A stretch of 64,000 nt of DNA from a virus (lineage: Duplodnaviria; Heunggongvirae; Uroviricota; Caudoviricetes). A model generated the notes under the pieces. That model made no database searches. It saw nothing but the letters and a program-made list of their open reading frames with translations, and had not been told where the DNA came from. The number at the start of each line of letters is the position of its first letter. Positions within the stretch are counted from its first letter, which is position 1. The stretch is from the IMG/VR virus record IMGVR_UViG_3300015262_000002, positions 39,828-103,827 of that record; one strand, written 5' to 3'. Shown here one piece after another: positions 1-64,000 of this stretch. The translations under genes and the position numbers were made by a program.

Positions 1-223
1 CAGTCACCTTCCTGAAACCAAAGCGTTGTACAAGGTTGAAACACGTGACGAAGCTGTTTCCTCCTACAAGGATTATCTGTGGCATCAAATGAAACAAGGA
101 TTCGTAACCCAAGATATGTTGCGATCATTGTCAGGTAAACGTCTTGGTTGTTTCTGCAAACCACAAAGCTGTCATGGTGATGTGATTGTCAAAGCTGTTG
201 AATGGGTAATGAGGAACGACTAA
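1..223 (+). CDS. hypothetical protein, 5'-truncated by the window edge. Its C-terminus carries a GCFCKPxxCHGDV motif resembling DUF4326.
   Basis: The frame is open from the window start to TAA at 221-223. The Cys/His motif was read from the translation. Confidence 0.4.
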   Translation, partial: SHLPETKALYKVETRDEAVSSYKDYLWHQMKQGFVTQDMLRSLSGKRLGCFCKPQSCHGDVIVKAVEWVMRND

Positions 224-417
224 TGCTTTGTGAATATGAATGTTATCTAATCGGTGGTCCATGGATTGCAGAGAATCCAAATTGCCCAACACATGGAACA
301 TGGGGTAAGAAATCTCGTGAAGACTTAAACGAAGCAATTCGTGAAATCTTGTACCGTGTTTGGTTGCGTGACTTGTCTTCTGATGATGGTTATGATCTAA
401 TTGAAGCATTGTTGTAG
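223..417 (+). CDS. hypothetical protein
   Basis: ORF with a TAATG overlap on the upstream gene. An in-frame ATG at 202 is also possible. Confidence 0.4.
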   Translation: MLCEYECYLIGGPWIAENPNCPTHGTWGKKSREDLNEAIREILYRVWLRDLSSDDGYDLIEALL

Positions 418-428
418 TATTCTTGGTC

Positions 429-458
429 TTGACATTTTCAACCTATTAGGTGTAGAGT
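429..458 (+). promoter_or_regulatory. sigma70-like promoter, TTGACA-N18-TAGAGT
   Basis: Hexamers were read directly from the sequence. Confidence 0.35.
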
Positions 459-697
459 GTAGTCTTCTTTAACTAACCAGAGGACTAACAATGTGAATAA
501 GCCAGATAGCTATGAAAATGTAATGAAAGAAATGGAAGAGGTTAATGACGAACTGGAATCGGAAGACCTTAGTGAAGGTAAGGATTTCAAGTTTGAATAT
601 GCGTTTGAATCATTGACAAACAAAAACTCATCTTATAAGCGAAGGAACTATGATGTTTGAAGAATACGAAGGATTTTAAATAATTTGAAAACAGGTA

Positions 698-726
698 TTG
701 ACAGTATTGGAGTGTTTCTATATAAT
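698..726 (+). promoter_or_regulatory. consensus sigma70 promoter, TTGACA-N17-TATAAT, upstream of the tRNA cluster
   Basis: Both hexamers match consensus perfectly and the spacer is 17 nt. Confidence 0.55.
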
Positions 727-875
727 GGTCGGTATATCCAGACAAAAGAGCACTTCCTTTACTGATGAATTGGTACTTAGCCCTCTCCTCTAAGGAATCA
801 GGTGATGTAAAGGATTGCTTGTTGTGATTTGATGTTAGTGTTCATTGGCCTTCCAAATCGTAACAACAAACAAAT

Positions 876-952
876 AGGTCGCGGTTGTGATGGCGAAGCA
901 TACGGGATTCCAAATCCTTGTGGATACAGTTCGAATCTGTGGTGACCTGCCA
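876..952 (+). tRNA. tRNA, probably Trp (CCA). The D-arm is non-canonical.
   Basis: Acceptor stem AGGTCGC/GTGACCT, T-arm TACAG-TTCGAAT-CTGTG, and CCA are encoded. The candidate anticodon loop is TTCCAAA. Confidence 0.5.
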
Positions 953-963
953 AACTAGTAAAT

Positions 964-1040
964 GGGTCTTTAGCATAATTGGTTAATGCTGTCTGCTCAT
1001 AACAGATAAGATGCGGGATCGTACCCCGTGGGACTCACCA
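964..1040 (+). tRNA. tRNA-Met/Ile2 (CAT)
   Basis: Acceptor GGGTCTT/GGGACTC with G-U pairs, D stem GCAT/ATGC, anticodon stem GTCTG/CAGAT, loop CTCATAA, and CCA encoded. Confidence 0.7.
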
Positions 1041-1050
1041 AAAGAATAAA

Positions 1051-1125
1051 GCGTGATTAGTGTAATTGGTAACACTTCTGACTTCCAATCAGACATTAAG
1101 AGTTCAAGTCTCTTATCCCGCACCA
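1051..1125 (+). tRNA. tRNA-Gly (TCC)
   Basis: D stem GTGT/ACAC, anticodon stem TCTGA/TCAGA, loop CTTCCAA, T-arm AAGAG-TTCAAGT-CTCTT, and CCA encoded. Confidence 0.75.
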
Positions 1126-1131
1126 AACAAT

Positions 1132-1207
1132 TCCTCTGTAGCTCAGTTGGTAGAGCAAACGGCTGTTAACCGTTAGGTCGCTGGTTCGAGTCCAGCCGGG
1201 GGAGCCA
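1132..1207 (+). tRNA. tRNA-Asn (GTT)
   Basis: D-arm GCTC-AGTTGGTA-GAGC, anticodon stem AACGG/CCGTT, loop CTGTTAA, T-arm GCTGG-TTCGAGT-CCAGC, and CCA encoded. Confidence 0.8.
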
Positions 1208-1238
1208 AACATGTTGTAACTAAAGAGGAGCTGTAAAG

Positions 1239-1373
1239 ATGACCAAGTTTTACGATGCAACTAAAGAACACACCAAGATTGAGAAATCGACTAATAAGTC
1301 CGAGAAGACTAAAGGTCATCCGAACAAAGGTTTGAAAGGTAAGAATCCTTACACTGGTAAGGTTGTTTCCTAA
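1239..1373 (+). CDS. small ORF of 44 aa (MTKFYDATKEH...) inside the tRNA cluster
   Basis: A strong SD (AAAGAGGAG) lies 8 nt upstream of the ATG, and the ORF fits exactly between tRNA-Asn and tRNA-Asp. Confidence 0.35.
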   Translation: MTKFYDATKEHTKIEKSTNKSEKTKGHPNKGLKGKNPYTGKVVS

Positions 1374-1380
1374 GTAATAA

Positions 1381-1455
1381 AGTCCATTAGTATATCGGTT
1401 AGTACACTGGCCTGTCACGCCGGAGGGACGAGTTCAATTCTCGTATGGACTGCCA
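1381..1455 (+). tRNA. tRNA-Asp (GTC)
   Basis: Acceptor AGTCCAT/ATGGACT, anticodon stem CTGGC/GCCGG, loop CTGTCAC, T loop TTCAATT, and CCA encoded. Confidence 0.8.
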
Positions 1456-1514
1456 AACGATAGCGTTGTATCCTCTGGTGTTGACACAGTTCGACATTAC
1501 GTTACAACCGTCAT

Positions 1515-1590
1515 GCCGTTATAGCTCAGTTGATAGAGCGCCTGTTTTGTAATCAGGATGTCCGTGGTTTGAATCCTCGTGACGGCACCA
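1515..1590 (+). tRNA. tRNA, probably Thr (TGT). It has T-T mismatches in the anticodon stem and the T stem.
   Basis: Acceptor GCCGTTA/TGACGGC, D-arm GCTC-AGTTGATA-GAGC, anticodon loop TTTGTAA, and CCA encoded. Confidence 0.5.
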
Positions 1591-1910
1591 AATTCTATGT
1601 TGAAAGTAGAAAACTACCACAGGTTGACCAACGTGGGTTAATAGTAGAATAGGATAAACGTACAGCCTATTATTGGAAGCCAAATTCGTATAAATGCTAT
1701 TCGACATAAGTCAACAATAGCGAACGGGGTATACGCCCCATTATGTGAGATAACATTATTGTGGTTTCAATTGCCACACGGGGCTGGTCCTCGTATCGAG
1801 GGGAAGTAATGGTAAGCTCAACAGGTATTCAACTTTCGATACTAGTCAGACTGTTGTGTACCGGATCTAATTCAAACAAGCTTGAGAATATCGCTTGTTA
1901 AATGTAACAT

Positions 1911-1988
1911 GGTCTATATAGCTTAACCGGGAAAGCGCCGTGACAATATTAAACTCGGAGTAGAGGTTCGAATCCTCGAAGACCACCA
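1911..1988 (+). tRNA. tRNA-like element with a canonical T-arm (GAGG-TTCGAAT-CCTC) and a terminal CCA. Its anticodon arm is unresolved.
   Basis: The acceptor pairing GGTCTAT/GAAGACC is imperfect and no clean 5-bp anticodon stem could be found by eye. Confidence 0.35.
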
Positions 1989-1997
1989 ATTATAAAA

Positions 1998-2073
1998 CAG
2001 AGCGTAGCGAAAGAGGTTATCGTCCCGGTTTGGAACTGGGTACACGTCCGTTCGACCCGGACCGCTCTGACCA
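1998..2073 (+). tRNA. tRNA-Pro (TGG)
   Basis: The acceptor CAGAGCG/CGCTCTG is perfect. Anticodon stem CCCGG/CTGGG, loop TTTGGAA, T-arm GTCCG-TTCGACC-CGGAC, and CCA encoded. Confidence 0.75.
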
Positions 2074-2194
2074 AACAGTACTTGGTGACGATCAAGTAAG
2101 AAAGCTTTATGTCGTGAGGGTTCTGCGGCATATCAGGTGATGTATCGTCTTCACCTATCGGGGTAAAAGTCCTCACAGGTAACCTTGAAATTAC

Positions 2195-2280
2195 GGAAGA
2201 TTGGCAGAGCGGCTATTGTAGTAGTCTTGAAAACTACCGAGTGTAAAAGCTCCATCCGTTCGAATCGGATATCTTCCTCC
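2195..2280 (+). tRNA. tRNA-Ser (TGA), type II with a long variable arm
   Basis: The acceptor GGAAGAT/ATCTTCC is perfect. Anticodon stem GTAGT/ACTAC, loop CTTGAAA, T-arm ATCCG-TTCGAAT-CGGAT, and CCA encoded. Confidence 0.8.
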
Positions 2281-2387
2281 AACTTTGATGTGTCAGAATA
2301 ATATATCGAACCGGCTCTGTGAAATGTGTTCGAGCATCAAATACAAACAATTACCCGACAAGGAATTGTAGCCGCAAGGCACTATGA

Positions 2388-2412
2388 CCCCGCCACGAGC
2401 GGGGTTTTTGTT
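2388..2412 (+). terminator. rho-independent terminator ending the tRNA cluster
   Basis: CCCCGC-cacga-GCGGGG followed by TTTTTGTT. Confidence 0.6.
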
Positions 2413-2434
2413 ATTCAAAGAAAAGGAAATAAAT

Positions 2435-2716
2435 ATGGCTATCGCAAATCGTAATGACTTGGTTGAAACTCTTGCACTTGTTGGACTTATGGGTGCCGCA
2501 CGCAATGGTGACCTTGATGGATTGTTCAGTGGTGGTTATGTACTTCCAGCTGCAACCACAACTGTAGTAGGTGGTGTTAAGAAAGCCACAGCCGTTGCTG
2601 ACCTTGGTGCACAAACAGTAACTGATATTGCAACTGCACAAACTGCTATTACAGCAATTGTGACTAAGCTCAACGCTCTACTTGCAGCAAGTCGCACCGC
2701 TGGTCAACTGACTTAA
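2435..2716 (+). CDS. hypothetical Ala/Thr-rich protein
   Basis: ATG has an AAGGAA SD. The track ORF starts earlier, inside the terminator. Confidence 0.5.
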   Translation: MAIANRNDLVETLALVGLMGAARNGDLDGLFSGGYVLPAATTTVVGGVKKATAVADLGAQTVTDIATAQTAITAIVTKLNALLAASRTAGQLT

Positions 2717-2734
2717 TACTCAGTTATTCAAAGT

Positions 2735-2763
2735 AGCCCGCCTTGTGCGGGCTTTCTTGTTTG
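2735..2763 (+). terminator. rho-independent terminator
   Basis: AGCCCGC-cttgt-GCGGGCT followed by TTCTTGTTTG. It is nearly identical to the terminator at 50948. Confidence 0.6.
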
Positions 2764-2778
2764 TCAAGCTGTATGGTA

Positions 2779-2807
2779 TTGACAAATTTATAACAAGACA
2801 GTAAACT
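2779..2807 (+). promoter_or_regulatory. sigma70 promoter, TTGACA-N17-TAAACT
   Basis: Hexamers were read from the sequence. It lies upstream of the packaging genes. Confidence 0.45.
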
Positions 2808-2839
2808 TGTCTCTATGTCAAGAACATTAGGAGTAATTT

Positions 2840-3274
2840 ATGTCCACTGAAGACATGGGCGTTAGTCCACTTCATGAACGTGACACTCGATTTCAACCCG
2901 GTATATCTGGTAATCCTGCTGGACGACCAAAGGGAAGTAAGAGTGGTCCACGATCTAAAATGCGTACACAGCTAGTTAAGCTTTGTGAACTACAACCAGA
3001 CGCTATTGAGATTCTTCGTATTAGTATGACTGGTAAGAACTCGAATGGTGAGACTGTAGTACAACCATCTAAAGAGAAAGTTGATATGGCAAAGTTTGTC
3101 GTCAACAAGATCGAATCATTGAACAATACCTGTCTTCGTGAAGAAGCACTTATCCTTGGTGTTCGTGATAAAGGTAATGCTGAAGGTGCTGCACAACTAG
3201 AAGAGAACCAGAAAGAAGCCGAAGCGACCAGTACAGGTGCATTCTGTCTCGATATGGAAACAACCCAACATTAA
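2840..3274 (+). CDS. putative terminase small subunit
   Basis: The N-terminal GNPAGRPKG motif is reminiscent of certain TerS families, and the gene sits upstream of TerL. Confidence 0.45.
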   Translation: MSTEDMGVSPLHERDTRFQPGISGNPAGRPKGSKSGPRSKMRTQLVKLCELQPDAIEILRISMTGKNSNGETVVQPSKEKVDMAKFVVNKIESLNNTCLREEALILGVRDKGNAEGAAQLEENQKEAEATSTGAFCLDMETTQH

Positions 3275-3283
3275 GGAGTACTT

Positions 3284-3787
3284 ATGACCGAAATTAAACA
3301 ACAACCATTCGTGGTACAAGATGAGCAAGTGTTTATCAATGAAGCAACGCTCAACAAATATCACTTACACGTAACCAGTTCTGACTCACTTGGTTTGAAT
3401 CTGATTGAGAACATTATTGAAATGGCTAACTTGGGCGCCAAACTTAAACCCGGCACTCTCCCAAGTATGCGATTCCCGCACAGTTGTTCTCTTGTTCTAG
3501 AAGCTGAAGTTCCACCAACACCGCGTGCCACACTTCGTGTATTCGAATACGACACATGTAAGGAAGTCTTCGCAGCCTTTGTAGAGCCTGTTGCCAAAAC
3601 CTTCTCACTAGATACAGTAGACGAAGTAGTTGTTGATAAGAGCACCAACCAAGGCACTCCATGGACCAAAGAACAACTAGACAGTATGGATTGGGAAACA
3701 GAGTTCAAAGAAGTTACTAAGAGTGTGGGGATCACTGGTCGATCACGCGATAAGATGACTAAAGAATATCTTGCAAAATACTTGTAA
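3284..3787 (+). CDS. hypothetical protein
   Basis: ORF with an SD, lying between the TerS candidate and TerL. Confidence 0.55.
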   Translation: MTEIKQQPFVVQDEQVFINEATLNKYHLHVTSSDSLGLNLIENIIEMANLGAKLKPGTLPSMRFPHSCSLVLEAEVPPTPRATLRVFEYDTCKEVFAAFVEPVAKTFSLDTVDEVVVDKSTNQGTPWTKEQLDSMDWETEFKEVTKSVGITGRSRDKMTKEYLAKYL

Positions 3788-3793
3788 TGAGTA

Positions 3794-3822
3794 TTGACAA
3801 AATAATGATTATCATTTAGAAT
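3794..3822 (+). promoter_or_regulatory. sigma70 promoter, TTGACA-N17-TAGAAT
   Basis: Hexamers were read from the sequence. Confidence 0.5.
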
Positions 3823-3867
3823 AGGCACTTATATGGAGATAAGAAGTTATCTCATTCGGAGCACACC

Positions 3868-5391
3868 ATGACCATGGATGTAAAACATGAAGTTAACATG
3901 GTGCGTCCTCAATCTCCCTTCCAAGAGAAATACCTGAAGTCGAATGCAAAGATTCTGGTAGTTGGTGGTGCAGCCGGTAGCTCTAAAAGCTATGTCGGTC
4001 TAATGCGACACTTACGTTGGGCGCATGATCCAAAGTATAATGGTTACTGTATTCGACAACACAGTAATGACTTGATGAAAGCTGGTGGACTGTTCCAAGA
4101 AGCAGTCGGGCTTTACTCTCAGGTTTATCCTGACATCAAAGTAAAGATTAAAGATCAGATGATTGTTTTCCCAAGTGGTGCATCTGTTTCATTTGCACAC
4201 TACGAGAACGACGCTGCTGGTCGTAAGTATCAAGGTCTTCAACTCTCTAACGTATTCTATGACGAAGCAACTCATGCTGATGAACAACACATTTGGTGGT
4301 TGTTTTCACGTCTTCGTACATCAGCCAAGATGGAACCAAGTATTTGGTTGTCATGTAACCCAGACCCAGACAGTTATCTTTTCGAATGGGTTAAGTGGTG
4401 GTTGCATCCAGAAGGTCATCCTCAATATGGTATCGCTGATCCTGCAAAGAATGGGATCACACGATATGTACTTCGTATCGGTGGAGAGATGTGCTGGGGT
4501 GAATCTCCAGAAGAACTTATTGAGAAGTACGGGAAGAAACATCTTCCTATGGATCACACAGATCAAGTTAAACCGATTCCATTCCAAGTGCTGCTTGGTA
4601 CTCTTGTAGACAACCCAACGTTGATGAAGCTCCAACCTGACTATAAAGGTAAGTTGGAAGCCATGCCTGATGTTGAGATGAGACGTCTGTTGCTGGGTGA
4701 CTGGACTGCTCGTGAAGAAGGTTCCACATACTTCCAACGTTCGTGGTGTGGTGAAGATGCTCTCGATGAGCCATCTACCAGTGAGATTGTACGAACAGTT
4801 AGAGCATATGACTTTGCTGGTACATTGAAGTCTTCTGGTAACCCAAGTCCTGACTATACAGCATGTGTGAAGATGAGCAAGTTGAAGAATGGAGATTACT
4901 TCGTTCACGATGTTCGTCGTTGTCGTATCCTGTATGGTGAGTGGGAAAAGTTCATCCTCGACAATGCAGAGCAAGATGGGAAGAATTGTGAGATTATTAT
5001 CCCACTTGATCCCGGTGCTTCTGCCAAAGTTGCAACAAGCCTGCTCACACGTTCGTTGAGTGAAAAAGGATACAGAGTTAGAACAATGAAAGCAACCCAA
5101 TCTAAGTTGGATCGTTTTCGTCCTTTCTCTTCTTTGGCTATGAACGGACATGTCCAGTTCCTCAAAGGTTGCTCAACAGACTTGGAAAACAAGATTGAAA
5201 ATAACAATAGCTTCATGTACCGCGAGCTTGAAGGCTTTAACGGTAAGAAGCGAAGCGGTGAGACAGGTCACGATGACATTGTTGACTGTATCAGTGATGC
5301 CACGTCGATCCTTGCTCAGCGCGTCAATGTACCTAATATGGCACAGGTTCTAGCCAGTGTCAACCTCTCACATAAAACCCCCTTCGATTAA
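3868..5391 (+). CDS. terminase large subunit
   Basis: Walker A (VVGGAAGSSKS), Walker B (VFYDEAT), and a C-terminal nuclease region; the ORF is 507 aa. Confidence 0.9.
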   Translation: MTMDVKHEVNMVRPQSPFQEKYLKSNAKILVVGGAAGSSKSYVGLMRHLRWAHDPKYNGYCIRQHSNDLMKAGGLFQEAVGLYSQVYPDIKVKIKDQMIVFPSGASVSFAHYENDAAGRKYQGLQLSNVFYDEATHADEQHIWWLFSRLRTSAKMEPSIWLSCNPDPDSYLFEWVKWWLHPEGHPQYGIADPAKNGITRYVLRIGGEMCWGESPEELIEKYGKKHLPMDHTDQVKPIPFQVLLGTLVDNPTLMKLQPDYKGKLEAMPDVEMRRLLLGDWTAREEGSTYFQRSWCGEDALDEPSTSEIVRTVRAYDFAGTLKSSGNPSPDYTACVKMSKLKNGDYFVHDVRRCRILYGEWEKFILDNAEQDGKNCEIIIPLDPGASAKVATSLLTRSLSEKGYRVRTMKATQSKLDRFRPFSSLAMNGHVQFLKGCSTDLENKIENNNSFMYRELEGFNGKKRSGETGHDDIVDCISDATSILAQRVNVPNMAQVLASVNLSHKTPFD

Positions 5392-5402
5392 GGAGTTGCC
5401 TA

Positions 5403-6923
5403 ATGGCAGAAAACGCCGAAAACACAACCTCCTTGAAACAAGGAGACTCCAAAGCTCCTGCGATTGTATACGGTGAGACTGGTTACACTGGTCTTGTCAC
5501 TCTTGGTGGACAAGTGTTTGACGATTGTAAACACGAACTACGTTGGCCCCATGCATACAAGACATTCAAAACAATGTCTGTCGATGGTTCTGTTGGACCA
5601 GCTCTAGAGTTTGTCGAAGGTAAAGTAGCTGAAGCCACATGGAGTGTAAAGATTCCAAAGGGTGTTCCTAAAGAACGTGAAGCTACTCTAAAAGCTCAAC
5701 AGAAATACCTCACCGAAGTAATGGACGACATGCGTCACAGTTGGACAACCGGTATTAAAAACGCTGGTACATTCAACCGTTACGGGTTTAGCGTTCTTGA
5801 AATGGTACTTCGCTTCCGCAATTACAAATATGGTAGTAAGTTCAATGATGGTCTGGTGGGGATTGAAGCCCTTTCACCACGTAGTCAAGGAACTATTGTC
5901 CAGTGGTATTGGAAAGATAAAGGTCGTGAACTGGATGGTTTCGATCAACGCATCGTAATCCCAAGTGAAAACAGTATGATTAGTACTGATGGTTGGGAAG
6001 TTATGCGTACTAGTGCCTTACAAGAGACTGGTGTCAAATACATTCCGATGAAGAAGTGCTTGCACTTCCGTCACAATCCTCAGAACGATAGTCCTTCTGG
6101 TACATCTCCTTTGGTGTCTGCATATCAACCATGGAAGATGAAACAAGCTTACCAAGAGTCTGAAGCAATTGGTGTAGCACAAGACAACAACGCCTTCAAG
6201 ATCCTGTTCCTTCCACCTGAGTATCTTGTAGAAGATCGTGACGCTGACCGCGAAGCATCTTTCAACATGTACACTCGAATGATGGAACGAGCACACCAAG
6301 CAAAACAAAGTGGGTTTATCCTACCAATGTTGCTTGATAGTGACGGTAAGAAGATGTTTGACTTTGAGATTAAGAATATCTCAGGTACGAAGTCTTATGA
6401 TGTTAATAAAATCATCGAACGATATGTGCGAGAGATTCAAGTTGCTCTCTTCGCTGACGTATTGTCGCTCGGTAGTGGTTCTGGTGGTAGTTACTCACTT
6501 GCTGAATCGAAAGTAAGCATTATCGACATGGCTGTAAAGAGTCGTTTGAATGAAATCAAAGACCAGCTTAATCATAAGCTTGTTAAGACGTTGTTTGAAC
6601 AGAATTCATGGCCTACTGATGTAATGCCTTACATTGACTTTGATTTACCTAACAGTGAGTCATTGGAGAGTGTTGGTAAATATCTACAACAAGCAGCTGC
6701 TGTTGGACTTATCCCATTGGTTCCTGAAGTTGTTAACTTTGTCCTTGCTCGTGTCGGTATTGATTATCGAGTTCCTGATGACACACCTACTGAGAAACTT
6801 AGAGAAATGATGACAAGTTTTGTCTCCGAAGCTGGGGGCGGAATGAAATCTGGACTCAACGGGAGTAACGGAAAAGGAACAGGTTCTAAAGGTGATCCAA
6901 ACACAGCAAACAAAGGGAGTTAA
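5403..6923 (+). CDS. portal protein
   Basis: A 506-aa ORF directly after TerL, in the lambda-like order. Confidence 0.8.
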   Translation: MAENAENTTSLKQGDSKAPAIVYGETGYTGLVTLGGQVFDDCKHELRWPHAYKTFKTMSVDGSVGPALEFVEGKVAEATWSVKIPKGVPKEREATLKAQQKYLTEVMDDMRHSWTTGIKNAGTFNRYGFSVLEMVLRFRNYKYGSKFNDGLVGIEALSPRSQGTIVQWYWKDKGRELDGFDQRIVIPSENSMISTDGWEVMRTSALQETGVKYIPMKKCLHFRHNPQNDSPSGTSPLVSAYQPWKMKQAYQESEAIGVAQDNNAFKILFLPPEYLVEDRDADREASFNMYTRMMERAHQAKQSGFILPMLLDSDGKKMFDFEIKNISGTKSYDVNKIIERYVREIQVALFADVLSLGSGSGGSYSLAESKVSIIDMAVKSRLNEIKDQLNHKLVKTLFEQNSWPTDVMPYIDFDLPNSESLESVGKYLQQAAAVGLIPLVPEVVNFVLARVGIDYRVPDDTPTEKLREMMTSFVSEAGGGMKSGLNGSNGKGTGSKGDPNTANKGS

Positions 6924-6925
6924 AT

Positions 6926-8281
6926 ATGGCTGCTCATTCACTCGCACGTATTAAAGGTTCGTTGATTAACACTCCACATCTGATCGAACAAAGTTCTTTC
7001 GATAGTATTATGGAATATGTTAATCAACGAATTGAAGGGAACATTGTTGATGTAACCCCAGAATCAAAATCTGAGGACTTTGGTGGACCAGCGTATGTAG
7101 CCGACACCGCAACCGGTGTACTACAAATTAATGGTCCTCTGACTTATCGAACCTCTGGATGGGAAGCCTTATGTGGTGGAACATCTTACGAGATGCTGAA
7201 AGAACATATGGAATACTTTGTAGAACAAGGAGCCAAGACTGTTGTAATGATGGCTGACTCTGGTGGTGGTGAAGCTCATGCCATGATGGACAGTGCAAAC
7301 TATATTCGTAAACTTGCTGATGACAATGGTATCAAAATCATTGCTTATGTAGATGGTATGGCTGCATCTGCTTGCTACGGTCTAGTTTGTGTAGCTGATG
7401 AGATTGTAATGTCATCCGACAGTCAAGTTGGAAGTATTGGTGTACTTATCCAGCTTATGAACAACAGTAAACAACTTGAGAAAGCTGGTATTGAACGCAC
7501 ATTCATTACAGCAGGTGAAGATAAAGTTCCTTTTGCTGCCGATGGTTCGTTCACTGAAGCATTCAAAGACCGACTGCAAACCCAAGTAGATACTCTTTAC
7601 GAAGGCTTCACAGGTCATGTTGCTACACATCGCGGTCTTGATATCAAAGCCGTTAAAGGTACACAAGCCAACGTATTTATGGCTGATGAGGCTCTTGAAC
7701 TTGGACTTGCCGATTCGGTAATGACTGTTGAAGAATTCTATGACTACGTGGCTGACGCTGCTGACACAAACAACAAAGGAGGGAACACCATGAAAGGTGC
7801 CTTGAAATTTATGAACCGTGAGGACAAAACAGAAATGGCTAAGCTCGAAGAACTGCAAGCACAGCTTGAAGCAGAACAACTCGCACGCACAGAAGCTTCT
7901 GCTGCACTGGCTACTCAACTGGCCCAACTGAATGAAGCACAGGGCGCTCTGGCTGCTCTTACGACTCAACTGGAAGGGTTTAAAGAAGCCCAAGCTCTGG
8001 CTGCTAAAGCTGCTGCTGACGCAGTTGTTGCAACTCGTAAAGCTGCTCTGTCTGAAGTTGTTCCTGAAGCGGAACTTGAAACATACATGACCAATATGTC
8101 CAGTCTGGATGAAGGTTCTTTTACCTTTATGGTCGGTACGCTGAAAGCTGTTAAAGATACACGCGCTGCTGGTTTCAAAGCAGTTGGAGAGGATGGTGCT
8201 GAAGTAGATGACGCTCCTGTTAACTCTGCTGATGCAATTCGAATCGCTGGTATTGAAGCTGCACGCGCTCGTCGCGGTTAA
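6926..8281 (+). CDS. prohead protease (S49/ClpP-like) fused to an Ala-rich coiled-coil scaffold domain
   Basis: The S49 region reads MMADSGGGEAH...DGMAASACYGL...SQVGSIGV, and the C-terminus is A/Q/L-rich. Confidence 0.75.
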   Translation: MAAHSLARIKGSLINTPHLIEQSSFDSIMEYVNQRIEGNIVDVTPESKSEDFGGPAYVADTATGVLQINGPLTYRTSGWEALCGGTSYEMLKEHMEYFVEQGAKTVVMMADSGGGEAHAMMDSANYIRKLADDNGIKIIAYVDGMAASACYGLVCVADEIVMSSDSQVGSIGVLIQLMNNSKQLEKAGIERTFITAGEDKVPFAADGSFTEAFKDRLQTQVDTLYEGFTGHVATHRGLDIKAVKGTQANVFMADEALELGLADSVMTVEEFYDYVADAADTNNKGGNTMKGALKFMNREDKTEMAKLEELQAQLEAEQLARTEASAALATQLAQLNEAQGALAALTTQLEGFKEAQALAAKAAADAVVATRKAALSEVVPEAELETYMTNMSSLDEGSFTFMVGTLKAVKDTRAAGFKAVGEDGAEVDDAPVNSADAIRIAGIEAARARRG

Positions 8282-8308
8282 TCAAAAACTTATTAGAGGA
8301 TACAAACA

Positions 8309-8752
8309 ATGGCTTTCACTGAACTGAACTTCCTGAAATATGCTTCGGACTTGGTTATTGACCACGCCGACTTCCACTTCAGCAATGAAAACGCAAACAT
8401 CACACCGGCTGGTGTTATTAAACTGGGCACTGTTGTTGTCCGTCCTAAAGATTCTGCTCCAACTGTAGCTTGGACTGTTATTGACGCTGCTGCTGATGCA
8501 GTTGCAACCAATGAGTTCGCAGTTGTTTTCGGTGATCACAATTCGTTCGCTTATGACTTCACACCAAAGGCTGTTGTTTCTGGTAAGTGGAACTCTATCG
8601 TAATTGTTCGTGATGCAGCTTTCAAAGAGTTCTACATCAAAGAGAACTACGAAACGATGCTGGGTGCTGCTCCTTACGCTCTTCTGAAGCAACTCATGGC
8701 TAATCAGGGACTGTTGGTACTGCAAGACGTGTCCAAATACAAAGCTGTTTAA
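8309..8752 (+). CDS. putative head decoration protein
   Basis: Its position between the protease/scaffold and the major capsid matches lambda D. Confidence 0.4.
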   Translation: MAFTELNFLKYASDLVIDHADFHFSNENANITPAGVIKLGTVVVRPKDSAPTVAWTVIDAAADAVATNEFAVVFGDHNSFAYDFTPKAVVSGKWNSIVIVRDAAFKEFYIKENYETMLGAAPYALLKQLMANQGLLVLQDVSKYKAV

Positions 8753-8806
8753 ATCCAATTCTAGGGGCGTGATTGCCCCTTAACAAAACATAAGGAAGGA
8801 ACATAT

Positions 8807-9901
8807 ATGTCTCTGATTATCGATAAGAATATTGATCGCCTGTCGCAAGGTAAGTTTGTTGAACTGACCGACATTCTGGTTGAACTGCCTCGTAATATCT
8901 CAATCATCGACCACCTTGGTCTGTTTGAAGAAGTCTTCGTAACTCAGAAGAAAATTGAGATTCAACGTACCCAGTACAGCAACCATCTGATCAAAGATAA
9001 GAACTGGGAAGCTAAAGCTGACACCATGGTCAGCAAGCCAAAGCGTGGCTTCATTCAAGCTCGTATCCCTAACTTCGAACTGCAAGATGCAATCAAACCA
9101 CAAGACATTGATGGTGTCGCACAAGTTAGTTCGATCCAAGAAGCAGCTCAGTTGGCAACAGTGATGGATGTTCGTCTTGAGAAGCTGGCTTATCTGAACA
9201 ACGCTTTCGACCTGACCAAAGATGTTGCTCGTATGCAGCTGTTGATGGAAGGTACTGTGTACGCTCCAGAAGGTACGCTGGCAACTTCTTACGGTGACAC
9301 CATCGACTTCTATGAAGAAATGGGCGTTACACGTCAGACTGTTAACTTGAACCTGACCGGTTCTAACGATCCACGTATTGCTTGCTCGCAACTGATTCGT
9401 AAAGTTCGTGAATCCCTGCGTCACGCAAACGGTGGTAACTACACCCAGCTGGTACTGTTGTGTGGTACTGACTTCTTCGACGCTGTTTACACCAACCCGT
9501 TTGTTACCGAAGCAATCAAATACTTCGCACAAGATTTGAACAAAATCCTGTTGAAGCCAGTTGATCAAGCTGCTGGTCTGGATGCCAACTTCCGTACCCT
9601 GTCCCTGTGGGGTCTGGTGTTTATCGATGCTGGTACTGGTGGTTATGAAGATGCTGACGGTGTGTTCCAACCATGGATCGCTCCAACTAAGGCTGTTGCA
9701 ATCCCAACTGGTGTTCGTGGTATGTTCAAGACTTACTACGCTCCAGCTAACACCTTCTCGGCAATCAACAAGAAAGCAGCTGGTCGTTACTACTTCGAAC
9801 GTCTGAACGAAGAAGATGACCTGATTCAAATGAAGGTTGGTTCTAACTTCATGAACTCGACTATCTATCCGGGTGCGATCTTCGACGTAACCTTTAGCTA
9901 A
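8807..9901 (+). CDS. major capsid protein
   Basis: A 364-aa ORF in the lambda E position, with codon usage typical of a highly expressed gene and a hairpin downstream. Confidence 0.75.
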   Translation: MSLIIDKNIDRLSQGKFVELTDILVELPRNISIIDHLGLFEEVFVTQKKIEIQRTQYSNHLIKDKNWEAKADTMVSKPKRGFIQARIPNFELQDAIKPQDIDGVAQVSSIQEAAQLATVMDVRLEKLAYLNNAFDLTKDVARMQLLMEGTVYAPEGTLATSYGDTIDFYEEMGVTRQTVNLNLTGSNDPRIACSQLIRKVRESLRHANGGNYTQLVLLCGTDFFDAVYTNPFVTEAIKYFAQDLNKILLKPVDQAAGLDANFRTLSLWGLVFIDAGTGGYEDADGVFQPWIAPTKAVAIPTGVRGMFKTYYAPANTFSAINKKAAGRYYFERLNEEDDLIQMKVGSNFMNSTIYPGAIFDVTFS

Positions 9902-9957
9902 GTGCATACTCAGAGGGCTGGCGTCAAGCTGGCCCTTTGTTGTTTAAGGAGGATGAA

Positions 9958-10368
9958 ATGACAGATGCTGAAAAGATTTCACTCCTTGCCCTAATGATTG
10001 GTGACATTTCAGGTGGTCCATACTACCCAATGTTTACACCCACACAATATGCTCAGTTCCTAAGTGCCTCAAAAGGAAATGTTAGTAGAGCTGCTGTCAT
10101 GGCTGCAATTTCAGCTGGTTATGTTGTATCCAGTGAAAGTTCTCGCGAAGTGATTGGTGAACTTCAGATTTCTAGTTCTACAGGTTCTAACTACCTGAAG
10201 CTTCTTGATTATCTGATTGCTACTGCTGGTAAAGTTCCTCCTGACAACCTGATGCCTTGGTTCGCAGGTGCTGACACTTGCGATAGGAACAAGCTACTGG
10301 ATTATAAACGGTGTGACTCGCCAAGATGGCAACACATTGTTGGTGACCCATGTGGGAGTGGATGCTAA
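9958..10368 (+). CDS. head-tail joining / packaging-associated protein
   Basis: The ATG has an AAGGAGG SD. The gene's position supports the call. Confidence 0.4.
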   Translation: MTDAEKISLLALMIGDISGGPYYPMFTPTQYAQFLSASKGNVSRAAVMAAISAGYVVSSESSREVIGELQISSSTGSNYLKLLDYLIATAGKVPPDNLMPWFAGADTCDRNKLLDYKRCDSPRWQHIVGDPCGSGC

Positions 10369-10760
10369 TGGCTGGATTTCATGAACGAATGAGAGCAATG
10401 GTTATTCGCCAACTTGCTCCGCAACCAAAGGGTAAAGGTGTACTTTTAACTCTACACCAAAGGATGGGTGGAGTGTATAACCCAACAACAGGCGGTGTTA
10501 CTCCTGAAGTTGTTAATGATTACGATGGGTCAGGACTTCGAGTTAATTACTCGGAATACGCCTACAAGAATACAACCATTGAGTATGGTGATTTTCAACT
10601 ATACCTTTCACCTGTTGAAACTACTGGTGGACAAATGCCCACACCATCAATTGGTGACAAGATTACATTCCTTGACAAAACCGTCGTGGTAATCAATCTG
10701 TCTCCATTCAATGATAACAGTGTTGGCTGTGGTTGGAAGTTGCAGGTGCGTTATGGATAA
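10368..10760 (+). CDS. head completion / head-tail connector protein
   Basis: TAATG overlap with the upstream gene. The gene's position supports the call. Confidence 0.4.
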   Translation: MAGFHERMRAMVIRQLAPQPKGKGVLLTLHQRMGGVYNPTTGGVTPEVVNDYDGSGLRVNYSEYAYKNTTIEYGDFQLYLSPVETTGGQMPTPSIGDKITFLDKTVVVINLSPFNDNSVGCGWKLQVRYG

Positions 10761-11151
10761 CTTCATGGACATTATCAGTACTTGGGTTGAAGAAACAGAA
10801 CAGAACATTGATGACATACTTCAAACCATTGTAATGAAAATTGGTAAGACGGTTGTTACTCTGTCACCTGTAGACACTGGTCGATTCAAAGGTAACTGGC
10901 AATTGTCAATCGACACTGGTTCGTCAGCTAGTCTTTTACGTGAAGACCCAGATGGATATGCAACATTGTCTGACATGTCACGGACAGTGAATTCGTTTAC
11001 TGCTGGTCAAATCGCTTACATTCAGAACCATGTTTTATATGGATATGATCTTGAATATGGATCTTCTAAACAAGCTCCTGATGGTGTTGTGCGTATCACA
11101 GCTGCTCGATTCGCTGGAATTGTCAACGAAGCAGTATTGCTTCACAAGTAA
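10753..11151 (+). CDS. tail completion protein
   Basis: ATGGATAA overlap with the upstream gene. The gene's position supports the call. Confidence 0.4.
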   Translation: MDNFMDIISTWVEETEQNIDDILQTIVMKIGKTVVTLSPVDTGRFKGNWQLSIDTGSSASLLREDPDGYATLSDMSRTVNSFTAGQIAYIQNHVLYGYDLEYGSSKQAPDGVVRITAARFAGIVNEAVLLHK

Positions 11152-11166
11152 CAAAAGGAGACAAGC

Positions 11167-11577
11167 ATGAGTCATGCAAGGGTTCGCACTCTTTTCTCTG
11201 CTGCTCTTGCAAACTTTGCACAGCAGAAGAACATGAAAGTGTCATACGACAACGTTAAAGAAGGATTTGGTGTAGAGGATCATATTGAGTCTCACATCAT
11301 TCCAGCGGACACGTTCTCTGACACATTGTCTGGTGATCATAAAGCTTTCATCGGAATGTATCAAATGACAATCGTTACAGAATATGGGACTGGTCAACTA
11401 AAGACTGAGGGACTGGTTACAGAGCTTCAAACCATCTTCCTTGTTAACAAGATGTTCACTGATGCTTCTGGCTTCTCTGTTCAAGTAACCAGTCCCATTC
11501 ACACCCCTGAAGGGAAACAAGTTGATGGTCAATGGCGAGTTCCTTGCTACTTCGATTATCGAGCTGACACAAACTAA
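11167..11577 (+). CDS. tail terminator (U-like)
   Basis: Its position upstream of the major tail protein supports the call. Confidence 0.4.
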   Translation: MSHARVRTLFSAALANFAQQKNMKVSYDNVKEGFGVEDHIESHIIPADTFSDTLSGDHKAFIGMYQMTIVTEYGTGQLKTEGLVTELQTIFLVNKMFTDASGFSVQVTSPIHTPEGKQVDGQWRVPCYFDYRADTN

Positions 11578-11600
11578 TATTTCACAAGAGGATACATATT

Positions 11601-12251
11601 ATGGCTTTTCGTTTGCCTAACGGTTCTACTTTCGACTTCGCTGAAACATATAGCGATGATGTAACTATCACTGCGATCAGCAATGCCAACCCTGCTGTTG
11701 CTAGTGCCACTGCCCATGGTTTTGTAGCTGGTGATATTGTTGTTGTTAGCTCTGGCTGGGTAAAGCTTACTGGTCGTGCTTTTAAAGTCGGCACGGTAAC
11801 TACTGACACTTTCCAACTGCTTGGTGTTAATACTACTTCTACTCAAAGCTACCCTGCTGGTACTTCTGCTGGTACAGCTAAGAGTGTTGATGAATGGGTA
11901 AACATTCCACAAATCACTGAAGTAGCAAGTTCTGGTGGTGAGCAACAGTTCTACCAATTCGGCTTCCTTGAAGAAGATGAAGACCGCCAGATTCCAACTA
12001 CCAAGTCACCATCGACTCTGACCCTGACTGTTGCCGATGATCCGTCGCAACCATATGTTCCAGTAGTTGAAGCTGCTGACGAACTGAAGGAAGAACGTAT
12101 TCAGCGGCTGAACTTGGTTAACGGTGACGTAATCTTGTACAACTCGATTGCTTCTATTACCAACACACCTTCGTTGACTCGTAACCAGATCATGGTTCGG
12201 ACAATTACTCTGGCCCAACAAGGTCGTGTAACCCGTTACAAAGCTGCTTAA
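11601..12251 (+). CDS. major tail protein (V-like)
   Basis: A 216-aa protein lying before G/GT, with a strong terminator-like hairpin downstream. Confidence 0.7.
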   Translation: MAFRLPNGSTFDFAETYSDDVTITAISNANPAVASATAHGFVAGDIVVVSSGWVKLTGRAFKVGTVTTDTFQLLGVNTTSTQSYPAGTSAGTAKSVDEWVNIPQITEVASSGGEQQFYQFGFLEEDEDRQIPTTKSPSTLTLTVADDPSQPYVPVVEAADELKEERIQRLNLVNGDVILYNSIASITNTPSLTRNQIMVRTITLAQQGRVTRYKAA

Positions 12252-12265
12252 GTAGCGATGTTCCA

Positions 12266-12300
12266 TTGCCCTCTTCGTCACTGGAGGGGGCATTTTTATT
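12266..12300 (+). terminator. terminator or attenuator hairpin after the major tail gene
   Basis: GCCCTC...GAGGGGGC followed by ATTTTTATTT. Confidence 0.45.
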
Positions 12301-12316
12301 TCTGAGGAGAAAACAA

Positions 12317-12721
12317 ATGGCTGGTAAATCTTTTAAATTACAAATGAACCCAACTTTCAATGCTGCTGTAAAAATTCCACGTGTCGGCGGTGATCCACTT
12401 TCTGTGACTTTTACATTCAAAGCTATGGATCGTCGTGAACTAGCTAAAACCTTTGACAAATGGAAGAAAGAAAATCTTCAACTGATTGAAGAAGCAAAGT
12501 CTGCTGCTGCTGATGGTTCTGAATTCACACTTGAAGATTGGACAGATCGCGAGATTGCAATGCAGATTAACCAAGTTAAGGATATTACAACGGGTTGGGG
12601 TTTCAGTGATGAGTTCAATGATGAGAACATCGAAGCACTCGTTACAACTTCTGTTTCTGTAACTGATGCAATCCTTGAACAATACAATGAAGCTTACACA
12701 CGAGCACGTTCGGGAAACTAA
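12317..12721 (+). CDS. tail assembly chaperone G
   Basis: ATG has a GAGGAG SD. The gene ends just after the slippery heptamer. Confidence 0.7.
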   Translation: MAGKSFKLQMNPTFNAAVKIPRVGGDPLSVTFTFKAMDRRELAKTFDKWKKENLQLIEEAKSAAADGSEFTLEDWTDREIAMQINQVKDITTGWGFSDEFNDENIEALVTTSVSVTDAILEQYNEAYTRARSGN

Positions 12722-13053
12722 TATGCGCTGCCAATGCCTTGTATTCCAGTAGTGCTGACAAACACCAAGCAGGTTTGTTCGGATTAACACTTGATGAAAT
12801 CCCAGAAGATGACGTACTTGTCTGGGATATTAATTGGAATACATTTAACTTGTTTCATGCTCTCACTACACAGTGGCGGGTTTGTGGCATGGGTAGTGCA
12901 ACTGGACTTGATTATGCTGTGATTCCTTCAGTTGGAAAAATGCTTGGCTTCAAGAACAAACAACTAAATGAAATGTTCCCTGACCTACAAGTGATGGAGA
13001 ACGAAGCACTCATCACTATGGGAGAGAATCAGAAAGATGCCAACAATAGCTGA
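12317..13053 (+). CDS. tail assembly chaperone GT fusion made by a -1 programmed frameshift at G GGA AAC (12712-12718)
   Basis: The -1 frame is open from 12691 to 13053. A canonical X XXY YYZ heptamer lies 3 nt before the G stop. The arrangement is lambda-like. Confidence 0.55.
12712..12718 (+). other. slippery heptamer GGGAAAC (-1 PRF site)
   Basis: Read from the sequence in the G reading frame. Confidence 0.55.
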
Positions 13054-16000
13054 GTTACAGATTAACCTTGACAGTCGCCCGATTGAACAAGGTACACAGG
13101 CACTTAATGACTTTGCAACTGCTGCTGATCGTGCGTCTAAAGCAGGTAAAGTTAATCAACAAACAAATGATCAATCATCTGCTTCTGCTAGTAAATCCGC
13201 AAAAAGTGAATCTGATCTATCTTCTATGATTGATGCTCAAACTCGCAAGCTTGAGCAACTCGGTACACAACGTCGTAAACTTGAACAGTCAGGTATGAAA
13301 AGTACAATGCCTGCTGAGTATGAACGACTCAATCGCATTATTGATGCTAATATCGGATTGACTTCACGGCAAGGTAATGCAATTGATATACTGAATGCAA
13401 AACAAAACCGTGACGTTAGTAAGCGTGAAGCAGCTGCTCTTGCTGAACTTCGGGCACAGGAACGTATTGTTGATGCTGCTGTTCGTCAAGAGAATATTGT
13501 TACACGAGCATCAGCAAGACAAAACCAACAAATTGAATCTACAATCAATGGTTTGTCTCGTCAGATTAAAGCACAGAATGATTATAATGCAACGATTGAA
13601 AAGCTGAACATTGCACGAGCAACTGGTACGAACGGTAGTATGGGTAAGGATGGTGGAATCTCTGGTGGTGAGTATGAAAGTTATGTGAAACTCGCTGCCG
13701 CTAAGCGTGATGCTGCTCTAGCGACTGAAGACAACAGTCGAGCAATTACTACTGCACAGACCAAGCTTGATACATATACAGCCACCCTTGGTCGAGTGGA
13801 ACGTGCTGAAGTTGAGTATTCACGAGCTGTTGGTGTTCTTAACCAAGCTCAACAACTTGGCCTTGTTACTGTTGACCAATATGACCAGAAACTTTCATCG
13901 TTCGCCAGTAAACGCGATAAAGCTGTCAGTGCTGCAAATGATAACAGTGCTGCCGAGCAACGCTTCTCACGCGAACTGCGTAGTGTAATGACTGCGTATG
14001 ACCCAGTACTTCGTGCTCAAGATCAATACAACGCAAGTGTTCAAATTCTGTCGCAAGGTCTTCAGTCTGGTAGTGTCAGCGTTGACCAATTCAACAAAGC
14101 GTTGACAGAACAACGTAAGGCTTTGGATGGTGTAAAATCTTCACAATCTGGACTTGGTAACCTTGGAAGTGAATATGATACGGCACTGAATAGTCTTGTT
14201 CCTTATCGTGCTGAACTACGTAACCTTGAACAACAAGAGAAGATCCTGAAAGCACAGAAGGACGCTGGTAAGGTTACAAGTGATCAACAGGTTAAAGACT
14301 ACGACCAAGCAACAAATGCCATCCAGAGACACCGTAAGGAACTTGAGAAACGAATCAAGTCAGGTGGTGATGCAGCGATGTCATACAAACAAGAACAAGC
14401 CGCACTTCGTGGTATGCCTGCCCAGATTACAGACATTGTAGTTTCTCTGCAAGGTGGTCAAGCACCACTCACTGTACTGTTGCAACAAGGTGGTCAAATT
14501 AAGGATATGTTTGGTGGTATTGGTCCAGCATTCAAAGCCATGGGTACATCATTACTTGGGTTACTCAATCCAGTAACGGTTATTGGTTCTGGTCTTGCAT
14601 TGCTTGGTGCTGGTGCATATTCAGGTAGTCATGAATTGACAGATTTCAACAGGGCATTGATTCAGACAGCGGGTGCCTCTGGTGTAAGTTCTAGTCAGTT
14701 TGCAGTCATGCGTGACACTCTTGATGACACGACCACAACAGCATCTAAAGCAGCAGAGGCATTAACACAAATTGCAGCCAGTGGTAAGATTGCTGGTGGT
14801 CAGTTTGTTGCAATTGCTGAATCTGCAATCTTGATGGAAAAAGCAACCGGTCAAGCAATGTCCAAGACAATTGATGACTTTGCTTCACTTGGTAAAGACC
14901 CAGTTGATGCAGCAGTTAAACTTGATGAGAAGTACCGGTTCTTGACAGCCTCAGTGCTTGCACAAGCTGACGCACTTGTTAAGCAAGGTCATGAGACAGA
15001 AGCTGTTGCGCTTCTTCAACAAGGACTTAGTGAAGCGGCTACAGCAACCGCAACTCGGATGATCGAAGAAGCTGGTTTGATTGAAAAAGCATGGCAAGGT
15101 ATTAAAGTAGCTGTAGCTGAAACATGGGACCAGATGAAAAGTATCGGTCGTACAGATACTACAGCTGAACGGTTAACTGAGTTGATGAGACAACGTGAGA
15201 ACATTTCTTCTCCGCTTAACACTGCCAGTAAATTACCTAGTTGGCTTCAACCAGATAACACTGCGCAGAAACAAAAACTGGCTGATGTAGATAAAGAAAT
15301 TGCACAGATTAAACAACGTATTCAGTATGAACAATATTCTGCTGAACAAACAGCTAAAACTGAGACACAACGTCGTGAGTCTGTAAGTGCTCAATCCTCT
15401 GCCTTGAAACGTTATGAATCATCCATGAAGGGTGTTGAGAAAGCGGAAAATGATTTACTCAAGGTTCGTCGTGAGAATGATAAGATTAAAGCTGGTGGTA
15501 ATGTAAGTCCTGAACAAAATGCAATTATGCTTCATAACGAAGCGAATGCTGCAAAAGAGTTGCAGGACGCCAAAGACAAAGCCAATAAACCTAAACACTC
15601 TGCTTTGGATAATACAGCTGTTCAAGAAGTAAAAGGTAACCTAGAGATGGTTACTGCCGAGTATGACGGTTACTACAAGCGTGTTACAGCTCTTGGTGAT
15701 GCTCATCTCGTTTCAGATGAAGCTACATATTACTCACAGAAAGCAATCCTTGAGGCACAGTCTAAGGCTGTCTCAGCGTCATATGATGATCAGATTAATG
15801 CTATCAACAACCTTCGTAGTAATAAGAAGAATAGTACTGCACAAAATATCTCTCTGGATAATCAACTGACCAAAGCACAAGCTGACCAAGCTGTAGCTCT
15901 TGAGAAGATCGATGCAAAGAAAGACGCATTGTCTATTAAAGAGAAAGGCCGTATTGATGAGATGAAGCGAAATGTCTCAGCATATAAATCAGCACTTGAT

Positions 16001-17017
16001 GCTCAACTTGAAGGGCTTGTTAATGAAGGCGCTCGTGCTACAGATGGTGTAGGTCGCGGTAGTCGACAATCAGGTGTCGCCAAACAAATGGCTGATGTCG
16101 ACCGAAGCTTTGCCAAACAACAACGAGAGCTTTCTAAGTCTCTTGGTGAGGGTATGGACCCCTCTGAATATGCTGATAAGTTGAAAGCATTGGAAGAAAC
16201 ACATACTTCGATGACAAACCAAATCATCAAGAATGATAGTGATATCCAGAAAGCAAACAACGATTGGACTAATGGATTCACCGCTGCTGTTGAGAATGCA
16301 CAAGACGCAGGGATGAACTTTGCGAGTACTGTAGAGGGTGCATTGACCGGTGCTTTTAACTCTGCGGGTAGCGCTCTTGCCACATTCGTGACAACAGGTA
16401 AGTTGAACTTTAAGGACTTTGCACTTAGTGTAATGGCTGACATGGCGACTATGGCTGCAAAACAAGCAGCAATGGGTGCATTAGGTTCAATCTTCAGCAT
16501 TGCAGGCGCTGCAATTAGTGCATATGCAGGCGGTGGTTCAAATGGATTTGCAGCTGGTAGTGCTGGTGCAACTTCATCTGCTGCTGGTGCCTCATCTGCC
16601 GGTTATGGTAACAATTACTACCAAGCAAAAGGTGGTGCTTGGTCTGGTGGTACTCAGATGTTTGCCCAAGGTGGTGCTTTTACCAACTCAGTTGTTTCCA
16701 ATCCAACATCATTCGGAATGGCAAATGGTGCACGTGGTATTATGGGTGAAGCCGGTGATGAAGCAATTGTCCCACTTGCTCGTACACGTAATGGTGACCT
16801 TGGTGTAAGAATGATGGGTGGTGGAAGCAGTGGTGGTACTGTTGTTCAAGTCAATGTAAACGTTACTGGAAACGGCAGTTCATCAAGTAGTGATGGTGGT
16901 GCTGGATGGGATCAGTTCGGTAGTGAGTTGGGATCTTTTGTTGAGCAACGAGTTTACAAAATCATCAATACTGAAACCAGACAAGGTGGCTCACTGCAAT
17001 CTCAGAGCGGTAGATAA
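13037..17017 (+). CDS. tape measure protein
   Basis: A 1326-aa coiled-coil-rich protein with Gly/Ala-rich hydrophobic segments near the C-terminus, located after GT. Confidence 0.9.
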   Translation: MPTIAELQINLDSRPIEQGTQALNDFATAADRASKAGKVNQQTNDQSSASASKSAKSESDLSSMIDAQTRKLEQLGTQRRKLEQSGMKSTMPAEYERLNRIIDANIGLTSRQGNAIDILNAKQNRDVSKREAAALAELRAQERIVDAAVRQENIVTRASARQNQQIESTINGLSRQIKAQNDYNATIEKLNIARATGTNGSMGKDGGISGGEYESYVKLAAAKRDAALATEDNSRAITTAQTKLDTYTATLGRVERAEVEYSRAVGVLNQAQQLGLVTVDQYDQKLSSFASKRDKAVSAANDNSAAEQRFSRELRSVMTAYDPVLRAQDQYNASVQILSQGLQSGSVSVDQFNKALTEQRKALDGVKSSQSGLGNLGSEYDTALNSLVPYRAELRNLEQQEKILKAQKDAGKVTSDQQVKDYDQATNAIQRHRKELEKRIKSGGDAAMSYKQEQAALRGMPAQITDIVVSLQGGQAPLTVLLQQGGQIKDMFGGIGPAFKAMGTSLLGLLNPVTVIGSGLALLGAGAYSGSHELTDFNRALIQTAGASGVSSSQFAVMRDTLDDTTTTASKAAEALTQIAASGKIAGGQFVAIAESAILMEKATGQAMSKTIDDFASLGKDPVDAAVKLDEKYRFLTASVLAQADALVKQGHETEAVALLQQGLSEAATATATRMIEEAGLIEKAWQGIKVAVAETWDQMKSIGRTDTTAERLTELMRQRENISSPLNTASKLPSWLQPDNTAQKQKLADVDKEIAQIKQRIQYEQYSAEQTAKTETQRRESVSAQSSALKRYESSMKGVEKAENDLLKVRRENDKIKAGGNVSPEQNAIMLHNEANAAKELQDAKDKANKPKHSALDNTAVQEVKGNLEMVTAEYDGYYKRVTALGDAHLVSDEATYYSQKAILEAQSKAVSASYDDQINAINNLRSNKKNSTAQNISLDNQLTKAQADQAVALEKIDAKKDALSIKEKGRIDEMKRNVSAYKSALDAQLEGLVNEGARATDGVGRGSRQSGVAKQMADVDRSFAKQQRELSKSLGEGMDPSEYADKLKALEETHTSMTNQIIKNDSDIQKANNDWTNGFTAAVENAQDAGMNFASTVEGALTGAFNSAGSALATFVTTGKLNFKDFALSVMADMATMAAKQAAMGALGSIFSIAGAAISAYAGGGSNGFAAGSAGATSSAAGASSAGYGNNYYQAKGGAWSGGTQMFAQGGAFTNSVVSNPTSFGMANGARGIMGEAGDEAIVPLARTRNGDLGVRMMGGGSSGGTVVQVNVNVTGNGSSSSSDGGAGWDQFGSELGSFVEQRVYKIINTETRQGGSLQSQSGR

Positions 17018-17031
17018 TATATTGTCGCTAT

Positions 17032-17061
17032 TGACAAAAGTTCGAAAAACATAGTAAAATG
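17032..17061 (+). promoter_or_regulatory. sigma70-like promoter, TTGACA-N18-TAAAAT, inside the tail module
   Basis: Hexamers were read from the sequence, between the tape measure gene and the M-like gene. Confidence 0.4.
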
Positions 17062-17116
17062 TACAACATTACAGGGAGGCGAGAGCTTCCCTGTTCCTAT
17101 TTCTGGAGAAACAAAA

Positions 17117-17458
17117 ATGGCACAGACTTTTAAATGGAAAGTTGAGCGTGATCTAGATCCATCAATCAAATACCGTGTTGTTGAAACACAGTTCGGTGAC
17201 GGATATAAACAGACATCGGCAGATGGTATTAACATCAAAGATGAATCATACGCATTTAAGGTTCATGCTTATAAAGATAAAGCAAAAGAGATTATGGACT
17301 TCTTCGATGACCACCAAGGATGGAAGAGTTTCTTTTGGACACCACCGCTAGGTAAACTTAGTTTATTCACTTGTGTAGACCCTAAACCGGTTGACCAAGG
17401 TGGTGGTCTATATACAATTACAGGAACATTCGTAAAGAGTTTTTCATCAATAAATTGA
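17117..17458 (+). CDS. minor tail protein M-like
   Basis: Its size and position support the call. Confidence 0.7.
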   Translation: MAQTFKWKVERDLDPSIKYRVVETQFGDGYKQTSADGINIKDESYAFKVHAYKDKAKEIMDFFDDHQGWKSFFWTPPLGKLSLFTCVDPKPVDQGGGLYTITGTFVKSFSSIN

Positions 17459-17470
17459 TAAGGGGAAAAT

Positions 17471-18214
17471 ATGGCAACCACCAATATTCTGCAAACGATT
17501 CAGAAACTTGAACCGGGTGCCAAGGTTAAACTGATTGAAGTTGATTGCACCAGTTTTGGTGGTGATATCCTCCGTTTTCATAACTACAATGTTGATTACA
17601 CCGAAGAAGAACTAAAGGTTTTTCAAGAAAGTGGTGATGATATTCCACCTAAGAAGATTACTTGGCAGGGTGAAGATTATTCAACATGGGCTTACGAATT
17701 GAGTGGTATTGAGTGGGATGGTACAGGTAAAAGTCCTCAACCAACACTCGCTGTATCGAACCTCGATGGTAGCATCAGTAGTATTTGCCTACTACTTCAG
17801 AACTTGTTTGGGGCAAAGGTAACAGAGCATACAACATTCCGACAGTATTTGTCTGATGGTGATGACCCAGATGAGTCAATGGAGTTCACACAGAACTGGT
17901 ATATCACACGAAAGAGTGGTGAAAACCAATCATCAATTACATTTGAGTTGTCTTCGCCTGCGGACTTTACTGGTCAAATGCTTCCACGTCGTCAAATCTA
18001 TTCAATGTGTCATTGGGCAATGAATGGTAATTACCGTGGTCCAGATTGTGGGTACACAGGTACAAACTACTTCACTGAAAAAGGTGTTCCAACCGATAAC
18101 CCTGCTCTCGATAAATGTGGTGGGCTTTGCCTTGATTGCAAACTTCGGTTTGGTGAAGAAGAACCTCTACCATTTGGTGGTTTTATTGCAAGTAGTTTGA
18201 TTGCCAGAGGTTAA
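17471..18214 (+). CDS. minor tail protein L-like with a C-terminal Cys cluster (CGGLCLDC), a putative Fe-S site
   Basis: Its position supports the call, and the Cys motif resembles lambda gpL. Confidence 0.75.
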   Translation: MATTNILQTIQKLEPGAKVKLIEVDCTSFGGDILRFHNYNVDYTEEELKVFQESGDDIPPKKITWQGEDYSTWAYELSGIEWDGTGKSPQPTLAVSNLDGSISSICLLLQNLFGAKVTEHTTFRQYLSDGDDPDESMEFTQNWYITRKSGENQSSITFELSSPADFTGQMLPRRQIYSMCHWAMNGNYRGPDCGYTGTNYFTEKGVPTDNPALDKCGGLCLDCKLRFGEEEPLPFGGFIASSLIARG

Positions 18215-18217
18215 TAT

Positions 18218-19021
18218 ATGATTCCCAAGAAGCTGAAAGATAAAACAATTAAAGCCATTATGAAGCATGCTCAAGAAGGTTACCCTAATGAAGTTTGTGG
18301 TGTCGTTGTCATTAATGGAAAGACTGAACATTATGTACAATGCATTAATTTGTCGAAAGACCCAACTGAAGAATTCTATATGTGTCCTGACTCGTATATT
18401 GAAGCAGAAGAACTTGGTGAAGTAGTTGGTATTGTTCACAGTCATCCAGATGGAACAACTGTACCTAGCTCATATGATATTGCTGTCATGAGTCGTAACC
18501 GTGAAGTTCAATTGATCGTTGATCCTGAATCTAATGCGATTCCTTGGCATATCGTATCGTGGCCTGAAGGTGACTACAGACAGATCATGCCAACTGTTAC
18601 CGAAAGTCTTCTAAATAGACCATTCGTACACGGTGTTTGGGATTGCTGGTCAACATGTGAAGCTTATTATAAGAAATATCATGGTCTTGAGTTCCCAACA
18701 TATGTTCGTAAAGACCGTTGGTGGGAAGAGAAAGAAACAACATCGTTCTACGAAGAGTTCTACGAAGCAGCCGGGTTCTACCAAGTGGATACACCACAAC
18801 CAGCTGACTTGATTATTATGCAGATCGGAAGAACCTACCACCCAAACCATGCGGGTGTTTACCTCGGTGAAGTGTCTGAGTTTGAAGGAAGACACTTGGT
18901 TGGTAGTACTCTGATGTTGCACCATATGTACGGTAAACTTAGTGATGTGATTGTGTACGGTGGTCAATGGCATCAACGTACAAGTCTTATCCTTAGACAC
19001 AAAGAGGTGAACCATGTCTGA
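18218..19021 (+). CDS. tail protein K-like with a JAB/MPN (HSHPDG) domain and an NlpC/P60-like domain
   Basis: JAMM motif HSHP and the gene's position. Confidence 0.75.
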   Translation: MIPKKLKDKTIKAIMKHAQEGYPNEVCGVVVINGKTEHYVQCINLSKDPTEEFYMCPDSYIEAEELGEVVGIVHSHPDGTTVPSSYDIAVMSRNREVQLIVDPESNAIPWHIVSWPEGDYRQIMPTVTESLLNRPFVHGVWDCWSTCEAYYKKYHGLEFPTYVRKDRWWEEKETTSFYEEFYEAAGFYQVDTPQPADLIIMQIGRTYHPNHAGVYLGEVSEFEGRHLVGSTLMLHHMYGKLSDVIVYGGQWHQRTSLILRHKEVNHV

Positions 19022-19610
19022 GACTTGGATTGAAGTCCAACCCGGTGGATATTTGAAGAAGTTCGGTAATCACAAGTTCTTCGTTAGTACACCAGCTGAA
19101 GCAATTAAAGCAATGCTTATGCAATTACCTGAGTTTGATAAGGCATTTCGTGCTGCTGGTAAACGAGGAGTACAGTTTGCAATCAGAGCCGATAAACGAA
19201 ATATCACTGATGTCGAACAGTTGCGAATGGGTAGACCAAAAGTCATTAAATTAATCCCTAAGTATTCTGGTGGTAAGAGTAACGGTTTGGCATTCATAGC
19301 TGTCGCTGCAATTATTCTTGCCACAGTTTACACAGGTGGTGCCTTTGGTTTTGCAGCAGCAGGTACAGCCTCTGGTAGTATTGCTACGTCTATTGCCATT
19401 TCTTTGGCAATTGGTGGTATTACACAAATGCTCAGTCCTCAGCCTGATGGTTTATCAACTGTCGCTGATGCGGAGAATAAAGCAAGTTATGCGTTTGGTG
19501 GTCCAGTCAACACAACCGCACAAGGTAACCCTGTTCCAGTGTTCTATGGATACCGTGAAGTAGGTGGTGCAGTTGTGTCAGCAAGTATCGTATCAGAAGA
19601 TCAACAATAA
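19014..19610 (+). CDS. tail assembly protein I-like
   Basis: Its position supports the call, and it has a Gly/Ala-rich hydrophobic C-terminus. Confidence 0.65.
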   Translation: MSETWIEVQPGGYLKKFGNHKFFVSTPAEAIKAMLMQLPEFDKAFRAAGKRGVQFAIRADKRNITDVEQLRMGRPKVIKLIPKYSGGKSNGLAFIAVAAIILATVYTGGAFGFAAAGTASGSIATSIAISLAIGGITQMLSPQPDGLSTVADAENKASYAFGGPVNTTAQGNPVPVFYGYREVGGAVVSASIVSEDQQ

Positions 19611-19624
19611 TGTAGGAGAGTAGA

Positions 19625-22600
19625 ATGCTTGATTATCAAATTCACGGTGGTAAAGGTGGTGAAGAAAAACCACATACCCCTGTTGAAACACCTAACAACC
19701 TCCTTTCGGTCGCATACGCCAAGGTGTTAATCGCTGTAGCTGAAGGTGAGCTTGCTGGGCAACCAACTAATCAAGACATCTTCCTTGACGGTACGCCTCT
19801 TGCTAACCCTGATGGATCATTAAACTTCGGTGGTGTTAAATGGGATTGGCGTACTGGTACAACAGACCAGACATATATCCAAGGTCTACCAGAAGTTAGC
19901 ACTGAATATAATGTTGGTGTTGAACTGAAATCTGGATTCCCTTGGGTTCGCAACGTAACCAAGACACAACTTGATGCTGTTCGTGTAACATTTCAATGGC
20001 CTGCTCTACTTGAACAGAAACAAAATGGCGATACTGTTGGTACTTCGATGGATTACAAGATCGAAATCGCTACAGACGGTGGAGCATTCGTTGAATATAA
20101 ACAGTATAACATCACGGGTAAAACTAACACTGCTTATGAGCGGACACATCGCATTGATCTTCCATCAGCGAACAGTGGTTGGATTATTAGGGCAAGCAAG
20201 TTAACACCAGATACTGAAACTGGGACCATTCAAGACACAATCAACATCAAGAGTATTGCTGAAGTTGTCGATGCTAAGCAGCGTTATCCAAACACTGCTT
20301 TGTTGTATGTTGAGTTTGACAGTCGCATGTTTGGTGGTGGTTCTATTCCACGTGTTTCCGTCAGAACAAAAGGTCGGGTCATACGAGTACCAAACAACTA
20401 CGATCCTGAAACAAGGACTTATTCTGGTGTATGGAGTGGTGCATTCAAATGGGCTTGGTCTGATAACCCAGCTTGGGTATTCCACGACATTATGACACAA
20501 GATCGTTTTGGTCTTGGTAACAAAGTTGACTTGAACATGGTTGACAAATGGGCACTCTATGAGATTGCTCAATACTGTGATGTAATGGTTGATAACGGTC
20601 ATGGTGTTGGTATTAACGAACCTCGACACACTTGTAACATTTATATCCAAGAGAAGATGGAAGCTTGGCAAGTGTTGCGTGACATCGCCTCTATCTTTAA
20701 CGGTATGACCTATTGGAACGGTAACCAGTTCACAGCCATTGCTGACAAACAAGAACCATTTAACAACGCACCTGTGTTCTCTCGCTCTAACGTAGTCAAT
20801 GGTCGTTTCGACTATGCCGCAGCAGATGATAAGAGTATCTATACAAGCGCTCTGGTGAGCTATGATGACCCTGACAACCATTATGGCACAGAGGTTGAGG
20901 CTACGTTTGAAACAAGCCAGATCCTACGCTGGGGAGGCGACAGACAGACAGAAATCAGTGCAATCGGTTGTACATCCCGTGGTGAAGCACAACGTCGTGG
21001 TAAATACACTCTTATCACTAACATGTACAACCGTACTGTATCATTCAGAACAGGTCTTCAAGGTCTGAATGATGAAGTCATGCCGGGTAAACTTATACAT
21101 GTTGTTGACCCATTGATAGGTGGTCGTCCATTCACTGGTCGTATAAAAGTTGCTGTCGGTAAAGTGTTGACGCTTGACCGTCCTGTTGACGCTGTTACTG
21201 GTGACATCATGTATGTCACCAGAGCTAATGGTGTCACTGAGGGCCGCACAATCGCTTCTGTTTCAAGTAACATTGTAACCCTACAAGTTGCATACACCGA
21301 ACAACCACTTCCTAATGCTGTATGGTACTTGGAAGCAGCTGACTTGAAGTCACAATTGTTCCGAGTTACTAAAATCACTTCCCCTGATGAGAATGTGTTT
21401 GATATTGAGGCTGTAGAGTACAATGACAGTAAGTATTCATCAATTGATACTGGTGCACGACTTGAGCCACGTCCAATTAGTGTAGTTCCACCAAACATCC
21501 AACAACCACCGTCCAATATTGTTGTAACAGCAAACACTTACATTGAACAAACCATGGCTGTCACTACAATGACTGCTTCATGGGATCAGACACCAAACGC
21601 AGTTGGTTATGAGGTACAATGGAAAGTCGGTAATGGTGACTGGGTAAACCTTGGTGTGACAGGTGCTCAACAAGTAAACGTCAAAGGTATCTATACTGGT
21701 CAATATGTTGTTCGTGTCCGGGCGATGAACGCTTATGGAATCAAATCAGTATGGGGTTCTAGTGTAATAACTCAGCTTAATGGTAAAGTTGGTTCTCCAC
21801 CTTCGTTGGTTGGTCTGACTGTAGACCCAATTGTATATGGTATGAGACTTAACTGGTTGTTCCCTGAAGGGGCTGAAGATACAGCACGCACCGAGATTAT
21901 GTACAGTCAGACTCAGTTCTTTGTAGATTCAATAAAACTTGGTGACTATGCTTACCCGCAAAACACTCATGATATAAACGGGTTGAAAGCAGGGCAACGG
22001 TTCTTCTTCTGGGGTAGACTTGTTGACAGAACTGGTAATATTGGACCTTATTATCCATTAGAATCATTGAATGGTGTGATGGGTCTTTCCAGTACAGACG
22101 TTAACGAATATGAAGCATACTTCAGGGATCAAATAAACAGTAGTGCTTTGGGTGCAGAACTATCATCTCGTATTGATTTAATTGATGGTCCTCCGACGTT
22201 GCCGGGTTCTGTAAATGAACGACTACAGGAATTGGATAACCAACTCCAAGAACAGATTGACACAATTACCGACCTTGCTGATTCAATGCCTTATAATCCA
22301 AGTGCAACGTATGTAGTTGATCAGGCTGTACTGGGTGCGGATGGTAAATTGTACCAAGCTAAACAAGCTGTACCAATTAATACACCACCACCTAATGTTA
22401 CTTACTGGACTGATATTGGTCAAGCTGTTACCACAGCTGATGGTTTGGCTGCTCGTGTGACAACAGTAGAGACAACAGTTACTAACCAAGGCTCTGCAAT
22501 CACAGCACAATCTACCCGTATCGATGGTGTTGTTTCAGACTTGAATGGTAAAGCTAGTTCTGCCGCTGTGGACAGTTTAACAACTCGCGTCACATCTGCG

Positions 22601-24124
22601 GAAGGGACAATCACCAGTCAAGGTTCTGCAATCACAGGGTTACAAAGTGACATAACAGGTAAGGCTGATGCTTCTGCTGTAAATTCGTTAACAACTCGTG
22701 TCACAACAGCAGAAGATAATATTACTTCACAGTCTGGTCAGATCACAACTTTAACGAACTCTGTGGCTGGAAAAGCTGACGCTTCAGCATTATCAGCATT
22801 ATCATCAACAGTAACTCAACAAGGGACTACGATCACTAGTCAAGGTACAGCTGTAACTCAGTTGCAAAACACTGTTGGTTCAATTGGTGGTGCTGGCACA
22901 AACTTGTTGGTCGATACATACAGCTGGTTGACTTCAGCTACTCTTCCAACTACAAACATAAACATTCTCACCCAAACAGGTGTGGTAGTACCAGCATCTT
23001 CTTCTGGTTTTGGTTATAGGTTGACAAGTAACAGCACATCAACCGGTCAGTATTTAATGCTGTGTCCAATAAATAATGTTTCTAGTTACAATGTTGAATT
23101 GGAAGCTGGTTCGTATTTGGTATCGATGTACATTCAAGGCGCCTCGGCGGGAACAGCAAGAGTTTCGTTATACGATGGAGTACATCGGTATTCTACCAAC
23201 GTTGCATACACAACAACAAGACAGAGAGTTACATTTGTTTGTACATCTGGTAATGCTACTCGTGTAGGTGTTATTATTTATCCGAACATGTCGGGTGTCA
23301 CACCTATGGACGTAACAATTGATAGTGTAATGGTTGAAGACCAAATAGGTACTTCCACAGCACCGTCTCCATTTGTACCGGGTAATTCTGCAAGCTCAGT
23401 GTTTGCACAAGCCACAGCGATTAACTCTCTCTCCACTCGTGTAACTAACACTGAAGGTGTTGTATCAGCACAAGCCACAAAGCTTGATGGTATCTTCTTG
23501 CAAGTTAACCCTTCATTGGCTGGTGACAACGTTGGGATGGCTGGTAGTGATCAAGCCTTTGTTGGAGTATGGACTGAACAATCAGCACGCATTGAAGATG
23601 GGGTTGCGACTGGTAAGCGAGTTGACACTATTCAAGTTGCTATTGACCAGAGTAATGCAACTGTGCAGCAAGTTTCACAAGCACAAGTTGCAGCAGATGG
23701 AAAAGCCAGTGCTAGTTGGTCTGTTAAATTACAAGTTAACCAGTTTGGTCAATACGTCACAGCTGGTGTTGGACTTGGTCTTGAGAATACACCGGGCGGT
23801 TTGCAGAGTACATTCTTAGTGAGCGCAGATACGTTCGCTGTGGTTAATGGAACCAACAGTACACTAACTACACCATTTGTTGTTTCAGGTGGTCAGGTGT
23901 TTATTAAAAGTGCCGTGATCCAAGACGCTTCTATTAGCAGTGCAAAGATTGGTCAAATCATTCAGTCTGACAACTTTGTTTCAACGTCTTCAGGGTGGGC
24001 CATTAACAAGAACGGTTACTTTGAAATGAATGGTTCGGGTGGTACTGGTCGAATGGCTCTGAGTCCAACAGCTTTGAAGCTGTACCACTCTAACGGTGTA
24101 CTTGGTATTGATTTGAGTATTTAA
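19625..24124 (+). CDS. host specificity protein J / central tail fiber
   Basis: A 1499-aa protein after I, with a C-terminal region of ~32-aa tandem repeats. Confidence 0.85.
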   Translation: MLDYQIHGGKGGEEKPHTPVETPNNLLSVAYAKVLIAVAEGELAGQPTNQDIFLDGTPLANPDGSLNFGGVKWDWRTGTTDQTYIQGLPEVSTEYNVGVELKSGFPWVRNVTKTQLDAVRVTFQWPALLEQKQNGDTVGTSMDYKIEIATDGGAFVEYKQYNITGKTNTAYERTHRIDLPSANSGWIIRASKLTPDTETGTIQDTINIKSIAEVVDAKQRYPNTALLYVEFDSRMFGGGSIPRVSVRTKGRVIRVPNNYDPETRTYSGVWSGAFKWAWSDNPAWVFHDIMTQDRFGLGNKVDLNMVDKWALYEIAQYCDVMVDNGHGVGINEPRHTCNIYIQEKMEAWQVLRDIASIFNGMTYWNGNQFTAIADKQEPFNNAPVFSRSNVVNGRFDYAAADDKSIYTSALVSYDDPDNHYGTEVEATFETSQILRWGGDRQTEISAIGCTSRGEAQRRGKYTLITNMYNRTVSFRTGLQGLNDEVMPGKLIHVVDPLIGGRPFTGRIKVAVGKVLTLDRPVDAVTGDIMYVTRANGVTEGRTIASVSSNIVTLQVAYTEQPLPNAVWYLEAADLKSQLFRVTKITSPDENVFDIEAVEYNDSKYSSIDTGARLEPRPISVVPPNIQQPPSNIVVTANTYIEQTMAVTTMTASWDQTPNAVGYEVQWKVGNGDWVNLGVTGAQQVNVKGIYTGQYVVRVRAMNAYGIKSVWGSSVITQLNGKVGSPPSLVGLTVDPIVYGMRLNWLFPEGAEDTARTEIMYSQTQFFVDSIKLGDYAYPQNTHDINGLKAGQRFFFWGRLVDRTGNIGPYYPLESLNGVMGLSSTDVNEYEAYFRDQINSSALGAELSSRIDLIDGPPTLPGSVNERLQELDNQLQEQIDTITDLADSMPYNPSATYVVDQAVLGADGKLYQAKQAVPINTPPPNVTYWTDIGQAVTTADGLAARVTTVETTVTNQGSAITAQSTRIDGVVSDLNGKASSAAVDSLTTRVTSAEGTITSQGSAITGLQSDITGKADASAVNSLTTRVTTAEDNITSQSGQITTLTNSVAGKADASALSALSSTVTQQGTTITSQGTAVTQLQNTVGSIGGAGTNLLVDTYSWLTSATLPTTNINILTQTGVVVPASSSGFGYRLTSNSTSTGQYLMLCPINNVSSYNVELEAGSYLVSMYIQGASAGTARVSLYDGVHRYSTNVAYTTTRQRVTFVCTSGNATRVGVIIYPNMSGVTPMDVTIDSVMVEDQIGTSTAPSPFVPGNSASSVFAQATAINSLSTRVTNTEGVVSAQATKLDGIFLQVNPSLAGDNVGMAGSDQAFVGVWTEQSARIEDGVATGKRVDTIQVAIDQSNATVQQVSQAQVAADGKASASWSVKLQVNQFGQYVTAGVGLGLENTPGGLQSTFLVSADTFAVVNGTNSTLTTPFVVSGGQVFIKSAVIQDASISSAKIGQIIQSDNFVSTSSGWAINKNGYFEMNGSGGTGRMALSPTALKLYHSNGVLGIDLSI

Positions 24125-24126
24125 AA

Positions 24127-24429
24127 ATGACAGGACTTACAATCAGAAACGCAGCTGGTGTAGTAATGGTTGATATGACCATGAAAATAAGCCAGCTACA
24201 AGGGTCAGTTGATACAGGAGCGGTGAATGGTGCTATTACCATTCCAGCTCCACCAGCTGGTAAAACTCAATATTTCATTGTTGTGCCACTTGTAAATCTA
24301 CAACGGGAGACAGGTAAAAAACCCGGTGTTACTTTATCAGGTAGTACTTTATCTTGGGCTTATTCTTATGCCACAAACGGTTGGGGTTACTTCTCAGCAA
24401 ATTGTAGAATATATTATGGATACTACTAA
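24127..24429 (+). CDS. hypothetical tail-associated protein
   Basis: ORF lying between J and the fiber genes. Confidence 0.45.
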   Translation: MTGLTIRNAAGVVMVDMTMKISQLQGSVDTGAVNGAITIPAPPAGKTQYFIVVPLVNLQRETGKKPGVTLSGSTLSWAYSYATNGWGYFSANCRIYYGYY

Positions 24430-25322
24430 TGACACAGTTGATAGTCACAAAAGATACAGGTGAGCTACTGTTTGATACTTCAAAAATATGTTATGGATTG
24501 GTGAAGAGTGGATACTTTGCATACATAAGTTCTTGGAGCAGACGTACATTAATCTCTGCTCAACTTGATAAGAACAATGGTGCTAATTGGACAGCCAGTG
24601 ATGAGATTGTAACAGCTGACGGTTCATGGGATCCAATGTATGGTTTTACTCTTGCAAACTTTAAATCACCAATCGTATTTATCACAGGTCCGGGTTGTTT
24701 GACTGGGACCATCACATCTGGTAGTAACATTACCTTTATTTACGCAAACACAGATACGTCAACAAAATACTACTGTTTCGATTTGATGGCTGATAATATT
24801 GCAGGTAGTCCTTATTTGAAAACTTATAACACTAGTGGTGTTATAACATTCAATTCACTACAAGTACCACTTAATGTTATTGGTGCACTACAACCTCCCG
24901 CTCCATCTGCTGATGTTGGTAGTGGTAACAGAGGTTGGGCTTATTCTGGTGGTACAAACAGGATGAGACAGTTGTGGTTGGCAAGTGTTAATGGTAGACA
25001 GAGATATCCAAGGGCTGAGTGTATATACACTTATGCTTTAAGTGCTGGTGTTGAATACGCTGCTTACTTGCCATGGTCTAGGTCAGCTGGGTTAGTCATT
25101 GGTATTGACATTAGTGGATCAAACACATCGTCGTCTGGTGTAAGTGAAGGTGTTTACGGCGGTGTTGGTGGCGTTACTTTCCAGATGGGGAGTGCCGGTG
25201 GTACTACTTTCGACTCGCAAGTAGTACAACAGAACGGTTTTACTTGGTTTAATGTACCAATCGATCGTTATCCAACAGCATTATATATTACAACAGCAAA
25301 CCTACCATTCCCATTTAATTAA
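24429..25322 (+). CDS. putative tail fiber / receptor-binding protein
   Basis: Gly/Ser/Thr-rich composition and its position. Confidence 0.45.
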   Translation: MTQLIVTKDTGELLFDTSKICYGLVKSGYFAYISSWSRRTLISAQLDKNNGANWTASDEIVTADGSWDPMYGFTLANFKSPIVFITGPGCLTGTITSGSNITFIYANTDTSTKYYCFDLMADNIAGSPYLKTYNTSGVITFNSLQVPLNVIGALQPPAPSADVGSGNRGWAYSGGTNRMRQLWLASVNGRQRYPRAECIYTYALSAGVEYAAYLPWSRSAGLVIGIDISGSNTSSSGVSEGVYGGVGGVTFQMGSAGGTTFDSQVVQQNGFTWFNVPIDRYPTALYITTANLPFPFN

Positions 25323-25338
25323 TTAGGAGAAATAATAT

Positions 25339-25962
25339 ATGTCAAAACAATCAATCAACTTAGGTACAGCACCTACTGGTGTTGGTGGTGATACACCACG
25401 AAGTGCCTTCACAAAATTACAATCAAACGTGGATGAACTTTACACAGCACTGGGTGCCGCTGGAAGCCCGCAAGCCCTTCCAGCTACCTTACCAATCCTT
25501 AATGGTGGCACAGGTGTAACAACCACAGCTGCATTATTGACTGCTTTACAAGCAGCAGGTGCTTATGGTAAAAGCAATATCCTTGGTTCCGTAACGGTTT
25601 CTGGTGGCGTACCAACTGGCGCCTTGATCGAGAAAGGTACAAATTCGAGCGGTGATTGGACTAAATGGGCCGATGGGACGATGATTTGTCGTGGATTCAA
25701 AGACCTTGGATCACAAGCAATCACAGCAGGTAATGGTTCTCTTTTTTATACAGGTGCCTTCGGTGGTATCACTTTTCCTCAGTCATTCACAACGGCACCA
25801 TCTACACATATTGACATTATTTCAGCGACAGGTTTAGTTTGGTCAACAGCAGGGTCAGCTTTACCCTCTGCAACAGCAACCGGATCTTATTATATTCTTA
25901 GTCCAACAAGCGTTACTGCATCAGTAAGCGCAATGTGGATAGCTATTGGGAGGTGGTTTTAA
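25339..25962 (+). CDS. tail fiber protein
   Basis: The N-terminus, INLGTAPTGVGGDTPRSAFTKLQSNVDELY, is a conserved fiber N-terminal motif. Confidence 0.6.
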   Translation: MSKQSINLGTAPTGVGGDTPRSAFTKLQSNVDELYTALGAAGSPQALPATLPILNGGTGVTTTAALLTALQAAGAYGKSNILGSVTVSGGVPTGALIEKGTNSSGDWTKWADGTMICRGFKDLGSQAITAGNGSLFYTGAFGGITFPQSFTTAPSTHIDIISATGLVWSTAGSALPSATATGSYYILSPTSVTASVSAMWIAIGRWF

Positions 25963-26675
25963 TGCGTATTAGTCTAGTACCATTGGGTACAATCGATACA
26001 TTGCAAGTTATAAAACAAGATAAGGTTCTTACTTTCAATGGAGAGTCTTTTGATTTTTCATTAATGAAAAATGGAGACACGTTGCCTTGGACTGCACTTT
26101 CCTCAAAATGGATTACTGGTGGTGTTGAGTGTGATGCTGATGGTGAGTTATCTTTAAATGTTATTCTACCAATACCTTGGAACTACAGTCAGGAACAAGC
26201 ATTCCCTGTCCCATTGTTGAATGTTCCAAATGGTGTAGTTGTATTCCCTAAACCACTTCCGACTGAGGGTATCGATGTACCACAACAAATTGAATGGTCA
26301 CCAGCAGTTGGACTGATCGACTGGTCACAACTGATTACTTCTCAAATGAAGATTGACGCTGCTGCAAAACTACAACTTGCAACAGTAAAAGCGGAACTTG
26401 TGTCTCGCAATACTAAAGCAGCTTACCAAATCGCTCGCATCCAAGATCGTATTGATACTCTTGGATATGGGATTGATGCTGGTCAGGCGACAGAAGAAGA
26501 TGAAGCTGAACAAGTTGCTTTGATGCTCAATATCAAATTGTGGAAAACTTACAAGTTTGCTTTAGGTAAAGTATCAACGAAACCTTCTTGGCCTGCAAAC
26601 CCAGAGTGGCCTGTTGAGCCTCCTGTACCTTATATTACGGATGGTCAGTCTTCACGAAGCGTTAACCTAATGTAA
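25962..26675 (+). CDS. hypothetical protein, possibly a fiber distal domain or assembly factor
   Basis: TAATG overlap with the upstream gene and a GGGAGGTGG SD. Confidence 0.45.
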   Translation: MRISLVPLGTIDTLQVIKQDKVLTFNGESFDFSLMKNGDTLPWTALSSKWITGGVECDADGELSLNVILPIPWNYSQEQAFPVPLLNVPNGVVVFPKPLPTEGIDVPQQIEWSPAVGLIDWSQLITSQMKIDAAAKLQLATVKAELVSRNTKAAYQIARIQDRIDTLGYGIDAGQATEEDEAEQVALMLNIKLWKTYKFALGKVSTKPSWPANPEWPVEPPVPYITDGQSSRSVNLM

Positions 26676-26686
26676 GAGGAAATAAC

Positions 26687-27244
26687 ATGGGTATTAAGAT
26701 AACAGATGGACTTAAGAAGAAAATCTTTATCGCCTTAATTTCTGCTGGAGTTGGTGGTCCTAGTGCCTACGTGGCTACTGAACTAACAACTCCCTCAGAA
26801 GGATTCGAAGTAGTTGCCTATAAAGACACAGGGGGTCTTCAAACTTACTGTGTTGGACATCTAGCTAAGAAAGGTGAAGTGGTAAAGAAAGAATACACTG
26901 AAGAAGAATGTGTACAGTTGTTTGTACAAGACTGGGTGATTCATGAACGACTACTGAATAGTGTTGTGAAAGTTCCATACCGTTCTGAATGGATGAAAGG
27001 TGCACTTACTGATTTCACGTTCAACAAAGGTATTGGAAATGTTAAATCATCTACACTTCTTAAAGAGTTGAACGCTAAACGATATGACAAAGCATGTATT
27101 GAGCTTACCAAATGGAAATATGGAAAGGTTAATGGAATAGCAACAGTATTACCGGGGTTGGTTATCAGAGCATCCAAACAGTACTCATATTGTATGGGTG
27201 TTGAACCAACTGAATATAAATCAGATATAATCAGATGGGAGTAA
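26687..27244 (+). CDS. SAR endolysin (GH24 T4-lysozyme-like)
   Basis: An N-terminal Gly/Ala-rich hydrophobic SAR segment, then the E-x8-D-x5-T catalytic triad (SEGFEVVAYKDTGGLQT). Confidence 0.75.
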   Translation: MGIKITDGLKKKIFIALISAGVGGPSAYVATELTTPSEGFEVVAYKDTGGLQTYCVGHLAKKGEVVKKEYTEEECVQLFVQDWVIHERLLNSVVKVPYRSEWMKGALTDFTFNKGIGNVKSSTLLKELNAKRYDKACIELTKWKYGKVNGIATVLPGLVIRASKQYSYCMGVEPTEYKSDIIRWE

Positions 27245-27248
27245 TAAC

Positions 27249-27512
27249 ATGGGTAAACGATTCTATAACCACCTATGCAAACATTATCACCTTTACTCCT
27301 TCACCGCAAACATGCTGAATGCCGTGAGTATGGCAGGTCTTGCATTACTTGGGCTTCTGACTGACACCATGACAATTACATGGTTGGTTGGTTGGGGTAT
27401 TATGTTTGCTATACTTTTCGGAATAAGCAAGTTGCTCAATGAAGAGATTGATGACTTGGACAAAGTAAAGGAGCACACTAATGAATCTAATACTTGCGAC
27501 ATTGAAAAGTAA
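27249..27512 (+). CDS. holin / pinholin-like protein with two TMDs
   Basis: An 87-aa protein with two hydrophobic helices and a charged C-terminus, adjacent to the SAR endolysin. Confidence 0.55.
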   Translation: MGKRFYNHLCKHYHLYSFTANMLNAVSMAGLALLGLLTDTMTITWLVGWGIMFAILFGISKLLNEEIDDLDKVKEHTNESNTCDIEK

Positions 27513-27870
27513 GGGGTTGAGTATACTCTGTATCGTTTTGGCAACATTGCTCACAGCATCAGTAATCTCTGGTAAGTATGATCGCGAAGCACTTGATACA
27601 GCTCAGGTGAAACTGATGGAACATGTAACGTTGAACAAACGACTTAGTGAGCAAAACTTAGAACTTGCTAATGAGATTAAAAACAAGCCAAAAGAATATA
27701 TCACCATTGTAAAAGACATCGATAAAGAAGTATGTAATGGTGTTGTAAAACAACAGGCAATCAACGAACTACTGTCATCCAAGAAGGAAACTGTCAATGA
27801 AGATGCGAAGCAAAACACTGCTGACATTGATGATCGCTTGCCTAATGATTTGCTCAAGTTGCTCAAGTAA
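27481..27870 (+). CDS. i-spanin (Rz-like)
   Basis: An N-terminal TMD followed by a coiled-coil periplasmic domain. Confidence 0.55.
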   Translation: MNLILATLKSKGLSILCIVLATLLTASVISGKYDREALDTAQVKLMEHVTLNKRLSEQNLELANEIKNKPKEYITIVKDIDKEVCNGVVKQQAINELLSSKKETVNEDAKQNTADIDDRLPNDLLKLLK

Positions 27871-28099
27871 GCCACCAGAGACGATTGTAGAAACGATCTA
27901 TGTAAAGCAATACATTCCCTTGGATTTACTAAGAGTTAGTTGCCTAGAGCAACCAGCGGGCGAGACAGTGCGTTCTCTCGCAAGTTCATGGGTTAATAAC
28001 ACGAGCTGTCTTCGTGCACATCAAATTTTGGTTGAAGGATTAATTAAAAACCACACAGAAGAAGGAGCTGTCAATAATGAGCAACCCACCAGAAAGTAA
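27797..28099 (+). CDS. o-spanin (Rz1-like lipoprotein) overlapping the i-spanin 3' end in another frame
   Basis: A signal peptide with a lipobox-like LMIAC/ICSSC, and the overlapped architecture. Confidence 0.5.
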   Translation: MKMRSKTLLTLMIACLMICSSCSSKPPETIVETIYVKQYIPLDLLRVSCLEQPAGETVRSLASSWVNNTSCLRAHQILVEGLIKNHTEEGAVNNEQPTRK

Positions 28100-28394
28100 G
28101 TTACAGGAATTGATTGCAAAGTTTGGTGGTTGGGCTGGACTTGCTCTAATCTCAGTTGTTGCATTTATGTATCAAGGTGATCGTGCCAATACACAATCAG
28201 CCATTACTGGATTAGAGAAGAATATTGCAGCAAACGTAAGGGCAATTAACCGTCTGCAAGAAGGGAAAGTAAGCAGGGAAGAATTCAAGTCTGTTCAAGA
28301 ACAATGGATTCGTGAAACGATGGGATTAAGGCAGGACATTCGTGAACTTACTGGTGCTCTACGAATTGATGTAAAAGGTACAGTAAAACAATAA
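28077..28394 (+). CDS. small membrane protein
   Basis: One TMD (WAGLALISVVAFM) followed by a coiled-coil tail. Confidence 0.45.
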   Translation: MSNPPESKLQELIAKFGGWAGLALISVVAFMYQGDRANTQSAITGLEKNIAANVRAINRLQEGKVSREEFKSVQEQWIRETMGLRQDIRELTGALRIDVKGTVKQ

Positions 28395-28403
28395 GATAAA
28401 CAA

Positions 28404-28443
28404 AAGAAAGCCCGCCTTGCAATTAAGCAGAGCGGGCTTTTTC
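28404..28443. terminator. bidirectional terminator between convergent operons
   Basis: AAAGCCCGC...GCGGGCTTTTT, flanked by an A-run and a T-run. Confidence 0.55.
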
Positions 28444-28450
28444 ACATCTA

Positions 28451-28705
28451 CTATTTAACGAAAGCTTTACGAGCTGTATCTGCACGACTTAGGATTGGAC
28501 TAGCAATATCACGAATAGACTTCAGAAACTCACGAAGATGTAACTCATGTGGTTGCAAGTAAGTCCGTCCCATCTTCTCATAGAAGGTTTTAATGAATGC
28601 ATCATCACCATAACCAGCAAGTGCATCCAATGCTCGTAGTTCACCTTCTGTTACCGTGAACTTTGCAGTCACAGACACTACAGGTAGTTCAACTATCTTA
28701 GCCAT
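28451..28705 (-). CDS. hypothetical protein
   Basis: ORF in the leftward operon. Confidence 0.5.
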   Translation of the reverse strand: MAKIVELPVVSVTAKFTVTEGELRALDALAGYGDDAFIKTFYEKMGRTYLQPHELHLREFLKSIRDIASPILSRADTARKAFVK

Positions 28706-29094
28706 TAATCAAGCATCTCCTGAGTCACAACAACATCAATCTGTTTAGACTTATCAACACCCCAGAATGAACAACTTAGATATTTGTCTGCCCAAACACC
28801 AATCAGCGCTTTTAGTTCTTCTCGATCTTCTGGATTGCAATAACCAAAATCTTCAGCATATTCACCTGCTTCGTCACAGGCTGCACAATTTAGATCGTCA
28901 ATGAAGTTATCAATGCGATGATCAGTAATGAAATCAGATGGTATAAAATCACGAGCAACAGCCTCATAATATGTGATTGTATCACCAACTTTCAATTCTT
29001 CAAAGCTTTCATTAATGATATCAACAATAATATCACCAACACAATCAGTATTGAAGTTCTCATTGTCTTTGCTATATATGATTCGCTCGGTCAT
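28705..29094 (-). CDS. hypothetical acidic protein
   Basis: ORF whose start/stop overlaps the neighbouring gene. Confidence 0.5.
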   Translation of the reverse strand: MTERIIYSKDNENFNTDCVGDIIVDIINESFEELKVGDTITYYEAVARDFIPSDFITDHRIDNFIDDLNCAACDEAGEYAEDFGYCNPEDREELKALIGVWADKYLSCSFWGVDKSKQIDVVVTQEMLD

Positions 29095-29324
29095 TTGAAA
29101 TACTCATCCATAGTTGCGTCCATTAGTTTATCATACAGGTGATGACCGGGATACAACCCATCCTGTCGCAGTCTGACATCCGCTCTGTGCTTGATTAGTT
29201 CAAAAGCGTTAGCTTCACCCATGTTAGTCAGTACAACGTCAGTACAGTCCCAGTGGCACTTCAGAAGACCATTGAATACTTGACCATCAATCATTGGTAG
29301 ATTACAACCGGGACACTTATTCAT
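29091..29324 (-). CDS. hypothetical Cys-rich protein with a putative Zn ribbon (CPGC...CHWDC)
   Basis: The Cys pattern was read from the translation. Confidence 0.45.
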   Translation of the reverse strand: MNKCPGCNLPMIDGQVFNGLLKCHWDCTDVVLTNMGEANAFELIKHRADVRLRQDGLYPGHHLYDKLMDATMDEYFK

Positions 29325-29539
29325 ACAATCAAATCCATATGTTTACTAATGCCATCCCAAAGAGCCATTTGTGCTTTGCATCCACTTTCTATATTAAAAC
29401 CTAAACCTTCACCCAGCGAACGTGCTGTTGATTCTGAAGTGTTTGCGATAGCTGTCAACCACTTCAGTTCTTCAAGCGATTCAATTGTGATTACAATTGG
29501 TTCAAATACAGGAACAACCACTTCTCTTTCAATTTTCAT
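29321..29539 (-). CDS. hypothetical protein
   Basis: ORF overlapping its neighbour. Confidence 0.45.
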   Translation of the reverse strand: MKIEREVVVPVFEPIVITIESLEELKWLTAIANTSESTARSLGEGLGFNIESGCKAQMALWDGISKHMDLIV

Positions 29540-29550
29540 TTACTTTCTCC

Positions 29551-29748
29551 TTATTGATTATACCAATGGACATGTGTTGCACCTTCCGGTGGGTAATCAG
29601 ACCAAACACCATAACTGTAGCTGTAGTGTGTTTCAGTTCCATAATAACCATTACCATCATCTGGAATGAATGCACCAACGTCAACACAACCATCAAACTC
29701 AGGGATCGACATTACGTCAGCATACTCATCTCGTTTTTGATTAAACAT
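29551..29748 (-). CDS. hypothetical protein
   Basis: ORF in the leftward operon. Confidence 0.4.
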   Translation of the reverse strand: MFNQKRDEYADVMSIPEFDGCVDVGAFIPDDGNGYYGTETHYSYSYGVWSDYPPEGATHVHWYNQ

Positions 29749-29972
29749 TACTCAGTCCTCTTGACTTCATGTTCAAATGTACCGATAGGGTACGTTGGCT
29801 CTACTCGCTTGTCAACCTTTTGCTTCACAACAGTAGAGCATTTCAACTCAGGTTGATTAAGTTGTAACTTGTACACATACGACGTTGAGCAAGCCGCTGC
29901 AATCATACCAAGAAGAGCACCACCAACTACACAAACAAACTTATTCATCGTAATCAATACCCAACCAATCAA
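29748..29972 (-). CDS. putative lipoprotein
   Basis: An N-terminal signal with a lipobox-like MIAAAC. Confidence 0.45.
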   Translation of the reverse strand: MIGWVLITMNKFVCVVGGALLGMIAAACSTSYVYKLQLNQPELKCSTVVKQKVDKRVEPTYPIGTFEHEVKRTE

Positions 29973-30132
29973 GTGCTTCGTCTACGCTTTCGAACAACAT
30001 ACGACCACCATCTTTAGGAACACGCTTATCACCTTTGAATGCTTTGTCATTGTAGTTTATAATCCATGACTTCGGTGTTTCACGAATCAACGAACATGAT
30101 ATCATGTTACCGTTTGGACTTGCAATAATCAT
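29941..30132 (-). CDS. hypothetical protein
   Basis: ORF with an ATGA overlap on its neighbour. Confidence 0.4.
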   Translation of the reverse strand: MIIASPNGNMISCSLIRETPKSWIINYNDKAFKGDKRVPKDGGRMLFESVDEALDWLGIDYDE

Positions 30133-30245
30133 TCTGTTTCTTCCTCTTCATCGCATTCATGGCAATAACCACGATAGTACATCTCATGTTCCTCACAATA
30201 ATATTGAGGATTGCAACTATCACAATCAGGTGAGAGACAATACAT
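30129..30245 (-). CDS. Cys-rich mini-protein of 38 aa (MYCLSPDCDSCNPQYYCEEHEMYYRGYCHECDEEEETE)
   Basis: An AAGGAAG SD lies 7 nt upstream. The ORF has ATGA coupling with its neighbour and is not in the 60-aa ORF track. Confidence 0.4.
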   Translation of the reverse strand: MYCLSPDCDSCNPQYYCEEHEMYYRGYCHECDEEEETE

Positions 30246-30246
30246 A

Positions 30247-31431
30247 TTAGTCTTCCTTAATTAAAAATCGGTTCGATATCACTTTAAAGCTAAAGTCACG
30301 ATTGATTGCTTTGTATACCCAACCTTCTCTCATTTTACCATTCAAACCGCTTGGTCCATCAGCATCTTCAATTGCATCTACAACTGTTGCTGGGAGAGTT
30401 ACAATACCAGCTGATGGTACAGCCTGCAAGTTGTATTTTGCAATTAGCTCAACTCGCTCTGCTGGCAACAAATACTTCTGTTTGTCAATATCAAAGATAT
30501 CATAGATGTAAAATTGGTTAGACTTGACACCTTCGAAGTTCTTCTGAATGCTTGGACCAACCATCTCACCTTGGATTGCAAGGTTACAGTTCAGGCGTAC
30601 AAGCGCATCAGTAACACCAGAGTTCTTAGCCATTTGAGTGAAAGCATTGTTATCTGGTTCAAGTTGTGTTACGAGCTTAGCATGACGGAATCCATGTTTC
30701 TTAACTTGTTTGACGTAATCACGGAACGATTGAACAAAACCTTTGTTCTCAACTTGCATACGGAACGACACATTACGAGAAGCAACGCCCAACACACTGT
30801 CTTTCAGCCAAACAGTCATAGAGCTACCGTCAAGTTTGAATGTCTTCTCAAACAGTTCACCATCTGTAACAGACTGCAAGTAACGAGGAACAATGTTCTG
30901 CACACGGTTCTGGTCAGTCTTTGGAATGAACGATGGGAATGGTTTAGTAGTACGACTTTTAACACCGTCGGAAGTACCAGCGTTATTCATTGAACGCTCT
31001 TCACCCTTCTCATACTTCAGGATACCGAGAGTCTTGGTAAAGTCCATATCAACATCACAAGTTGGACTTGCGTTGACTTCCGAAAGAGGCACACAGAAAC
31101 CTTGTGACAAATGTTTCATCAACTTTGCTGTTTTGATACGAGCATAACCACGTCCATCAATCTCAAACAACAGTTTAGAACTAAGACGATCGGCTAGTTC
31201 TGCAAATGCAGGATGTGCGGTTGGAAGTAGAGAATCAACTTCGAAATACATGCACTTGTTACCAGCAGTGTACAACCCTTTACCCACAACTACTTGCCAA
31301 CCACCGATGAGAGCCAGTTCAATGCGATCTGCCCCAGAAATTGGATGAAGTGAATCAATTTGTACAACACGAGCCAGTTTACGGTCACTCATTATATTCT
31401 CCATTTTGTTTATCAATTGCGTCTTGAACAA
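30247..31431 (-). CDS. ATP-dependent ligase-family nucleotidyltransferase, most likely an RNA ligase (DRB0094-like)
   Basis: Motif I is KLDGSS, motif IV is EGWVYK and motif V is FKVISNRFLIK. The N-terminal domain reads RVVQIDSLHPISGADRIELALIGGWQVVVGKG. Confidence 0.6.
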   Translation of the reverse strand: MFKTQLINKMENIMSDRKLARVVQIDSLHPISGADRIELALIGGWQVVVGKGLYTAGNKCMYFEVDSLLPTAHPAFAELADRLSSKLLFEIDGRGYARIKTAKLMKHLSQGFCVPLSEVNASPTCDVDMDFTKTLGILKYEKGEERSMNNAGTSDGVKSRTTKPFPSFIPKTDQNRVQNIVPRYLQSVTDGELFEKTFKLDGSSMTVWLKDSVLGVASRNVSFRMQVENKGFVQSFRDYVKQVKKHGFRHAKLVTQLEPDNNAFTQMAKNSGVTDALVRLNCNLAIQGEMVGPSIQKNFEGVKSNQFYIYDIFDIDKQKYLLPAERVELIAKYNLQAVPSAGIVTLPATVVDAIEDADGPSGLNGKMREGWVYKAINRDFSFKVISNRFLIKED

Positions 31432-31684
31432 TCAGTGTTAGTTTGTCATCGAAGTAATTAGCGAACTCAGCAACGGTCCCTTCATTGTCAGGTAACCAGA
31501 GTTCATAATTAATATCTCGCACAAGCGAATCAACACCACTCACTTGGAATGTTGTTTCTCTATATCCATAGAATTCAATATCGGAGGCAGCATTTGGGTC
31601 AAACGTACCTCTGATATTGTAGTCTTCAATGTCTTTGACATGAAATCTAATGCCGTCACTGAACCTTAAATCATATAGTTCCAA
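31385..31684 (-). CDS. hypothetical protein with a TTG start
   Basis: The only start in the ORF is TTG, and a small upstream ORF overlaps it. Confidence 0.35.
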   Translation of the reverse strand: MELYDLRFSDGIRFHVKDIEDYNIRGTFDPNAASDIEFYGYRETTFQVSGVDSLVRDINYELWLPDNEGTVAEFANYFDDKLTLIVQDAIDKQNGEYNE

Positions 31685-31790
31685 TCTTCTATACTCCTCA
31701 AACTATCTCGCAAATACACTGCTTCTTTAACCGTATTGCAGACAATGCGTTGGTAACCCGCAGTTGTCCACACCCAAAGTATATATTTCA

Positions 31791-33434
31791 TTAATCCCCC
31801 AACATCTCCCTTACTTCACGATCTAGCTGACGCACTTGCTTTCTCACAGTTTGTTTGAACATATCGTCAACGTCAAGTTCAGATGTAATCTCATGTTCAT
31901 ACTGAGTCATTACCGTACAACGTTCGATCATATGAACAACAGTTTGATTATAACCTAGCAATTTCTTAGTGCGAGTCAAAGCAACATACAACAAGTTACG
32001 TTCCATGTCCTGAAGACCAACCCACTTACCTTGTTGATCATATGGTGATGGAAAGTCATCAGCCAGAATAACAACGTCAAATTCACGACCTTTTGCCTTG
32101 TGAGCAGTAGTGAGTGTTACGTCAGGATCTTGACAGTTTTTATGTGTGGACAACACATTCAATATTTTATGAACAGAACCATTCTGAACCATATTGAATA
32201 CACGAAGCAACTCACCTTGTACGGCTTCAGCTTCAGTACCACACTCTTCCCATGATGCAAACTGTACAAGACTTTCGTGTTTAACCTTTGGAAGATTACC
32301 ACGATGAAGTTCAATTGCCGAATCAAGCAACTTGGTAAAGTCGGATACATCAATTTCCAGATTGACACGTTTGCATTGTTCCAGCAAATCAACGGCTTCA
32401 AAGATCAAGGCACCATTAGTACGGAACAACATGGTGTACTGACCATCCCAGACAGACTGGTCAAGTTCATGTTTAGGAACTGCTTGTGTGTCTAGCTTCT
32501 CCCAGCCTTTAACTGCTGTAACCTTACGACCATCACGAGCCAGAACAATGTCAGCAAGATCACCAATAACCTGACCGAAGCGGAAGCTCTTAGAGAGTTG
32601 AGTTTCTGGCCAATCTAATTGTAACATACCATTCACAGCACCACGCCACGAGTAAATGTTTTGATAGCCGTCACCTACACCAATCAACTTACAACGACCT
32701 TGTTGCTGTAGGAAGATGTCCAGCACAACTCCTGACGTATCTTGAATTTCATCAAGATACAATGTGTCGTAAACAGATAGATCGGGTTTTGATAGTTGGT
32801 ACAGCTTCAAATATGTATCATGTGTCGCCAGTACATCACTCCGTAGATCAATTCGAAGTCTCCATAGTTTCTGAGCGCAACTGAGAACCAAATACTTAAA
32901 AGCACGCATACCACTTTCACATTTAAGTAAAACTTGATCACAAGCATTGGTAGATACATGCTTATAACTAAGTTCCACATCGGGTGATTGCTCAAACTTA
33001 GCTACTGTCTCTTTGATGGCTACACCAACACCACCAGCTTTCATCTTACGGTTTTCTTTTTCACCATCAACCTTGTAGAGAAAATCACCAGTTTTGAAAT
33101 ACTTTGCTATTTCTGTCCCTGTCCCTGCAACATTCTTGTAAGCACCTTGTGGACGCTTTAGTTTGTGTTGAAGTTGTACACCAAACGAAGCATACGCCAA
33201 ACTATGCGTTGTTCTACAGGTCACCCACGACGGAAACTTCTCCTTAGCTTCATCGGCTAAAGATTTGTTAAAAGTCAACATCAAACTATTTTGAGGATTC
33301 TCATTGGCAATCATGCACAATGTTGAAGTCTTGGTGCACCCAGCGTAAGCCTTAATAAGTAACTCACTGTGAAGCCTCGACATTTTAACAGCATTTAGTT
33401 GCTCTTCTGTTGGTACAATTGCACTTGTCATCAA
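31791..33434 (-). CDS. SF1 UvrD/Rep-like helicase
   Basis: Motif II reads LYLDEIQDTSG, and a C-terminal UvrD-like region reads TLTTAHKAKGREFDVVIL. The Walker A is atypical (AGCTKTST). Confidence 0.65.
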   Translation of the reverse strand: MMTSAIVPTEEQLNAVKMSRLHSELLIKAYAGCTKTSTLCMIANENPQNSLMLTFNKSLADEAKEKFPSWVTCRTTHSLAYASFGVQLQHKLKRPQGAYKNVAGTGTEIAKYFKTGDFLYKVDGEKENRKMKAGGVGVAIKETVAKFEQSPDVELSYKHVSTNACDQVLLKCESGMRAFKYLVLSCAQKLWRLRIDLRSDVLATHDTYLKLYQLSKPDLSVYDTLYLDEIQDTSGVVLDIFLQQQGRCKLIGVGDGYQNIYSWRGAVNGMLQLDWPETQLSKSFRFGQVIGDLADIVLARDGRKVTAVKGWEKLDTQAVPKHELDQSVWDGQYTMLFRTNGALIFEAVDLLEQCKRVNLEIDVSDFTKLLDSAIELHRGNLPKVKHESLVQFASWEECGTEAEAVQGELLRVFNMVQNGSVHKILNVLSTHKNCQDPDVTLTTAHKAKGREFDVVILADDFPSPYDQQGKWVGLQDMERNLLYVALTRTKKLLGYNQTVVHMIERCTVMTQYEHEITSELDVDDMFKQTVRKQVRQLDREVREMLGD

Positions 33435-34009
33435 GAGTTACCCTTTGTGATTCTGTTGTAGTTGATCAAAGAATCAAATGCTTTTTCATCAATCTGATCC
33501 TTGAACTTTGTAGCCAGCTCTTTTATTCGTGAAATCTTAGCTGTTCGGTATACAGCAAATGCTTCTTCCTGTGAATCGTATCTTCCTAGATTCTTATTCT
33601 TTCCATTGTATGCCAATGATGCCATATATTTTCCACCGTTTAAACTCACACCAGATGGACAATCACCAACATTCACCCTGTTCGATTGCAGGGCAATATT
33701 AACACTTTTCGGCAGAAGACAGCAAGTGTCTTCGCTATAAACAGTACCATCACCTAAAAGGTCTTTATCGAGGTGAATACCGTCCAAACCATAACCGACT
33801 TGATTAGTCACCCACTCATAGAATACATCATAGTCTGCCCAGCTTTGTTGATATGTCGTACCTTTGTATGTTGGATACTTTAACCAATACGCTTCACTAC
33901 AGCGTTCCAACATATGTCTCCAATGAGAGTATGCAGGATTAGCTTTGTTGTTTCCAGCAGAAACTTTTGTGGGGTTGATCCATTTATTAGGTCTACCCAT
34001 TATTAACAC
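33431..34009 (-). CDS. HNH/AP2-type homing-endonuclease-like protein
   Basis: An AP2-like region reads GKYMASLAYNGKNKNLGRYDSQEEAFAVYRTAK. It is paralogous to 58769-59374. The start is GTG or an internal ATG. Confidence 0.5.
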   Translation of the reverse strand: MLIMGRPNKWINPTKVSAGNNKANPAYSHWRHMLERCSEAYWLKYPTYKGTTYQQSWADYDVFYEWVTNQVGYGLDGIHLDKDLLGDGTVYSEDTCCLLPKSVNIALQSNRVNVGDCPSGVSLNGGKYMASLAYNGKNKNLGRYDSQEEAFAVYRTAKISRIKELATKFKDQIDEKAFDSLINYNRITKGNS

Positions 34010-34165
34010 TCATTTAAACCATTCCTTTATTCGCCACCAAAGTGGCTTGTTGATGTGTTTAGGTAGTAGCTGTACACGGTTCTGAGGCGGTGTGCAACCC
34101 CAATGTTGATAACCGGATGACTTCCCTTTGACTCCTTCATTTGAATACTTTCGATTACTTTTCAT
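34010..34165 (-). CDS. small ORF of 51 aa
   Basis: Its TGA overlaps the GTG start of the downstream gene. Not in the ORF track. Confidence 0.25.
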   Translation of the reverse strand: MKSNRKYSNEGVKGKSSGYQHWGCTPPQNRVQLLPKHINKPLWWRIKEWFK

Positions 34166-34250
34166 CTGTTTTCTTATTAAATCCAGTGCTGTTCAGCAAA
34201 ATCAATATAGTCTTCTGCATCAAATTTGCTGTCATTCGACTCACGAAGCA

Positions 34251-34385
34251 TTATTTTACCTGTTCCCATGTGAAGAGTGGAACAACGTTATCCAAGCGTC
34301 TGGTTTTGGTTACACTAAACCCTACGATATAATCTGTAGTTTGTAGCTTCTCTTTCATATACGCAGTAGCTTTCAATGTTGTCAT
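34251..34385 (-). CDS. small ORF of 44 aa
   Basis: ATGA overlap with the upstream gene. Not in the ORF track. Confidence 0.25.
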   Translation of the reverse strand: MTTLKATAYMKEKLQTTDYIVGFSVTKTRRLDNVVPLFTWEQVK

Positions 34386-34720
34386 TTCATCTTCCTGAAT
34401 TTTGCTGGGTATGGATAGTTGTCGAAAACGTCAACTGATGTCAGTCGAATACAACTGGTCATCAGACGTACACAACGCTCATAGTATGGAGCTTCTTCTG
34501 CAATTCCGTACCGCCAACCATTCACAGGATTCAGACCATCGATCCAATCTTTAACCGACATCAGGTTGTAATCCTTGACAATCTTACTCAGCACCTGAGC
34601 CAAATGGTGGTCGGTGAAATCATGGTGATAAAGCTTGGAGTACAGTCGTCTGATTCTGAAGTCAGGTGAATTGCTTTTCAAAGCCCTGACAAACAATGCG
34701 TCATACTTGTTCACATCCAA
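34382..34720 (-). CDS. hypothetical protein
   Basis: ORF in the leftward operon. Confidence 0.5.
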   Translation of the reverse strand: MDVNKYDALFVRALKSNSPDFRIRRLYSKLYHHDFTDHHLAQVLSKIVKDYNLMSVKDWIDGLNPVNGWRYGIAEEAPYYERCVRLMTSCIRLTSVDVFDNYPYPAKFRKMK

Positions 34721-34944
34721 TCCTCAGTGATGTTACCTTCAGTCAAGTACCCTACACTCTTCAACTCAAGGATACAATCACAAATCACATAAGCACGAAA
34801 GCTTCCATTGTGATGACCTTCACCAATAATGAACAATTCTACAGCAGCCACCTTCAGAGCTTCAGGGAGTGCGTATCCAAAGGAACGGGCATTTGGAACC
34901 ACCGATTCAACTTTGTCCCAAACGTAATCGAGTTTCCATTTCAT
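34711..34944 (-). CDS. hypothetical protein
   Basis: ORF in the leftward operon. Confidence 0.45.
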   Translation of the reverse strand: MKWKLDYVWDKVESVVPNARSFGYALPEALKVAAVELFIIGEGHHNGSFRAYVICDCILELKSVGYLTEGNITEDWM

Positions 34945-35063
34945 TTCAAATTCCTTACCATGAGTGTAAAGTATACATCGATTTTACAATCGTCGCTCAT
35001 TTCGCAACCTGTGTCAACAGAATTCATCAAATGAGTGTAGTAAGCAGCGACGTGACTACTCAT
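34941..35063 (-). CDS. small ORF of 40 aa
   Basis: A GAGG SD, with ATGA coupling to the downstream gene. Confidence 0.25.
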   Translation of the reverse strand: MSSHVAAYYTHLMNSVDTGCEMSDDCKIDVYFTLMVRNLK

Positions 35064-35064
35064 T

Positions 35065-35340
35065 TCACTCAACCTCGGTCAGAATGTAACCCATCTCAAT
35101 CAATCGAGCATCACACCAATCTCTACTAGGTTGATACCGTCCATATTCAGGAGAACAACCTTTTGGACCTTCTTGCCAATTCTTGTAATCTTGGAACCAG
35201 TCACCATTGTAAGGAGAAACCCTCACACGAGGCGTCTTTTCAATAAATGCAACACGATTCTCAATCTCTTCACGATCAGTTCCCAGCACGTAACGCATGG
35301 AACAATGGTCTTCCATAACCCAACCACTTAGTCTGCTCAT
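35065..35340 (-). CDS. hypothetical protein
   Basis: ORF in the leftward operon. Confidence 0.5.
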   Translation of the reverse strand: MSRLSGWVMEDHCSMRYVLGTDREEIENRVAFIEKTPRVRVSPYNGDWFQDYKNWQEGPKGCSPEYGRYQPSRDWCDARLIEMGYILTEVE

Positions 35341-35582
35341 TTCAATTTCTCCAACGGAATCAAGTCCGTGAGTGGACGTTTCAAAGTTGGCTGTCCATCA
35401 TTTTTCCAGTGTTGAGCGGGTAGTCCATATGGTCGTTCTTCAACATCACTTGCCCAATAATCGTTCACATGATACCACAAACCACCTTCTAGTCTATAGT
35501 AGCATTCCAACCAGTTATCTGTCTCAGGTGCCCAATGTGTGGCGTTCTTTGGTGCGTTGTTAATGTTTGTAGGTTTATCCAT
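35337..35582 (-). CDS. hypothetical protein, the first gene of the leftward operon
   Basis: The start was reassigned to the ATG at 35582 with an AAGGAGA SD, because the leftward promoter's -10 lies inside the longer track ORF. Confidence 0.5.
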   Translation of the reverse strand: MDKPTNINNAPKNATHWAPETDNWLECYYRLEGGLWYHVNDYWASDVEERPYGLPAQHWKNDGQPTLKRPLTDLIPLEKLK

Positions 35583-35607
35583 GGTCGTTCTCCTTGGGAA
35601 TGTCGCC

Positions 35608-35635
35608 ATCATACACCACTGATTCATCATGTCAA
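35608..35635 (-). promoter_or_regulatory. leftward sigma70 promoter, TTGACA-N16-TATGAT
   Basis: Hexamers were read on the minus strand. Confidence 0.5.
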
Positions 35636-35640
35636 GGGTA

Positions 35641-35669
35641 TTGACAAAATCAACTCACCTCTGTAGAAT
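35641..35669 (+). promoter_or_regulatory. rightward sigma70 promoter, TTGACA-N17-TAGAAT, divergent from the leftward one
   Basis: Hexamers were read from the sequence. The two -35 boxes are 5 nt apart. Confidence 0.55.
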
Positions 35670-36005
35670 GGGCAACCTTGAAGCAGACAAAGCTTCTCGC
35701 ACTGAGAAAGAAATGTCTCGCACTCACCGGCTCAGTGTTAAAGGTTATGAAGAGGGACGATCCTAGACCAACCTCAGTCTGAGTTCACTACAGGGGATCA
35801 TACCGGAAACGGGAGGGGTGAACAATCTAGCAATGCTCTTGCATTGTTGCTACACATATTGTAGCCTGACAACGACTCAAGAAGACGTTAAAGTCAGTCA
35901 GATAGTCAAACAGAGTTCTTAGGCATCAAGTTATTGGTGTATGGACCCTGTAGGATCAGTCTGTCTACTGACTTTTGATCTAAGAAGATATAGGAGAAGC
36001 AGTGT

Positions 36006-36209
36006 ATGGAAAGACCTACAACAGCCTTATGGGATAAGAGTTATCGTCAAGACATGTTAGATTGGTGTACTTGGAATGTCAGTAACACAACGATTGACAA
36101 CCTTCCTGAATTCATGAGATGGTTCATGCGACAAGAGAACGGTAAGATGAACCCACAATACATACAGGATGCATGGGAGAAGAAAGATGTTGACAAACTG
36201 GTTGGATAA
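36006..36209 (+). CDS. hypothetical protein
   Basis: ORF with an AGGAGAAG SD. Confidence 0.5.
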   Translation: MERPTTALWDKSYRQDMLDWCTWNVSNTTIDNLPEFMRWFMRQENGKMNPQYIQDAWEKKDVDKLVG

Positions 36210-36284
36210 CTTCATTATGCTCATCGCCAGACACGGAAAGACAGAGTGTATGGAATGCGGAACATTTAAGCCTAAAGGAACACC

Positions 36285-36578
36285 TTGCAGATGTCGATCT
36301 ACGATGAAAAGTTTATGCAGTTGCACAAAGCATTAAGAGCAATGTCTGATGTGATTTTGGAATTCCACACTGGCTCCAGTGAATCAACTCAGAAACTTGA
36401 GTTGGAGATGTATAAGCTTGATGAATTAATGAAAGGTGTTGATGTCACTGTTGACATGGTTCATGATCTTCGTAACCTTACAGGTGAAGGAATGATGGCT
36501 TGTCGTAAAGCATTAATTCAAGCTCGTGGTGATGAAGAGAAAGCAGTTGACTATCTCAGAACTTCAGGTAACATCTAA
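36285..36578 (+). CDS. hypothetical protein whose C-terminus carries an EF-Ts N-terminal-like signature
   Basis: LRNLTGEGMMACRKALIQARGDEEKAVDYLRTSG closely matches the EF-Ts N-terminal signature (one deviation, R for K). Confidence 0.5.
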   Translation: MQMSIYDEKFMQLHKALRAMSDVILEFHTGSSESTQKLELEMYKLDELMKGVDVTVDMVHDLRNLTGEGMMACRKALIQARGDEEKAVDYLRTSGNI

Positions 36579-36579
36579 C

Positions 36580-36696
36580 ATGTTCAATCTAGTAGTGGTT
36601 CATGTGATATTGGTTCTATTCGTTGTCAACTTAATCATTGGTTGTTTTCTTGTTGTACGTGGTGTACGATACTCGAAAATCATATCACTTGTTTAG
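36580..36696 (+). CDS. small hydrophobic peptide of 38 aa
   Basis: Its ATG lies 2 nt after the upstream stop, and the entire ORF is hydrophobic. Confidence 0.25.
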   Translation: MFNLVVVHVILVLFVVNLIIGCFLVVRGVRYSKIISLV

Positions 36697-36792
36697 GTGC
36701 TCTTCTTATATACGAATCGCAATACATGATTAAAGAGTTGATTACAGTAATCAAAGAATTTTCGAAATAACTGATTGACAGGAGAAAATTAA

Positions 36793-37116
36793 GTGGCGTA
36801 TCGTAAGCTTGAAGTGAAAGATGTTGTAAAGGTTAGTAAATACGGTCATGAAAACCATGGTATGTTTATGGTAGTTGAATATGTGAGTGGTGATTCGGTA
36901 AGACTAAACAACCAAGAGTGGTTTTACCAGAAAGACTTGTTGTTGTCTGTTCACGAGAAGGTTGAGGATTATGAGGCTTGGTTGAAACGTTTCGACAGCC
37001 TTGATAGTGAAGATCTAAACTTTCCTGACAATGAAGAGTTGTACAAAGGTAATTTGCTTGAACGGATTGTAAAACTCGAACAAGAAATTGTTGACTTGAA
37101 GAAACGACTAACGTAG
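36793..37116 (+). CDS. hypothetical protein with a C-terminal coiled coil
   Basis: ORF with a GTG start. Confidence 0.4.
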   Translation: MAYRKLEVKDVVKVSKYGHENHGMFMVVEYVSGDSVRLNNQEWFYQKDLLLSVHEKVEDYEAWLKRFDSLDSEDLNFPDNEELYKGNLLERIVKLEQEIVDLKKRLT

Positions 37117-37287
37117 ACTTCACCAACTCAAACAACAACTTACCATTAGGGGATATTTGTGGAACAGTCTTTGAAAGCAATGCAGGAACGTAATGTACAA
37201 CGTGAAAATGATTTGCGTGTGATGGCTACACTTGTTGACCAACTTGCATTGATTCCCAACGAGTTTAAAACAAAACGAAAATAAAGC

Positions 37288-37316
37288 TTGACGATGTATA
37301 CCAACCTCTGTATAAT
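37288..37316 (+). promoter_or_regulatory. sigma70 promoter, TTGACG-N17-TATAAT, driving the tRNA-like RNA
   Basis: Hexamers were read from the sequence. Confidence 0.5.
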
Positions 37317-37330
37317 TGGTGACATAAAAA

Positions 37331-37494
37331 GACACGGTGATGGAATTGGTAGACAGACTGGAGGATTCAGTATAAGGTGACAGTTACTGATGATACCGGG
37401 GTGATTCACAGGTAAACGTCCTGTAAGGTTAGCTTTAAGCACAACAGTGAAACGTACTGTGTAGCATGTGGGTTCGACTCCCACCCGTGTCACC
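37331..37494 (+). ncRNA. 164-nt tRNA-like RNA
   Basis: A perfect 7-bp terminal acceptor stem (GACACGG/CCGTGTC), a Leu-type D-loop (GGAATTGGTAGAC), and a canonical T-arm (GTGGG-TTCGACT-CCCAC). An internal ~80 nt contains two near-identical hairpins. Confidence 0.5.
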
Positions 37495-37644
37495 TTATTT
37501 AAAACAGATGGAGAGCTTCTGTGATCAAGTTTAAACCACTCCGAATGGAGTATGGATGTAAGCGTTGTGGTAGTAGCTTCCTTTGCGTCTGTGATTGACA
37601 CAGAGCTTCGCAAACATTAAATTTTAAAACACTAGGAGAAACAC

Positions 37645-38553
37645 TTGAAAATTAGCAATCTGATCAAAGCTTCCGCACTATCACTGGCTGCAACACTCAT
37701 GGTTGGTTGTGGTGAGCGAGTTGAAGTACCACCGGGTTTTGTTGGCAAGATCATGACGAAGGATGGTTATCAAGAAGGTTTGATTCCGACTTCGAAACTT
37801 CGGTTGTCACCATGCATGAACTACTGTGATCGAATGGTCATCATGGACAACACGGATAAGAGCTATGTCGAGCCAATGGAAATCTTCATTCCAGCTGACA
37901 AGCTGAACATCAAGGTTGACCTTCGTGCTACTCTGGCTGTTGATCCACAACGTGCTGAGCCTTTGTTCAACAAGCTTCCACAGGTTACACAAGGTGATCA
38001 ACTGTCAGTAATCTCTGGTGAGAGTATCTACAACACTTACGGTAAGCAGGTGCTGCAAGCTGAAGTTCGATCTTATCTGACCAAGTACACCATTTCGGAA
38101 ATTGCTTCCAATGGTGAGAAGATCAACGCTGACATTCAAGTACTGTTGTCGAAAGTAATGGGTGACCGTACACCGTTTACTGTTCGATATGCTGGTCTGA
38201 CTAACATCAAGTATCCAGAAATCATTACTCAGGCTCAAGAGAACAGTGCAAAACGTCGCGAAATGATTGCTCAGGAAGAAGCACAACTGGAAGTAAGTAA
38301 GGTTCAGCTGTCTCGTGAACTGCAAGAAGCTAAAATGCAACGTGCAATTGACAAAGAGAAAGCTGAGACTGAAGCACAAGCACAACTTGTACTGGCAGCT
38401 GCTGTAGATCCACGATCCTTGCGCATCAAAGAGCTTGAGATTGAAAAGATCAAAGCTGAAGCTTGGGATGGTGCATACCCTAAAACAATGGTTTTCGGTA
38501 GCAATGGTCAAGGTGCTTCGATGATTATGGACATGCGTGACAACAGCAAGTAA
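37645..38553 (+). CDS. SPFH (band-7/prohibitin/HflKC-like) domain lipoprotein
   Basis: TTG start with an AGGAG SD. A signal peptide ends in lipobox LMVGC. An SPFH-like core is followed by an Ala/Glu/Gln-rich coiled-coil C-terminus. Confidence 0.55.
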   Translation: MKISNLIKASALSLAATLMVGCGERVEVPPGFVGKIMTKDGYQEGLIPTSKLRLSPCMNYCDRMVIMDNTDKSYVEPMEIFIPADKLNIKVDLRATLAVDPQRAEPLFNKLPQVTQGDQLSVISGESIYNTYGKQVLQAEVRSYLTKYTISEIASNGEKINADIQVLLSKVMGDRTPFTVRYAGLTNIKYPEIITQAQENSAKRREMIAQEEAQLEVSKVQLSRELQEAKMQRAIDKEKAETEAQAQLVLAAAVDPRSLRIKELEIEKIKAEAWDGAYPKTMVFGSNGQGASMIMDMRDNSK

Positions 38554-38607
38554 TATTGAATATGAGCGGCTGACTATATGCGGTCGCTCATTCACTAAGG
38601 AGTTGTA

Positions 38608-38922
38608 ATGGTTCTGCTACTTAACATCTTGGTTCCGCTTGTTGTAATTGCTTTGTTGTATCTTGCTTGGCGATTGAAGAACTGGCACCCAGCGTTGATT
38701 GCAATAGTCTTTGTAGTTGCATATGGTGCATTTCAACCAAGTTACATTCCAAAAGGTACAGTTAAACCACTTCCAAATCCTGAGTTCCACGTCAATGACT
38801 CACCAATGGTTGATCGACTGATGAAACCAAAGTCTGGTGCTGAATATGACGCAGAACGTAACAAGGCACTTGAAGAAATTAACACAAGCATTAACGAACA
38901 AATCAAATTGAATCCGAAGTAA
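38608..38922 (+). CDS. small membrane protein, possibly a short NfeD-like partner
   Basis: Two N-terminal TMDs and a soluble C-terminal domain, with the gene immediately downstream of the SPFH gene. Confidence 0.4.
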   Translation: MVLLLNILVPLVVIALLYLAWRLKNWHPALIAIVFVVAYGAFQPSYIPKGTVKPLPNPEFHVNDSPMVDRLMKPKSGAEYDAERNKALEEINTSINEQIKLNPK

Positions 38923-38925
38923 TGA

Positions 38926-38963
38926 GAGCCCTGCCCAATGCAACCATTGTGTGGGGCTTTTTC
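38926..38963 (+). terminator. terminator-like hairpin followed by a T-run
   Basis: GAGCCC...GGGGCTTTTT. Confidence 0.45.
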
Positions 38964-38981
38964 ACATCTGGTGGAAAGCTA

Positions 38982-39010
38982 TTGACAGAATTGAATTTCA
39001 ACAGTAGAAT
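38982..39010 (+). promoter_or_regulatory. sigma70 promoter, TTGACA-N17-TAGAAT
   Basis: Hexamers were read from the sequence. Confidence 0.5.
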
Positions 39011-39040
39011 CTGAATTCAATCAATTAAGAGGGAATTTGT

Positions 39041-39373
39041 ATGAAACGATTTATTGTCACAGGTGTTGGTGTATTGCTCACGGTTTCAGCATTAATGTTC
39101 AATCAAGCTCATGCCAATTCTTTGTGTGATTCGCAAAAAACTATGGCAGAAGAAACCATGCGATTTCGTCAATCTGGTGGCGCCCGTAGTGAGCTTGACG
39201 CTGTTGTATACTCTGAGCAAGGTCAAGCCATTGCCGACATGGCCTTTGCTCGTGGTGTGGTTCCTGAGTCGTCAAAACGCACAGCAATTAAGGGTTTTGC
39301 TGACTATGTTGAAGGTCTTTGTCAGAAAGTAACAAAATCGGAGCCAACAGGTGTTGCAGGTATTCGAACCTAA
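39041..39373 (+). CDS. secreted/periplasmic protein with a signal peptide ...AHA-NS
   Basis: An N-terminal hydrophobic signal with an AxA cleavage motif. Confidence 0.5.
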   Translation: MKRFIVTGVGVLLTVSALMFNQAHANSLCDSQKTMAEETMRFRQSGGARSELDAVVYSEQGQAIADMAFARGVVPESSKRTAIKGFADYVEGLCQKVTKSEPTGVAGIRT

Positions 39374-39409
39374 GTGTATACTGATCTCAAATCACAAAGG
39401 ATGCACGAC

Positions 39410-39598
39410 ATGACTACCGAAGAAATCAAGATTGCATTTGAAGAATGGTATACGGAAGAATACAGTTCTTCGATTCGTCGTGGGATGCGTGGTCGTGCAA
39501 GCATTCACCTACAAGAATATGAGGGTGAATACATTTCAGACCATGCCCGTAATGACTTCAAGGTGTGGACAGCAGCAATCAAGAGGATGATCAAATGA
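39410..39598 (+). CDS. hypothetical protein
   Basis: Start chosen 10 nt after the AAGGA SD. An alternative ATG is at 39401. Confidence 0.4.
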   Translation: MTTEEIKIAFEEWYTEEYSSSIRRGMRGRASIHLQEYEGEYISDHARNDFKVWTAAIKRMIK

Positions 39599-39843
39599 AA
39601 TACGTAGTTGTTCGAAATGAAGACGGTAAAGAAGAGTTTTTCATGTTCCCGAAACATATCAACCATGATGACTTCGCTGAAGTACTGAGCCACATCAAAG
39701 TGCATACCGGTTTCCGTGACTGGGAACGTCAGTATCGAGAACCTATTGCTGCGGGCTTCACAGATGGTAAGAAGTGCACAGGTTGTAGTGAAACACTTAA
39801 CCTCGACTCTCGTGGTCGTCTTGATGAAATGTTGATAGGGTGA
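39595..39843 (+). CDS. hypothetical protein
   Basis: ATGA overlap with the upstream gene. Confidence 0.45.
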   Translation: MKYVVVRNEDGKEEFFMFPKHINHDDFAEVLSHIKVHTGFRDWERQYREPIAAGFTDGKKCTGCSETLNLDSRGRLDEMLIG

Positions 39844-40067
39844 ATGAAATGAGCTTTACAGGACTTGGGCAACACACGAAACAACTGAGGTTGGACGCTG
39901 AACGTTATCACAAGCTTCGTTCATGGATGTCAAGTGGTGTACAAGAGGGTTGGGATGAGGTTACAAAGCTTGCCGCTGTTGCCCAATATCTTAGCTGGGA
40001 TGACTTCGACAGGCAGCTTGACAGCCTTCCTGAGTGCAATGTAGGTCTGTGTGAGGTACGGGTATGA
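39840..40067 (+). CDS. hypothetical protein
   Basis: ORF overlapping its neighbour. Confidence 0.4.
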   Translation: MNEMSFTGLGQHTKQLRLDAERYHKLRSWMSSGVQEGWDEVTKLAAVAQYLSWDDFDRQLDSLPECNVGLCEVRV

Positions 40068-40381
40068 ACTACGGTCTGAAAGAATACAAAGAACTTCTTG
40101 AGAAGAACCTTCGCGAGCTTAGTGATCCAATGTGTGTACCTTTCGGTATGGACCCTTTTAGTAATCAGGCGCTAGATTATCGTCAGGCTAAGATCGAGAG
40201 TATCAACTACGCACTTGAGATGCTTCCTGAAATCAAAGTACCAAAAGTACCGATGAAAGATCATGAATTCCGTGATCAAGTTAATGAATTGCTTATATTA
40301 ACTCGGACATATGGTCACACTCAACAACTTCGAACTCACCTGCGTTCATTCCTACTTAACTTCAAGGATAAGTGTAAATGA
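40064..40381 (+). CDS. hypothetical protein
   Basis: ORF overlapping its neighbour. Confidence 0.45.
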   Translation: MNYGLKEYKELLEKNLRELSDPMCVPFGMDPFSNQALDYRQAKIESINYALEMLPEIKVPKVPMKDHEFRDQVNELLILTRTYGHTQQLRTHLRSFLLNFKDKCK

Positions 40382-40638
40382 GTAGATTGAGATACCATGA
40401 GTTGGATCGTAGCGATGAACTGGAAATGATTCTGTCGAATCGCAAACTTCCGTATTACCAAAACGAAAGAGTTAAACTTGAAAAGACAGTCCTTGATGCC
40501 CAAGATAAACTTCAAGCTTATGACCTTTCTGTCAAACGTCAAGATCGTTGGATCAGGTTGTTGAAAGATTCATTGGTTCATCATTGGATTGATAATCCAG
40601 ATGCGTACATAAAAGAATGGGAAGCTAACAATGAGTGA
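40378..40638 (+). CDS. hypothetical protein
   Basis: ORF overlapping its neighbour. Confidence 0.45.
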   Translation: MSRLRYHELDRSDELEMILSNRKLPYYQNERVKLEKTVLDAQDKLQAYDLSVKRQDRWIRLLKDSLVHHWIDNPDAYIKEWEANNE

Positions 40639-40804
40639 TCAAGCATGGGCGATACAAGCAATGTTCAAATACAGGTTGCAAGTAGACTTTAGTAGGCGTA
40701 CAATTGAATGTCGTGGATTTAACCATGTTTTTCAATGGGACGATGTTGAAACTGACTTCTATCAAGCCTTACAAATTGCAATTTCAAACATTGAGAAATA
40801 TTGA
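40631..40804 (+). CDS. small ORF of 57 aa
   Basis: ATGA overlap with the upstream gene. Not in the ORF track. Confidence 0.3.
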   Translation: MSDQAWAIQAMFKYRLQVDFSRRTIECRGFNHVFQWDDVETDFYQALQIAISNIEKY

Positions 40805-40968
40805 TGATTAAATTAATTCGATTCCTGTTAGGTCTATGTAATCACAAGTGGGAAGTTTATGAAAAAGGTCCAGTTTCAGATAGATCGAAACCCAGTATGA
40901 TAATTGGGTTTTGGACAAGATCTAACTGTACAAAGTGTGGTAACCATAAGTATAAACAACATTTCTAA
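40804..40968 (+). CDS. small Cys/His-rich ORF of 54 aa with a putative Zn ribbon (CNHKW...CTKCGNH)
   Basis: Not in the ORF track. The Cys pattern was read from the translation. Confidence 0.3.
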   Translation: MIKLIRFLLGLCNHKWEVYEKGPVSDRSKPSMIIGFWTRSNCTKCGNHKYKQHF

Positions 40969-40976
40969 GGATTATC

Positions 40977-41204
40977 ATGAAATTTGATCTTACCAAGATT
41001 GACCTGCAAATGATGAAAGACATTGATAGTCTTGAAGACAACCATGGTAATAAAGGTGTTGTCTGGATGCGTGATGATTGGTTGTCGATGCGAGGTTATG
41101 CTTTCTATAGTGATCGTGCACAGTATGACTTTGCTGAGCTTGTTGCACAATTAAAAGAAGTCATGATCCACGAGGGTTATGAGTTTAACTGCGACAAATA
41201 CTAG
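40977..41204 (+). CDS. hypothetical protein
   Basis: ORF with an SD. Confidence 0.45.
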   Translation: MKFDLTKIDLQMMKDIDSLEDNHGNKGVVWMRDDWLSMRGYAFYSDRAQYDFAELVAQLKEVMIHEGYEFNCDKY

Positions 41205-41216
41205 AGGAGAGATTGT

Positions 41217-43127
41217 TTGACTGAAAGTTTGATTCAAAAGGTAATTAAACATTATCATCCTAAATATGATGGTAGTGACAAAATTCTATGCCCGTTCCAT
41301 AAAGAACATAGTCCATCATTCAACGTGTATCACCACCAGAATACTTATTACTGTTTCGGGTGTGGTGCTGGAAGTACGGTAATTGATTTTGTTGCAGACA
41401 GTGAAGGTTTGGACGTTAAGGTTGAGTTCAAGAAAGCTCGTGACATTACCTTGGGTATTCTTGGTTTAACAAATGAGCAATTTCAAGAGGAGAGAAAGAA
41501 AGTGAGTGATGGGCAAGTACAGACAATTGATTGTCTTCCAGCAATGAGTGATGAGGAAGTTAAAGCGTTCATTCAAAGCGCTCACCGGGAAATCAATGGA
41601 CGCAAAGTAAGTGGTTACAATGGTATGGGTTATCGTGGGATTAAAGATGAATATCTGAAGTTCTTCGGTCACCTAACTAAGAAAGATGACGATGGTAAAG
41701 TAATTAGTCGTCATTATCCTGAAACTAACACCAAAGGTAAGTTGGCTGGTTACAAATGCCGTAATCACCCTAAAGACTTCCGTTATGGTAATGTCGGTAG
41801 TACTGGTGGTAAGAACCAACTAAGTGGTCAGATTAAATACTCTGGTCATAACAAGTACATCTTGATCGTTGGTGGTGAAGAGGATAAAGTTGCAGCATAT
41901 CAGATGTTCGAAGAGAACCGTGCTGGTAAAGGTAACATTGCACCTGTTCATGTGGTGAGTCCAACATGTGGTGAGAACAGTGCAGTTAAGCAGATTGCTG
42001 CTCAGTATTCATTCTTTGACATGTATGAACAAATCATCATTGGTGTGGATAATGACGAAGCTGGACGTAAAGCAGCTGCTGACATTGCAGCAGTATTGCC
42101 GAAAGAGAAAGTTAAGGTAGTTGTCTGGACTGGTAAAGATCCAAACAAGATGTTGGAAGATGGGCTTGCCTCGACATTTGTTCGTGACTTCTATAATGCT
42201 AAACCATTGATTGCCAGTGGTATTAAAGAAAGTACTGATTCGATGGATTCTGTTCGTGAAGAACTGATGCGTCCACGTATTCAACTTCCACCAGAATGGA
42301 AAGCTGTACAAGATGCAATGAAAGGTGGTATTCGTCAGGGTTCTATTGTCAACATCATTGGTGACACATCCGTTGGTAAGTCCACACACGTTAACGGACT
42401 GAACTACTTCTGGATGTTTAACGCACCACAGAAAGTTGGTGTTGTAAGTTTGGAAATGACTGAAGGTCAATATACTCTTGACTTGCTTTCACTTCACCTT
42501 GAGAAGAACTTGGCATGGATTGGTGAAGGTGTTGATATTCTTGAGTATCTTGATCGTCCAGATGTTAAAGCACTGTATGACAACTTGCTTGTTGATGATA
42601 CTGGTCAACCACGTTATGCAATCTTGGATGAACGAGATGGTGACCTTAAACTGCTTGAGCGTCAGATTGAAAAACTGATTCACCAACACGGTTGCAAGAT
42701 CATTGTTATTGACGTACTGACCGACATTCTCCGTGGTGCTAACAGTGATATGCAAGAAGACCACATGCGGTGGCAGAAGCAGATTGTCAAGACAGGTGTT
42801 ACGATTGTAAACGTTCTACACACACGTAAACCTCAGAACTCAGATGGTTCGTGGCGGAAAGCATCAGAATATGATGCATTGGGTAGTGGTACGTTTGTGC
42901 AATCAGGTGCGTACAACATCGTTATCAGTCGGGATAAGATGAACCCTGATCCAATCATTCGTAACCTGACACATGTGGACCTTCCGAAGTGTCGTGGTGG
43001 TGAGACTGGTGAGATTATGCAACTGATCTATGACATCGAAACCCGTCAGACAATGGATTATAACAATTGGCTGAACAAACATATTGATAAGACATTGAAT
43101 CCACAAGTACCAGAAGTAGAGTTTTAA
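41217..43127 (+). CDS. bifunctional DNA primase (DnaG Zn-finger plus TOPRIM) / DnaB-like helicase (T7 gp4-like)
   Basis: Zn finger CPFHKEHSPSFNV...CFGCGAG, TOPRIM ILIVGGEEDK...GVDNDEAG, and Walker A GDTSVGKST. TTG start with an AGAGGAGAG SD. Confidence 0.8.
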   Translation: MTESLIQKVIKHYHPKYDGSDKILCPFHKEHSPSFNVYHHQNTYYCFGCGAGSTVIDFVADSEGLDVKVEFKKARDITLGILGLTNEQFQEERKKVSDGQVQTIDCLPAMSDEEVKAFIQSAHREINGRKVSGYNGMGYRGIKDEYLKFFGHLTKKDDDGKVISRHYPETNTKGKLAGYKCRNHPKDFRYGNVGSTGGKNQLSGQIKYSGHNKYILIVGGEEDKVAAYQMFEENRAGKGNIAPVHVVSPTCGENSAVKQIAAQYSFFDMYEQIIIGVDNDEAGRKAAADIAAVLPKEKVKVVVWTGKDPNKMLEDGLASTFVRDFYNAKPLIASGIKESTDSMDSVREELMRPRIQLPPEWKAVQDAMKGGIRQGSIVNIIGDTSVGKSTHVNGLNYFWMFNAPQKVGVVSLEMTEGQYTLDLLSLHLEKNLAWIGEGVDILEYLDRPDVKALYDNLLVDDTGQPRYAILDERDGDLKLLERQIEKLIHQHGCKIIVIDVLTDILRGANSDMQEDHMRWQKQIVKTGVTIVNVLHTRKPQNSDGSWRKASEYDALGSGTFVQSGAYNIVISRDKMNPDPIIRNLTHVDLPKCRGGETGEIMQLIYDIETRQTMDYNNWLNKHIDKTLNPQVPEVEF

Positions 43128-43168
43128 TATAGGGGACTTCGGTCCCTTTGTTTTATTAGGAGAAGAGA

Positions 43169-43945
43169 ATGATAAAATATGTAACTCAAGTAGGACTTGT
43201 TAACATAACAACACATTATCTATTTGTGACATGGAGAATGATGAATGTCAGATGTTTCGATCCTGAGCATAAGGCTTATCACAGATATGGTGGTCGAGGT
43301 ATCTATGTGTCTAATGAATGGCGTTGGGATAATCCATTAGGATTCAAAAACTTTATTGGTGTGGTTGGTGATCGACCTTTTGGTACTACTTTGGATCGTG
43401 AAAACAACGATCAAGGGTACAGTCCTTTAAATTTCAGATGGGTTGATAAGAAAACACAGCAGAACAACATGGGTATTGGTATCTCAAATAACTCAGGCGA
43501 CATGGGTGTAAGTTGGTGTGACCGATATAACATGTGGGTGGCGCAAATTGTACTGAATGGTGAAACAAAACTAATTGGTAATTTCAATAAAGAGGATAAA
43601 GAATTAGCTGTTGAATTGTATAACAGTGTTAAAGCTGTTAAAATTGAGCAAGGTGACAACGCTGCACTCAAATACGCGAAATCTAGAATGAATTTAAGTC
43701 CAGTTGGTAAGGTTATTCGACGAAACAAGACATCTCAGTTTTATGGAGTAGCTTGGGATAAATCTCGTGACAAGTGGCGAGCCATGGTTTCGTACCGTGA
43801 GACAGAAACAGGTGAACTCATAAACAAGTTTATCGGTCGGTATGATTGTGAGAATACTGCTTATGAAAATGTAATTCTGTTTTTGGAGTGGGTTGACTCA
43901 AACGGGTTCTTCAAGAAAAAGGTAAAGGAGAAATGTAATGGTTGA
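43169..43945 (+). CDS. HNH homing-endonuclease-like protein with AP2-type DNA-binding repeats
   Basis: The WRMMNVRC...YHRYGGRGI motif is followed by repeats such as GVSWCDRYNMWVAQI and YGVAWDKSRDKWRAMVSY. The gene is inserted between the primase-helicase and the polymerase. Confidence 0.5.
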   Translation: MIKYVTQVGLVNITTHYLFVTWRMMNVRCFDPEHKAYHRYGGRGIYVSNEWRWDNPLGFKNFIGVVGDRPFGTTLDRENNDQGYSPLNFRWVDKKTQQNNMGIGISNNSGDMGVSWCDRYNMWVAQIVLNGETKLIGNFNKEDKELAVELYNSVKAVKIEQGDNAALKYAKSRMNLSPVGKVIRRNKTSQFYGVAWDKSRDKWRAMVSYRETETGELINKFIGRYDCENTAYENVILFLEWVDSNGFFKKKVKEKCNG

Positions 43946-46193
43946 TGACCTTATTGGTCTGTTGCCTGATGGTAAGACTGAATATTTTAAAAATGACATT
44001 TGCTACGATTTAGAAACCTATCCGAACTGCTTCACTTTCTCAGCTTGCTTTGCAAATGGTAAAGGTATGAGAACCTATGAAATATCAGACCGGAAAAATG
44101 AACTTGAGGAAATGCTTGAGTTCATGCGCAACATTGCCAAGAACGACTTTCGAATGATTTCTTTCAACGGTTTAGGGTTTGACTATCCAGTGCTACATGA
44201 CATTTTGGAGAAAAGTAAAGTAGCAAGGAAAGAAGGAAAGAAGCTCAACATTACAGCTTCTGAAATATACAGTAAAGTCTGCAAGATGTTCGAACAGATG
44301 AAGTTCAACAAGTTCGGTACTGCTGTTAGATCCAGCGAAGTAATGTTGAAACAGGTTGACCTGTTTAAGATAAAACATTTCGATAATAAAGCAAAGATGA
44401 CAAGTTTGAAAATGTTGGAATTCAACATGCGATCTAAGAACATCGAAGACTTACCATTTCCGGTCGGGATGCGTTTGAATGACCAGCAGAAAGATGTTCT
44501 GATTGAGTACAACAAACACGATGTTATGGAAACATTAAAGTTCTACTACAAGATTTTTGATGAAATCAAGATGAGGAATGAGCTTACTACTCAATTCGGT
44601 TTCGATTGTACAAATCTGAATGATACGAAATTGGGAAAGGAACTATTCGTACAACGGTTGGAAGCTGCCAAACCCGGTATTTGTTTCAAGATGGAAAAGA
44701 AAGGTCCACGAATGGTGCGTAAGATGCAACAGACCAAACGTGAGTCCATTGATCTAGGTGAGTGCATTCTGCCTTACATCAAGTTTGATCGTCCTGAGTT
44801 TCAAGCCATCCACAAGTGGTTTAGTGAACAGACCATCACAGAGACTAACGGTGTGTTCTCCGACTTGGAAGAGCATCAGTTGGGTGATGTGGCAAAGTAT
44901 GCGAACATGAAAGTCAAGATGAAGAAGTTCAATTGCCCAGAACAAGGTGCAAAGAACAAGCGATATGTTCCAACCGAGGCACATGTACTTGAGATGTTGG
45001 CTGAGCACCCACTTGGTTGGGTTGAAGCTGTTGAACTCAAGAGTCCAAAGGGTGCTGCAAGTTATTGGTTCTGCTGGAGAATTACAGCTGGCGTAGCTGG
45101 TATTGACGACAAGAAAACTAACAGTAGTCCACTCAATGTGGTTATTGATGGTTTCCAGTATGACTTTGGAACGGGTGGGATTCACGGGTGCAAGAAAGGT
45201 GTTACTGAGTCTGGTAATGGTAAACGTATTTACACACTTGACGTAAAGTCGTATTATCCAAACCTGAGTATCAAGAATAAGATTTACCCTGAGCACCTTG
45301 ACGTACTGTTCTGTAATGTGTATGGTGATTTGTATATCGAACGAAGTAGTCACCACAAGAAGTCTGCATTGAACAAAGCTTTGAAGCTGGCACTCAATGG
45401 TACGTATGGTGCTTCTGGTGATGAATTCAGTCCAATGTATGATCCTAAGTTCATGATGAGCATTACGATCAATGGTCAACTGTCTCTATGCATGTTGATG
45501 GAGAAACTGATTGCTCAAGTTGGTGCAGAAGTACTTATGTGCAACACCGATGGTTTTGAGTTTGTGGCTGCTGAAGATCCTAAGACAAAGAAACTCATTG
45601 ACAAGCTGGTAACTGAATGGGAGACTCTGACTGGATTGGAGATGGAAGGCGCTCTGTATGACAAGATGATGTCTGCCAACGTAAACAACTACATTGCTGT
45701 ATTCAAAGGTGGTGAAGTAAAGCGTAAAGGTGCATACGAGTTTAAAGACTTGGACTGGCATAAAAACCAATCGGCTTTGGTCGTCAAGATGGCTGCTGTG
45801 CACGAGCTGCTGGGGTTTGGAGACGCTGAAGACTTGATCCGTAAGCATGATGACCCTTTCGACTTTATGTTGCGTACAAAGGTTCCTAGGAGTTCTAAGC
45901 TAGTGTTGTTCAATGAAGAGACAGGAGAAGAGAAGCAGTTGCAAAACATCTGCCGATACTATCCATCGGTTCATGGTGGTAAGTTGATTAAACTCATGCC
46001 CGCATTGGAAGGTAAAGAGCTTGAGGGTGACCGTCGTATGTCCATTGATGCTAAATGGAATGTCACGCCTTGCAATGACATGGCTGACTTCAGTTGGGGT
46101 ATCAACTATGATTACTATGTGCAGGAAGCTAAGAAGCTTGTGGCTGCAATCCATGGTGATGTAGAGATTGATGACGAAGGTGAAGAAGACTGA
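43938..46193 (+). CDS. DNA polymerase with an N-terminal 3'-5' exonuclease domain and family-B-like motifs
   Basis: Exo I reads YDLETY and Exo II reads SFNGLGFDYPVL. Polymerase motifs read DVKSYYPNL (DxxSLYPS-like), KLALNGTYG (KxxxNSxYG-like) and MCNTDGFEF. Confidence 0.6.
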   Translation: MVDDLIGLLPDGKTEYFKNDICYDLETYPNCFTFSACFANGKGMRTYEISDRKNELEEMLEFMRNIAKNDFRMISFNGLGFDYPVLHDILEKSKVARKEGKKLNITASEIYSKVCKMFEQMKFNKFGTAVRSSEVMLKQVDLFKIKHFDNKAKMTSLKMLEFNMRSKNIEDLPFPVGMRLNDQQKDVLIEYNKHDVMETLKFYYKIFDEIKMRNELTTQFGFDCTNLNDTKLGKELFVQRLEAAKPGICFKMEKKGPRMVRKMQQTKRESIDLGECILPYIKFDRPEFQAIHKWFSEQTITETNGVFSDLEEHQLGDVAKYANMKVKMKKFNCPEQGAKNKRYVPTEAHVLEMLAEHPLGWVEAVELKSPKGAASYWFCWRITAGVAGIDDKKTNSSPLNVVIDGFQYDFGTGGIHGCKKGVTESGNGKRIYTLDVKSYYPNLSIKNKIYPEHLDVLFCNVYGDLYIERSSHHKKSALNKALKLALNGTYGASGDEFSPMYDPKFMMSITINGQLSLCMLMEKLIAQVGAEVLMCNTDGFEFVAAEDPKTKKLIDKLVTEWETLTGLEMEGALYDKMMSANVNNYIAVFKGGEVKRKGAYEFKDLDWHKNQSALVVKMAAVHELLGFGDAEDLIRKHDDPFDFMLRTKVPRSSKLVLFNEETGEEKQLQNICRYYPSVHGGKLIKLMPALEGKELEGDRRMSIDAKWNVTPCNDMADFSWGINYDYYVQEAKKLVAAIHGDVEIDDEGEED

Positions 46194-46202
46194 AAATAAA
46201 TG

Positions 46203-46230
46203 TTGACAGGCGCTCAGACTCAGGTAGAAT
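46203..46230 (+). promoter_or_regulatory. sigma70 promoter, TTGACA-N16-TAGAAT
   Basis: Hexamers were read from the sequence. It shares the 11-mer GTAGAATGGGC with the promoter at 35641. Confidence 0.5.
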
Positions 46231-46262
46231 GGGCGTCATCAACAAACAACTGGAGAGTTGAA

Positions 46263-46430
46263 ATGAATGTGGGTAATCTGGTAGTTATCACAGCTGCTCT
46301 ATTAATCTGGAGCCAAATTGTACAATGGACAATACCAACGTGGACAGGTCGTTCGTTGATTGGTGTCCTTGGAGCCATCGTAATCGGTGCCTCTTTCGCA
46401 ATCGCTGGTATTACGGTAGTTGGAGTTTGA
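46263..46430 (+). CDS. small membrane protein with two TMDs
   Basis: Start reassigned downstream of the promoter, with a GGAGAG SD. Confidence 0.4.
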   Translation: MNVGNLVVITAALLIWSQIVQWTIPTWTGRSLIGVLGAIVIGASFAIAGITVVGV

Positions 46431-46431
46431 A

Positions 46432-46689
46432 ATGAGTCAGTTAAATAAGTTGGTAGGTAAAAAGCTTCAAGTGTGTTCGTCGGTGGAGATTGGTGATATA
46501 CTCTGTGCAATGAATAATGAACAAGACACCCTTGATTTGGTTAAAGCTCTTGATTTGAGTATGGCAGACGGTGATTTCACTGTTACTTTGATCAAGGAAT
46601 TGTTTACATCACTTCGTGTTGACTTTGATCAAGATGAAGGTAAAGAGTTGATCAAACAATTGAAGAAAATCAACAAGAGTATTAAGTGA
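46432..46689 (+). CDS. hypothetical protein
   Basis: ATG has a GGAG SD. Confidence 0.45.
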   Translation: MSQLNKLVGKKLQVCSSVEIGDILCAMNNEQDTLDLVKALDLSMADGDFTVTLIKELFTSLRVDFDQDEGKELIKQLKKINKSIK

Positions 46690-46738
46690 TGAATGTAACA
46701 ATCAAAGGTAACATTCATCACTGACAGGAATTGGTGGT

Positions 46739-47371
46739 ATGAGTGGTGTTTTCGTAAAGGTACAAGAACTTGGTCTTAGTACATTTTCTGTTGCAAGCGT
46801 GAATAAAGCTGTGTATGATCTGTCGTTCCCGATGAATCGTGATCACCACATGATCTTTGCTGGTAAGATTCATCGTTACAATGCAGAACAACGCAAGAAG
46901 AATCCACACCTTGAACCAAAGGGTAATGGTCCAGATGGTGGACCTGACGGAACTCCACCACAAGGTGGTACACCGGGAAGCACACGACAAAAAAGAATTT
47001 GTAAACACAATGGCAATTGCTGCATAAATAGTTTGACAATCGTACACCACAAGCGTATAATACGCACACTTGAACAAATGGAGAATAAAATGACTACTCG
47101 TAACGAACCAACTGTAGGTAACTTCTTGGTAAACGCTTCCAACTTTGTATTGGGTAAGAAAGTTACTTCCCATGAAGCACTGGTTGAAGATGCGTTGTCT
47201 GCATTTACCAAAGCTGAAACCCAAATGGGTGATGCAATCAATCAGATTCAATTGCAGATTGATGAAGAAGAGCGTTCAATTGAAGAAGCTCAAAAACGTG
47301 TACTGGCTGCTACTGGTTCCATTGGTAAGCTGGATCGTGTTCTGAAACGTGTTCAAGCCTTCACAGCTTAA
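46739..47371 (+). CDS. hypothetical protein. An internal consensus promoter (47033-47061) and the SD plus ATG at 47077/47090 suggest the C-terminal 94 aa may be expressed separately.
   Basis: One uninterrupted frame. The upstream part is Pro/Gly-rich and low-complexity. Confidence 0.4.
   Translation: MSGVFVKVQELGLSTFSVASVNKAVYDLSFPMNRDHHMIFAGKIHRYNAEQRKKNPHLEPKGNGPDGGPDGTPPQGGTPGSTRQKRICKHNGNCCINSLTIVHHKRIIRTLEQMENKMTTRNEPTVGNFLVNASNFVLGKKVTSHEALVEDALSAFTKAETQMGDAINQIQLQIDEEERSIEEAQKRVLAATGSIGKLDRVLKRVQAFTA
47033..47061 (+). promoter_or_regulatory. consensus sigma70 promoter, TTGACA-N17-TATAAT
   Basis: Hexamers were read from the sequence. Confidence 0.5.
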
Positions 47372-47382
47372 GGAGATAGTCA

Positions 47383-47583
47383 ATGCTGCAATCTGAATTT
47401 GAAGCGTTGAAAGACAGTGATAAGGTACTGTTCAATGGTGATGTTGCTTACTTCGACATTCAAAAAGGAACAGTCCTAACTCGTAAGTCGATGCGGTTAG
47501 ATGATGACTCAACTCGTGCGTTTACATACGATGGTGATTGGGATTTCTTTGGTGCTAATGAACTTGATTTGATTAAGGAATAA
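47383..47583 (+). CDS. hypothetical protein
   Basis: ORF with an SD. Confidence 0.45.
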   Translation: MLQSEFEALKDSDKVLFNGDVAYFDIQKGTVLTRKSMRLDDDSTRAFTYDGDWDFFGANELDLIKE

Positions 47584-47584
47584 C

Positions 47585-47857
47585 ATGAGCAAGAAGAATA
47601 AACTGGCAGCACCAACCATCAACCTGAAAGGTGAAGACTTCATTCATACTGTTCCAGAACATCAGAAACTTGAAGTCATCATTCATTGGAAAGGTCGTGC
47701 TAAAGGTTATAAACCTGAACATATCAACCCTGTTCACGCTTTTGCTGTACAGAACGGTAAGTTCAAAGTAATCAACCGAAATCTGTTGGATACTTGTTAT
47801 ACCTTTGATTTGAAGGAAGTGTCTAAAGTTTATCTGGTGCCAATGGGAGATGTATAA
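47585..47857 (+). CDS. hypothetical protein
   Basis: ORF. Confidence 0.45.
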   Translation: MSKKNKLAAPTINLKGEDFIHTVPEHQKLEVIIHWKGRAKGYKPEHINPVHAFAVQNGKFKVINRNLLDTCYTFDLKEVSKVYLVPMGDV

Positions 47858-48139
47858 GTGACTGTAACATTAGCTGAGAAGTTTGATAAGTTTGATACAG
47901 AGAATCCGGGCGTTTACTTCCTGTTCAAGCGATTCGCTAACGATTTGATTAACCTCGGTCGTAAGAAACTGAGTGCGGCATTGATCGTTGAACGAATTCG
48001 TTGGGAAGTTAATATCAGCACTGTGTCTGATGACGTGTTCAAACTGAGCAATAACCACACAGCGTTCTATGCACGTAAATTCATGAAAGATCATCAACAG
48101 CACGGTGATATCTTCCGTACTCGTGCACAACAAGCTTAA
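47858..48139 (+). CDS. hypothetical protein
   Basis: ORF with a GTG start. Confidence 0.4.
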   Translation: MTVTLAEKFDKFDTENPGVYFLFKRFANDLINLGRKKLSAALIVERIRWEVNISTVSDDVFKLSNNHTAFYARKFMKDHQQHGDIFRTRAQQA

Positions 48140-48149
48140 GGAGAGAAAG

Positions 48150-48299
48150 ATGAAAAAGAAATATGCATATCAAGTTGGTGGTATTGCAACAGCAACTCGT
48201 GAATCTGCTCGTATCATTCAACGTAGTTATCGTGACACAGGTGCCAACCCTGTTCCTCGTATCCTGCAAAAGATAACTCTAGAGCGTGTAGTACGATGA
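48150..48299 (+). CDS. small basic protein of 49 aa
   Basis: AAGGAGAG SD. Confidence 0.35.
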   Translation: MKKKYAYQVGGIATATRESARIIQRSYRDTGANPVPRILQKITLERVVR

Positions 48300-48601
48300 G
48301 TACTGGACTCAAGATCGAACTGAGTCGTGATCAAACTCGTTATCTTTGGCGTGAAGAAGGTTGTGAAGAGCTTGGTTTGGTTCTTCAGGAAGAGGGTGAC
48401 TGGGATGTTGATAACAAATATCAACACATGACCAACGTATACTTCCAAGAAAGTACTGGTAAGTACTTTGAACTGACAGTAAGTCGCAGTGGTAGCCCTT
48501 TCACTGATTGGTATTACAGCTTCGAAGACAGTAGTTCTGAGTTGTTTGAAGTACAACTGGTTGAAAAGAAGATTGTCAGCAAAGTATGGGAGCGTGTCTG
48601 A
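48296..48601 (+). CDS. hypothetical protein
   Basis: ORF overlapping its neighbour. Confidence 0.45.
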   Translation: MSTGLKIELSRDQTRYLWREEGCEELGLVLQEEGDWDVDNKYQHMTNVYFQESTGKYFELTVSRSGSPFTDWYYSFEDSSSELFEVQLVEKKIVSKVWERV

Positions 48602-48900
48602 TGGAGAAGTTCCTGAACGTTTCGCTTCATGTCCTAATGGTTATAATCAACACTACGTTGATGATGTTCACACTTAGTTCATTTTGGGGTTGGTTCGTTG
48701 TACCGCTTGGCGTACATTCTATTGGTATGGCTCATGCGTTCGGTCTGTCTTTGATAGTCACGTATTTCCAAGTTCGTAACCCAAAGTTCTTCAAACCAGA
48801 ACTGTTGATTAAGCGTACATTTATGCAGCGATTTGGTTACAACTTCGGTATCACCCTTATGGGTCTGTTGCTTGGTTACATCGTATCGTTGTTCATGTAA
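48586..48900 (+). CDS. membrane protein with three predicted TMDs
   Basis: Hydrophobic helices were read from the translation. Confidence 0.45.
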   Translation: MGACLMEKFLNVSLHVLMVIINTTLMMFTLSSFWGWFVVPLGVHSIGMAHAFGLSLIVTYFQVRNPKFFKPELLIKRTFMQRFGYNFGITLMGLLLGYIVSLFM

Positions 48901-48915
48901 AAGAGTCAAAAGGTA

Positions 48916-48944
48916 TTGCAAATCATTCTCAATACCTGTATAAT
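48916..48944 (+). promoter_or_regulatory. sigma70 promoter, TTGCAA-N17-TATAAT
   Basis: Hexamers were read from the sequence. Confidence 0.45.
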
Positions 48945-49039
48945 GGTAATCTTACGCTGAGTGAAGAGCGTAAGTTGCAAACAAACATATCGCTGCCTCC
49001 ATACAGCACAAATCGTATCTGCAAAAGGAAATTTAAAAC

Positions 49040-50074
49040 ATGGCTAAGAAATTCGTATTTAACGCTCAGGTTCCACAATCCAATCCAGAAACAGCTAACG
49101 TTGACTTTGATGCTCTGTCCAAGCATATAGTTGAAGCAGTTGGTTGTGCTGATAAACCAGAAGCTCTGATTGGTATTGTTTCCGGTGTTATTGACTTGGG
49201 TCTGCAAGCACAAGATGATGCCAAGATGGAATGGAAAGGTACTGATGCTGAGAAAGCTGAAGTAGAAGCAAAAGCTGCTCGTGGTGAATCGAAAGAATAC
49301 TTCGAAGTTGTTCCACATGGTCAAAACAATGTCCCAACGTTGTGCAAACGCTGGCCTGTAAAAGCACAGCGTTGCACTGCTGTCACTGTTGATTTCCCTG
49401 ACACTCTGGTTAACAAAGGTCAGTTCTTTGATGAGAATAAAGTTGGTGAAGAACTTCCATTCCGTGCTTTGTTGAACAACGAGTTCGGTCTGAAGGGTGT
49501 CGGTAAAGTAGTTGGTAAGCCGTACAGTCTGCGTGAACAACGTAATGACGATGGTACTTGGGGCTTTAAGAACAACACTATCTTGTTCAAACTGGCTCAA
49601 GCAACTAATCAACTTGATGCACAAGGCAACTTCAAACCAGCTATGTTGGGTAACTTGATTGGTGAGGCTGCAATGTTTAACGTTCATGTATATCTGAACG
49701 AACATGGTGGTAAGAACTACTTGAATGAGAAACTGGCATTTAATGGTCCAGTACCTAAAGCGATGCAGAAGATGATTCCAGTTCTGGATGAGAAACACAT
49801 GTATGTTGTCAACTTCACAGGTGAGCAAGACCTTGAAGTGCTGAAGAACCTGCGAGCTAGTGTAATCAACACCATGAAAATGGCTGAAGACTTCGAAGGT
49901 AGTGATGTACAGAAAGCACTGATCGAAATCGGTAAAGTTAAAGTTGGTGATGCAACCGGTACGAATAGTAATAGTACTCCACAAGCACAACAAGCTAAAC
50001 CAGCTACCCAACAAGCAGCTCCACAAGCTGACACAATCGACTTTGATGACTTCGATGAAAGTGTACCGTTTTAA
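49040..50074 (+). CDS. putative ssDNA-binding protein
   Basis: The acidic-aromatic C-terminal tail ...DTIDFDDFDESVPF resembles SSB DDDIPF-type tails. The gene follows its own promoter and lies in the replication region. Confidence 0.4.
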   Translation: MAKKFVFNAQVPQSNPETANVDFDALSKHIVEAVGCADKPEALIGIVSGVIDLGLQAQDDAKMEWKGTDAEKAEVEAKAARGESKEYFEVVPHGQNNVPTLCKRWPVKAQRCTAVTVDFPDTLVNKGQFFDENKVGEELPFRALLNNEFGLKGVGKVVGKPYSLREQRNDDGTWGFKNNTILFKLAQATNQLDAQGNFKPAMLGNLIGEAAMFNVHVYLNEHGGKNYLNEKLAFNGPVPKAMQKMIPVLDEKHMYVVNFTGEQDLEVLKNLRASVINTMKMAEDFEGSDVQKALIEIGKVKVGDATGTNSNSTPQAQQAKPATQQAAPQADTIDFDDFDESVPF

Positions 50075-50076
50075 TA

Positions 50077-50397
50077 TTGAAAACATGTAAGTCCTGCAAT
50101 TTAACAAAAGTGAAGGGTGAGTTTTACAATCACCCTAAAGCTTCAGACGGTAAGGACAGTTCTTGCAAACATTGCCGTAAAGATAAAGTGAATGCAAACA
50201 GGTTAGCTAAGTTGGAATATTACACAAGTGGTGATCGGATGAAAGAGATTGGACTGGTTACGTTGATCACTGAAAAAGGTGATGACATTGTACTTGAAGC
50301 ATTCACCGATATTGATAAAGCACATGAGCGACAAGTAGAGCTTTGTGAACTATCTGGTGGTGATCATTTTTACGTTCAATATGTGGAGTTGTACTAA
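50077..50397 (+). CDS. hypothetical Cys-rich protein (CKSC...CKHC)
   Basis: The Cys pattern was read from the translation. Confidence 0.4.
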   Translation: MKTCKSCNLTKVKGEFYNHPKASDGKDSSCKHCRKDKVNANRLAKLEYYTSGDRMKEIGLVTLITEKGDDIVLEAFTDIDKAHERQVELCELSGGDHFYVQYVELY

Positions 50398-50591
50398 TGG
50401 GTAAGGCAAAGATTACAATGACGTTTGAAGAAATGGTTGCTACATATGCAGCATGGTGGACTGATTATAAAGCTGACCCTGCTGCTTCTGTAGACTATGA
50501 CGCTGCTGATTATGATGACACCAACTATGCTGTTGATTCGGCTAACACGTTCATCAAGTTTCTTAACAAAGTTCAAGGAGAAGTAAAATGA
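50397..50591 (+). CDS. hypothetical protein
   Basis: ORF. Confidence 0.4.
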   Translation: MGKAKITMTFEEMVATYAAWWTDYKADPAASVDYDAADYDDTNYAVDSANTFIKFLNKVQGEVK

Positions 50592-50896
50592 GTAAAGAAG
50601 ATATTTTTGGTGAAGATGACCAACAACGTGCGGGCTTCACATTGAATGAAGATCAAGCATTTGAGCGTCTTGTTGTTCTCAATCGTCAATTGAATGTGAC
50701 CAAAGCTGATATCAAGCAGTTGCTTGCTGATGTTAAATACCATAAAGATGATAACCCAAAAGGTATTCCCGGTCCTGAAGTTAAAAAGATTGCTGCGTCT
50801 GCTGTTCGATATGCAGCATGTGACTACGAAGAAAAGAAGCTTGCACAACTTGAATTGTTCGCCAAATATGAGCAATTGACAGACTACAACGACTGA
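50588..50896 (+). CDS. hypothetical protein
   Basis: ORF. Confidence 0.45.
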   Translation: MSKEDIFGEDDQQRAGFTLNEDQAFERLVVLNRQLNVTKADIKQLLADVKYHKDDNPKGIPGPEVKKIAASAVRYAACDYEEKKLAQLELFAKYEQLTDYND

Positions 50897-50947
50897 TCGG
50901 GTTATCAGTTTAGTAGTGACAACTTGAATGTACAAATAGCCCGCCAT

Positions 50948-50978
50948 TGAGCGGGCTTTCTTGTTTGTGGAGATTGAT
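50948..50978 (+). terminator. rho-independent terminator
   Basis: AGCCCGC-cattga-GCGGGCT followed by TTCTTGTTTG. Confidence 0.6.
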
Positions 50979-50991
50979 AAAATGAAAGTGT

Positions 50992-51167
50992 ATTTGGTTG
51001 AGAACATTGAAACTGGTGAACGTCGTCGTGTTTATGGTAAAGGTACTCGTGTATTTGTTGCCAAACATCAAGCAGTTGCGAAAATCAAATATGATCGTAC
51101 ACAACGTGTAGTTGAATATGAACTGGTTCCAACCGGTCACACTATCACCAACGTAGGAGAGAAATAA
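50992..51167 (+). CDS. hypothetical protein
   Basis: ATG has a GGAGA SD. The track ORF begins inside the terminator. Confidence 0.4.
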
Positions 51168-51487
51168 TGGGTGTATGTTATGACTCAATGACTTACGTCG
51201 GTATCTATGCTGGTCACACTAAAGACGATGCTGAGCAATACTTGATCGCAAAAGGTTTGTTGAAAGCTGGTGAACTTGAAGCTGTCTATGGTGATGACAT
51301 TCAAGCAATGTCCGGCCAAGGTTTTCCATTGAATGTCCAATGTGAGAACTATTGGTCTGGTGAAGGTTGGTATGTTGGGTTTGAAACTCATCCATCTAGT
51401 TATAAAGACTTTGATGGTCTGATTGAAGAGTTCAATAAGCTTACAGGCGATATTGCTGAAGTACTCACCTTTGAACAAGTTAGCTAA
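51167..51487 (+). CDS. hypothetical protein
   Basis: ORF. Confidence 0.45.
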   Translation: MGVCYDSMTYVGIYAGHTKDDAEQYLIAKGLLKAGELEAVYGDDIQAMSGQGFPLNVQCENYWSGEGWYVGFETHPSSYKDFDGLIEEFNKLTGDIAEVLTFEQVS

Positions 51488-51497
51488 GGAGAAAGAC

Positions 51498-51668
51498 ATG
51501 AGTTATGTATTTGAAGTTGTAGAAGATGGCGTTGTTCCTGAATGGTTACAACAGGCCAAAGACGAGGGTGAAACAATCCAGATGCTTACCAACATTGGTT
51601 GGCTTACTCTTGACCCAACTTATGAGATTCAGTTCCGTAACAGTCTGACATATCGGGTGCGTCCGTAA
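51498..51668 (+). CDS. small protein of 56 aa, possibly paralogous to 56569-56742 (YVFEVVEDGV vs IYYEVVEDVGDG)
   Basis: AAGGAGAAAG SD. Confidence 0.35.
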   Translation: MSYVFEVVEDGVVPEWLQQAKDEGETIQMLTNIGWLTLDPTYEIQFRNSLTYRVRP

Positions 51669-51847
51669 TGTATAGCATTTGGTGTGAGTGGGATATTGGA
51701 GTTGAAGGTAAAATCTTTTCAGAAGTATGGGTTGCAGTAAGACATGCTCGTGCTAATTTGGAAGCCTGTAATATTGATGAGTCTTTTGAAGAACTCAAAG
51801 ATGAGGGTTTGATTGGTATTGATAAAGTTGAGGTATTTTATGAGTGA
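51668..51847 (+). CDS. small ORF of 59 aa
   Basis: TAATG overlap with the upstream gene. Not in the ORF track. Confidence 0.25.
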   Translation: MYSIWCEWDIGVEGKIFSEVWVAVRHARANLEACNIDESFEELKDEGLIGIDKVEVFYE

Positions 51848-52847
51848 ACAACCAACTCACGCTGTAGTTGACCTTGATGCATTCAAGTATTCAGCAGCAT
51901 ATGTAGGTGAGAAGAAAACAATCCGTGCAACGTTGAAAGGTGATACTAGTAAAACATTTGAGGCAAAGAGTCGTACAGCCTTCTGGGGTCATCATAAGAA
52001 GAAAGCCGGTGGTATTCTGGCTGAAGAGAATACAAAACGTGAAAGTCCATGGTTGCCTGAAGACTTTGACATTGAAGATGTTGTTGTTCCTGAGCCAATA
52101 CAGAACGTGCTACACACTGCTAAATGCATGGTTGATGACATTATTGTAGCCAGTGGTGCAAAGACTTACGAGATGTACATGGGTAAAGGTGATAGTCAGC
52201 GTGTTGAATGGAGTACCTTGCAAAAGTACAAAGGTAATCGTGACAACCTAGTTAAACCATTCCATCTTGATGAAGTTACCAACTATCTGGAACGTCGTTA
52301 TAAAGCTGATATCATTACTGATCGTGAAGCTGACGACATGTGTGTCATTCGGGCATACAAACAAGCTAATCACTTTGTGATTGGTGAGGATAAAGATTAT
52401 TGGGGTTCACCAGTTAACTACCTCGACATCAACCGTATGCATCGTGGTATTGTCAACTGTGACAAGCTTGGTACGTTGTTCAAAGATGATAAGAAGTATG
52501 TACGTGGTGAAGGTCGTATTCACTTGTACTACCAGATCATCAGCGAAGATGCTGTAGACAACTACAAAGCGAACTGCTTCAGTGATGTTGAGTGGGGAAG
52601 TGTAAGTGCCTTCAATACCCTTGTGGATTGTAAGACAGACAAAGAATGCTTTGAAGCAATGGTTCACACATTCAAACATCTGTATCCAGAACCAAAGGTT
52701 GTACAGGGTTGGCGTGGTGATGACATTGAAATTGATTGGATGTACGTCTTCCAAGAGATGTTCGACATGGCGATGATGCAGCGGACATTGGATGATCCAC
52801 GTGTAAATGTGAAAGCTGTATTGGATAAGATGGGAGTTGTCCATTGA
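51840..52847 (+). CDS. 5'-3' exonuclease / flap endonuclease (FEN, RNase H-like)
   Basis: The N-terminus reads AVVDLDAFKYSAAY, followed by the READDMCVIRAYK (F/Y-EADD) motif. Confidence 0.6.
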   Translation: MSEQPTHAVVDLDAFKYSAAYVGEKKTIRATLKGDTSKTFEAKSRTAFWGHHKKKAGGILAEENTKRESPWLPEDFDIEDVVVPEPIQNVLHTAKCMVDDIIVASGAKTYEMYMGKGDSQRVEWSTLQKYKGNRDNLVKPFHLDEVTNYLERRYKADIITDREADDMCVIRAYKQANHFVIGEDKDYWGSPVNYLDINRMHRGIVNCDKLGTLFKDDKKYVRGEGRIHLYYQIISEDAVDNYKANCFSDVEWGSVSAFNTLVDCKTDKECFEAMVHTFKHLYPEPKVVQGWRGDDIEIDWMYVFQEMFDMAMMQRTLDDPRVNVKAVLDKMGVVH

Positions 52848-53071
52848 GACATTTCGATCTTGATACTGAAGATGTACGGAATTTGATTCAAGGTAACTTC
52901 AAGTTCTTCAACTGTCTTACATGTACAGGTAAAGGATGGGTTTGGGTTGACGGTGATGCTGGTGAGGAAGTTGTTGGTCCTGACCCTTCACGCGATCCAT
53001 ATGATTACTATAAAGATGAGTGTAATGACTGCAACGGTCTTGGTGGCAAGTTACATATTGGAGAAAGATAA
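52844..53071 (+). CDS. DnaJ-type Zn-finger (CxxCxGxG) protein
   Basis: CLTCTGKG ... CNDCNGLG. Confidence 0.45.
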   Translation: MRHFDLDTEDVRNLIQGNFKFFNCLTCTGKGWVWVDGDAGEEVVGPDPSRDPYDYYKDECNDCNGLGGKLHIGER

Positions 53072-53289
53072 TGGCTAAATGGTATAGTGAATATCCTGAG
53101 TACAGTGAAATGTCTAAGGTTGACTACGACGTTCGTTGTGCAATTGAAGGTATCTTGAGTGAGCACACAACCGAGATGGAGAACTACGGTTACTTCGGTA
53201 GTAATCCCGGTGTTCCACAAGACAACTATGATAATGTTGCTGAAGACATCATGACCAAACTGAACCTGTGGGAGAAGAAAGATGCTTGA
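53071..53289 (+). CDS. hypothetical protein
   Basis: ORF. Confidence 0.4.
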   Translation: MAKWYSEYPEYSEMSKVDYDVRCAIEGILSEHTTEMENYGYFGSNPGVPQDNYDNVAEDIMTKLNLWEKKDA

Positions 53290-53461
53290 TGAAGGTCGTA
53301 AACAAGAGTTGCTTGATGAACTGACATACGATCTTGAAAAATATATCCGTAAACAGGAATTGGTTCAAGAATTCATATACAACACATGTCACACCGATGA
53401 AGAGATTACGTTCATCCAAGATTGTGAGTGGTGGGTATCTGTACAGGATGGAGGTTTATAA
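53282..53461 (+). CDS. small ORF of 59 aa
   Basis: Not in the ORF track. It overlaps its neighbours. Confidence 0.25.
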   Translation: MLDEGRKQELLDELTYDLEKYIRKQELVQEFIYNTCHTDEEITFIQDCEWWVSVQDGGL

Positions 53462-53652
53462 TGAGTAAAGTTTATGGTTATGTAATTATCAATAGTGAGA
53501 CAGGTGTACAGTGGGGTACTCAGGTTTACTCGGGTAAAGCAGGTGCTGCTAACTCTTACAACCAAGTTCATAACAGTAAATGGTTGAATAACCCGCACAA
53601 GTTTGCAGACCAGACACTATTTGTTCGTAAAGAGCTGGTACTGTCCGAATGA
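53461..53652 (+). CDS. hypothetical protein
   Basis: GGAGG SD. Confidence 0.4.
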   Translation: MSKVYGYVIINSETGVQWGTQVYSGKAGAANSYNQVHNSKWLNNPHKFADQTLFVRKELVLSE

Positions 53653-54248
53653 CGGTTCCAAGTTCTGCTGACCTAAAGAAGAGAGCTGAGAAGCTTGCAC
53701 AGTTTAATAAACGGGTTGGTACGGATGGTCGTCCAATTGAGAAGCAGGTTATCTCAGTTGTTCGATCAGCTATCCGCTCAGCATGGATGAAAAGTGATGT
53801 CAAGCTGGCGTTTATGTACGGACGTACAATCCCTGACATGGATGACACTACTCGTACTAAGTGGTTGTATAAGTGTGAGATTTGCAATAAGATGTTCAAA
53901 GAAACTGAGATTGAAGTAGACCATAAGCACGGACATCATACGTTCACCAAGCTTGAGGAATTCAATAGCTACTTCAATAACATTCTGATGGTTCGTGCTG
54001 AAGACCTTCAGATACTGTGTAAAGACATTCCGAAGAAGAAACATACCGGTTGTCATTCATACAAAACTCTGAGTGAGTCACATGGGATCACATTCAAGGA
54101 AGCTATTGCTGTGAAAAAGGCAATCGAAGTTGAAAAAACTGGAGTAAAACAAACAGTTGCGTTCCTAAACGCAAACGGGTATAATGCGTCCTCTAACAAA
54201 GAGAAGCGGCGTGAGCAGCTTATTGAACACTTTAAACGGGGGAACTAA
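53649..54248 (+). CDS. putative HNH endonuclease
   Basis: CEICNK...EVDHKHGHH...HTGCH. Confidence 0.4.
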   Translation: MTVPSSADLKKRAEKLAQFNKRVGTDGRPIEKQVISVVRSAIRSAWMKSDVKLAFMYGRTIPDMDDTTRTKWLYKCEICNKMFKETEIEVDHKHGHHTFTKLEEFNSYFNNILMVRAEDLQILCKDIPKKKHTGCHSYKTLSESHGITFKEAIAVKKAIEVEKTGVKQTVAFLNANGYNASSNKEKRREQLIEHFKRGN

Positions 54249-54249
54249 T

Positions 54250-54426
54250 ATGCTGGTAAAACTTGTAAAACTGAGCAAACATTACCCAAATGATACAACT
54301 GTAACTATCGGTAAACTTTACGCTTGTGACGATGGTGTTGATAGTTCAGGCGATGTTCAGATTATTGATGATAATGGTGAAGTTTCATTCTTGTTCAACG
54401 GTGAGTTTGAGGTAGTTGATGCTTAA
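54250..54426 (+). CDS. small protein of 58 aa
   Basis: GGGGGAA SD. Confidence 0.3.
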   Translation: MLVKLVKLSKHYPNDTTVTIGKLYACDDGVDSSGDVQIIDDNGEVSFLFNGEFEVVDA

Positions 54427-54637
54427 CGACATTCGTATTGTTTGTCTTCAACGGGATGGTACTGAAATCTTCCAAGTGTCTCGCATTCTGTACGAGGAAA
54501 ACGGTAATATCAAGTATGCTGAAAATCCTTATTCAGAATACAGTACACTTGAAGAAGCGTATTCATTCCTTGACCAGATGTTTAAAGCATCTCTCAAACC
54601 TGTATTAGTTGTTCTACCCGATGGGAGTTATGAGTGA
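54416..54637 (+). CDS. hypothetical protein
   Basis: ORF. Confidence 0.4.
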   Translation: MMLNDIRIVCLQRDGTEIFQVSRILYEENGNIKYAENPYSEYSTLEEAYSFLDQMFKASLKPVLVVLPDGSYE

Positions 54638-54774
54638 TGGCTAAGGTTGATAAAGTAGTTGTACAAATTGAGGACGATGTATTGAAGATGCTTCTTTCTA
54701 AGATCAGTGATCTTCAATTGCAAGTTCTTACCTTAACAAGTCGAATAGACGCAATGCAGGTATTCACCAATTGA
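54637..54774 (+). CDS. small ORF of 45 aa
   Basis: ATG overlaps the upstream TGA. Not in the ORF track. Confidence 0.25.
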   Translation: MAKVDKVVVQIEDDVLKMLLSKISDLQLQVLTLTSRIDAMQVFTN

Positions 54775-54861
54775 ATATTCACACTTTCATCTTTGCTAAA
54801 TATGTGATGTTGTTCACTCAGACATGTTTAGTATTCCAATACGTTATTTAAGGAGAGTTAA

Positions 54862-55077
54862 ATGAGCTTTGCTATTTATGGTGAGTCTGATTCATATGTC
54901 CACTTGGTATCGGCTCCTTATGAGTCTGAGGCGATTGCTTTGTTGTTGGAAGATATTAGTTCCGTTGATGTCCAATTGAAGAACGTATTCAATGTGTATG
55001 CAACCGAAGGACGACATGAATGCAAACGATTGGAAGATTATGTTGAGAAACTAATTGAGAGTGCAAAGAATGGCTGA
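54862..55077 (+). CDS. hypothetical protein
   Basis: AAGGAGAG SD. Confidence 0.45.
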   Translation: MSFAIYGESDSYVHLVSAPYESEAIALLLEDISSVDVQLKNVFNVYATEGRHECKRLEDYVEKLIESAKNG

Positions 55078-55240
55078 TAATAAACGAAATGCTTTGATTG
55101 ACTGTCTTGGTGAACTGAACAACGCATTGTTGTGTTTGGATGACGCGGATGAATCAGAAGATGGTGAAGATGAGTTCATTGTTTCGGTACATTGGGCAAT
55201 CAAGGATGTTCAATCAGACATTGAACGGGAACTGAAATGA
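55055..55240 (+). CDS. hypothetical acidic protein
   Basis: ORF. Confidence 0.35.
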   Translation: MRVQRMADNKRNALIDCLGELNNALLCLDDADESEDGEDEFIVSVHWAIKDVQSDIERELK

Positions 55241-55599
55241 CGTACAGTAAGATGTACATTGCTGTTCTAGATGAGGCTCCTGATTACATGGTGCCAACTC
55301 TGGTGGCTCATAGTGTCTTGAATGCACATCGGTTCTTCATGAGTGAACAAACTAGTTGGAGTCGTGAAGACGGAGAAATCTACGATGATTGGTTGGAGAA
55401 TTCATTCCGAAAGGTTGTAGTTCGTGTAAATCGTAAAGAGTATGACAAGATCAAAGATGCAATGGTTCACTGGGAAGGTCATGAGAACACCATTTGTGAT
55501 GGCAATGGCTCTTGTCTAGTTGTTCTGCCGGTTGAGTCTGATGCAGTTCCAAACGTATTAAAATTTGCCAAACTATGGGCACCAAATAAGGAGGTTTAA
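55237..55599 (+). CDS. hypothetical protein
   Basis: ORF. Confidence 0.45.
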   Translation: MTYSKMYIAVLDEAPDYMVPTLVAHSVLNAHRFFMSEQTSWSREDGEIYDDWLENSFRKVVVRVNRKEYDKIKDAMVHWEGHENTICDGNGSCLVVLPVESDAVPNVLKFAKLWAPNKEV

Positions 55600-56529
55600 T
55601 TGATTAAGCAAGTTAAAGAGTGGCATCGTGCAGCATTGGAACTTCGTGGTTATGGGTTTGGTAGTCGTAAGATTGCACAGAGCTTGGAAGTTGGTAAAAG
55701 TACAGTCAATGACTTCTTTGCCAAATATGACGCACAGTTGATCAAACCAGAGTTTGACAAGAAGAGTGGTCCGCGTATCCTGATCTATGATATTGAGACT
55801 GCTCCAATCCTTGCTCATGTGTGGAAATTGTGGGATAACAATGTCGGTCTTAATCAGATTGATTCTGATTGGTACATTATGTCTGTCTGTGCTAAATGGC
55901 TTGGTGAAGACGAAGTATTCTATTGGGATCAGAAAGATGTATACCCAATGGAAGATGACACATACTTGTTGTCTAAGTTGTGGTCGTTGTTGAACGAAGC
56001 AGACATTGTTATTGGTCAGAACGTCAAGAAGTTTGACACAAAGAAAGTGAATGCTCGCTTTGTACTCAATGGTTTCCCTAAACCAAGCGTATATCGCCAG
56101 ATTGATACAATGATCATTGCCAAAGAACAATTTGGTTTCACTTCTAATAAGTTGGAATACATGACTGACAAGTTGTGTCCAGAACATAAGAAGAGTAAAC
56201 ACAAAGAGTTCCCCGGTCATGAGCTGTGGTCTGAGTGTTTGAAAGGTAACCCATTAGCATGGGAAGAGATGAAAGCGTACAACATCGACGATGTACATGG
56301 CACTGAAGCGCTTTACAATGTATTGTCTTCTTGGGATAGCAAGTTGCCTAACTTTGACGTATATGTCGATGAAGTACTGGATATGTCTGAATGGGTCCAC
56401 GATGGTTTCCATTACACCAACTTGGCTAAGTACAAACTGTATCGCAATATCAATACAGGTGCACAACGTCGTTCTCGTGTGAATGAGTTGTCGAAAGAGA
56501 AACGTGGTCAACTGCTGGCTAACATCTAA
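55600..56529 (+). CDS. putative DEDD-family 3'-5' exonuclease with an N-terminal HTH
   Basis: TTG start with an AGGAGG SD. HTH-like RKIAQSLEVGKSTVNDFF, then an Exo I-like ILIYDIETAP. Confidence 0.45.
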   Translation: MIKQVKEWHRAALELRGYGFGSRKIAQSLEVGKSTVNDFFAKYDAQLIKPEFDKKSGPRILIYDIETAPILAHVWKLWDNNVGLNQIDSDWYIMSVCAKWLGEDEVFYWDQKDVYPMEDDTYLLSKLWSLLNEADIVIGQNVKKFDTKKVNARFVLNGFPKPSVYRQIDTMIIAKEQFGFTSNKLEYMTDKLCPEHKKSKHKEFPGHELWSECLKGNPLAWEEMKAYNIDDVHGTEALYNVLSSWDSKLPNFDVYVDEVLDMSEWVHDGFHYTNLAKYKLYRNINTGAQRRSRVNELSKEKRGQLLANI

Positions 56530-56568
56530 TTGTGTTGGGGTGAAAACCCCACTAATTCTGGAGAGAAT

Positions 56569-56742
56569 ATGATTTATTATGAAGTTGTAGAAGATGTCGG
56601 TGATGGTTATGCAACAGGTAATCGATTCCGTACATTCGATGAAGCTGAAGCCTATGCTGAAAAGTATGAAGGGTGTATGAATGGTGTTAGTAAGATTGAC
56701 ACTGACGCACTTGACTTCTACACCAATCTTGAGGATGAATAA
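56569..56742 (+). CDS. small protein of 57 aa
   Basis: GGAGAGAA SD. Confidence 0.35.
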   Translation: MIYYEVVEDVGDGYATGNRFRTFDEAEAYAEKYEGCMNGVSKIDTDALDFYTNLEDE

Positions 56743-57125
56743 TGATTGAGCGTAATGTAGACGCAATGGTTGAAGCTATTCGCAAATGGGAGTTGGATGC
56801 CGGTGAGGGTTTTGATGATTACTTCATGGCAAGTTGGCCTTCTGGTAGTTGGTTCTACTTCCTTCTAGGTAAAGGTCATACTGAATGGGCTAACAAACTC
56901 ATTAACGACTATGAAAGTAAAGGATATGTTTGCCAAGAAGAACAGTTCACAGGTTTTAATTGTTACCCAGAAGCAACCAGTACCAGTGATGGTCCATGGT
57001 CTGAAGAACAATATCTGAAGAACGTTCGTGTTTGGGCAGAGTTCCTTACAGAGAGTGACCAATATTATCGTCGAGTGAATGAGTTCATTGATGGTTATTT
57101 CAAACAAGATGAAGGAGACGAGTGA
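56742..57125 (+). CDS. hypothetical protein
   Basis: ORF. Confidence 0.45.
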   Translation: MIERNVDAMVEAIRKWELDAGEGFDDYFMASWPSGSWFYFLLGKGHTEWANKLINDYESKGYVCQEEQFTGFNCYPEATSTSDGPWSEEQYLKNVRVWAEFLTESDQYYRRVNEFIDGYFKQDEGDE

Positions 57126-57370
57126 TGAATTCTGAGAATTTTACATACTGGATTCAAGGGGCATTTGAACTTGGTCAAATCAAAGAGCTGAATGTAGAGC
57201 AAGTAAAGATCGTTAAAGACCATCTGAGTTTGGTATTCAATAAAGTCACACCAAATCGTTCTATCACACAGGAATTGGTTGATCGCTTCAAACAGACACC
57301 AATCACTAACGTGCCATTTCCGAGAATAGGTGACCTACCTGACGGTTTTGCATACCAAGCAACTTGTTAA
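57122..57370 (+). CDS. hypothetical protein
   Basis: ORF. Confidence 0.4.
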   Translation: MMNSENFTYWIQGAFELGQIKELNVEQVKIVKDHLSLVFNKVTPNRSITQELVDRFKQTPITNVPFPRIGDLPDGFAYQATC

Positions 57371-57380
57371 GGAGAATAAC

Positions 57381-57602
57381 ATGAAAGAACAGATCAAAGC
57401 GTTGATTAAATATCTCGAAGACAGTAACGATTTCACTGATGAATTCTACCTTACCTTCACTGGTCAGTTGAATGACGGTGATATCAGCGACTGGCATAAC
57501 AACCACTTTGATGACAACATTGAAGCAGGTAGTATTCTTGGTCAAACCATGTTGGCTGAAGAGATGATCAACAAACTTAAAGCAATTGTTGGAGAAGAGT
57601 AA
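57381..57602 (+). CDS. hypothetical protein
   Basis: AAGGAGAA SD. Confidence 0.4.
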   Translation: MKEQIKALIKYLEDSNDFTDEFYLTFTGQLNDGDISDWHNNHFDDNIEAGSILGQTMLAEEMINKLKAIVGEE

Positions 57603-57603
57603 T

Positions 57604-58107
57604 ATGTATCAGAAGTATACACCAGAAGTAAAGCGTTGGAATGAAGTAATGTTGAATGCACCGGGTGTAACTGATCAGGCGAACATTGCAAAGATCCAAC
57701 GTCAGAGTCGTTTTGTTGTAGAAGAAGCAAAAGAGATTCGTGATGGTGCTGATGCGCTTGATATCCGTGAGATGTTGGATGGTCATTTGGATACTCGATT
57801 TGTAAACGATCAGATTGGTGTCTATCTGGAAGCCATGGGTATTGACCTTCATGGTGCATGGCGTGAAGTGTGTCGGTCTAACAACAGTAAGTTCAGCACT
57901 GACTTCAACATGATGATTGCTAGTGCTGAAGACCTGTCTGAGCGCGTTGGTGATGAGGTTGTTGTTCAAATTGCACCGTATGCTGAAGGTCAACCAACAA
58001 CTTATATCCTGAAGCGTCTGGTTAACGGTAAGATCATGAAGCCAAGTTGCTTCAGTGAACCTGACCTAACACCGTTCATTCCAAAACATTTACTAGGAGA
58101 AGTGTAA
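57604..58107 (+). CDS. MazG-like nucleotide pyrophosphohydrolase
   Basis: An all-alpha EExxE-type region, VVEEAKEIRDGADALDIREMLDGHLD. Confidence 0.45.
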   Translation: MYQKYTPEVKRWNEVMLNAPGVTDQANIAKIQRQSRFVVEEAKEIRDGADALDIREMLDGHLDTRFVNDQIGVYLEAMGIDLHGAWREVCRSNNSKFSTDFNMMIASAEDLSERVGDEVVVQIAPYAEGQPTTYILKRLVNGKIMKPSCFSEPDLTPFIPKHLLGEV

Positions 58108-58772
58108 TGAGTAAATTTAAAGTAGGTGACAAAGTTAAAGTAGCAGAAGATTTTGAAACATGGCTGCAAGAAGGTATGACCAGAGATACGGTCCTTACCA
58201 TTATTGATGAACATGACTTTAAACAGGAAAGCTGGGTAAATGCTGATACTGATGAAATTGAAATCGAGGGTGTCAACAGTTACCCAGAAGACTTCGTGAA
58301 GGTTGTTACTATCACAAAGGAACAGACAGTTCGTTCTGATAATCAAGTTGACGGTGGTTGGTATTTGAACAAAGACGGTAACTTCGCAGTTGAAGGACTT
58401 GGTTTGGGTGTACCGAGTGTTGAAGAGCTGGGTGTGTATCGTCCAGATGTAGCTGAAAGGAAAGCTGATAAGATCCGCATGGAATTATTTGATGATGGGT
58501 TCCCGAACGCTGTCCTTGAGATTGCCAAGGTGATGACATGGGCACAAAAGGTGAAAGGGTACAAGGATCATGATTGGGTGAACCTTCCAGATGCTGAGAA
58601 TAGTTTAAAAGGTGCAGCCAGTCGTCACCGTCGAGATGCCAATGGTCAGAAGATGAGTGGTATTGCAGCAAATGAGCGTGTTGATCACGAATCAAAACTA
58701 CACCACTTGGCACATTCTGCTTTTAACGTGTTGGCTGAACTGGAGCTTATTTTAACTGGTAAAATTAAGTGA
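58107..58772 (+). CDS. hypothetical protein
   Basis: A 221-aa ORF coupled to the MazG-like gene. Confidence 0.45.
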   Translation: MSKFKVGDKVKVAEDFETWLQEGMTRDTVLTIIDEHDFKQESWVNADTDEIEIEGVNSYPEDFVKVVTITKEQTVRSDNQVDGGWYLNKDGNFAVEGLGLGVPSVEELGVYRPDVAERKADKIRMELFDDGFPNAVLEIAKVMTWAQKVKGYKDHDWVNLPDAENSLKGAASRHRRDANGQKMSGIAANERVDHESKLHHLAHSAFNVLAELELILTGKIK

Positions 58773-59374
58773 GGAAGCTTAGAAGGTCTGGTATACTGAT
58801 TTACGGTGTCGGTATAAATGATGCTGATTATTGTATTGAATATTTAGACGAAATTACCAACAAAAGGAAGAAGTGCATCTTCTACAAGAAATGGGTCGGG
58901 ATGTTAGAACGTTGTTATAGTGATAAGCTCAAAATTAAACATCCAACATATAAAGACTGCTCAGTTGTTCCTGAATGGTTGAGTTTTATGAACTTTCGTC
59001 GTTGGATGGAGAAGCAGGATTGGAAAGGTAAGCAACTCGATAAAGACCTTTTATTTGAAGGTAATAAGTTGTATGGTCCAGATAATTGCGTGTTTGTAGA
59101 CAGAAAGGTAAATACTTTTGTCCTAGATTGTGGTGCCGTAAAAGGTGATTACCCAACTGGTGTTTCTTTTCACCAACACACTGGTAAATATCAAGCTCAA
59201 TGTCATCAATCTGATAAAAGTAAATACTTGGGAGTGTTCGATACACCAGATGAAGCACATTCAGTGTGGCGAGAAGCCAAACATAAGCAGGCTACCATCC
59301 TTGCTGGACAACAAACAGACAAGCGTGTTGCAGACGCACTAATTAAAAGATATTGTAAAGGAGTAATTAAATGA
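58769..59374 (+). CDS. HNH/AP2-type homing-endonuclease-like protein, paralogous to 33431-34009
   Basis: WVGMLERCYS...YKDCSVVPEWLSFMNFRRWM, and an AP2-like GVSFHQHTGKYQAQCHQSDKSKYLGVFDTPDEAHSVWREAK. Confidence 0.5.
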   Translation: MRKLRRSGILIYGVGINDADYCIEYLDEITNKRKKCIFYKKWVGMLERCYSDKLKIKHPTYKDCSVVPEWLSFMNFRRWMEKQDWKGKQLDKDLLFEGNKLYGPDNCVFVDRKVNTFVLDCGAVKGDYPTGVSFHQHTGKYQAQCHQSDKSKYLGVFDTPDEAHSVWREAKHKQATILAGQQTDKRVADALIKRYCKGVIK

Positions 59375-59625
59375 TTGTCCAAGGTGTACAACGTAAGACG
59401 ATTGATATCGAGATTGATCCTGTAAGTTTCTTGAGTGATCTAGAGGAGACTTGGAAATCAATTATTCGTGTCCCTGACTCTGATATTAAAGCGGGTTATT
59501 GGATCAGTTACAAACCGGGAGATATGGGTATTATAGAAGTTCGTGGTCGCCTTGCGACTCAACGTGAAATGCTTATCTACAACGCTTTCGACACACTTCA
59601 AGATGTCGCATCAGATTGTAATTAA
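59371..59625 (+). CDS. hypothetical protein
   Basis: ORF. Confidence 0.4.
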   Translation: MIVQGVQRKTIDIEIDPVSFLSDLEETWKSIIRVPDSDIKAGYWISYKPGDMGIIEVRGRLATQREMLIYNAFDTLQDVASDCN

Positions 59626-59639
59626 ACGTCTGTTAGGTA

Positions 59640-60746
59640 TTGCTTTATAAGGGTGATTCATGTATAATGCTTCACCCAACCATACAAAAGGAGAGAACAG
59701 TGGTATTTAATGTAGATAGTACAAAAGCTACAATGTTGGCACATAGTAAGTCATCCGTTACAGGTAAAGAAGTATTCTCCCTTGAGTTGGAATTTCCCAG
59801 AATTGTACTTAGTGAGTGGAATACTCACAATGCTGTTTCTAAGAATGCAAGTAGTTCCCGTGCTATTCCTGTACCCACCATGATCAAACAAGTTCGTGAT
59901 AACCCTGCTTTCCCTGCTCGGTTTGGTAAAGCTAATACTGGTATGCAGGACAATGGTACGCACGATGCAATCATTCGCTTTAATGCCTCAGATGAAGATG
60001 GTAATCAGATTGCACTCGGTCCACATGACGCATGGGTTTACTCTGCAAACATTACAGCTGATTTAGCACAAGCTTGGTATGATGCAGGTTATGCGAAACA
60101 GATTTGTAACCGTTGGATTGAAACAGCTCAGATGATGAAAGTTGTAATGACTGCCACTGAGTTGAACAACTTGTTTTGGTTGCGCGATCATGGTGCTGCT
60201 GACCCAACTATTGCTGCTCTAGTTCGTAAAATCAAAGCTGCTGTAGAAGCTTCATGGCCTACGGTACTGCAACCGGGTGAATGGCATGTACCTTATTACA
60301 ACGAAGGGTATTGGATTCCTCATCGCACATTGGAAGTTTACCCTGAGATTGTTGTAGATAAATTCGGTCATAGTCTTGAACATGCTTTGATTATCAGTAG
60401 CTCGTGTTCGGCTCAAGTAAGTTATAGAAAGTTGGATGACACAATTGAGAAAGCCCGTGGTGTAGTTGCACGTTTGAATCTGCAAGGTGAAGAACCAGAT
60501 CAACCGGTTCATGCAAGTCCGTTGGAGCATCAATGCACTCCAATTGCTGAACAGTATGATGAACAGTATGATGATTTAAGTTTTGGCGGTGATGATGGAG
60601 ATGGAGATGTTAATGTCCCACAATACCCAAGTACATGGCAAGAAGGCATTACACATATGGATCGAGACGGTACATTATGTTCTGGTAACTTGAAAGGATT
60701 CATTCAACATCGTCAACTAGTACCAAACCACGTTAAGAAGGGGTAA
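59640..60746 (+). CDS. ThyX-like (flavin-dependent thymidylate synthase family) protein, diverged, with a C-terminal acidic extension
   Basis: THNAVSKNASSSR aligns with the ThyX signature RHR-x7-S-x-R at the same spacing, with RHR replaced by THN. The protein is 368 aa and lies next to nrdB/nrdA. Confidence 0.35.
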   Translation: MLYKGDSCIMLHPTIQKERTVVFNVDSTKATMLAHSKSSVTGKEVFSLELEFPRIVLSEWNTHNAVSKNASSSRAIPVPTMIKQVRDNPAFPARFGKANTGMQDNGTHDAIIRFNASDEDGNQIALGPHDAWVYSANITADLAQAWYDAGYAKQICNRWIETAQMMKVVMTATELNNLFWLRDHGAADPTIAALVRKIKAAVEASWPTVLQPGEWHVPYYNEGYWIPHRTLEVYPEIVVDKFGHSLEHALIISSSCSAQVSYRKLDDTIEKARGVVARLNLQGEEPDQPVHASPLEHQCTPIAEQYDEQYDDLSFGGDDGDGDVNVPQYPSTWQEGITHMDRDGTLCSGNLKGFIQHRQLVPNHVKKG

Positions 60747-60748
60747 TC

Positions 60749-60919
60749 ATGGAATACGCACAAGTCAAAAAAGCAGTGGATGTAGCTTGGGACGATTTCT
60801 TTCATACACTAAGTAACCATGGATTCACTAGTAGCCAAATTGTGACGTTGGAAAAACTTATTAATTACAAAGACAGCTTCAATGATGTTTTTGACTGTGT
60901 TATGGAGGTTGTTCGATGA
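60749..60919 (+). CDS. small ORF of 56 aa
   Basis: ATGA overlap with the downstream gene. Not in the ORF track. Confidence 0.25.
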   Translation: MEYAQVKKAVDVAWDDFFHTLSNHGFTSSQIVTLEKLINYKDSFNDVFDCVMEVVR

Positions 60920-61353
60920 GTGAATTAGCAGTAGAGAAGTTTGACCAACCACATGACTTCGATCAGTACTTGGGTCAGCTGGATATGGAACTTCACCCAC
61001 TATGGGAAAAGGCATGGATTGGTCAGGATCAAAAAGCATTTGAACAAATTCTACATGACATGGGTGCAGACCTGTCGCATGGTTATGACTTCCGAGTTTG
61101 TCTACATCGTGCCCGTACTTCCAACAAGGTTGAATATGGTGTCCGTGTAGGCTTCTTGGAGCGTACTGACAAGTGGTGGACTGATAACATGATGGCTACA
61201 TCAGATATTGTTCGAAACACCCACAACAGCCTGAGAGCGACTGGTATGCGTCAGTGTCTGAATGAAGACAGTGCATTGAATGAGGTAATGATGGAACAAG
61301 CAGCTAAGTATGCTGTCGTCGCAGATATTAAATGTAAGGAATTAGAAGTATGA
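60916..61353 (+). CDS. hypothetical protein
   Basis: ORF. Confidence 0.45.
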   Translation: MSELAVEKFDQPHDFDQYLGQLDMELHPLWEKAWIGQDQKAFEQILHDMGADLSHGYDFRVCLHRARTSNKVEYGVRVGFLERTDKWWTDNMMATSDIVRNTHNSLRATGMRQCLNEDSALNEVMMEQAAKYAVVADIKCKELEV

Positions 61354-62369
61354 GTGTGAAGTATCTCAGTCAAATTGAAACACCAACAGATTCATATGTA
61401 GCTCATTACCCTTGGGCTACGCAAATGGCAATTCAACAACAATCATTGTTCTGGCCCGCTGAAGAATTGGGTGTAGAGGATGATGAACAAGACTTTCGAA
61501 CTAACCTTACTGAAGGTGAACTTCACGGTATTCTGACAGCACAATCGATCCTAACCCAATACGAGTTGATGATTGGTGGTGATGAACTGTGGGGTGGTAA
61601 GATTGCACGGATGTTCCCACGTCCAGAGATTCAACGGATGGCTGCTTGTTTCTCAAACGTAGAGCTTGGTAGTCATGCTCCGTTTTATGCACTTGGTAAC
61701 GAGATTCTAGGTAAAGCAACTGATGAGTTTTACACCAGTTGGAAACTAGATCCAATCCTTGCTGAACGTATGGCGTTTATCAGTGAGTGTGCTGGTAGTA
61801 ATGATGCACTTGAGGTAACAGCCGCACTTGCTTTCCTTGAAGGTGCAATTCTGTTCTCTATCTTTGGTTATTTCAAAGGGTTCAACAGCCGTGGTTACAA
61901 CCTGATTCCGCACTTTGTCAGTGGTATTGACGGTAGTACGAAGGATGAAAACTTCCACTCCATTGCATCTGCTAACTTGTTTAATCAATGTAAGTCTGAG
62001 CGTAAGGAACTTGGTAATCACAGCACACGTCGTGACAACATCCTGAATGCCAAGATCGATAAGATCACAATGGATGTGTACAACCACGAACTGTTGATCA
62101 TCGATAAGATGTTTGAAGTTGGTGTGAACCGTGTTGTCAAGAAACAAGAGTGTATTGAGTTCCTTGAAGATCGTCTGGACATTGTTCGTAATCGTCTAGG
62201 TCGTCCACCAATGTTCAAGCGTGTTAAACAAGGTGTAATCAGTGGTTGGTTCTACCAGCAATTGTCTACCGTTAAAGTTCCAGATTTCTTTGCTGCAACA
62301 CAACTCCAGTACACACGTAATTGGTCTAAACACAAGCTAGGATTTAAAAAGGAGTTGGTTCAATGTTGA
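61350..62369 (+). CDS. nrdB: ribonucleotide reductase small subunit (class I R2)
   Basis: The size and overall sequence pattern of a ferritin-like R2 (LAFLEGAILFSIFGYF), with tight coupling to the nrdA start. Confidence 0.7.
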   Translation: MSVKYLSQIETPTDSYVAHYPWATQMAIQQQSLFWPAEELGVEDDEQDFRTNLTEGELHGILTAQSILTQYELMIGGDELWGGKIARMFPRPEIQRMAACFSNVELGSHAPFYALGNEILGKATDEFYTSWKLDPILAERMAFISECAGSNDALEVTAALAFLEGAILFSIFGYFKGFNSRGYNLIPHFVSGIDGSTKDENFHSIASANLFNQCKSERKELGNHSTRRDNILNAKIDKITMDVYNHELLIIDKMFEVGVNRVVKKQECIEFLEDRLDIVRNRLGRPPMFKRVKQGVISGWFYQQLSTVKVPDFFAATQLQYTRNWSKHKLGFKKELVQC

Positions 62370-64000
62370 TCGAAGATAATGTTGGTGAGATGCAAGAAGA
62401 AGAGTTGCAGAAGTTTGAACAACTGAGTAAAGAACGTAAAGAACTGCAAGCTAAAGGATTCCTACCTGACTGGTACAGCACTCAAGGTTGGCAGATGTTC
62501 AAAGAGAAGTATGCTTATCCCGGTGAAGCTGCTGTATACGGTCGTCATCGTAAGATTGCTAACACACTTGCCAAACATATGAAAGGTCGTGAAGTTGAAT
62601 GGGAAGAGAAGTTCTTCACAGAGCTTTGGGATGGTGTTCTGTCACCGTCGTCGCCTGCATTGGCTAACACAGGGACCACACGTGGCATGATGGTTGCTTG
62701 CTCTGGTCAAGTGGTTGGTGACAGTGTTGAAGAGTTCTACGATGGGATGAAAGAAACAGCATTGCTGTCTAAGCAAGGTTTTGGTACAAGTGCTAACTTC
62801 AGTCATATCCGTCCTCGTGGTGCACCTATTTCTACTGGTGGTAAGGCGAACGGTGCGGTTGAAGTAATCAATGACTATTTCAATACTGTGTCCAAGGTTA
62901 GTCAAGGTGGTGCACGTCGCGGTTCCATTGGTGCTTATCTGGACATCGAACATGGTGATTGGGACGAAGCGTGCGATTCACTTGCACATGATCATAACGG
63001 TAAAAATTATGGTTGGATCATCAAGGATACCTTCATTGAAAAGCTGAAAGCGAATGATCCTGAAGCTAACCGTCGATGGATCAAAGCTGTCTACACCAAG
63101 CTGATCACTGGTAAGGGTTACATCTTTAAGGTTGACTGTGCTAACCGTCATCGTCCACAAATGTACGTTGATTGGAACCTGTTCATTGAGGCTTCCAACC
63201 TTTGCACAGAGATTATGCTTCACAGTTCGGAGATGTTGACTTACTCGTGTATTCTGGCGTCAATGAACTTGGTTCATTGGGATACAATGCCACAACGTGA
63301 GTCTGTGTTCATTGGTGCTGTGTTCCTTGACTGTCTGTGCTCAGAGTTCATTGAAAAGTCAGCTGGAATCGTTGGTCTTGAAAAAGTAAGAGAGTTCACC
63401 ATTCGTGGTCGTGCTATTGGGTTGGGTGTGATGGGTTTCCATACGTATCTCCAAACCAATAAGATTCCGTACATTGGACTTGAAGCTCAGTTTTTGAGTA
63501 CTCGTATTGCTAAACACTTGAATGACGAATCACTTCGTGCTAGTCAATGGTTGGCTCAAGAGTATGGTAGTCCAATGTGGTGTGAAGGCTACGGTGTTCG
63601 CAATACTCACCGTACAGCTTATGCACCAACTAAGACATCCAGTTTGTTGATGGGTGGTGTGAGTGAGTCATGGTTCCCTGATCCGGGTATGATCTTTGAT
63701 GCTGGTTCAAGTGTTGGTGAGCTTCGTCGTATTCCACCAGTGTTTTACCAGTTCATGAAAGACAAGGGTGTCTACACTGAGGAAGTCGTTAAAGATATCA
63801 TTGACAACCTCGGTTCTATTCAACATGTCGATTGGGCAACTGATGAAGAGAAGCTGGTGTATCTCAATGCTTTTGAGATGGACCAAGAGATTCTTCTACG
63901 TCATGCTAGTCAACGACAACCTCACACTTGTCAAGGACAGAGTTTGAATTTCTACGTACCAGAAGATGGTAGTGAGGATCTGATTGCCACGCTGCTTACC
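62363..64000 (+). CDS. nrdA: ribonucleotide reductase large subunit, 3'-truncated by the window edge
   Basis: ATG at 62363 overlaps the nrdB stop. The frame stays open to the window end. Not listed in the ORF track because it has no stop. Confidence 0.65.
   Translation, partial: MLIEDNVGEMQEEELQKFEQLSKERKELQAKGFLPDWYSTQGWQMFKEKYAYPGEAAVYGRHRKIANTLAKHMKGREVEWEEKFFTELWDGVLSPSSPALANTGTTRGMMVACSGQVVGDSVEEFYDGMKETALLSKQGFGTSANFSHIRPRGAPISTGGKANGAVEVINDYFNTVSKVSQGGARRGSIGAYLDIEHGDWDEACDSLAHDHNGKNYGWIIKDTFIEKLKANDPEANRRWIKAVYTKLITGKGYIFKVDCANRHRPQMYVDWNLFIEASNLCTEIMLHSSEMLTYSCILASMNLVHWDTMPQRESVFIGAVFLDCLCSEFIEKSAGIVGLEKVREFTIRGRAIGLGVMGFHTYLQTNKIPYIGLEAQFLSTRIAKHLNDESLRASQWLAQEYGSPMWCEGYGVRNTHRTAYAPTKTSSLLMGGVSESWFPDPGMIFDAGSSVGELRRIPPVFYQFMKDKGVYTEEVVKDIIDNLGSIQHVDWATDEEKLVYLNAFEMDQEILLRHASQRQPHTCQGQSLNFYVPEDGSEDLIATLLT

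Follow-up and report, generated by a model that had tools for sequence, protein, structure and literature searches.

A 64,000-nt stretch of phage DNA, here called the window, carries an element that begins and ends like a tRNA, is about twice as long as one and follows a promoter of its own. The preliminary description of this locus proposed that the element could be an intron-containing tRNA, a tRNA mimic or decoy for tRNA-targeting defence nucleases, or a new structured small RNA. Here we ask which of these identities fits the element and its relatives in other phages, and what such an RNA may do.

Architecture of the RNA gene

The RNA gene occupies 37331-37492 and, with the two C residues that follow (+CC), measures the 164 nt originally given. 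Its features can be read straight from the sequence; they are listed here with coordinates in the window, together with the flanking promoter and the next gene.

37288..37316, plus strand: sigma-70-type promoter, TTGACG (37288-37293), N17 spacer and TATAAT (37311-37316); 11/12 in a consensus scan
37331..37337, plus strand: 5' strand of the acceptor stem, GACACGG, perfectly paired with CCGTGTC at 37485-37491
37338..37357, plus strand: U8, G9 and the Leu-type D arm, AUGGAAUUGGUAGACAGA, bearing A14, A15, G18, G19 and A20a
37358..37399, plus strand: redesigned 'anticodon' arm, on which the CM alignment and RNAalifold concur
37358-61 with 37396-99, plus strand: outer stem CUGG/CCGG of the redesigned arm
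37362-66 and 37391-95, plus strand: symmetric internal loop AGGAU/UGAUA with tandem G·A, the conserved GA loop
37367-72 with 37385-90, plus strand: inner stem UCAGUA/UACUGA, which covaries
37373-84, plus strand: apical loop UAAGGUGACAGU, in which the loop GGUGACAGU is conserved
37400..37467, plus strand: variable region of 68 nt, with U48 at 37467; 13 nt in other members of the family
37408-37424, plus strand: hairpin ACAGGTAAACGTCCTGT (ACAGG-UAAACGU-CCUGU)
37444-37460, plus strand: hairpin ACAGTGAAACGTACTGT (ACAGU-GAAACGU-ACUGU)
37468..37484, plus strand: T arm GUGGG-UUCGACU-CCCAC; the stem covaries and the loop is UUCRANU in every member
37485..37494, plus strand: 3' strand of the acceptor stem, CCGUGUC, then A73 (37492), CC (37493-37494) and a U; CCA is incompletely encoded
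37645..38553, plus strand: downstream SPFH/Band_7 lipoprotein gene (PF01145), given as context outside the RNA

The promoter reported some 15 nt upstream of the element is present, with a gap of 14 nt between it and the 5' end of the RNA and a predicted transcription start ~7 nt ahead of that end. The perfect 7-bp acceptor stem, followed by the discriminator A73 and CC, and the canonical T arm (GTGGG-TTCGACT-CCCAC in the DNA) are likewise as first described. The D arm proper, ATGGAATTGGTAGACAG, spans 37340-37356; in its RNA form, AUGGAAUUGGUAGACAG, it is preceded by UG. The element had been placed immediately upstream of the SPFH gene. It does lie upstream, but the two are not directly adjacent: the gene starts at 37645, 150 nt 3' of the RNA. 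A scan of the interval detects a 10/12 promoter-like site (37595-37623) and no terminator-like site.

The window also contains a cluster of seven ordinary tRNAs (964-2281, ARAGORN), from which the RNA gene stands apart. At the RNA site ARAGORN makes no tRNA call, either by default or with introns allowed, and an Rfam search of the window at E<=10 gives no tRNA match there, in line with the earlier remark that no canonical anticodon arm could be placed.

A family of related RNAs in Otagovirus-like phages

Sequence comparison shows the window RNA to be a genuine small RNA gene, conserved in a group of Pseudomonas-type phages. Protein similarity puts the window among the Otagovirus / Felix-O1-like Pseudomonas phages (Boevelstad, vB_PseuGesM_254, KIL1 and phiPMW). 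A blastn search of the region against 50,697 phage genomes returns zero matches. The first homologue, L005, is the lone match of an exact-word scan of IMG/VR; it is 105 nt long (5439-5543) and has a 29-nt core and an 11-nt core in common with the window. Five of its seven acceptor pairs are changed on both sides relative to the window, and its T stem and inner hairpin also differ. The phage that carries it encodes proteins 35-64% identical to those of the window, in colinear order, and has the element at another position. A covariance model made from L005 only scores the window copy at 69 bits (E=3.5e-17). Because this model comes from an independent homologue, the match is far beyond chance.

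The L005 model also finds copies upstream of the SPFH gene at six further loci, L018, L019, L020, L021, L022 and L024 (57-88 bits), which were reached via the DNA around the closest SPFH protein homologues in ENA and Logan assemblies. A scan of IMG/VR with the apical-loop motif returned 12 loci, one of which, L156, is a true member. The nine family members (the window, L005, L018, L019, L020, L021, L022, L024 and the 5'-truncated L156) measure 105-162 nt and occur in related metagenomic phage contigs, those of the L018 and L024 type originating in food-associated Pseudomonas metagenomes. With a family model, R2, the members score 100-122 bits, the window 100 and the truncated L156 81.5, and ordinary class II tRNAs reach 40-67 bits. 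The Rfam tRNA gathering score (29 bits) is not reached by L018, L019 or L005. Exact and gapped core-pattern scans of IMG/VR, JGI metagenomes and GTDB genomes return only L005 and chance matches in coding sequence. Using the L005 copy as a blastn query at E<=10 reveals only T-arm similarity to tRNAs, the 3' half resembling annotated phage tRNA-Leu.

We propose to define this family, the GA-loop tRNA-Leu-like RNA of Otagovirus-like phages, by a Leu-type upper half, a 4-5 bp stem, a symmetric internal loop xGAU/UGAx, a covarying stem, a short GAAA variable arm or its expansion, and a promoter directly upstream. Every defining feature is present in the window.

A near-consensus promoter of the form TTGAC-N17-TA(T/G/A)(A/G)AT precedes every family member by 8-24 nt. 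At L019 just 25 nt separate the RNA from the start of the SPFH gene, and we conclude that they are probably co-transcribed. The genes that neighbour L005 differ from those of the SPFH-linked members, and no partner protein is evident from this comparison of gene context. A second copy in the window, at the position syntenic with that of L005, was considered and rejected since ORFs occupy that position.

Some relatives lack the element. It is absent from the complete genomes of Boevelstad and Ep020, which have ordinary tRNAs only, from the 3.9-kb SPFH-flanking loci searched at L023 and L025, and from the SPFH-flanking locus of vB_PseuGesM_254. In Boevelstad, vB_PseuGesM_254 and vB_PpS_SYP, the SPFH gene is preceded by a spacer without enough room for the element. 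The element is evidently dispensable, as close relatives do without it.

Selection on the fold

The window sequence alone does not settle the matter of structure, because the unconstrained fold of the whole molecule shows no extra stability over shuffled sequence (z=-0.74). When the conserved helices are imposed, the folding energy of the window RNA is -45.8 kcal/mol, 1.6 above the unconstrained minimum of -47.4. L005, folded by itself, forms a cloverleaf whose anticodon arm is extended (z=-3.2).

When eight sequences are aligned with the model, every one of the 217 pair cells holds a standard pair, compared with 36-47% in slid controls. Both sides have changed in 18 of the 30 pairs, and in 500 shuffles no observed measure is ever reached. 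Compensatory changes are found in every helix, including double changes at 5/7 acceptor pairs and, in the T stem, GC/AU and UA/CG/AU exchanges. Since this alignment had been fitted to the model, the analysis was repeated with plain MAFFT and RNAalifold on five members of similar length, which gave the same helices with covariation at 18/28 pairs. The two large indels, of 55 nt in the window and 45 nt in L020, both fall in loops. Together with the covariation, these indels rule out the overlapping mechanical ORFs; a coding reading, whether of the minus-strand 155-aa ORF or of the small plus-strand frames, was rejected on account of the indels of 55 and 45 nt and of frames that are not conserved.

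The covariation counters the notion, raised at the outset, of a degraded pseudo-tRNA with no conserved structure in related phages. A decaying, functionless tRNA-Leu pseudogene with insertions would account for the silence of the tRNA finders, for the several close relatives without the element and for aberrant tRNA-Leu-like genes at the related loci L060, L030 and L100. However, not one of the 217 pair cells is broken and every helix has compensatory changes, the 29-nt core is shared without change by phages with only 35-64% protein identity, the promoter is conserved, and insertions are confined to loops. We strongly disfavour this reading, which we consider very improbable.

A redesigned arm in place of the anticodon loop

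Instead of an anticodon arm, every member has a 4-5 bp stem, a symmetric internal loop, a 6-9 bp stem and an apical loop. The internal loop occurs in the versions AGGAU/UGAUA, AUGAU/UGAUC and CGAU/UGAC, with GAU/UGA as the constant part, a tandem G·A beside U·U. A K-turn or box C/D reading of this GA loop was rejected, as the loop is symmetric (5x5 or 4x4) and has no 3-nt bulge. Across the family the sequence of the 6-9 bp stem varies freely and its pairing is kept. Most members share the conserved apical loop ACGGUGACAGU, also written (A)CGGUGACAGU; in the SPFH-linked members it takes the form (U)A(C/A)GGUGACAGU, a 7-nt GGUGACA loop closed by two pairs. The most divergent member, L005, has a CAAC loop and lacks GGUGACA. 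The apical loop is complementary to UGUCACC at the 3' end of the same RNA, but an intramolecular pairing of the two was rejected, since it is lost in L156, in which U71 has become C and the loop is unchanged.

A 5-bp/7-nt anticodon stem-loop with U33 and purine 37 is found in no member. The RNA cannot decode, because it is without an anticodon and the arm in its place is roughly three times the normal length.

This arrangement bears directly on the suggestion of an intron-containing tRNA. A decodable product would be either an ochre suppressor tRNA(UUA) or a tRNA-Leu spliced with the help of a phage RNA ligase. With its threshold lowered to 80% (-i -ps80), ARAGORN reports a tRNA-Stop(tta) with a 69-nt intron; a phage RNA ligase gene is located at 30247-31431; and some phage tRNA-Leu genes do have a group I intron or a small hairpin in the anticodon loop (L032, L120 and L108). 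The UUA call, however, appears at the relaxed threshold only, and the proposed anticodon stem has 3/5 pairs and lies in the window-only insertion, which is absent from 8/8 relatives. Nor does any deletion restore an anticodon loop: the conserved flanks (xGAU...UGAx), examined as CUGG-AGGAU...UGAUA-CCGG or GCUGA-CGAU...UGAC-UYGGU, cannot, in any member, be brought together as a 7-nt loop that has U33 and R37. The insert, at 25-70 nt, is too small for a group I intron, Rfam gives no group I match, and the 'insert' stems show the covariation of a permanent structure. We disfavour a spliced tRNA, the chance of which appears very slight, and the first of the three proposed identities is not supported.

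The apical loop suggests a different role, that of a base-pairing or ribosome-directed small RNA built on a tRNA scaffold. Here the GGUGA(C/U)A loop, and GGAGG in some members, would mimic a Shine-Dalgarno sequence and pair with the 3' end of 16S rRNA or with host mRNA, the tRNA body providing stability and processing. GGUGA is present in the apical loop of 8/9 members, and GGAGGAU in the internal loop of the window, L018, L020, L005 and L156. The 45 extra nt in the apical loop of L020 once more show GAGGUGAU in a new hairpin loop, and this sequence is complementary to 8 nt of the anti-SD region as generally given for the 16S 3' end. Yet in most members the complementarity is just 5 nt. L005 has its CAAC loop, GGAGG is missing from L024 and from L019/L021/L022, the plus strand of the window offers no complementary target for the loop, and the complementarity of the loop to the RNA's own 3' end is lost when the acceptor changes in L156. 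We regard a Shine-Dalgarno mimic as clearly improbable.

The variable region

In the other members the variable arm is a 3-bp stem with a GAAA tetraloop, 13 nt in all. In the window the loop of this arm is expanded by ~55 nt, and the expansion holds both of the near-identical hairpins described for the element (37408-24 and 37444-60). It is found in the window only; L018, otherwise near-identical to the window, is without it, as are all other members. No further copy of the hairpin motif occurs in the 64-kb window beyond these two, and the hairpins were for this reason rejected as a repeated operator elsewhere in the phage. They are a lineage-specific embellishment of the window phage, not a conserved part of the RNA.

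The unexplained ~80-nt internal insertion of the preliminary description can be restated accordingly. The extra sequence is real, but it is not a single insertion: the '80 nt' comprise two separate features, the family-wide redesign of the anticodon arm (~25 nt over normal) and the window-specific expansion of the variable arm (~55 nt).

Origin from tRNA-Leu and LeuRS positions

The D arm, AUGGAA(U/G)UGGUAGACA, is invariant in the family apart from U16/G16. Its 18-mer, TGATGGAAKTGGTAGACA, is present in more than 120 IMG/VR loci, and ARAGORN identifies ~100 of these as tRNA-Leu, with anticodons UAA, CAA or UAG and lengths of 81-89 nt. The initial assignment of a Leu-type D-loop is supported by this occurrence of the same D arm in ~100 phage tRNA-Leu genes. 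Taken with the R2 scores of class II tRNAs, the 18-mer indicates that the element derives from a phage tRNA-Leu gene, that is, from a class II tRNA with a long variable arm.

The tRNA features kept are the acceptor stem, the D arm, the T arm, the D/T elbow, U8-A14, A15-U48, the variable arm and A73. A73 is invariant in 9/9 members, and A15-U48, G18G19, A20a and U54/U55/C56/A58 are invariant in the members with complete sequence. The LeuRS tertiary set, U54-A58, G18-U55 and G19-C56, is present. In E. coli, the essentials for LeuRS are A73, A15-U48, G18G19, A20a and the D/T-loop tertiary pairs; the enzyme needs neither the anticodon nor the long variable arm, and constructs without both are still charged (PMC9976931). 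Leucylation of the phage RNA is plausible, because all LeuRS determinants are kept and LeuRS needs no anticodon arm. The 3' end qualifies this idea. CCA is not encoded in the members, the stem being followed by ACCU, ACUU or ACUC, and all of the window's true tRNAs encode it (7/7). This argues against a use simply like that of a tRNA and weakens the case for aminoacylation.

Related loci show which parts of the molecule are held constant. At L060 the same promoter-X-SPFH site holds an 83-nt orthologue, whose acceptor, D and T parts are nearly the same and whose interior is different and decayed. L030 and L100 are further aberrant tRNA-Leu-like variants; none of the three reaches the Rfam tRNA threshold. 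The upper half and the elbow are the constant part across the family, L060, L030 and L100, and the constraint on the RNA evidently falls on the upper half.

A tRNA-like body without an anticodon might also belong to a miniature tmRNA-like rescue or tagging RNA, consisting of a tRNA-like domain and a short reading frame, and the SPFH-linked members do have an AUG ~9 nt after GGUGA. Against this, C3-G70 is invariant and G3·U70 is lacking, the RNA has a full D arm, which is missing from tmRNA, and neither ARAGORN in tmRNA mode (-m) nor Rfam gives a match. The frames that follow the AUG vary in phase and length (4 to 26 codons) and continue through the T arm; L005 and L020 have none. We disfavour a tmRNA-like function and give it next to no credence.

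A possible function for the RNA

Our data lean towards a non-decoding tRNA-Leu mimic that would engage some tRNA-binding host or phage factor, a reading that we hold with modest confidence. Among the three identities first proposed, a tRNA mimic or new structured small RNA fits best: the RNA is tRNA-derived, structured, promoter-driven, of the Leu type and without an anticodon arm.

In the mechanism that we envisage, host RNA polymerase would start early at the RNA's own consensus sigma-70 promoter, and the RNA would usually come first in an mRNA. RNase P and 3' maturation act on a 7-bp acceptor stem that stacks on a T arm in a molecule whose D/T elbow is intact. RNase P would cleave the 5' end, and the 3' end would be freed by RNase E or exonucleases, or by RNase Z; we take the A/U-rich trailers CCUUAUUUAAAA and CUUAAUUUAAAC to be typical RNase E or exonuclease substrates. 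As CCA is not encoded, the CCA-adding enzyme would be needed to finish the 3' end. The matured RNA would then act as a tRNA mimic barred from decoding. It might titrate a tRNA-directed enzyme or toxin, serving as decoy or sponge, or be a Leu-tRNA with a non-ribosomal use. The GA loop and the apical loop may constitute a second, specific binding surface. The early-type promoter and the place among small early genes, away from the tRNA cluster, would fit a host-directed role.

A more specific form of this proposal, which we put forward tentatively and consider unlikely as it stands, is that of an early-made, chargeable, non-decoding tRNA-Leu mimic that soaks up a tRNA-directed defence toxin or diverts leucyl-tRNA chemistry from the ribosome. 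The toxin would recognise the acceptor end, the elbow or the long variable arm, with the GA loop and the GGUGACA loop as the means of recruiting a specific partner.

The position of the RNA suggests the main rival explanation, in which the tRNA-like fold acts only in cis, either protecting the 5' end or marking a site for cleavage by RNase P / RNase E (or Z). The 5' end and the lifetime of the early mRNA that follows, with SPFH and small ORFs, would depend on it, and the RNA once released would be functionless. All members directly follow the promoter and lie ahead of same-strand ORFs. At L019, L005, L030 and L060 the next ribosome-binding site is within ~20-30 nt, which leaves no room for a terminator, and the window has no terminator-like site before the SPFH gene; that CCA is not encoded also agrees with a role in cis. 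However, a processing signal needs neither invariant LeuRS-type positions (A73, A20a and A15-U48) nor the conserved GA internal loop and 11-nt apical loop. The downstream gene varies, being SPFH in most members and a 91-aa ORF in L005, and relatives without the element express the SPFH gene. In the window, moreover, that gene is preceded by 150 nt and by the 10/12 promoter-like site. A leader or processing module in cis seems to us quite unlikely.

Comparison with known systems

Phage tRNAs are central to the conflict with defence systems that cleave or modify tRNA, and the known cases are decoding tRNAs. A tRNA-Leu body that has kept its LeuRS determinants and given up its anticodon points to the use of the tRNA shape outside translation, in a class of tRNA-derived phage genes missed by standard tRNA finders. 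The family, which is small, lends itself to testing: its RNAs are ~105 nt long, have their own promoter and come with natural variants with and without the element. Our literature searches retrieved no description of a natural phage RNA of such architecture, and neither Rfam nor the annotated relatives examined include the family.

With tRNA-Leu (RF00005) the phage RNA shares the 7-bp acceptor stem, U8, G9, the D arm, the variable arm, the UUCRANU T loop and A73. It differs in having a tandem-GA arm of at least 42 nt in place of the 5-bp/7-nt anticodon stem-loop, in lacking an encoded CCA and remaining under the Rfam and ARAGORN thresholds, and in standing apart from the tRNA cluster with its own early promoter. 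Like the tRNA-like domain of tmRNA, it combines a tRNA-like acceptor and T arm with the absence of an anticodon, and tRNA-style processing is predicted for it. In contrast to tmRNA, it has a full Leu-type D arm and is without G3·U70, pseudoknots and a conserved tag frame; its length is 105-162 nt, that of tmRNA ~360 nt.

RNAC and RNAD of phage T4 reportedly end in tRNA-like acceptor structures. They are small stable RNAs of the T4 tRNA region, of unknown function (PMC3014915, PMC9697503). Compared by description only, they resemble the window RNA as phage-encoded small RNAs linked to tRNA genes or processing, whereas they lie inside the tRNA cluster and are classed as late, and the window RNA, in an early-type region, is served by a sigma-70 promoter of its own.

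A precedent for a chargeable molecule that does not decode is the minimalist E. coli tRNA-Leu, which, in the account given in PMC9976931, is still leucylated without its anticodon and variable arms (Larkin et al. 2002). It too keeps A73 and the D/T tertiary pairs and has lost the anticodon arm. The minimalist tRNAs, however, are laboratory constructs with a deleted arm, whereas the phage RNA is a natural gene with an elaborated one. Phage-encoded molecules of the tRNA type are known to counter tRNA-cleaving defence, as with the T5 tRNA-Tyr against a retron and the T5 tRNA-Lys against PARIS (bioRxiv 10.1101/2023.03.15.532788; PMC11455837). Those tRNAs decode and replace the cleaved host tRNAs, whereas the window RNA could serve only as a decoy or sponge.

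Flanking DNA and the AUG of the element

The spacer between the anticodon-less tRNA-Leu-like RNA gene (the element) and the SPFH lipoprotein gene is 150 nt long in the window (37495-37644) and much shorter in most relatives. In the window, the spacer includes a promoter-like site (10/12; 37595-37623) and, at about 37567-37612, a long imperfect hairpin. On the other side, the last part of the upstream 107-aa ORF contains TTGACT-17-TAGACT (37091-37119), a weakened copy of the promoter that serves the element in L018, L022 and L024, related phage contigs with a family copy upstream of the SPFH gene. The weakened copy is followed in the window by ~170 extra bases with a 41-aa ORF (37159-37284), and then by a second, stronger promoter.

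In SPFH-linked members of the family, an AUG composed of the stem end and UGA lies ~9 nt past GGUGA of the redesigned anticodon arm (window site 37373-37395). In the window its frame would read M-I-P-G-stop, and comparison of the frames between members revealed no conservation.

Related tRNA-Leu-like genes

Three further promoter-proximal tRNA-Leu-like genes are found on ~100-kb contigs of related phages:
L060, 1578-1660, (-) strand, 83 nt
L030, 6268-6394
L100, 2803-2909
All combine a normal upper half (acceptor, D and T parts) with a non-canonical interior, and Rfam called none of the three. The L060 gene, with U73 and a decayed CCUAAUAC loop, occupies the site of the element upstream of the SPFH gene.

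tRNA and RNA ligase genes of the window

The window encodes ordinary tRNAs and an RNA ligase-domain protein:
964-2281, cluster of seven tRNA genes (Met, Gly, Asn, Asp, Thr, Pro, Ser)
30247-31431, (-) strand, 394-aa protein with RNA ligase domain (PF09414) and PHA02142 OB-fold
CCA followed by AA is encoded by 7/7 genes of the cluster, and the 64-kb window contains no tRNA-Leu gene. The domain composition of the 394-aa protein suggests a capacity for RNA or tRNA repair. Its gene is located ~6 kb from the element and is also present in relatives that lack the element.

Other Leu-type phage tRNA genes

Seven IMG/VR loci encode class II tRNAs that combine a Leu-type body (87-106 nt) with a GUU (Asn) anticodon. 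ARAGORN labels six of them (87-89 nt) tRNA-Asn and makes no call for the 106-nt tRNA of the seventh, L062. These tRNAs might read Asn codons as leucine, or else be misassigned.

Inserts occur in phage tRNA-Leu(UAA) and tRNA-Leu(UAA)-like genes, including one within a phage tRNA cluster:
L108, 5928-6039, tRNA-Leu(UAA)-like gene, 112 nt
Rfam scores this gene as a tRNA (40 bits) despite an insertion at its anticodon loop, a hairpin of ~30 nt. In the phage tRNA-Leu(UAA) genes of four IMG/VR loci (L032, L120, L142, L080), the anticodon U is followed by a long insert that resembles a group I intron and interrupts the gene.

Follow-up and report, generated by a model that had tools for sequence, protein, structure and literature searches.

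Do two adjacent genes of a Caudoviricetes virus, one for a predicted lipoprotein and one for a small membrane protein, form the canonical SPFH–NfeD microdomain pair, as a first-pass annotation had proposed, or do they belong to a system of another kind? The window, by which we mean the whole stretch of 64,000 nucleotides that was analysed, contains the features listed in the table. Both open reading frames, of 302 and 104 aa, were confirmed in coordinates, strand and length, and the gap between them is 54 nt instead of the 55 nt given earlier. The Shine-Dalgarno motifs stand 7 nt 5' of the start of the SPFH gene and 5 nt 5' of that of the partner gene. Homologs are numerous for both products (602 for the SPFH protein at E<=1e-3 in a database of 5.8 billion proteins; 197 representatives for the partner in a library of 1.84 billion representatives), hence neither frame is a chance one.

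Table. Features of the two-gene locus and of the lysis region, in window coordinates
Feature	Position	Strand	Basis and remarks
Lysis cassette	26687..28100		endolysin, holin-like and spanin-like genes
Distal sigma70-like promoter match, TTGACG-17-TATAAT (11/12)	37288..37316	+	consensus match only; precedes both the tRNA-like element and the pair
Non-canonical tRNA-like element	37331..37494	+	between the distal promoter match and the SPFH gene; belonging to the unit uncertain
Proximal sigma70-like promoter match, TTGACA-17-TAAATT (10/12)	37595..37623	+	consensus match; 22 nt 5' of the SPFH start
SPFH/Band 7 lipoprotein gene	37645..38553	+	302 aa; TTG start; AGGAG Shine-Dalgarno
Lipoprotein signal peptide, aa 1-21, and lipobox Cys22 (LMVG-C), Gly at +2	37645..37710	+	sequence; homolog conservation
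SPFH (Band_7) domain, aa 28-215, with the Cys57/Cys61 pair (C-x-x-Y-C)	37726..38289	+	PF01145; model
Ala/Glu/Gln/Lys-rich helical (coiled-coil) region, aa 192-273	38218..38463	+	model; composition
Intergenic RNA hairpin	38557..38594	+	-17.9 kcal/mol, z=-3.4; without T-run
Partner gene, hairpin membrane protein	38608..38922	+	104 aa; ATG start; AAGGAG Shine-Dalgarno
Motif Q-P-S-Y-x-P-K-G, aa 43-50 of the partner, directly after TM2	38734..38757	+	family conservation
Terminator-like hairpin into TTTTT, after the partner gene	38924..38962	+	-20.3 kcal/mol, z=-2.95
Next sigma70-like promoter match	38982..39010		consensus match

The Band-7/SPFH-like core proposed for the first protein holds. The Pfam profile Band_7 (PF01145) reaches 35.1 bits, above its gathering cut-off of 23.6 (E=1.8e-8), is aligned over positions 3-172 of its 176, and is found in all 120 homologs among the matches listed. 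In the AlphaFold model strands lie within residues 32-123 and 178-189 and helices within 125-175. They are followed by a tail of helices 192-253 and 256-273, after which come a conserved motif, W274-x-G276-x-x-P279, and a C-terminus that is disordered. The coiled-coil tail noticed earlier corresponds to this long modelled helix, with A, E, Q and K making up 56% of its residues. Confidence in the models is moderate (pLDDT 74.8 for the SPFH protein and 77.1 for the partner), and both proteins were modelled as monomers. A Foldseek search with the SPFH model gives 52 PDB matches at E<=0.001, in many of which 260-330 columns are aligned; those listed are all SPFH-family or major vault proteins. Whole protomers of prohibitin, HflK/C, stomatin, QmcA, erlin and flotillin are matched full-length, and the helical tail aligns with the coiled-coil wall of the HflK/C, prohibitin, stomatin and QmcA protomers. 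Judged by the profile and by the modelled alpha/beta domain with its long helix, the protein belongs to the SPFH/Band 7 superfamily.

The lipobox is equally well founded. Cys22 fits the PROSITE-type lipoprotein rule, as does the corresponding residue in 48 of the 54 homologs examined; three further ones, from Comamonas, have a Sec-type hydrophobic N-terminus without the lipobox Cys. Within a set of 38 homologs C22, G23, C57 and C61 are invariant, and among the 48 lipobox-bearing ones Gly occupies the +2 position in 43 and a C-x(2-8)-C pair is present in 44. We suggest that the protein is a lipoprotein, predicted to be attached to the membrane by its N-terminus at the putative lipidation site Cys22; the Cys57/Cys61 pair is consistent with a periplasmic disulfide. 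In enterobacteria a lipoprotein without Asp at +2 is sorted to the outer membrane by default, Asp being the classical retention signal. Asp is found at +2 in none of the SPFH homologs examined, and since Gly is not the classical retention signal, an outer-membrane anchor is possible. Export of the SPFH protein is predicted from the signal peptide and lipobox, alongside the conserved Cys pair.

The second protein indeed has two transmembrane segments, hydrophobic helices 2-23 and 27-42 near its N-terminus. In the model they are followed by an extended linker and a C-terminal helix (aa 77-101), with no beta strand. Conservation in the family of 105 sequences is concentrated at N6 and P44 (104 each), at Y46, P48 and K49 (102 each) and at G50 (96). 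The loop between the helices carries on average 3.2 K+R against 0.28 D+E in 96 sequences, and the first five residues of the same 96 contain no K or R. This charge distribution is predicted to put Asn6, the QPSYxPKG motif and the tail on the periplasmic side, beside the SPFH domain.

The likeness of this partner to NfeD, the other half of the first-pass annotation, is not upheld. The NfeD profile PF01957 matches none of 16 close homologs at E<=10 and none of 105 broad family members at E<=0.01, and a profile search of the partner against solved NfeD domains gives no match. As the model is free of beta strands, the partner would have no OB fold, which is a five-stranded beta-barrel; a Foldseek search of the PDB library, which includes the QmcA–YbbJ complex 8z5g, finds no match for it at E<1. 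The sole resemblance lies in the N-terminal TM segments, followed by a soluble tail as in a short NfeD, and in the gene adjoining that of an SPFH protein. On these grounds the 104-aa protein could be read as a short NfeD with a C-terminal OB fold binding the SPFH ring. However, the partner representatives, of about 60-139 aa among the matches listed and without fusions, are too short for an OB fold plus two TMDs. NfeD is moreover reported to accompany only the cytoplasm-facing SPFH1, SPFH2 and SPFH5 and is not found with SPFH3, 4 and 6-12 (PMC2636767), whereas the phage SPFH protein carries an export signal. We regard a canonical SPFH–NfeD pair as highly improbable here. By its profiles and its model, the partner is a stand-alone hairpin membrane family, unrelated to NfeD. 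Two other identities were considered and rejected. CHAT-domain matches of the partner alignment in a PDB profile search reach only E~0.1 and were taken as noise. FxsA was suggested by the 2003 annotation of KVP40.0338, for which current Pfam gives no match at E<=1. The profile PF04186, which we take to be FxsA, matches no window-type partner either (16 close, 105 broad).

A conserved small membrane partner of the SPFH protein nevertheless exists, as the first-pass annotation had claimed. We examined 54 loci, namely a set of 50, 18 bacterial among them, and those of PAK_P5, RisingSun, Miami and Vibrio phage X1. A small two-TMD gene adjoins the SPFH gene in every one, in bacteria as well as in T4-like, T5-like, jumbo and roughly 100-kb phages. 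The profile of the window's partner detects the directly downstream, same-strand gene in 45 of the 50, including all 18 bacterial loci, frequently with a 4-bp overlap between the two genes. The other five have a two-TMD ORF of 103-139 aa in the same place, whose homology to the window partner is weak or absent (hhalign probability 84%, E=7e-6). In PAK_P5, RisingSun and Miami the two-TMD ORF lies immediately upstream and overlaps the SPFH gene by 4 bp, and in X1 it lies immediately downstream; in these 4 of the 54 the match is architectural only. We treat the PAK_P5-type upstream ORF as no more than an architectural equivalent, because its homology to the window partner is unsupported (hhalign 20%). 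Eight related phage loci have an extra ORF of 62-91 aa between the two genes. This adjacency proves co-inheritance, not physical contact.

The pair also appears to move as a unit. Between most pairs of Comamonas loci the similarity is confined to the roughly 1.1-kb two-gene pair, and the flanks differ and are partly phage-like (integrase, Arc-like repressor, AntA antirepressor, different tRNAs). At locus L024 the pair stands next to an integrase at a prophage end. Searched for in the bacterial loci, this integrase was found in L024 only, hence we speak of prophage cargo for some loci only.

The finding of an SPFH gene in a phage had been called unusual, which it is not. By tblastn, 138 GenBank phage records contain relatives, which are 27-82% identical among the matches listed, and the protein is a member of phrog_200 ('lipoprotein'; E=2e-46, 159.8 bits; residues 5-301 align with positions 83-363 of the profile, which has 379). 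The closest relatives belong to phages of fluorescent and putida-group Pseudomonas, with 82% identity to Boevelstad and vB_PseuGesM_254. A megablast search of positions 37200-39400 against GenBank phages gave no nucleotide match, thus the relatives are visible only at the protein level. The same phrog_200/Band 7 family includes KVP40.0339, PAK_P3 gp041, XacN1 ORF080, PT11-V22 ORF42, RisingSun gp131 and Miami gp157, and its members share the lipobox and the adjacent small two-TMD gene. Nothing essential sets the window's copy apart: the phage family is known, and this SPFH gene is one of its ordinary members. On the sequence evidence the two-gene module is widespread among phages. SPFH ORFs of T4-like phages had been listed already in 2006 (PMC1524935), and none of the phage proteins just named has a demonstrated function (PMC7760394, PMC13239085). 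The literature on the function of phage SPFH proteins yielded genome reports and 'role unclear' statements, and no functional study was found. Neither protein matches a PADLOC defence model, and NCBIfam gives nothing meaningful for either.

The early-region setting assigned to the pair is supported: it sits in a block of small genes ahead of the primase/helicase and DNA polymerase genes and behind sigma70-like promoter matches. An indication of timing comes from the SPFH homolog PAK_P3 gp041 (28% identity, E=3e-29), whose normalised counts are 18,000-39,000 at 3.5 min, when transcription is already high, and 12,600-26,500 at 13 min (PMC4933390, S5 table). Its upstream two-TMD neighbour gp040 has 10-20 times fewer reads (PMC4933390). 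These lower reads, together with the stable intergenic hairpin of the window, argue against a strict 1:1 wall of SPFH protein and partner.

Among solved assemblies, the phage protomer superposes whole on HflK/HflC, the FtsH-associated cage of the E. coli inner membrane; the TM-scores, 0.60/0.65 to 9cz2_XA, are the highest obtained. In both, a long helical wall and a C-terminal cap region come after the SPFH domain. HflK/HflC, which are SPFH3 proteins, have the periplasm-ward orientation that is predicted for the phage protein and likewise have no NfeD partner (PMC2636767). Unlike HflK/HflC, which have an N-terminal TM helix, the phage protein is predicted to be lipid-anchored. It is also a single gene, in the window and at every locus examined, in place of two paralogues. 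It matches neither the HflK nor the HflC equivalog model of NCBIfam at E<=1, comes with a dedicated two-TMD protein, and is encoded by phages and mobile cassettes. The top Foldseek E-value belongs to human prohibitin (8rrh, 1e-10), and the Band 7 proteins of other phages and of giant viruses match as well. From the eukaryotic and viral prohibitin, stomatin and flotillin cages the phage protein differs in anchoring and compartment, with only 11-20% identity among the significant matches. SPFH–NfeD operons (QmcA–YbbJ, 8z5g; P. horikoshii PH1511/PH1510; FloA–NfeD) are alike in having an SPFH gene beside a small membrane-protein gene, the QmcA protomer matches significantly in structure (E=2e-8), and the phage partner may have an anchoring or oligomerisation role analogous to that of NfeD. 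They differ in that the phage partner is without the NfeD signature and OB fold and that the phage SPFH protein is predicted to be exported, whereas theirs face the cytoplasm.

Taking these together, we think it somewhat probable that the pair is an HflK/C-like scaffold on the periplasmic face with a dedicated membrane partner, a self-contained envelope module. The product of the first gene is predicted to be exported and lipidated at Cys22, and its mature part is a complete SPFH protomer, in which the alpha/beta domain is followed by some 80 residues of helical wall and by the conserved C-terminal motif. Via its long helix the lipoprotein would oligomerise into a ring or cage, by analogy with HflK/C, prohibitin, stomatin and QmcA. 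Presumptively this cage lies at the inner membrane and faces the periplasm, as HflK/C do. The partner would be inserted as a hairpin, both ends periplasmic and the positive loop cytoplasmic, and its Asn6, QPSYxPKG motif and 60-residue tail would meet the lipid-anchored SPFH domain at the membrane. It may serve as a membrane-embedded anchor, a nucleator or a resident client of the cage. It would thus supply in trans the TM element that HflK/C carry in cis, being analogous, not homologous, to NfeD. The module is probably transcribed by the host RNA polymerase before the late genes, and its action would be to fence in or stabilise part of the inner membrane to the benefit of the phage or prophage.

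The weakest step is the role itself. We prefer a protective one, in which the envelope of an infected or lysogenic cell would be shielded from the DNA of incoming phages or from effectors that target membranes (superinfection exclusion or anti-abortive-infection), a tentative assignment that we hold with low confidence. More doubtful still is its widest form, an undescribed SPFH type or 'split HflK'. Here a periplasmic lipid-anchored cage and a hairpin protein acting in trans (N6, QPSYxPKG) would make up a two-gene cassette, spread across many lineages of virulent phages and Comamonadaceae prophages or islands, that fences off inner membrane and either blocks the entry of superinfecting phage DNA or counters abortive-infection effectors acting on membranes. 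If true, it would be the first function assigned to any viral SPFH protein.

Other readings of the pair were weighed against this scaffold. The pair could mimic HflK/C and enclose or exclude the host FtsH on the periplasmic side, altering substrate turnover in favour of the phage. The best superpositions are with HflK/C protomers taken from FtsH complexes (9cz2, 7vhq, 7wi3) and the predicted orientation is the same, and this reading is compatible with the scaffold, as its specific target. However, no HflK or HflC equivalog of NCBIfam matches, one SPFH gene stands without a K/C paralogue pair and with a lipid anchor replacing the TM helix, and, to judge from the conserved dedicated partner, the element that is enclosed or that anchors would come from the phage. 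Nothing in the sequence addresses FtsH, and we consider this target unlikely. Somewhat less likely is a lipoprotein of the outer membrane that acts at the receptor or during periplasmic entry, as in Llp/Cor/Sp-type exclusion, with the partner's tail reaching across to make an envelope-spanning pair. Such a location would suit the lack of Asp at +2 and the place of the L024 pair, by an integrase at a prophage end, which is typical of exclusion genes. A prophage-borne HflK/C-like Pasteurella protein, a possible relative, is reported from outer-membrane vesicles (PMC9872710). Against the outer membrane stand the three Comamonas homologs, whose Sec-type N-terminus cannot yield a lipid anchor there, the predicted position of the partner's conserved motifs at the inner-membrane surface, and the solved SPFH assemblies, which sit on the membrane that holds their anchor.

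About as improbable as the outer-membrane reading is that the SPFH protein alone acts, as a general membrane stabiliser during infection, the small membrane protein being merely co-inherited. The 10-20-fold difference between the two transcripts in PAK_P3 (PMC4933390), the 62-91-aa ORF inserted between the genes in eight related phages and the divergence of partner sequences beyond recognition in distant phages would fit this. On the other hand, the two-TMD neighbour is there in 54/54 loci, even with reversed gene order, 4-bp overlaps are frequent, similarity is limited to the two-gene unit in most Comamonas locus pairs, and the partner's surface motifs are near-invariant. Least likely of all, together with the NfeD reading, is a lysis-related envelope pair, spanin-like or regulating lysis timing. 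A lipoprotein beside a small inner-membrane protein superficially resembles o-spanin and i-spanin, but the window has a complete lysis cassette of its own 10 kb away. That cassette contains an endolysin (phrog_7, E=1e-33), an 87-aa TM protein and a 129-aa protein with TM segment and coiled coil, overlapping a 100-aa lipobox protein. Unlike a two-component spanin, the pair outside it has a 302-aa lipoprotein with a defined SPFH fold encoded first, the reverse of the spanin order, and a partner with two TMDs; in addition, the PAK_P3 homolog reaches high transcript levels as early as 3.5 min (PMC4933390). A virion-structural role was considered as well, since SPFH proteins occur in jumbo-phage virion mass spectrometry (PMC7760394), and was rejected given the export signal, the position outside the structural block and the early expression of the PAK_P3 homolog. 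Of the two similarities proposed at the outset, that to SPFH proteins is present and that to NfeD absent, and the pair belongs neither to the structural nor to the lysis components.

Since 2006 viral SPFH copies have appeared in genome papers with no function given. At each of the 54 loci that were analysed, the phage-type SPFH lipoprotein is accompanied by a small hairpin membrane protein other than NfeD. Two genes that move together between unrelated phages and bacterial islands make a defined two-component system instead of an annotation curiosity, and the system is testable because it is small, easily cloned and abundant early. If the pair is an exclusion or anti-defence device, it would tie SPFH membrane compartmentalisation to phage–host conflict; if it acts on FtsH, it would offer a viral handle on a central protease.

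The pair was said to lie behind a strong promoter and a tRNA-like RNA. The promoter is present as a consensus match, and a second match lies closer to the SPFH gene. The hairpin between the genes is possibly an attenuator or a processing site. The one after the partner gene is a putative end of the two-gene unit, which would be self-contained behind the sigma70-like promoters. A terminator scan of positions 36500-39600 found none; it missed this hairpin, which direct folding shows, because the stem is longer, imperfect and beyond the limits of the scan. As to the tRNA-like RNA, the element exists, in a non-canonical form. ARAGORN makes no call by default and inconsistent calls under relaxed settings, the folding energy is no better than that of shuffles, and an Rfam scan of positions 36500-39500 gives only a 15-bit fragment of a tmRNA T arm. 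A 7-bp acceptor stem and a canonical T arm are visible in the sequence, and in loci L008 and L010 both ends of the element are kept, with a middle of variable length.

The SPFH and partner ORFs lie exactly where the first-pass annotation had placed them. The gap between them is 54 nt, and upstream are two sigma70-like consensus matches, of which the more distal corresponds to the promoter first claimed. Folding gives an intergenic hairpin (-17.9 kcal/mol, z=-3.4) and another one 3' of the partner gene (-20.3 kcal/mol, z=-2.95). With promoter matches upstream, the latter hairpin running into TTTTT and the next promoter match only past the pair, the two genes look like one short transcription unit.

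Features of the window around the SPFH-partner pair and in its wider genome context
Feature	Position	Strand	Remarks
tRNA cluster	964-2281	+	7 canonical genes (Met, Gly, Asn, Asp, Thr, Pro, Ser); at window start, before virion genes
Central tail fibre	19625-24124	+	1,499 aa
Lysis cassette region	26687-28394	+	ends with a further 105-aa TM protein
Endolysin	26687-27244	+	185 aa; phrog_7, E=1e-33
TM protein (holin candidate)	from 27249	+	87 aa
TM and coiled-coil protein (i-spanin-like)	from 27481	+	129 aa
Protein with lipobox-like N-terminus (o-spanin-like)	from 27797	+	100 aa; overlapping gene
RNA ligase, helicase, HNH endonuclease	30247-34009	-	
HNH endonuclease	33431-34009	-	phrog_953/374; next to helicase
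Small-gene block	about 36000-41000	+	contains the pair
Sigma70-like promoter match	37288-37316	+	TTGACG-17-TATAAT, 11/12
tRNA-like element, non-canonical	37331-37494	+	just 3' of the preceding promoter match
Sigma70-like promoter match	37595-37623	+	TTGACA-17-TAAATT, 10/12
SPFH lipoprotein ORF	37645-38553	+	302 aa; TTG start, AGGAG before start
Partner ORF	38608-38922	+	104 aa; ATG start, AAGGAG before start
Sigma70-like promoter match	38982-39010	+	11/12; next past the pair
Signal-peptide protein	39041-39373	+	110 aa; behind the preceding promoter match
Primase/helicase	41217-43127		
HNH endonuclease	43169-43945	+	phrog_953/374; between primase/helicase and DNA polymerase
DNA polymerase	43938-46193		

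The larger protein is a bona fide SPFH protein. Its N-terminus has a positive charge followed by a hydrophobic stretch that closes with L-M-V-G-C; Cys22 and Gly23 do not vary across 38 homologs, and the PROSITE-type lipobox rule is satisfied by 48 of the 54 homologs examined. Residues 28-215 match Pfam Band_7 (35.1 bits against a curated cut-off of 23.6 bits, E=1.8e-8). The AlphaFold model (mean pLDDT 74.8, alignment of 38 homologs) has a signal helix, an alpha/beta SPFH core, helices 192-253 (62 residues) and 256-273, and a disordered end. The lipobox, the SPFH-like core and the helical tail read at first pass thus all stand, and so does the fold under the Foldseek check then proposed: 52 PDB matches are found at E<=0.001, and all those listed are SPFH-family or major vault proteins, many spanning the complete protomer. 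Human prohibitin (E=1e-10), stomatin, QmcA, erlin and flotillin are among them, and E. coli HflK/C gives the best TM-scores (0.60/0.65 to 9cz2_XA). Since these structures have all been solved as ring or cage assemblies, it is reasonable to infer that the phage protein oligomerises.

The SPFH gene is an unremarkable member of a phage family that is already known and annotated, no surprise to phage specialists, and the earlier view of it as unusual in a phage does not hold. The protein matches phrog_200 (annotated 'lipoprotein', E=2e-46), and by tblastn 138 GenBank phage records contain relatives, with Vibrio (60, KVP40 included), Pseudomonas (54), Aeromonas (11), Erwinia, Klebsiella, Acidovorax, Alteromonas, Variovorax, Xanthomonas and Stenotrophomonas as hosts, several annotated 'SPFH domain / band 7' or 'stomatin-like'. 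Phages of Pseudomonas poae, P. gessardii and P. plecoglossicida are the nearest isolates (69-82% SPFH identity), a metagenomic contig of 103,845 bp encodes an identical protein, ~100 more homologs are mostly encoded on contigs up to ~100 kb, and BFVD contains Band 7 proteins of many other phages and of giant viruses. SPFH ORFs of T4-like phages appear already in a 2006 genome listing (PMC1524935). Recent papers describe the role of SPFH in phages as poorly understood or unclear (PMC7760394; PMC13239085), and the literature searched contained no functional study of a phage SPFH protein.

It is the invariant, non-NfeD partner, together with cassette behaviour, that defines a tractable two-component system. 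The two TMDs assigned to this protein correspond to N-terminal helices 2-23 and 27-42 of its AlphaFold model (pLDDT 77.1), followed by an extended stretch (43-76) and helix 77-101. The model contains no beta strand, and hence no OB-fold barrel, which defines NfeD. Pfam PF01957 (NfeD) matches neither the window partner, nor 16 close homologs at E<=10, nor 105 members sampled across the whole partner family at E<=0.01. A profile search of all PDB sequences returns noise only, and Foldseek against a PDB library including the QmcA-YbbJ SPFH-NfeD complex (8z5g) gives nothing at E<1. The 'NfeD-like' identity is thus contradicted. Among 1.84 billion representatives, a full HMMER scan detects 197 relatives, and the 150 listed are all stand-alone proteins of ~60-139 aa with zero domain fusions. 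In the literature searched, whose coverage is incomplete, the conserved hairpin partner is nowhere described, which is absence of evidence only. Two database notes on partner-like proteins of related phages look spurious: 'flap endonuclease-1; Provisional' on the 121-aa two-TMD gp040 of PAK_P3 (locus L054, 379-744) and 'match to PF04186' on KVP40.0338 (locus L004, 2919-3278), the latter not reproduced with current Pfam.

We compared 24 viral and 18 bacterial loci with SPFH relatives, plus annotated regions of isolated phages. In 45 of 50 loci, among them all 18 bacterial ones (marginal in L046, E=5e-3), the profile of the window partner has a match directly 3' of the SPFH gene in the same orientation, and many pairs have a 4-bp gene overlap, which suggests translational coupling. 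The five loci without a profile match (KVP40, XacN1, Alteromonas PT11-V22, L030 and L031) have at the same position an ORF of 103-139 aa whose product carries two TMDs at the N-terminus, followed by a hydrophilic tail, and profile-profile comparison (84% probability, E=7e-6) supports its homology to the window partner. In the most distant subgroup (PAK_P5/PAK_P3, RisingSun and Miami; SPFH identity 27-29%) a 114-121-aa two-TMD ORF is immediately upstream, with a 4-bp overlap with the SPFH gene; homology of this PAK_P5-type ORF to the window partner is not demonstrable (profile-profile probability 20%). T5-like Vibrio phage X1 has a two-TMD ORF downstream. The partnership with a small membrane protein, as first proposed, is thus real and very well conserved, with invariable adjacency. 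In eight phage loci related to the window (L001 4419-4640, L003 4419-4658, L008, L010, L012, L013, L019 and L029) the two genes flank an inserted soluble ORF of 62-91 aa, with no further separation; these inserts share a C-terminal motif (…GLSW.TFF…), have no Pfam match and are absent from the window.

The pair also behaves as a mobile unit. Nucleotide similarity of most Comamonadaceae locus pairs is limited to ~1.1 kb, that is, the two genes. Of the ORFs around the C. testosteroni chromosome locus, none has a syntenic counterpart in the other Comamonadaceae loci, two having only 37-40% matches at non-syntenic positions, and this applies even where the SPFH proteins are 98-99% identical. Bacterial flanks include an Arc-like repressor, an AntA antirepressor, an HSDR_N protein and five different tRNA genes, and in L024 a tyrosine integrase lies immediately 3' of the pair, so that at least some bacterial copies are cargo of prophages or integrative elements.

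By its position the pair is neither a structural nor a lysis component, an option that the first-pass annotation had named against its own reading, because it lies in a non-structural small-gene block apart from the + strand virion genes and from a separate, complete lysis cassette. The endolysin of this cassette has a hydrophobic, signal-anchor-like N-terminal stretch, and both HNH genes look like homing-endonuclease insertions. The region of the pair is probably of the kind read early by host RNA polymerase. Direct expression data come only from the distant relative PAK_P3, whose gp041 (annotated Band_7 in GenBank) is 28% identical to the window protein over 265 residues (E=3e-29). Its normalised counts are 38,887, 31,493 and 18,215 at 3.5 min (PMC4933390 S5 table) and 26,547, 22,853 and 12,613 at 13 min (log2 fold change -0.51, not significant; PMC4933390), hence transcripts of this gene are abundant from the outset of infection and remain so. 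The upstream gp040 has about 330-3,700 normalised counts (PMC4933390 S5 table).

The partner inter-helix loop carries on average 3.2 Lys+Arg vs 0.28 Asp+Glu, and residues 1-5 contain no Lys or Arg (96 sequences); by the positive-inside rule the loop is predicted to be cytoplasmic and both ends periplasmic. The near-invariant residues, Asn6 (104 of 105 sequences) and the motif Q-P-S-Y-x-P-K-G at residues 43-50 (P44 in 104, Y46, P48 and K49 in 102 each, G50 in 96 of 105), are all predicted to sit at the periplasmic surface of the membrane or just beyond it; further conserved patches of the tail are F60-E, D69-R-x-x-K-P and E-E-R-D. Since the SPFH protein is predicted to be exported, its invariant Cys57/Cys61 pair being consistent with a periplasmic disulfide, the two proteins would meet on the periplasmic side. 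Asp at +2 is the classical inner-membrane retention signal of lipoproteins and Gly is not; Gly occupies +2 in 43 of the 48 lipobox-bearing homologs. Three Comamonas homologs (L035, L040 and L048) have a Sec-type hydrophobic N-terminus without the lipobox Cys (…LVLAG-ERVEIPP in place of …LAAC-GQKVEVPP) and would be either signal-anchored or cleaved by signal peptidase I. Such variants could help decide at which membrane the SPFH protein works. Together with the position of the partner motifs, they tentatively favour the inner membrane, and we consider exclusion at the outer membrane improbable.

We suggest that the SPFH lipoprotein, by prediction a complete protomer with an export signal and a lipid anchor, may form an HflK/C-like ring or cage at the periplasmic face of the inner membrane. 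The membrane-embedded partner would serve as its anchor, nucleator or client and stand in, in trans, for the TM helix that HflK/C contain in cis. The assembly could partition or stabilise the inner membrane for the phage. Its role might be, as a tentative preference, to protect the infected or lysogenic cell through superinfection exclusion or resistance to membrane-acting effectors, which is favoured by early strong expression, virulent as well as temperate carriers and the integrase neighbour in one prophage. HflK/C is closest to the pair in working principle and lies on the periplasmic side, as predicted for the pair; however, the phage system has a single subunit and a predicted lipid anchor, and the SPFH protein has no HflK or HflC equivalog match. 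Modulation of FtsH by the pair is a rather unlikely alternative, and action of the SPFH protein without its constantly adjacent partner is slightly less likely still. SPFH-NfeD operons are analogous to the pair, but their SPFH domains face the opposite way to the predicted periplasmic phage domain, and the phage partner has neither NfeD signature nor OB fold. Thus the pair misses defining features of both systems. According to Hinderhofer et al., NfeD accompanies no SPFH subfamilies but the cytoplasm-facing SPFH1, SPFH2 and SPFH5, and they observed none with the periplasm-facing HflK/C type (PMC2636767).

The tRNA-like element ahead of the pair combines a perfectly paired 7-bp acceptor stem (GACACGG/CCGTGTC) with a Leu-like D-loop (GGAATTGGTAGAC) and a canonical T arm (GTGGGTTCGACTCCCAC); ACC follows the T arm, and ~70 additional nt lie within the anticodon or variable region. 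Neither default ARAGORN nor Rfam calls it; under relaxed settings ARAGORN reports 'tRNA-Stop(tta)' carrying a 69-nt insert. The related loci L010 and L008 keep both of its ends (97% and 87% conserved) but have a much shorter middle, and there relaxed ARAGORN makes other calls (Ile, Val). In XacN1, tRNA genes sit directly upstream of the Band 7 gene. Directly 3' of the pair, the 110-aa protein has a cleavable-looking signal peptide (…NQAHA/NS) and matches phrog_2315 (function unassigned, E=5e-8). Proteins that share its 'RQSGG' motif and likewise have a signal peptide lie 3' of the pair in L009 and L023, and a different one of 126 aa comes after it in SYP-type loci (L002, L015-L018), so this region may be a small cluster of exported proteins.
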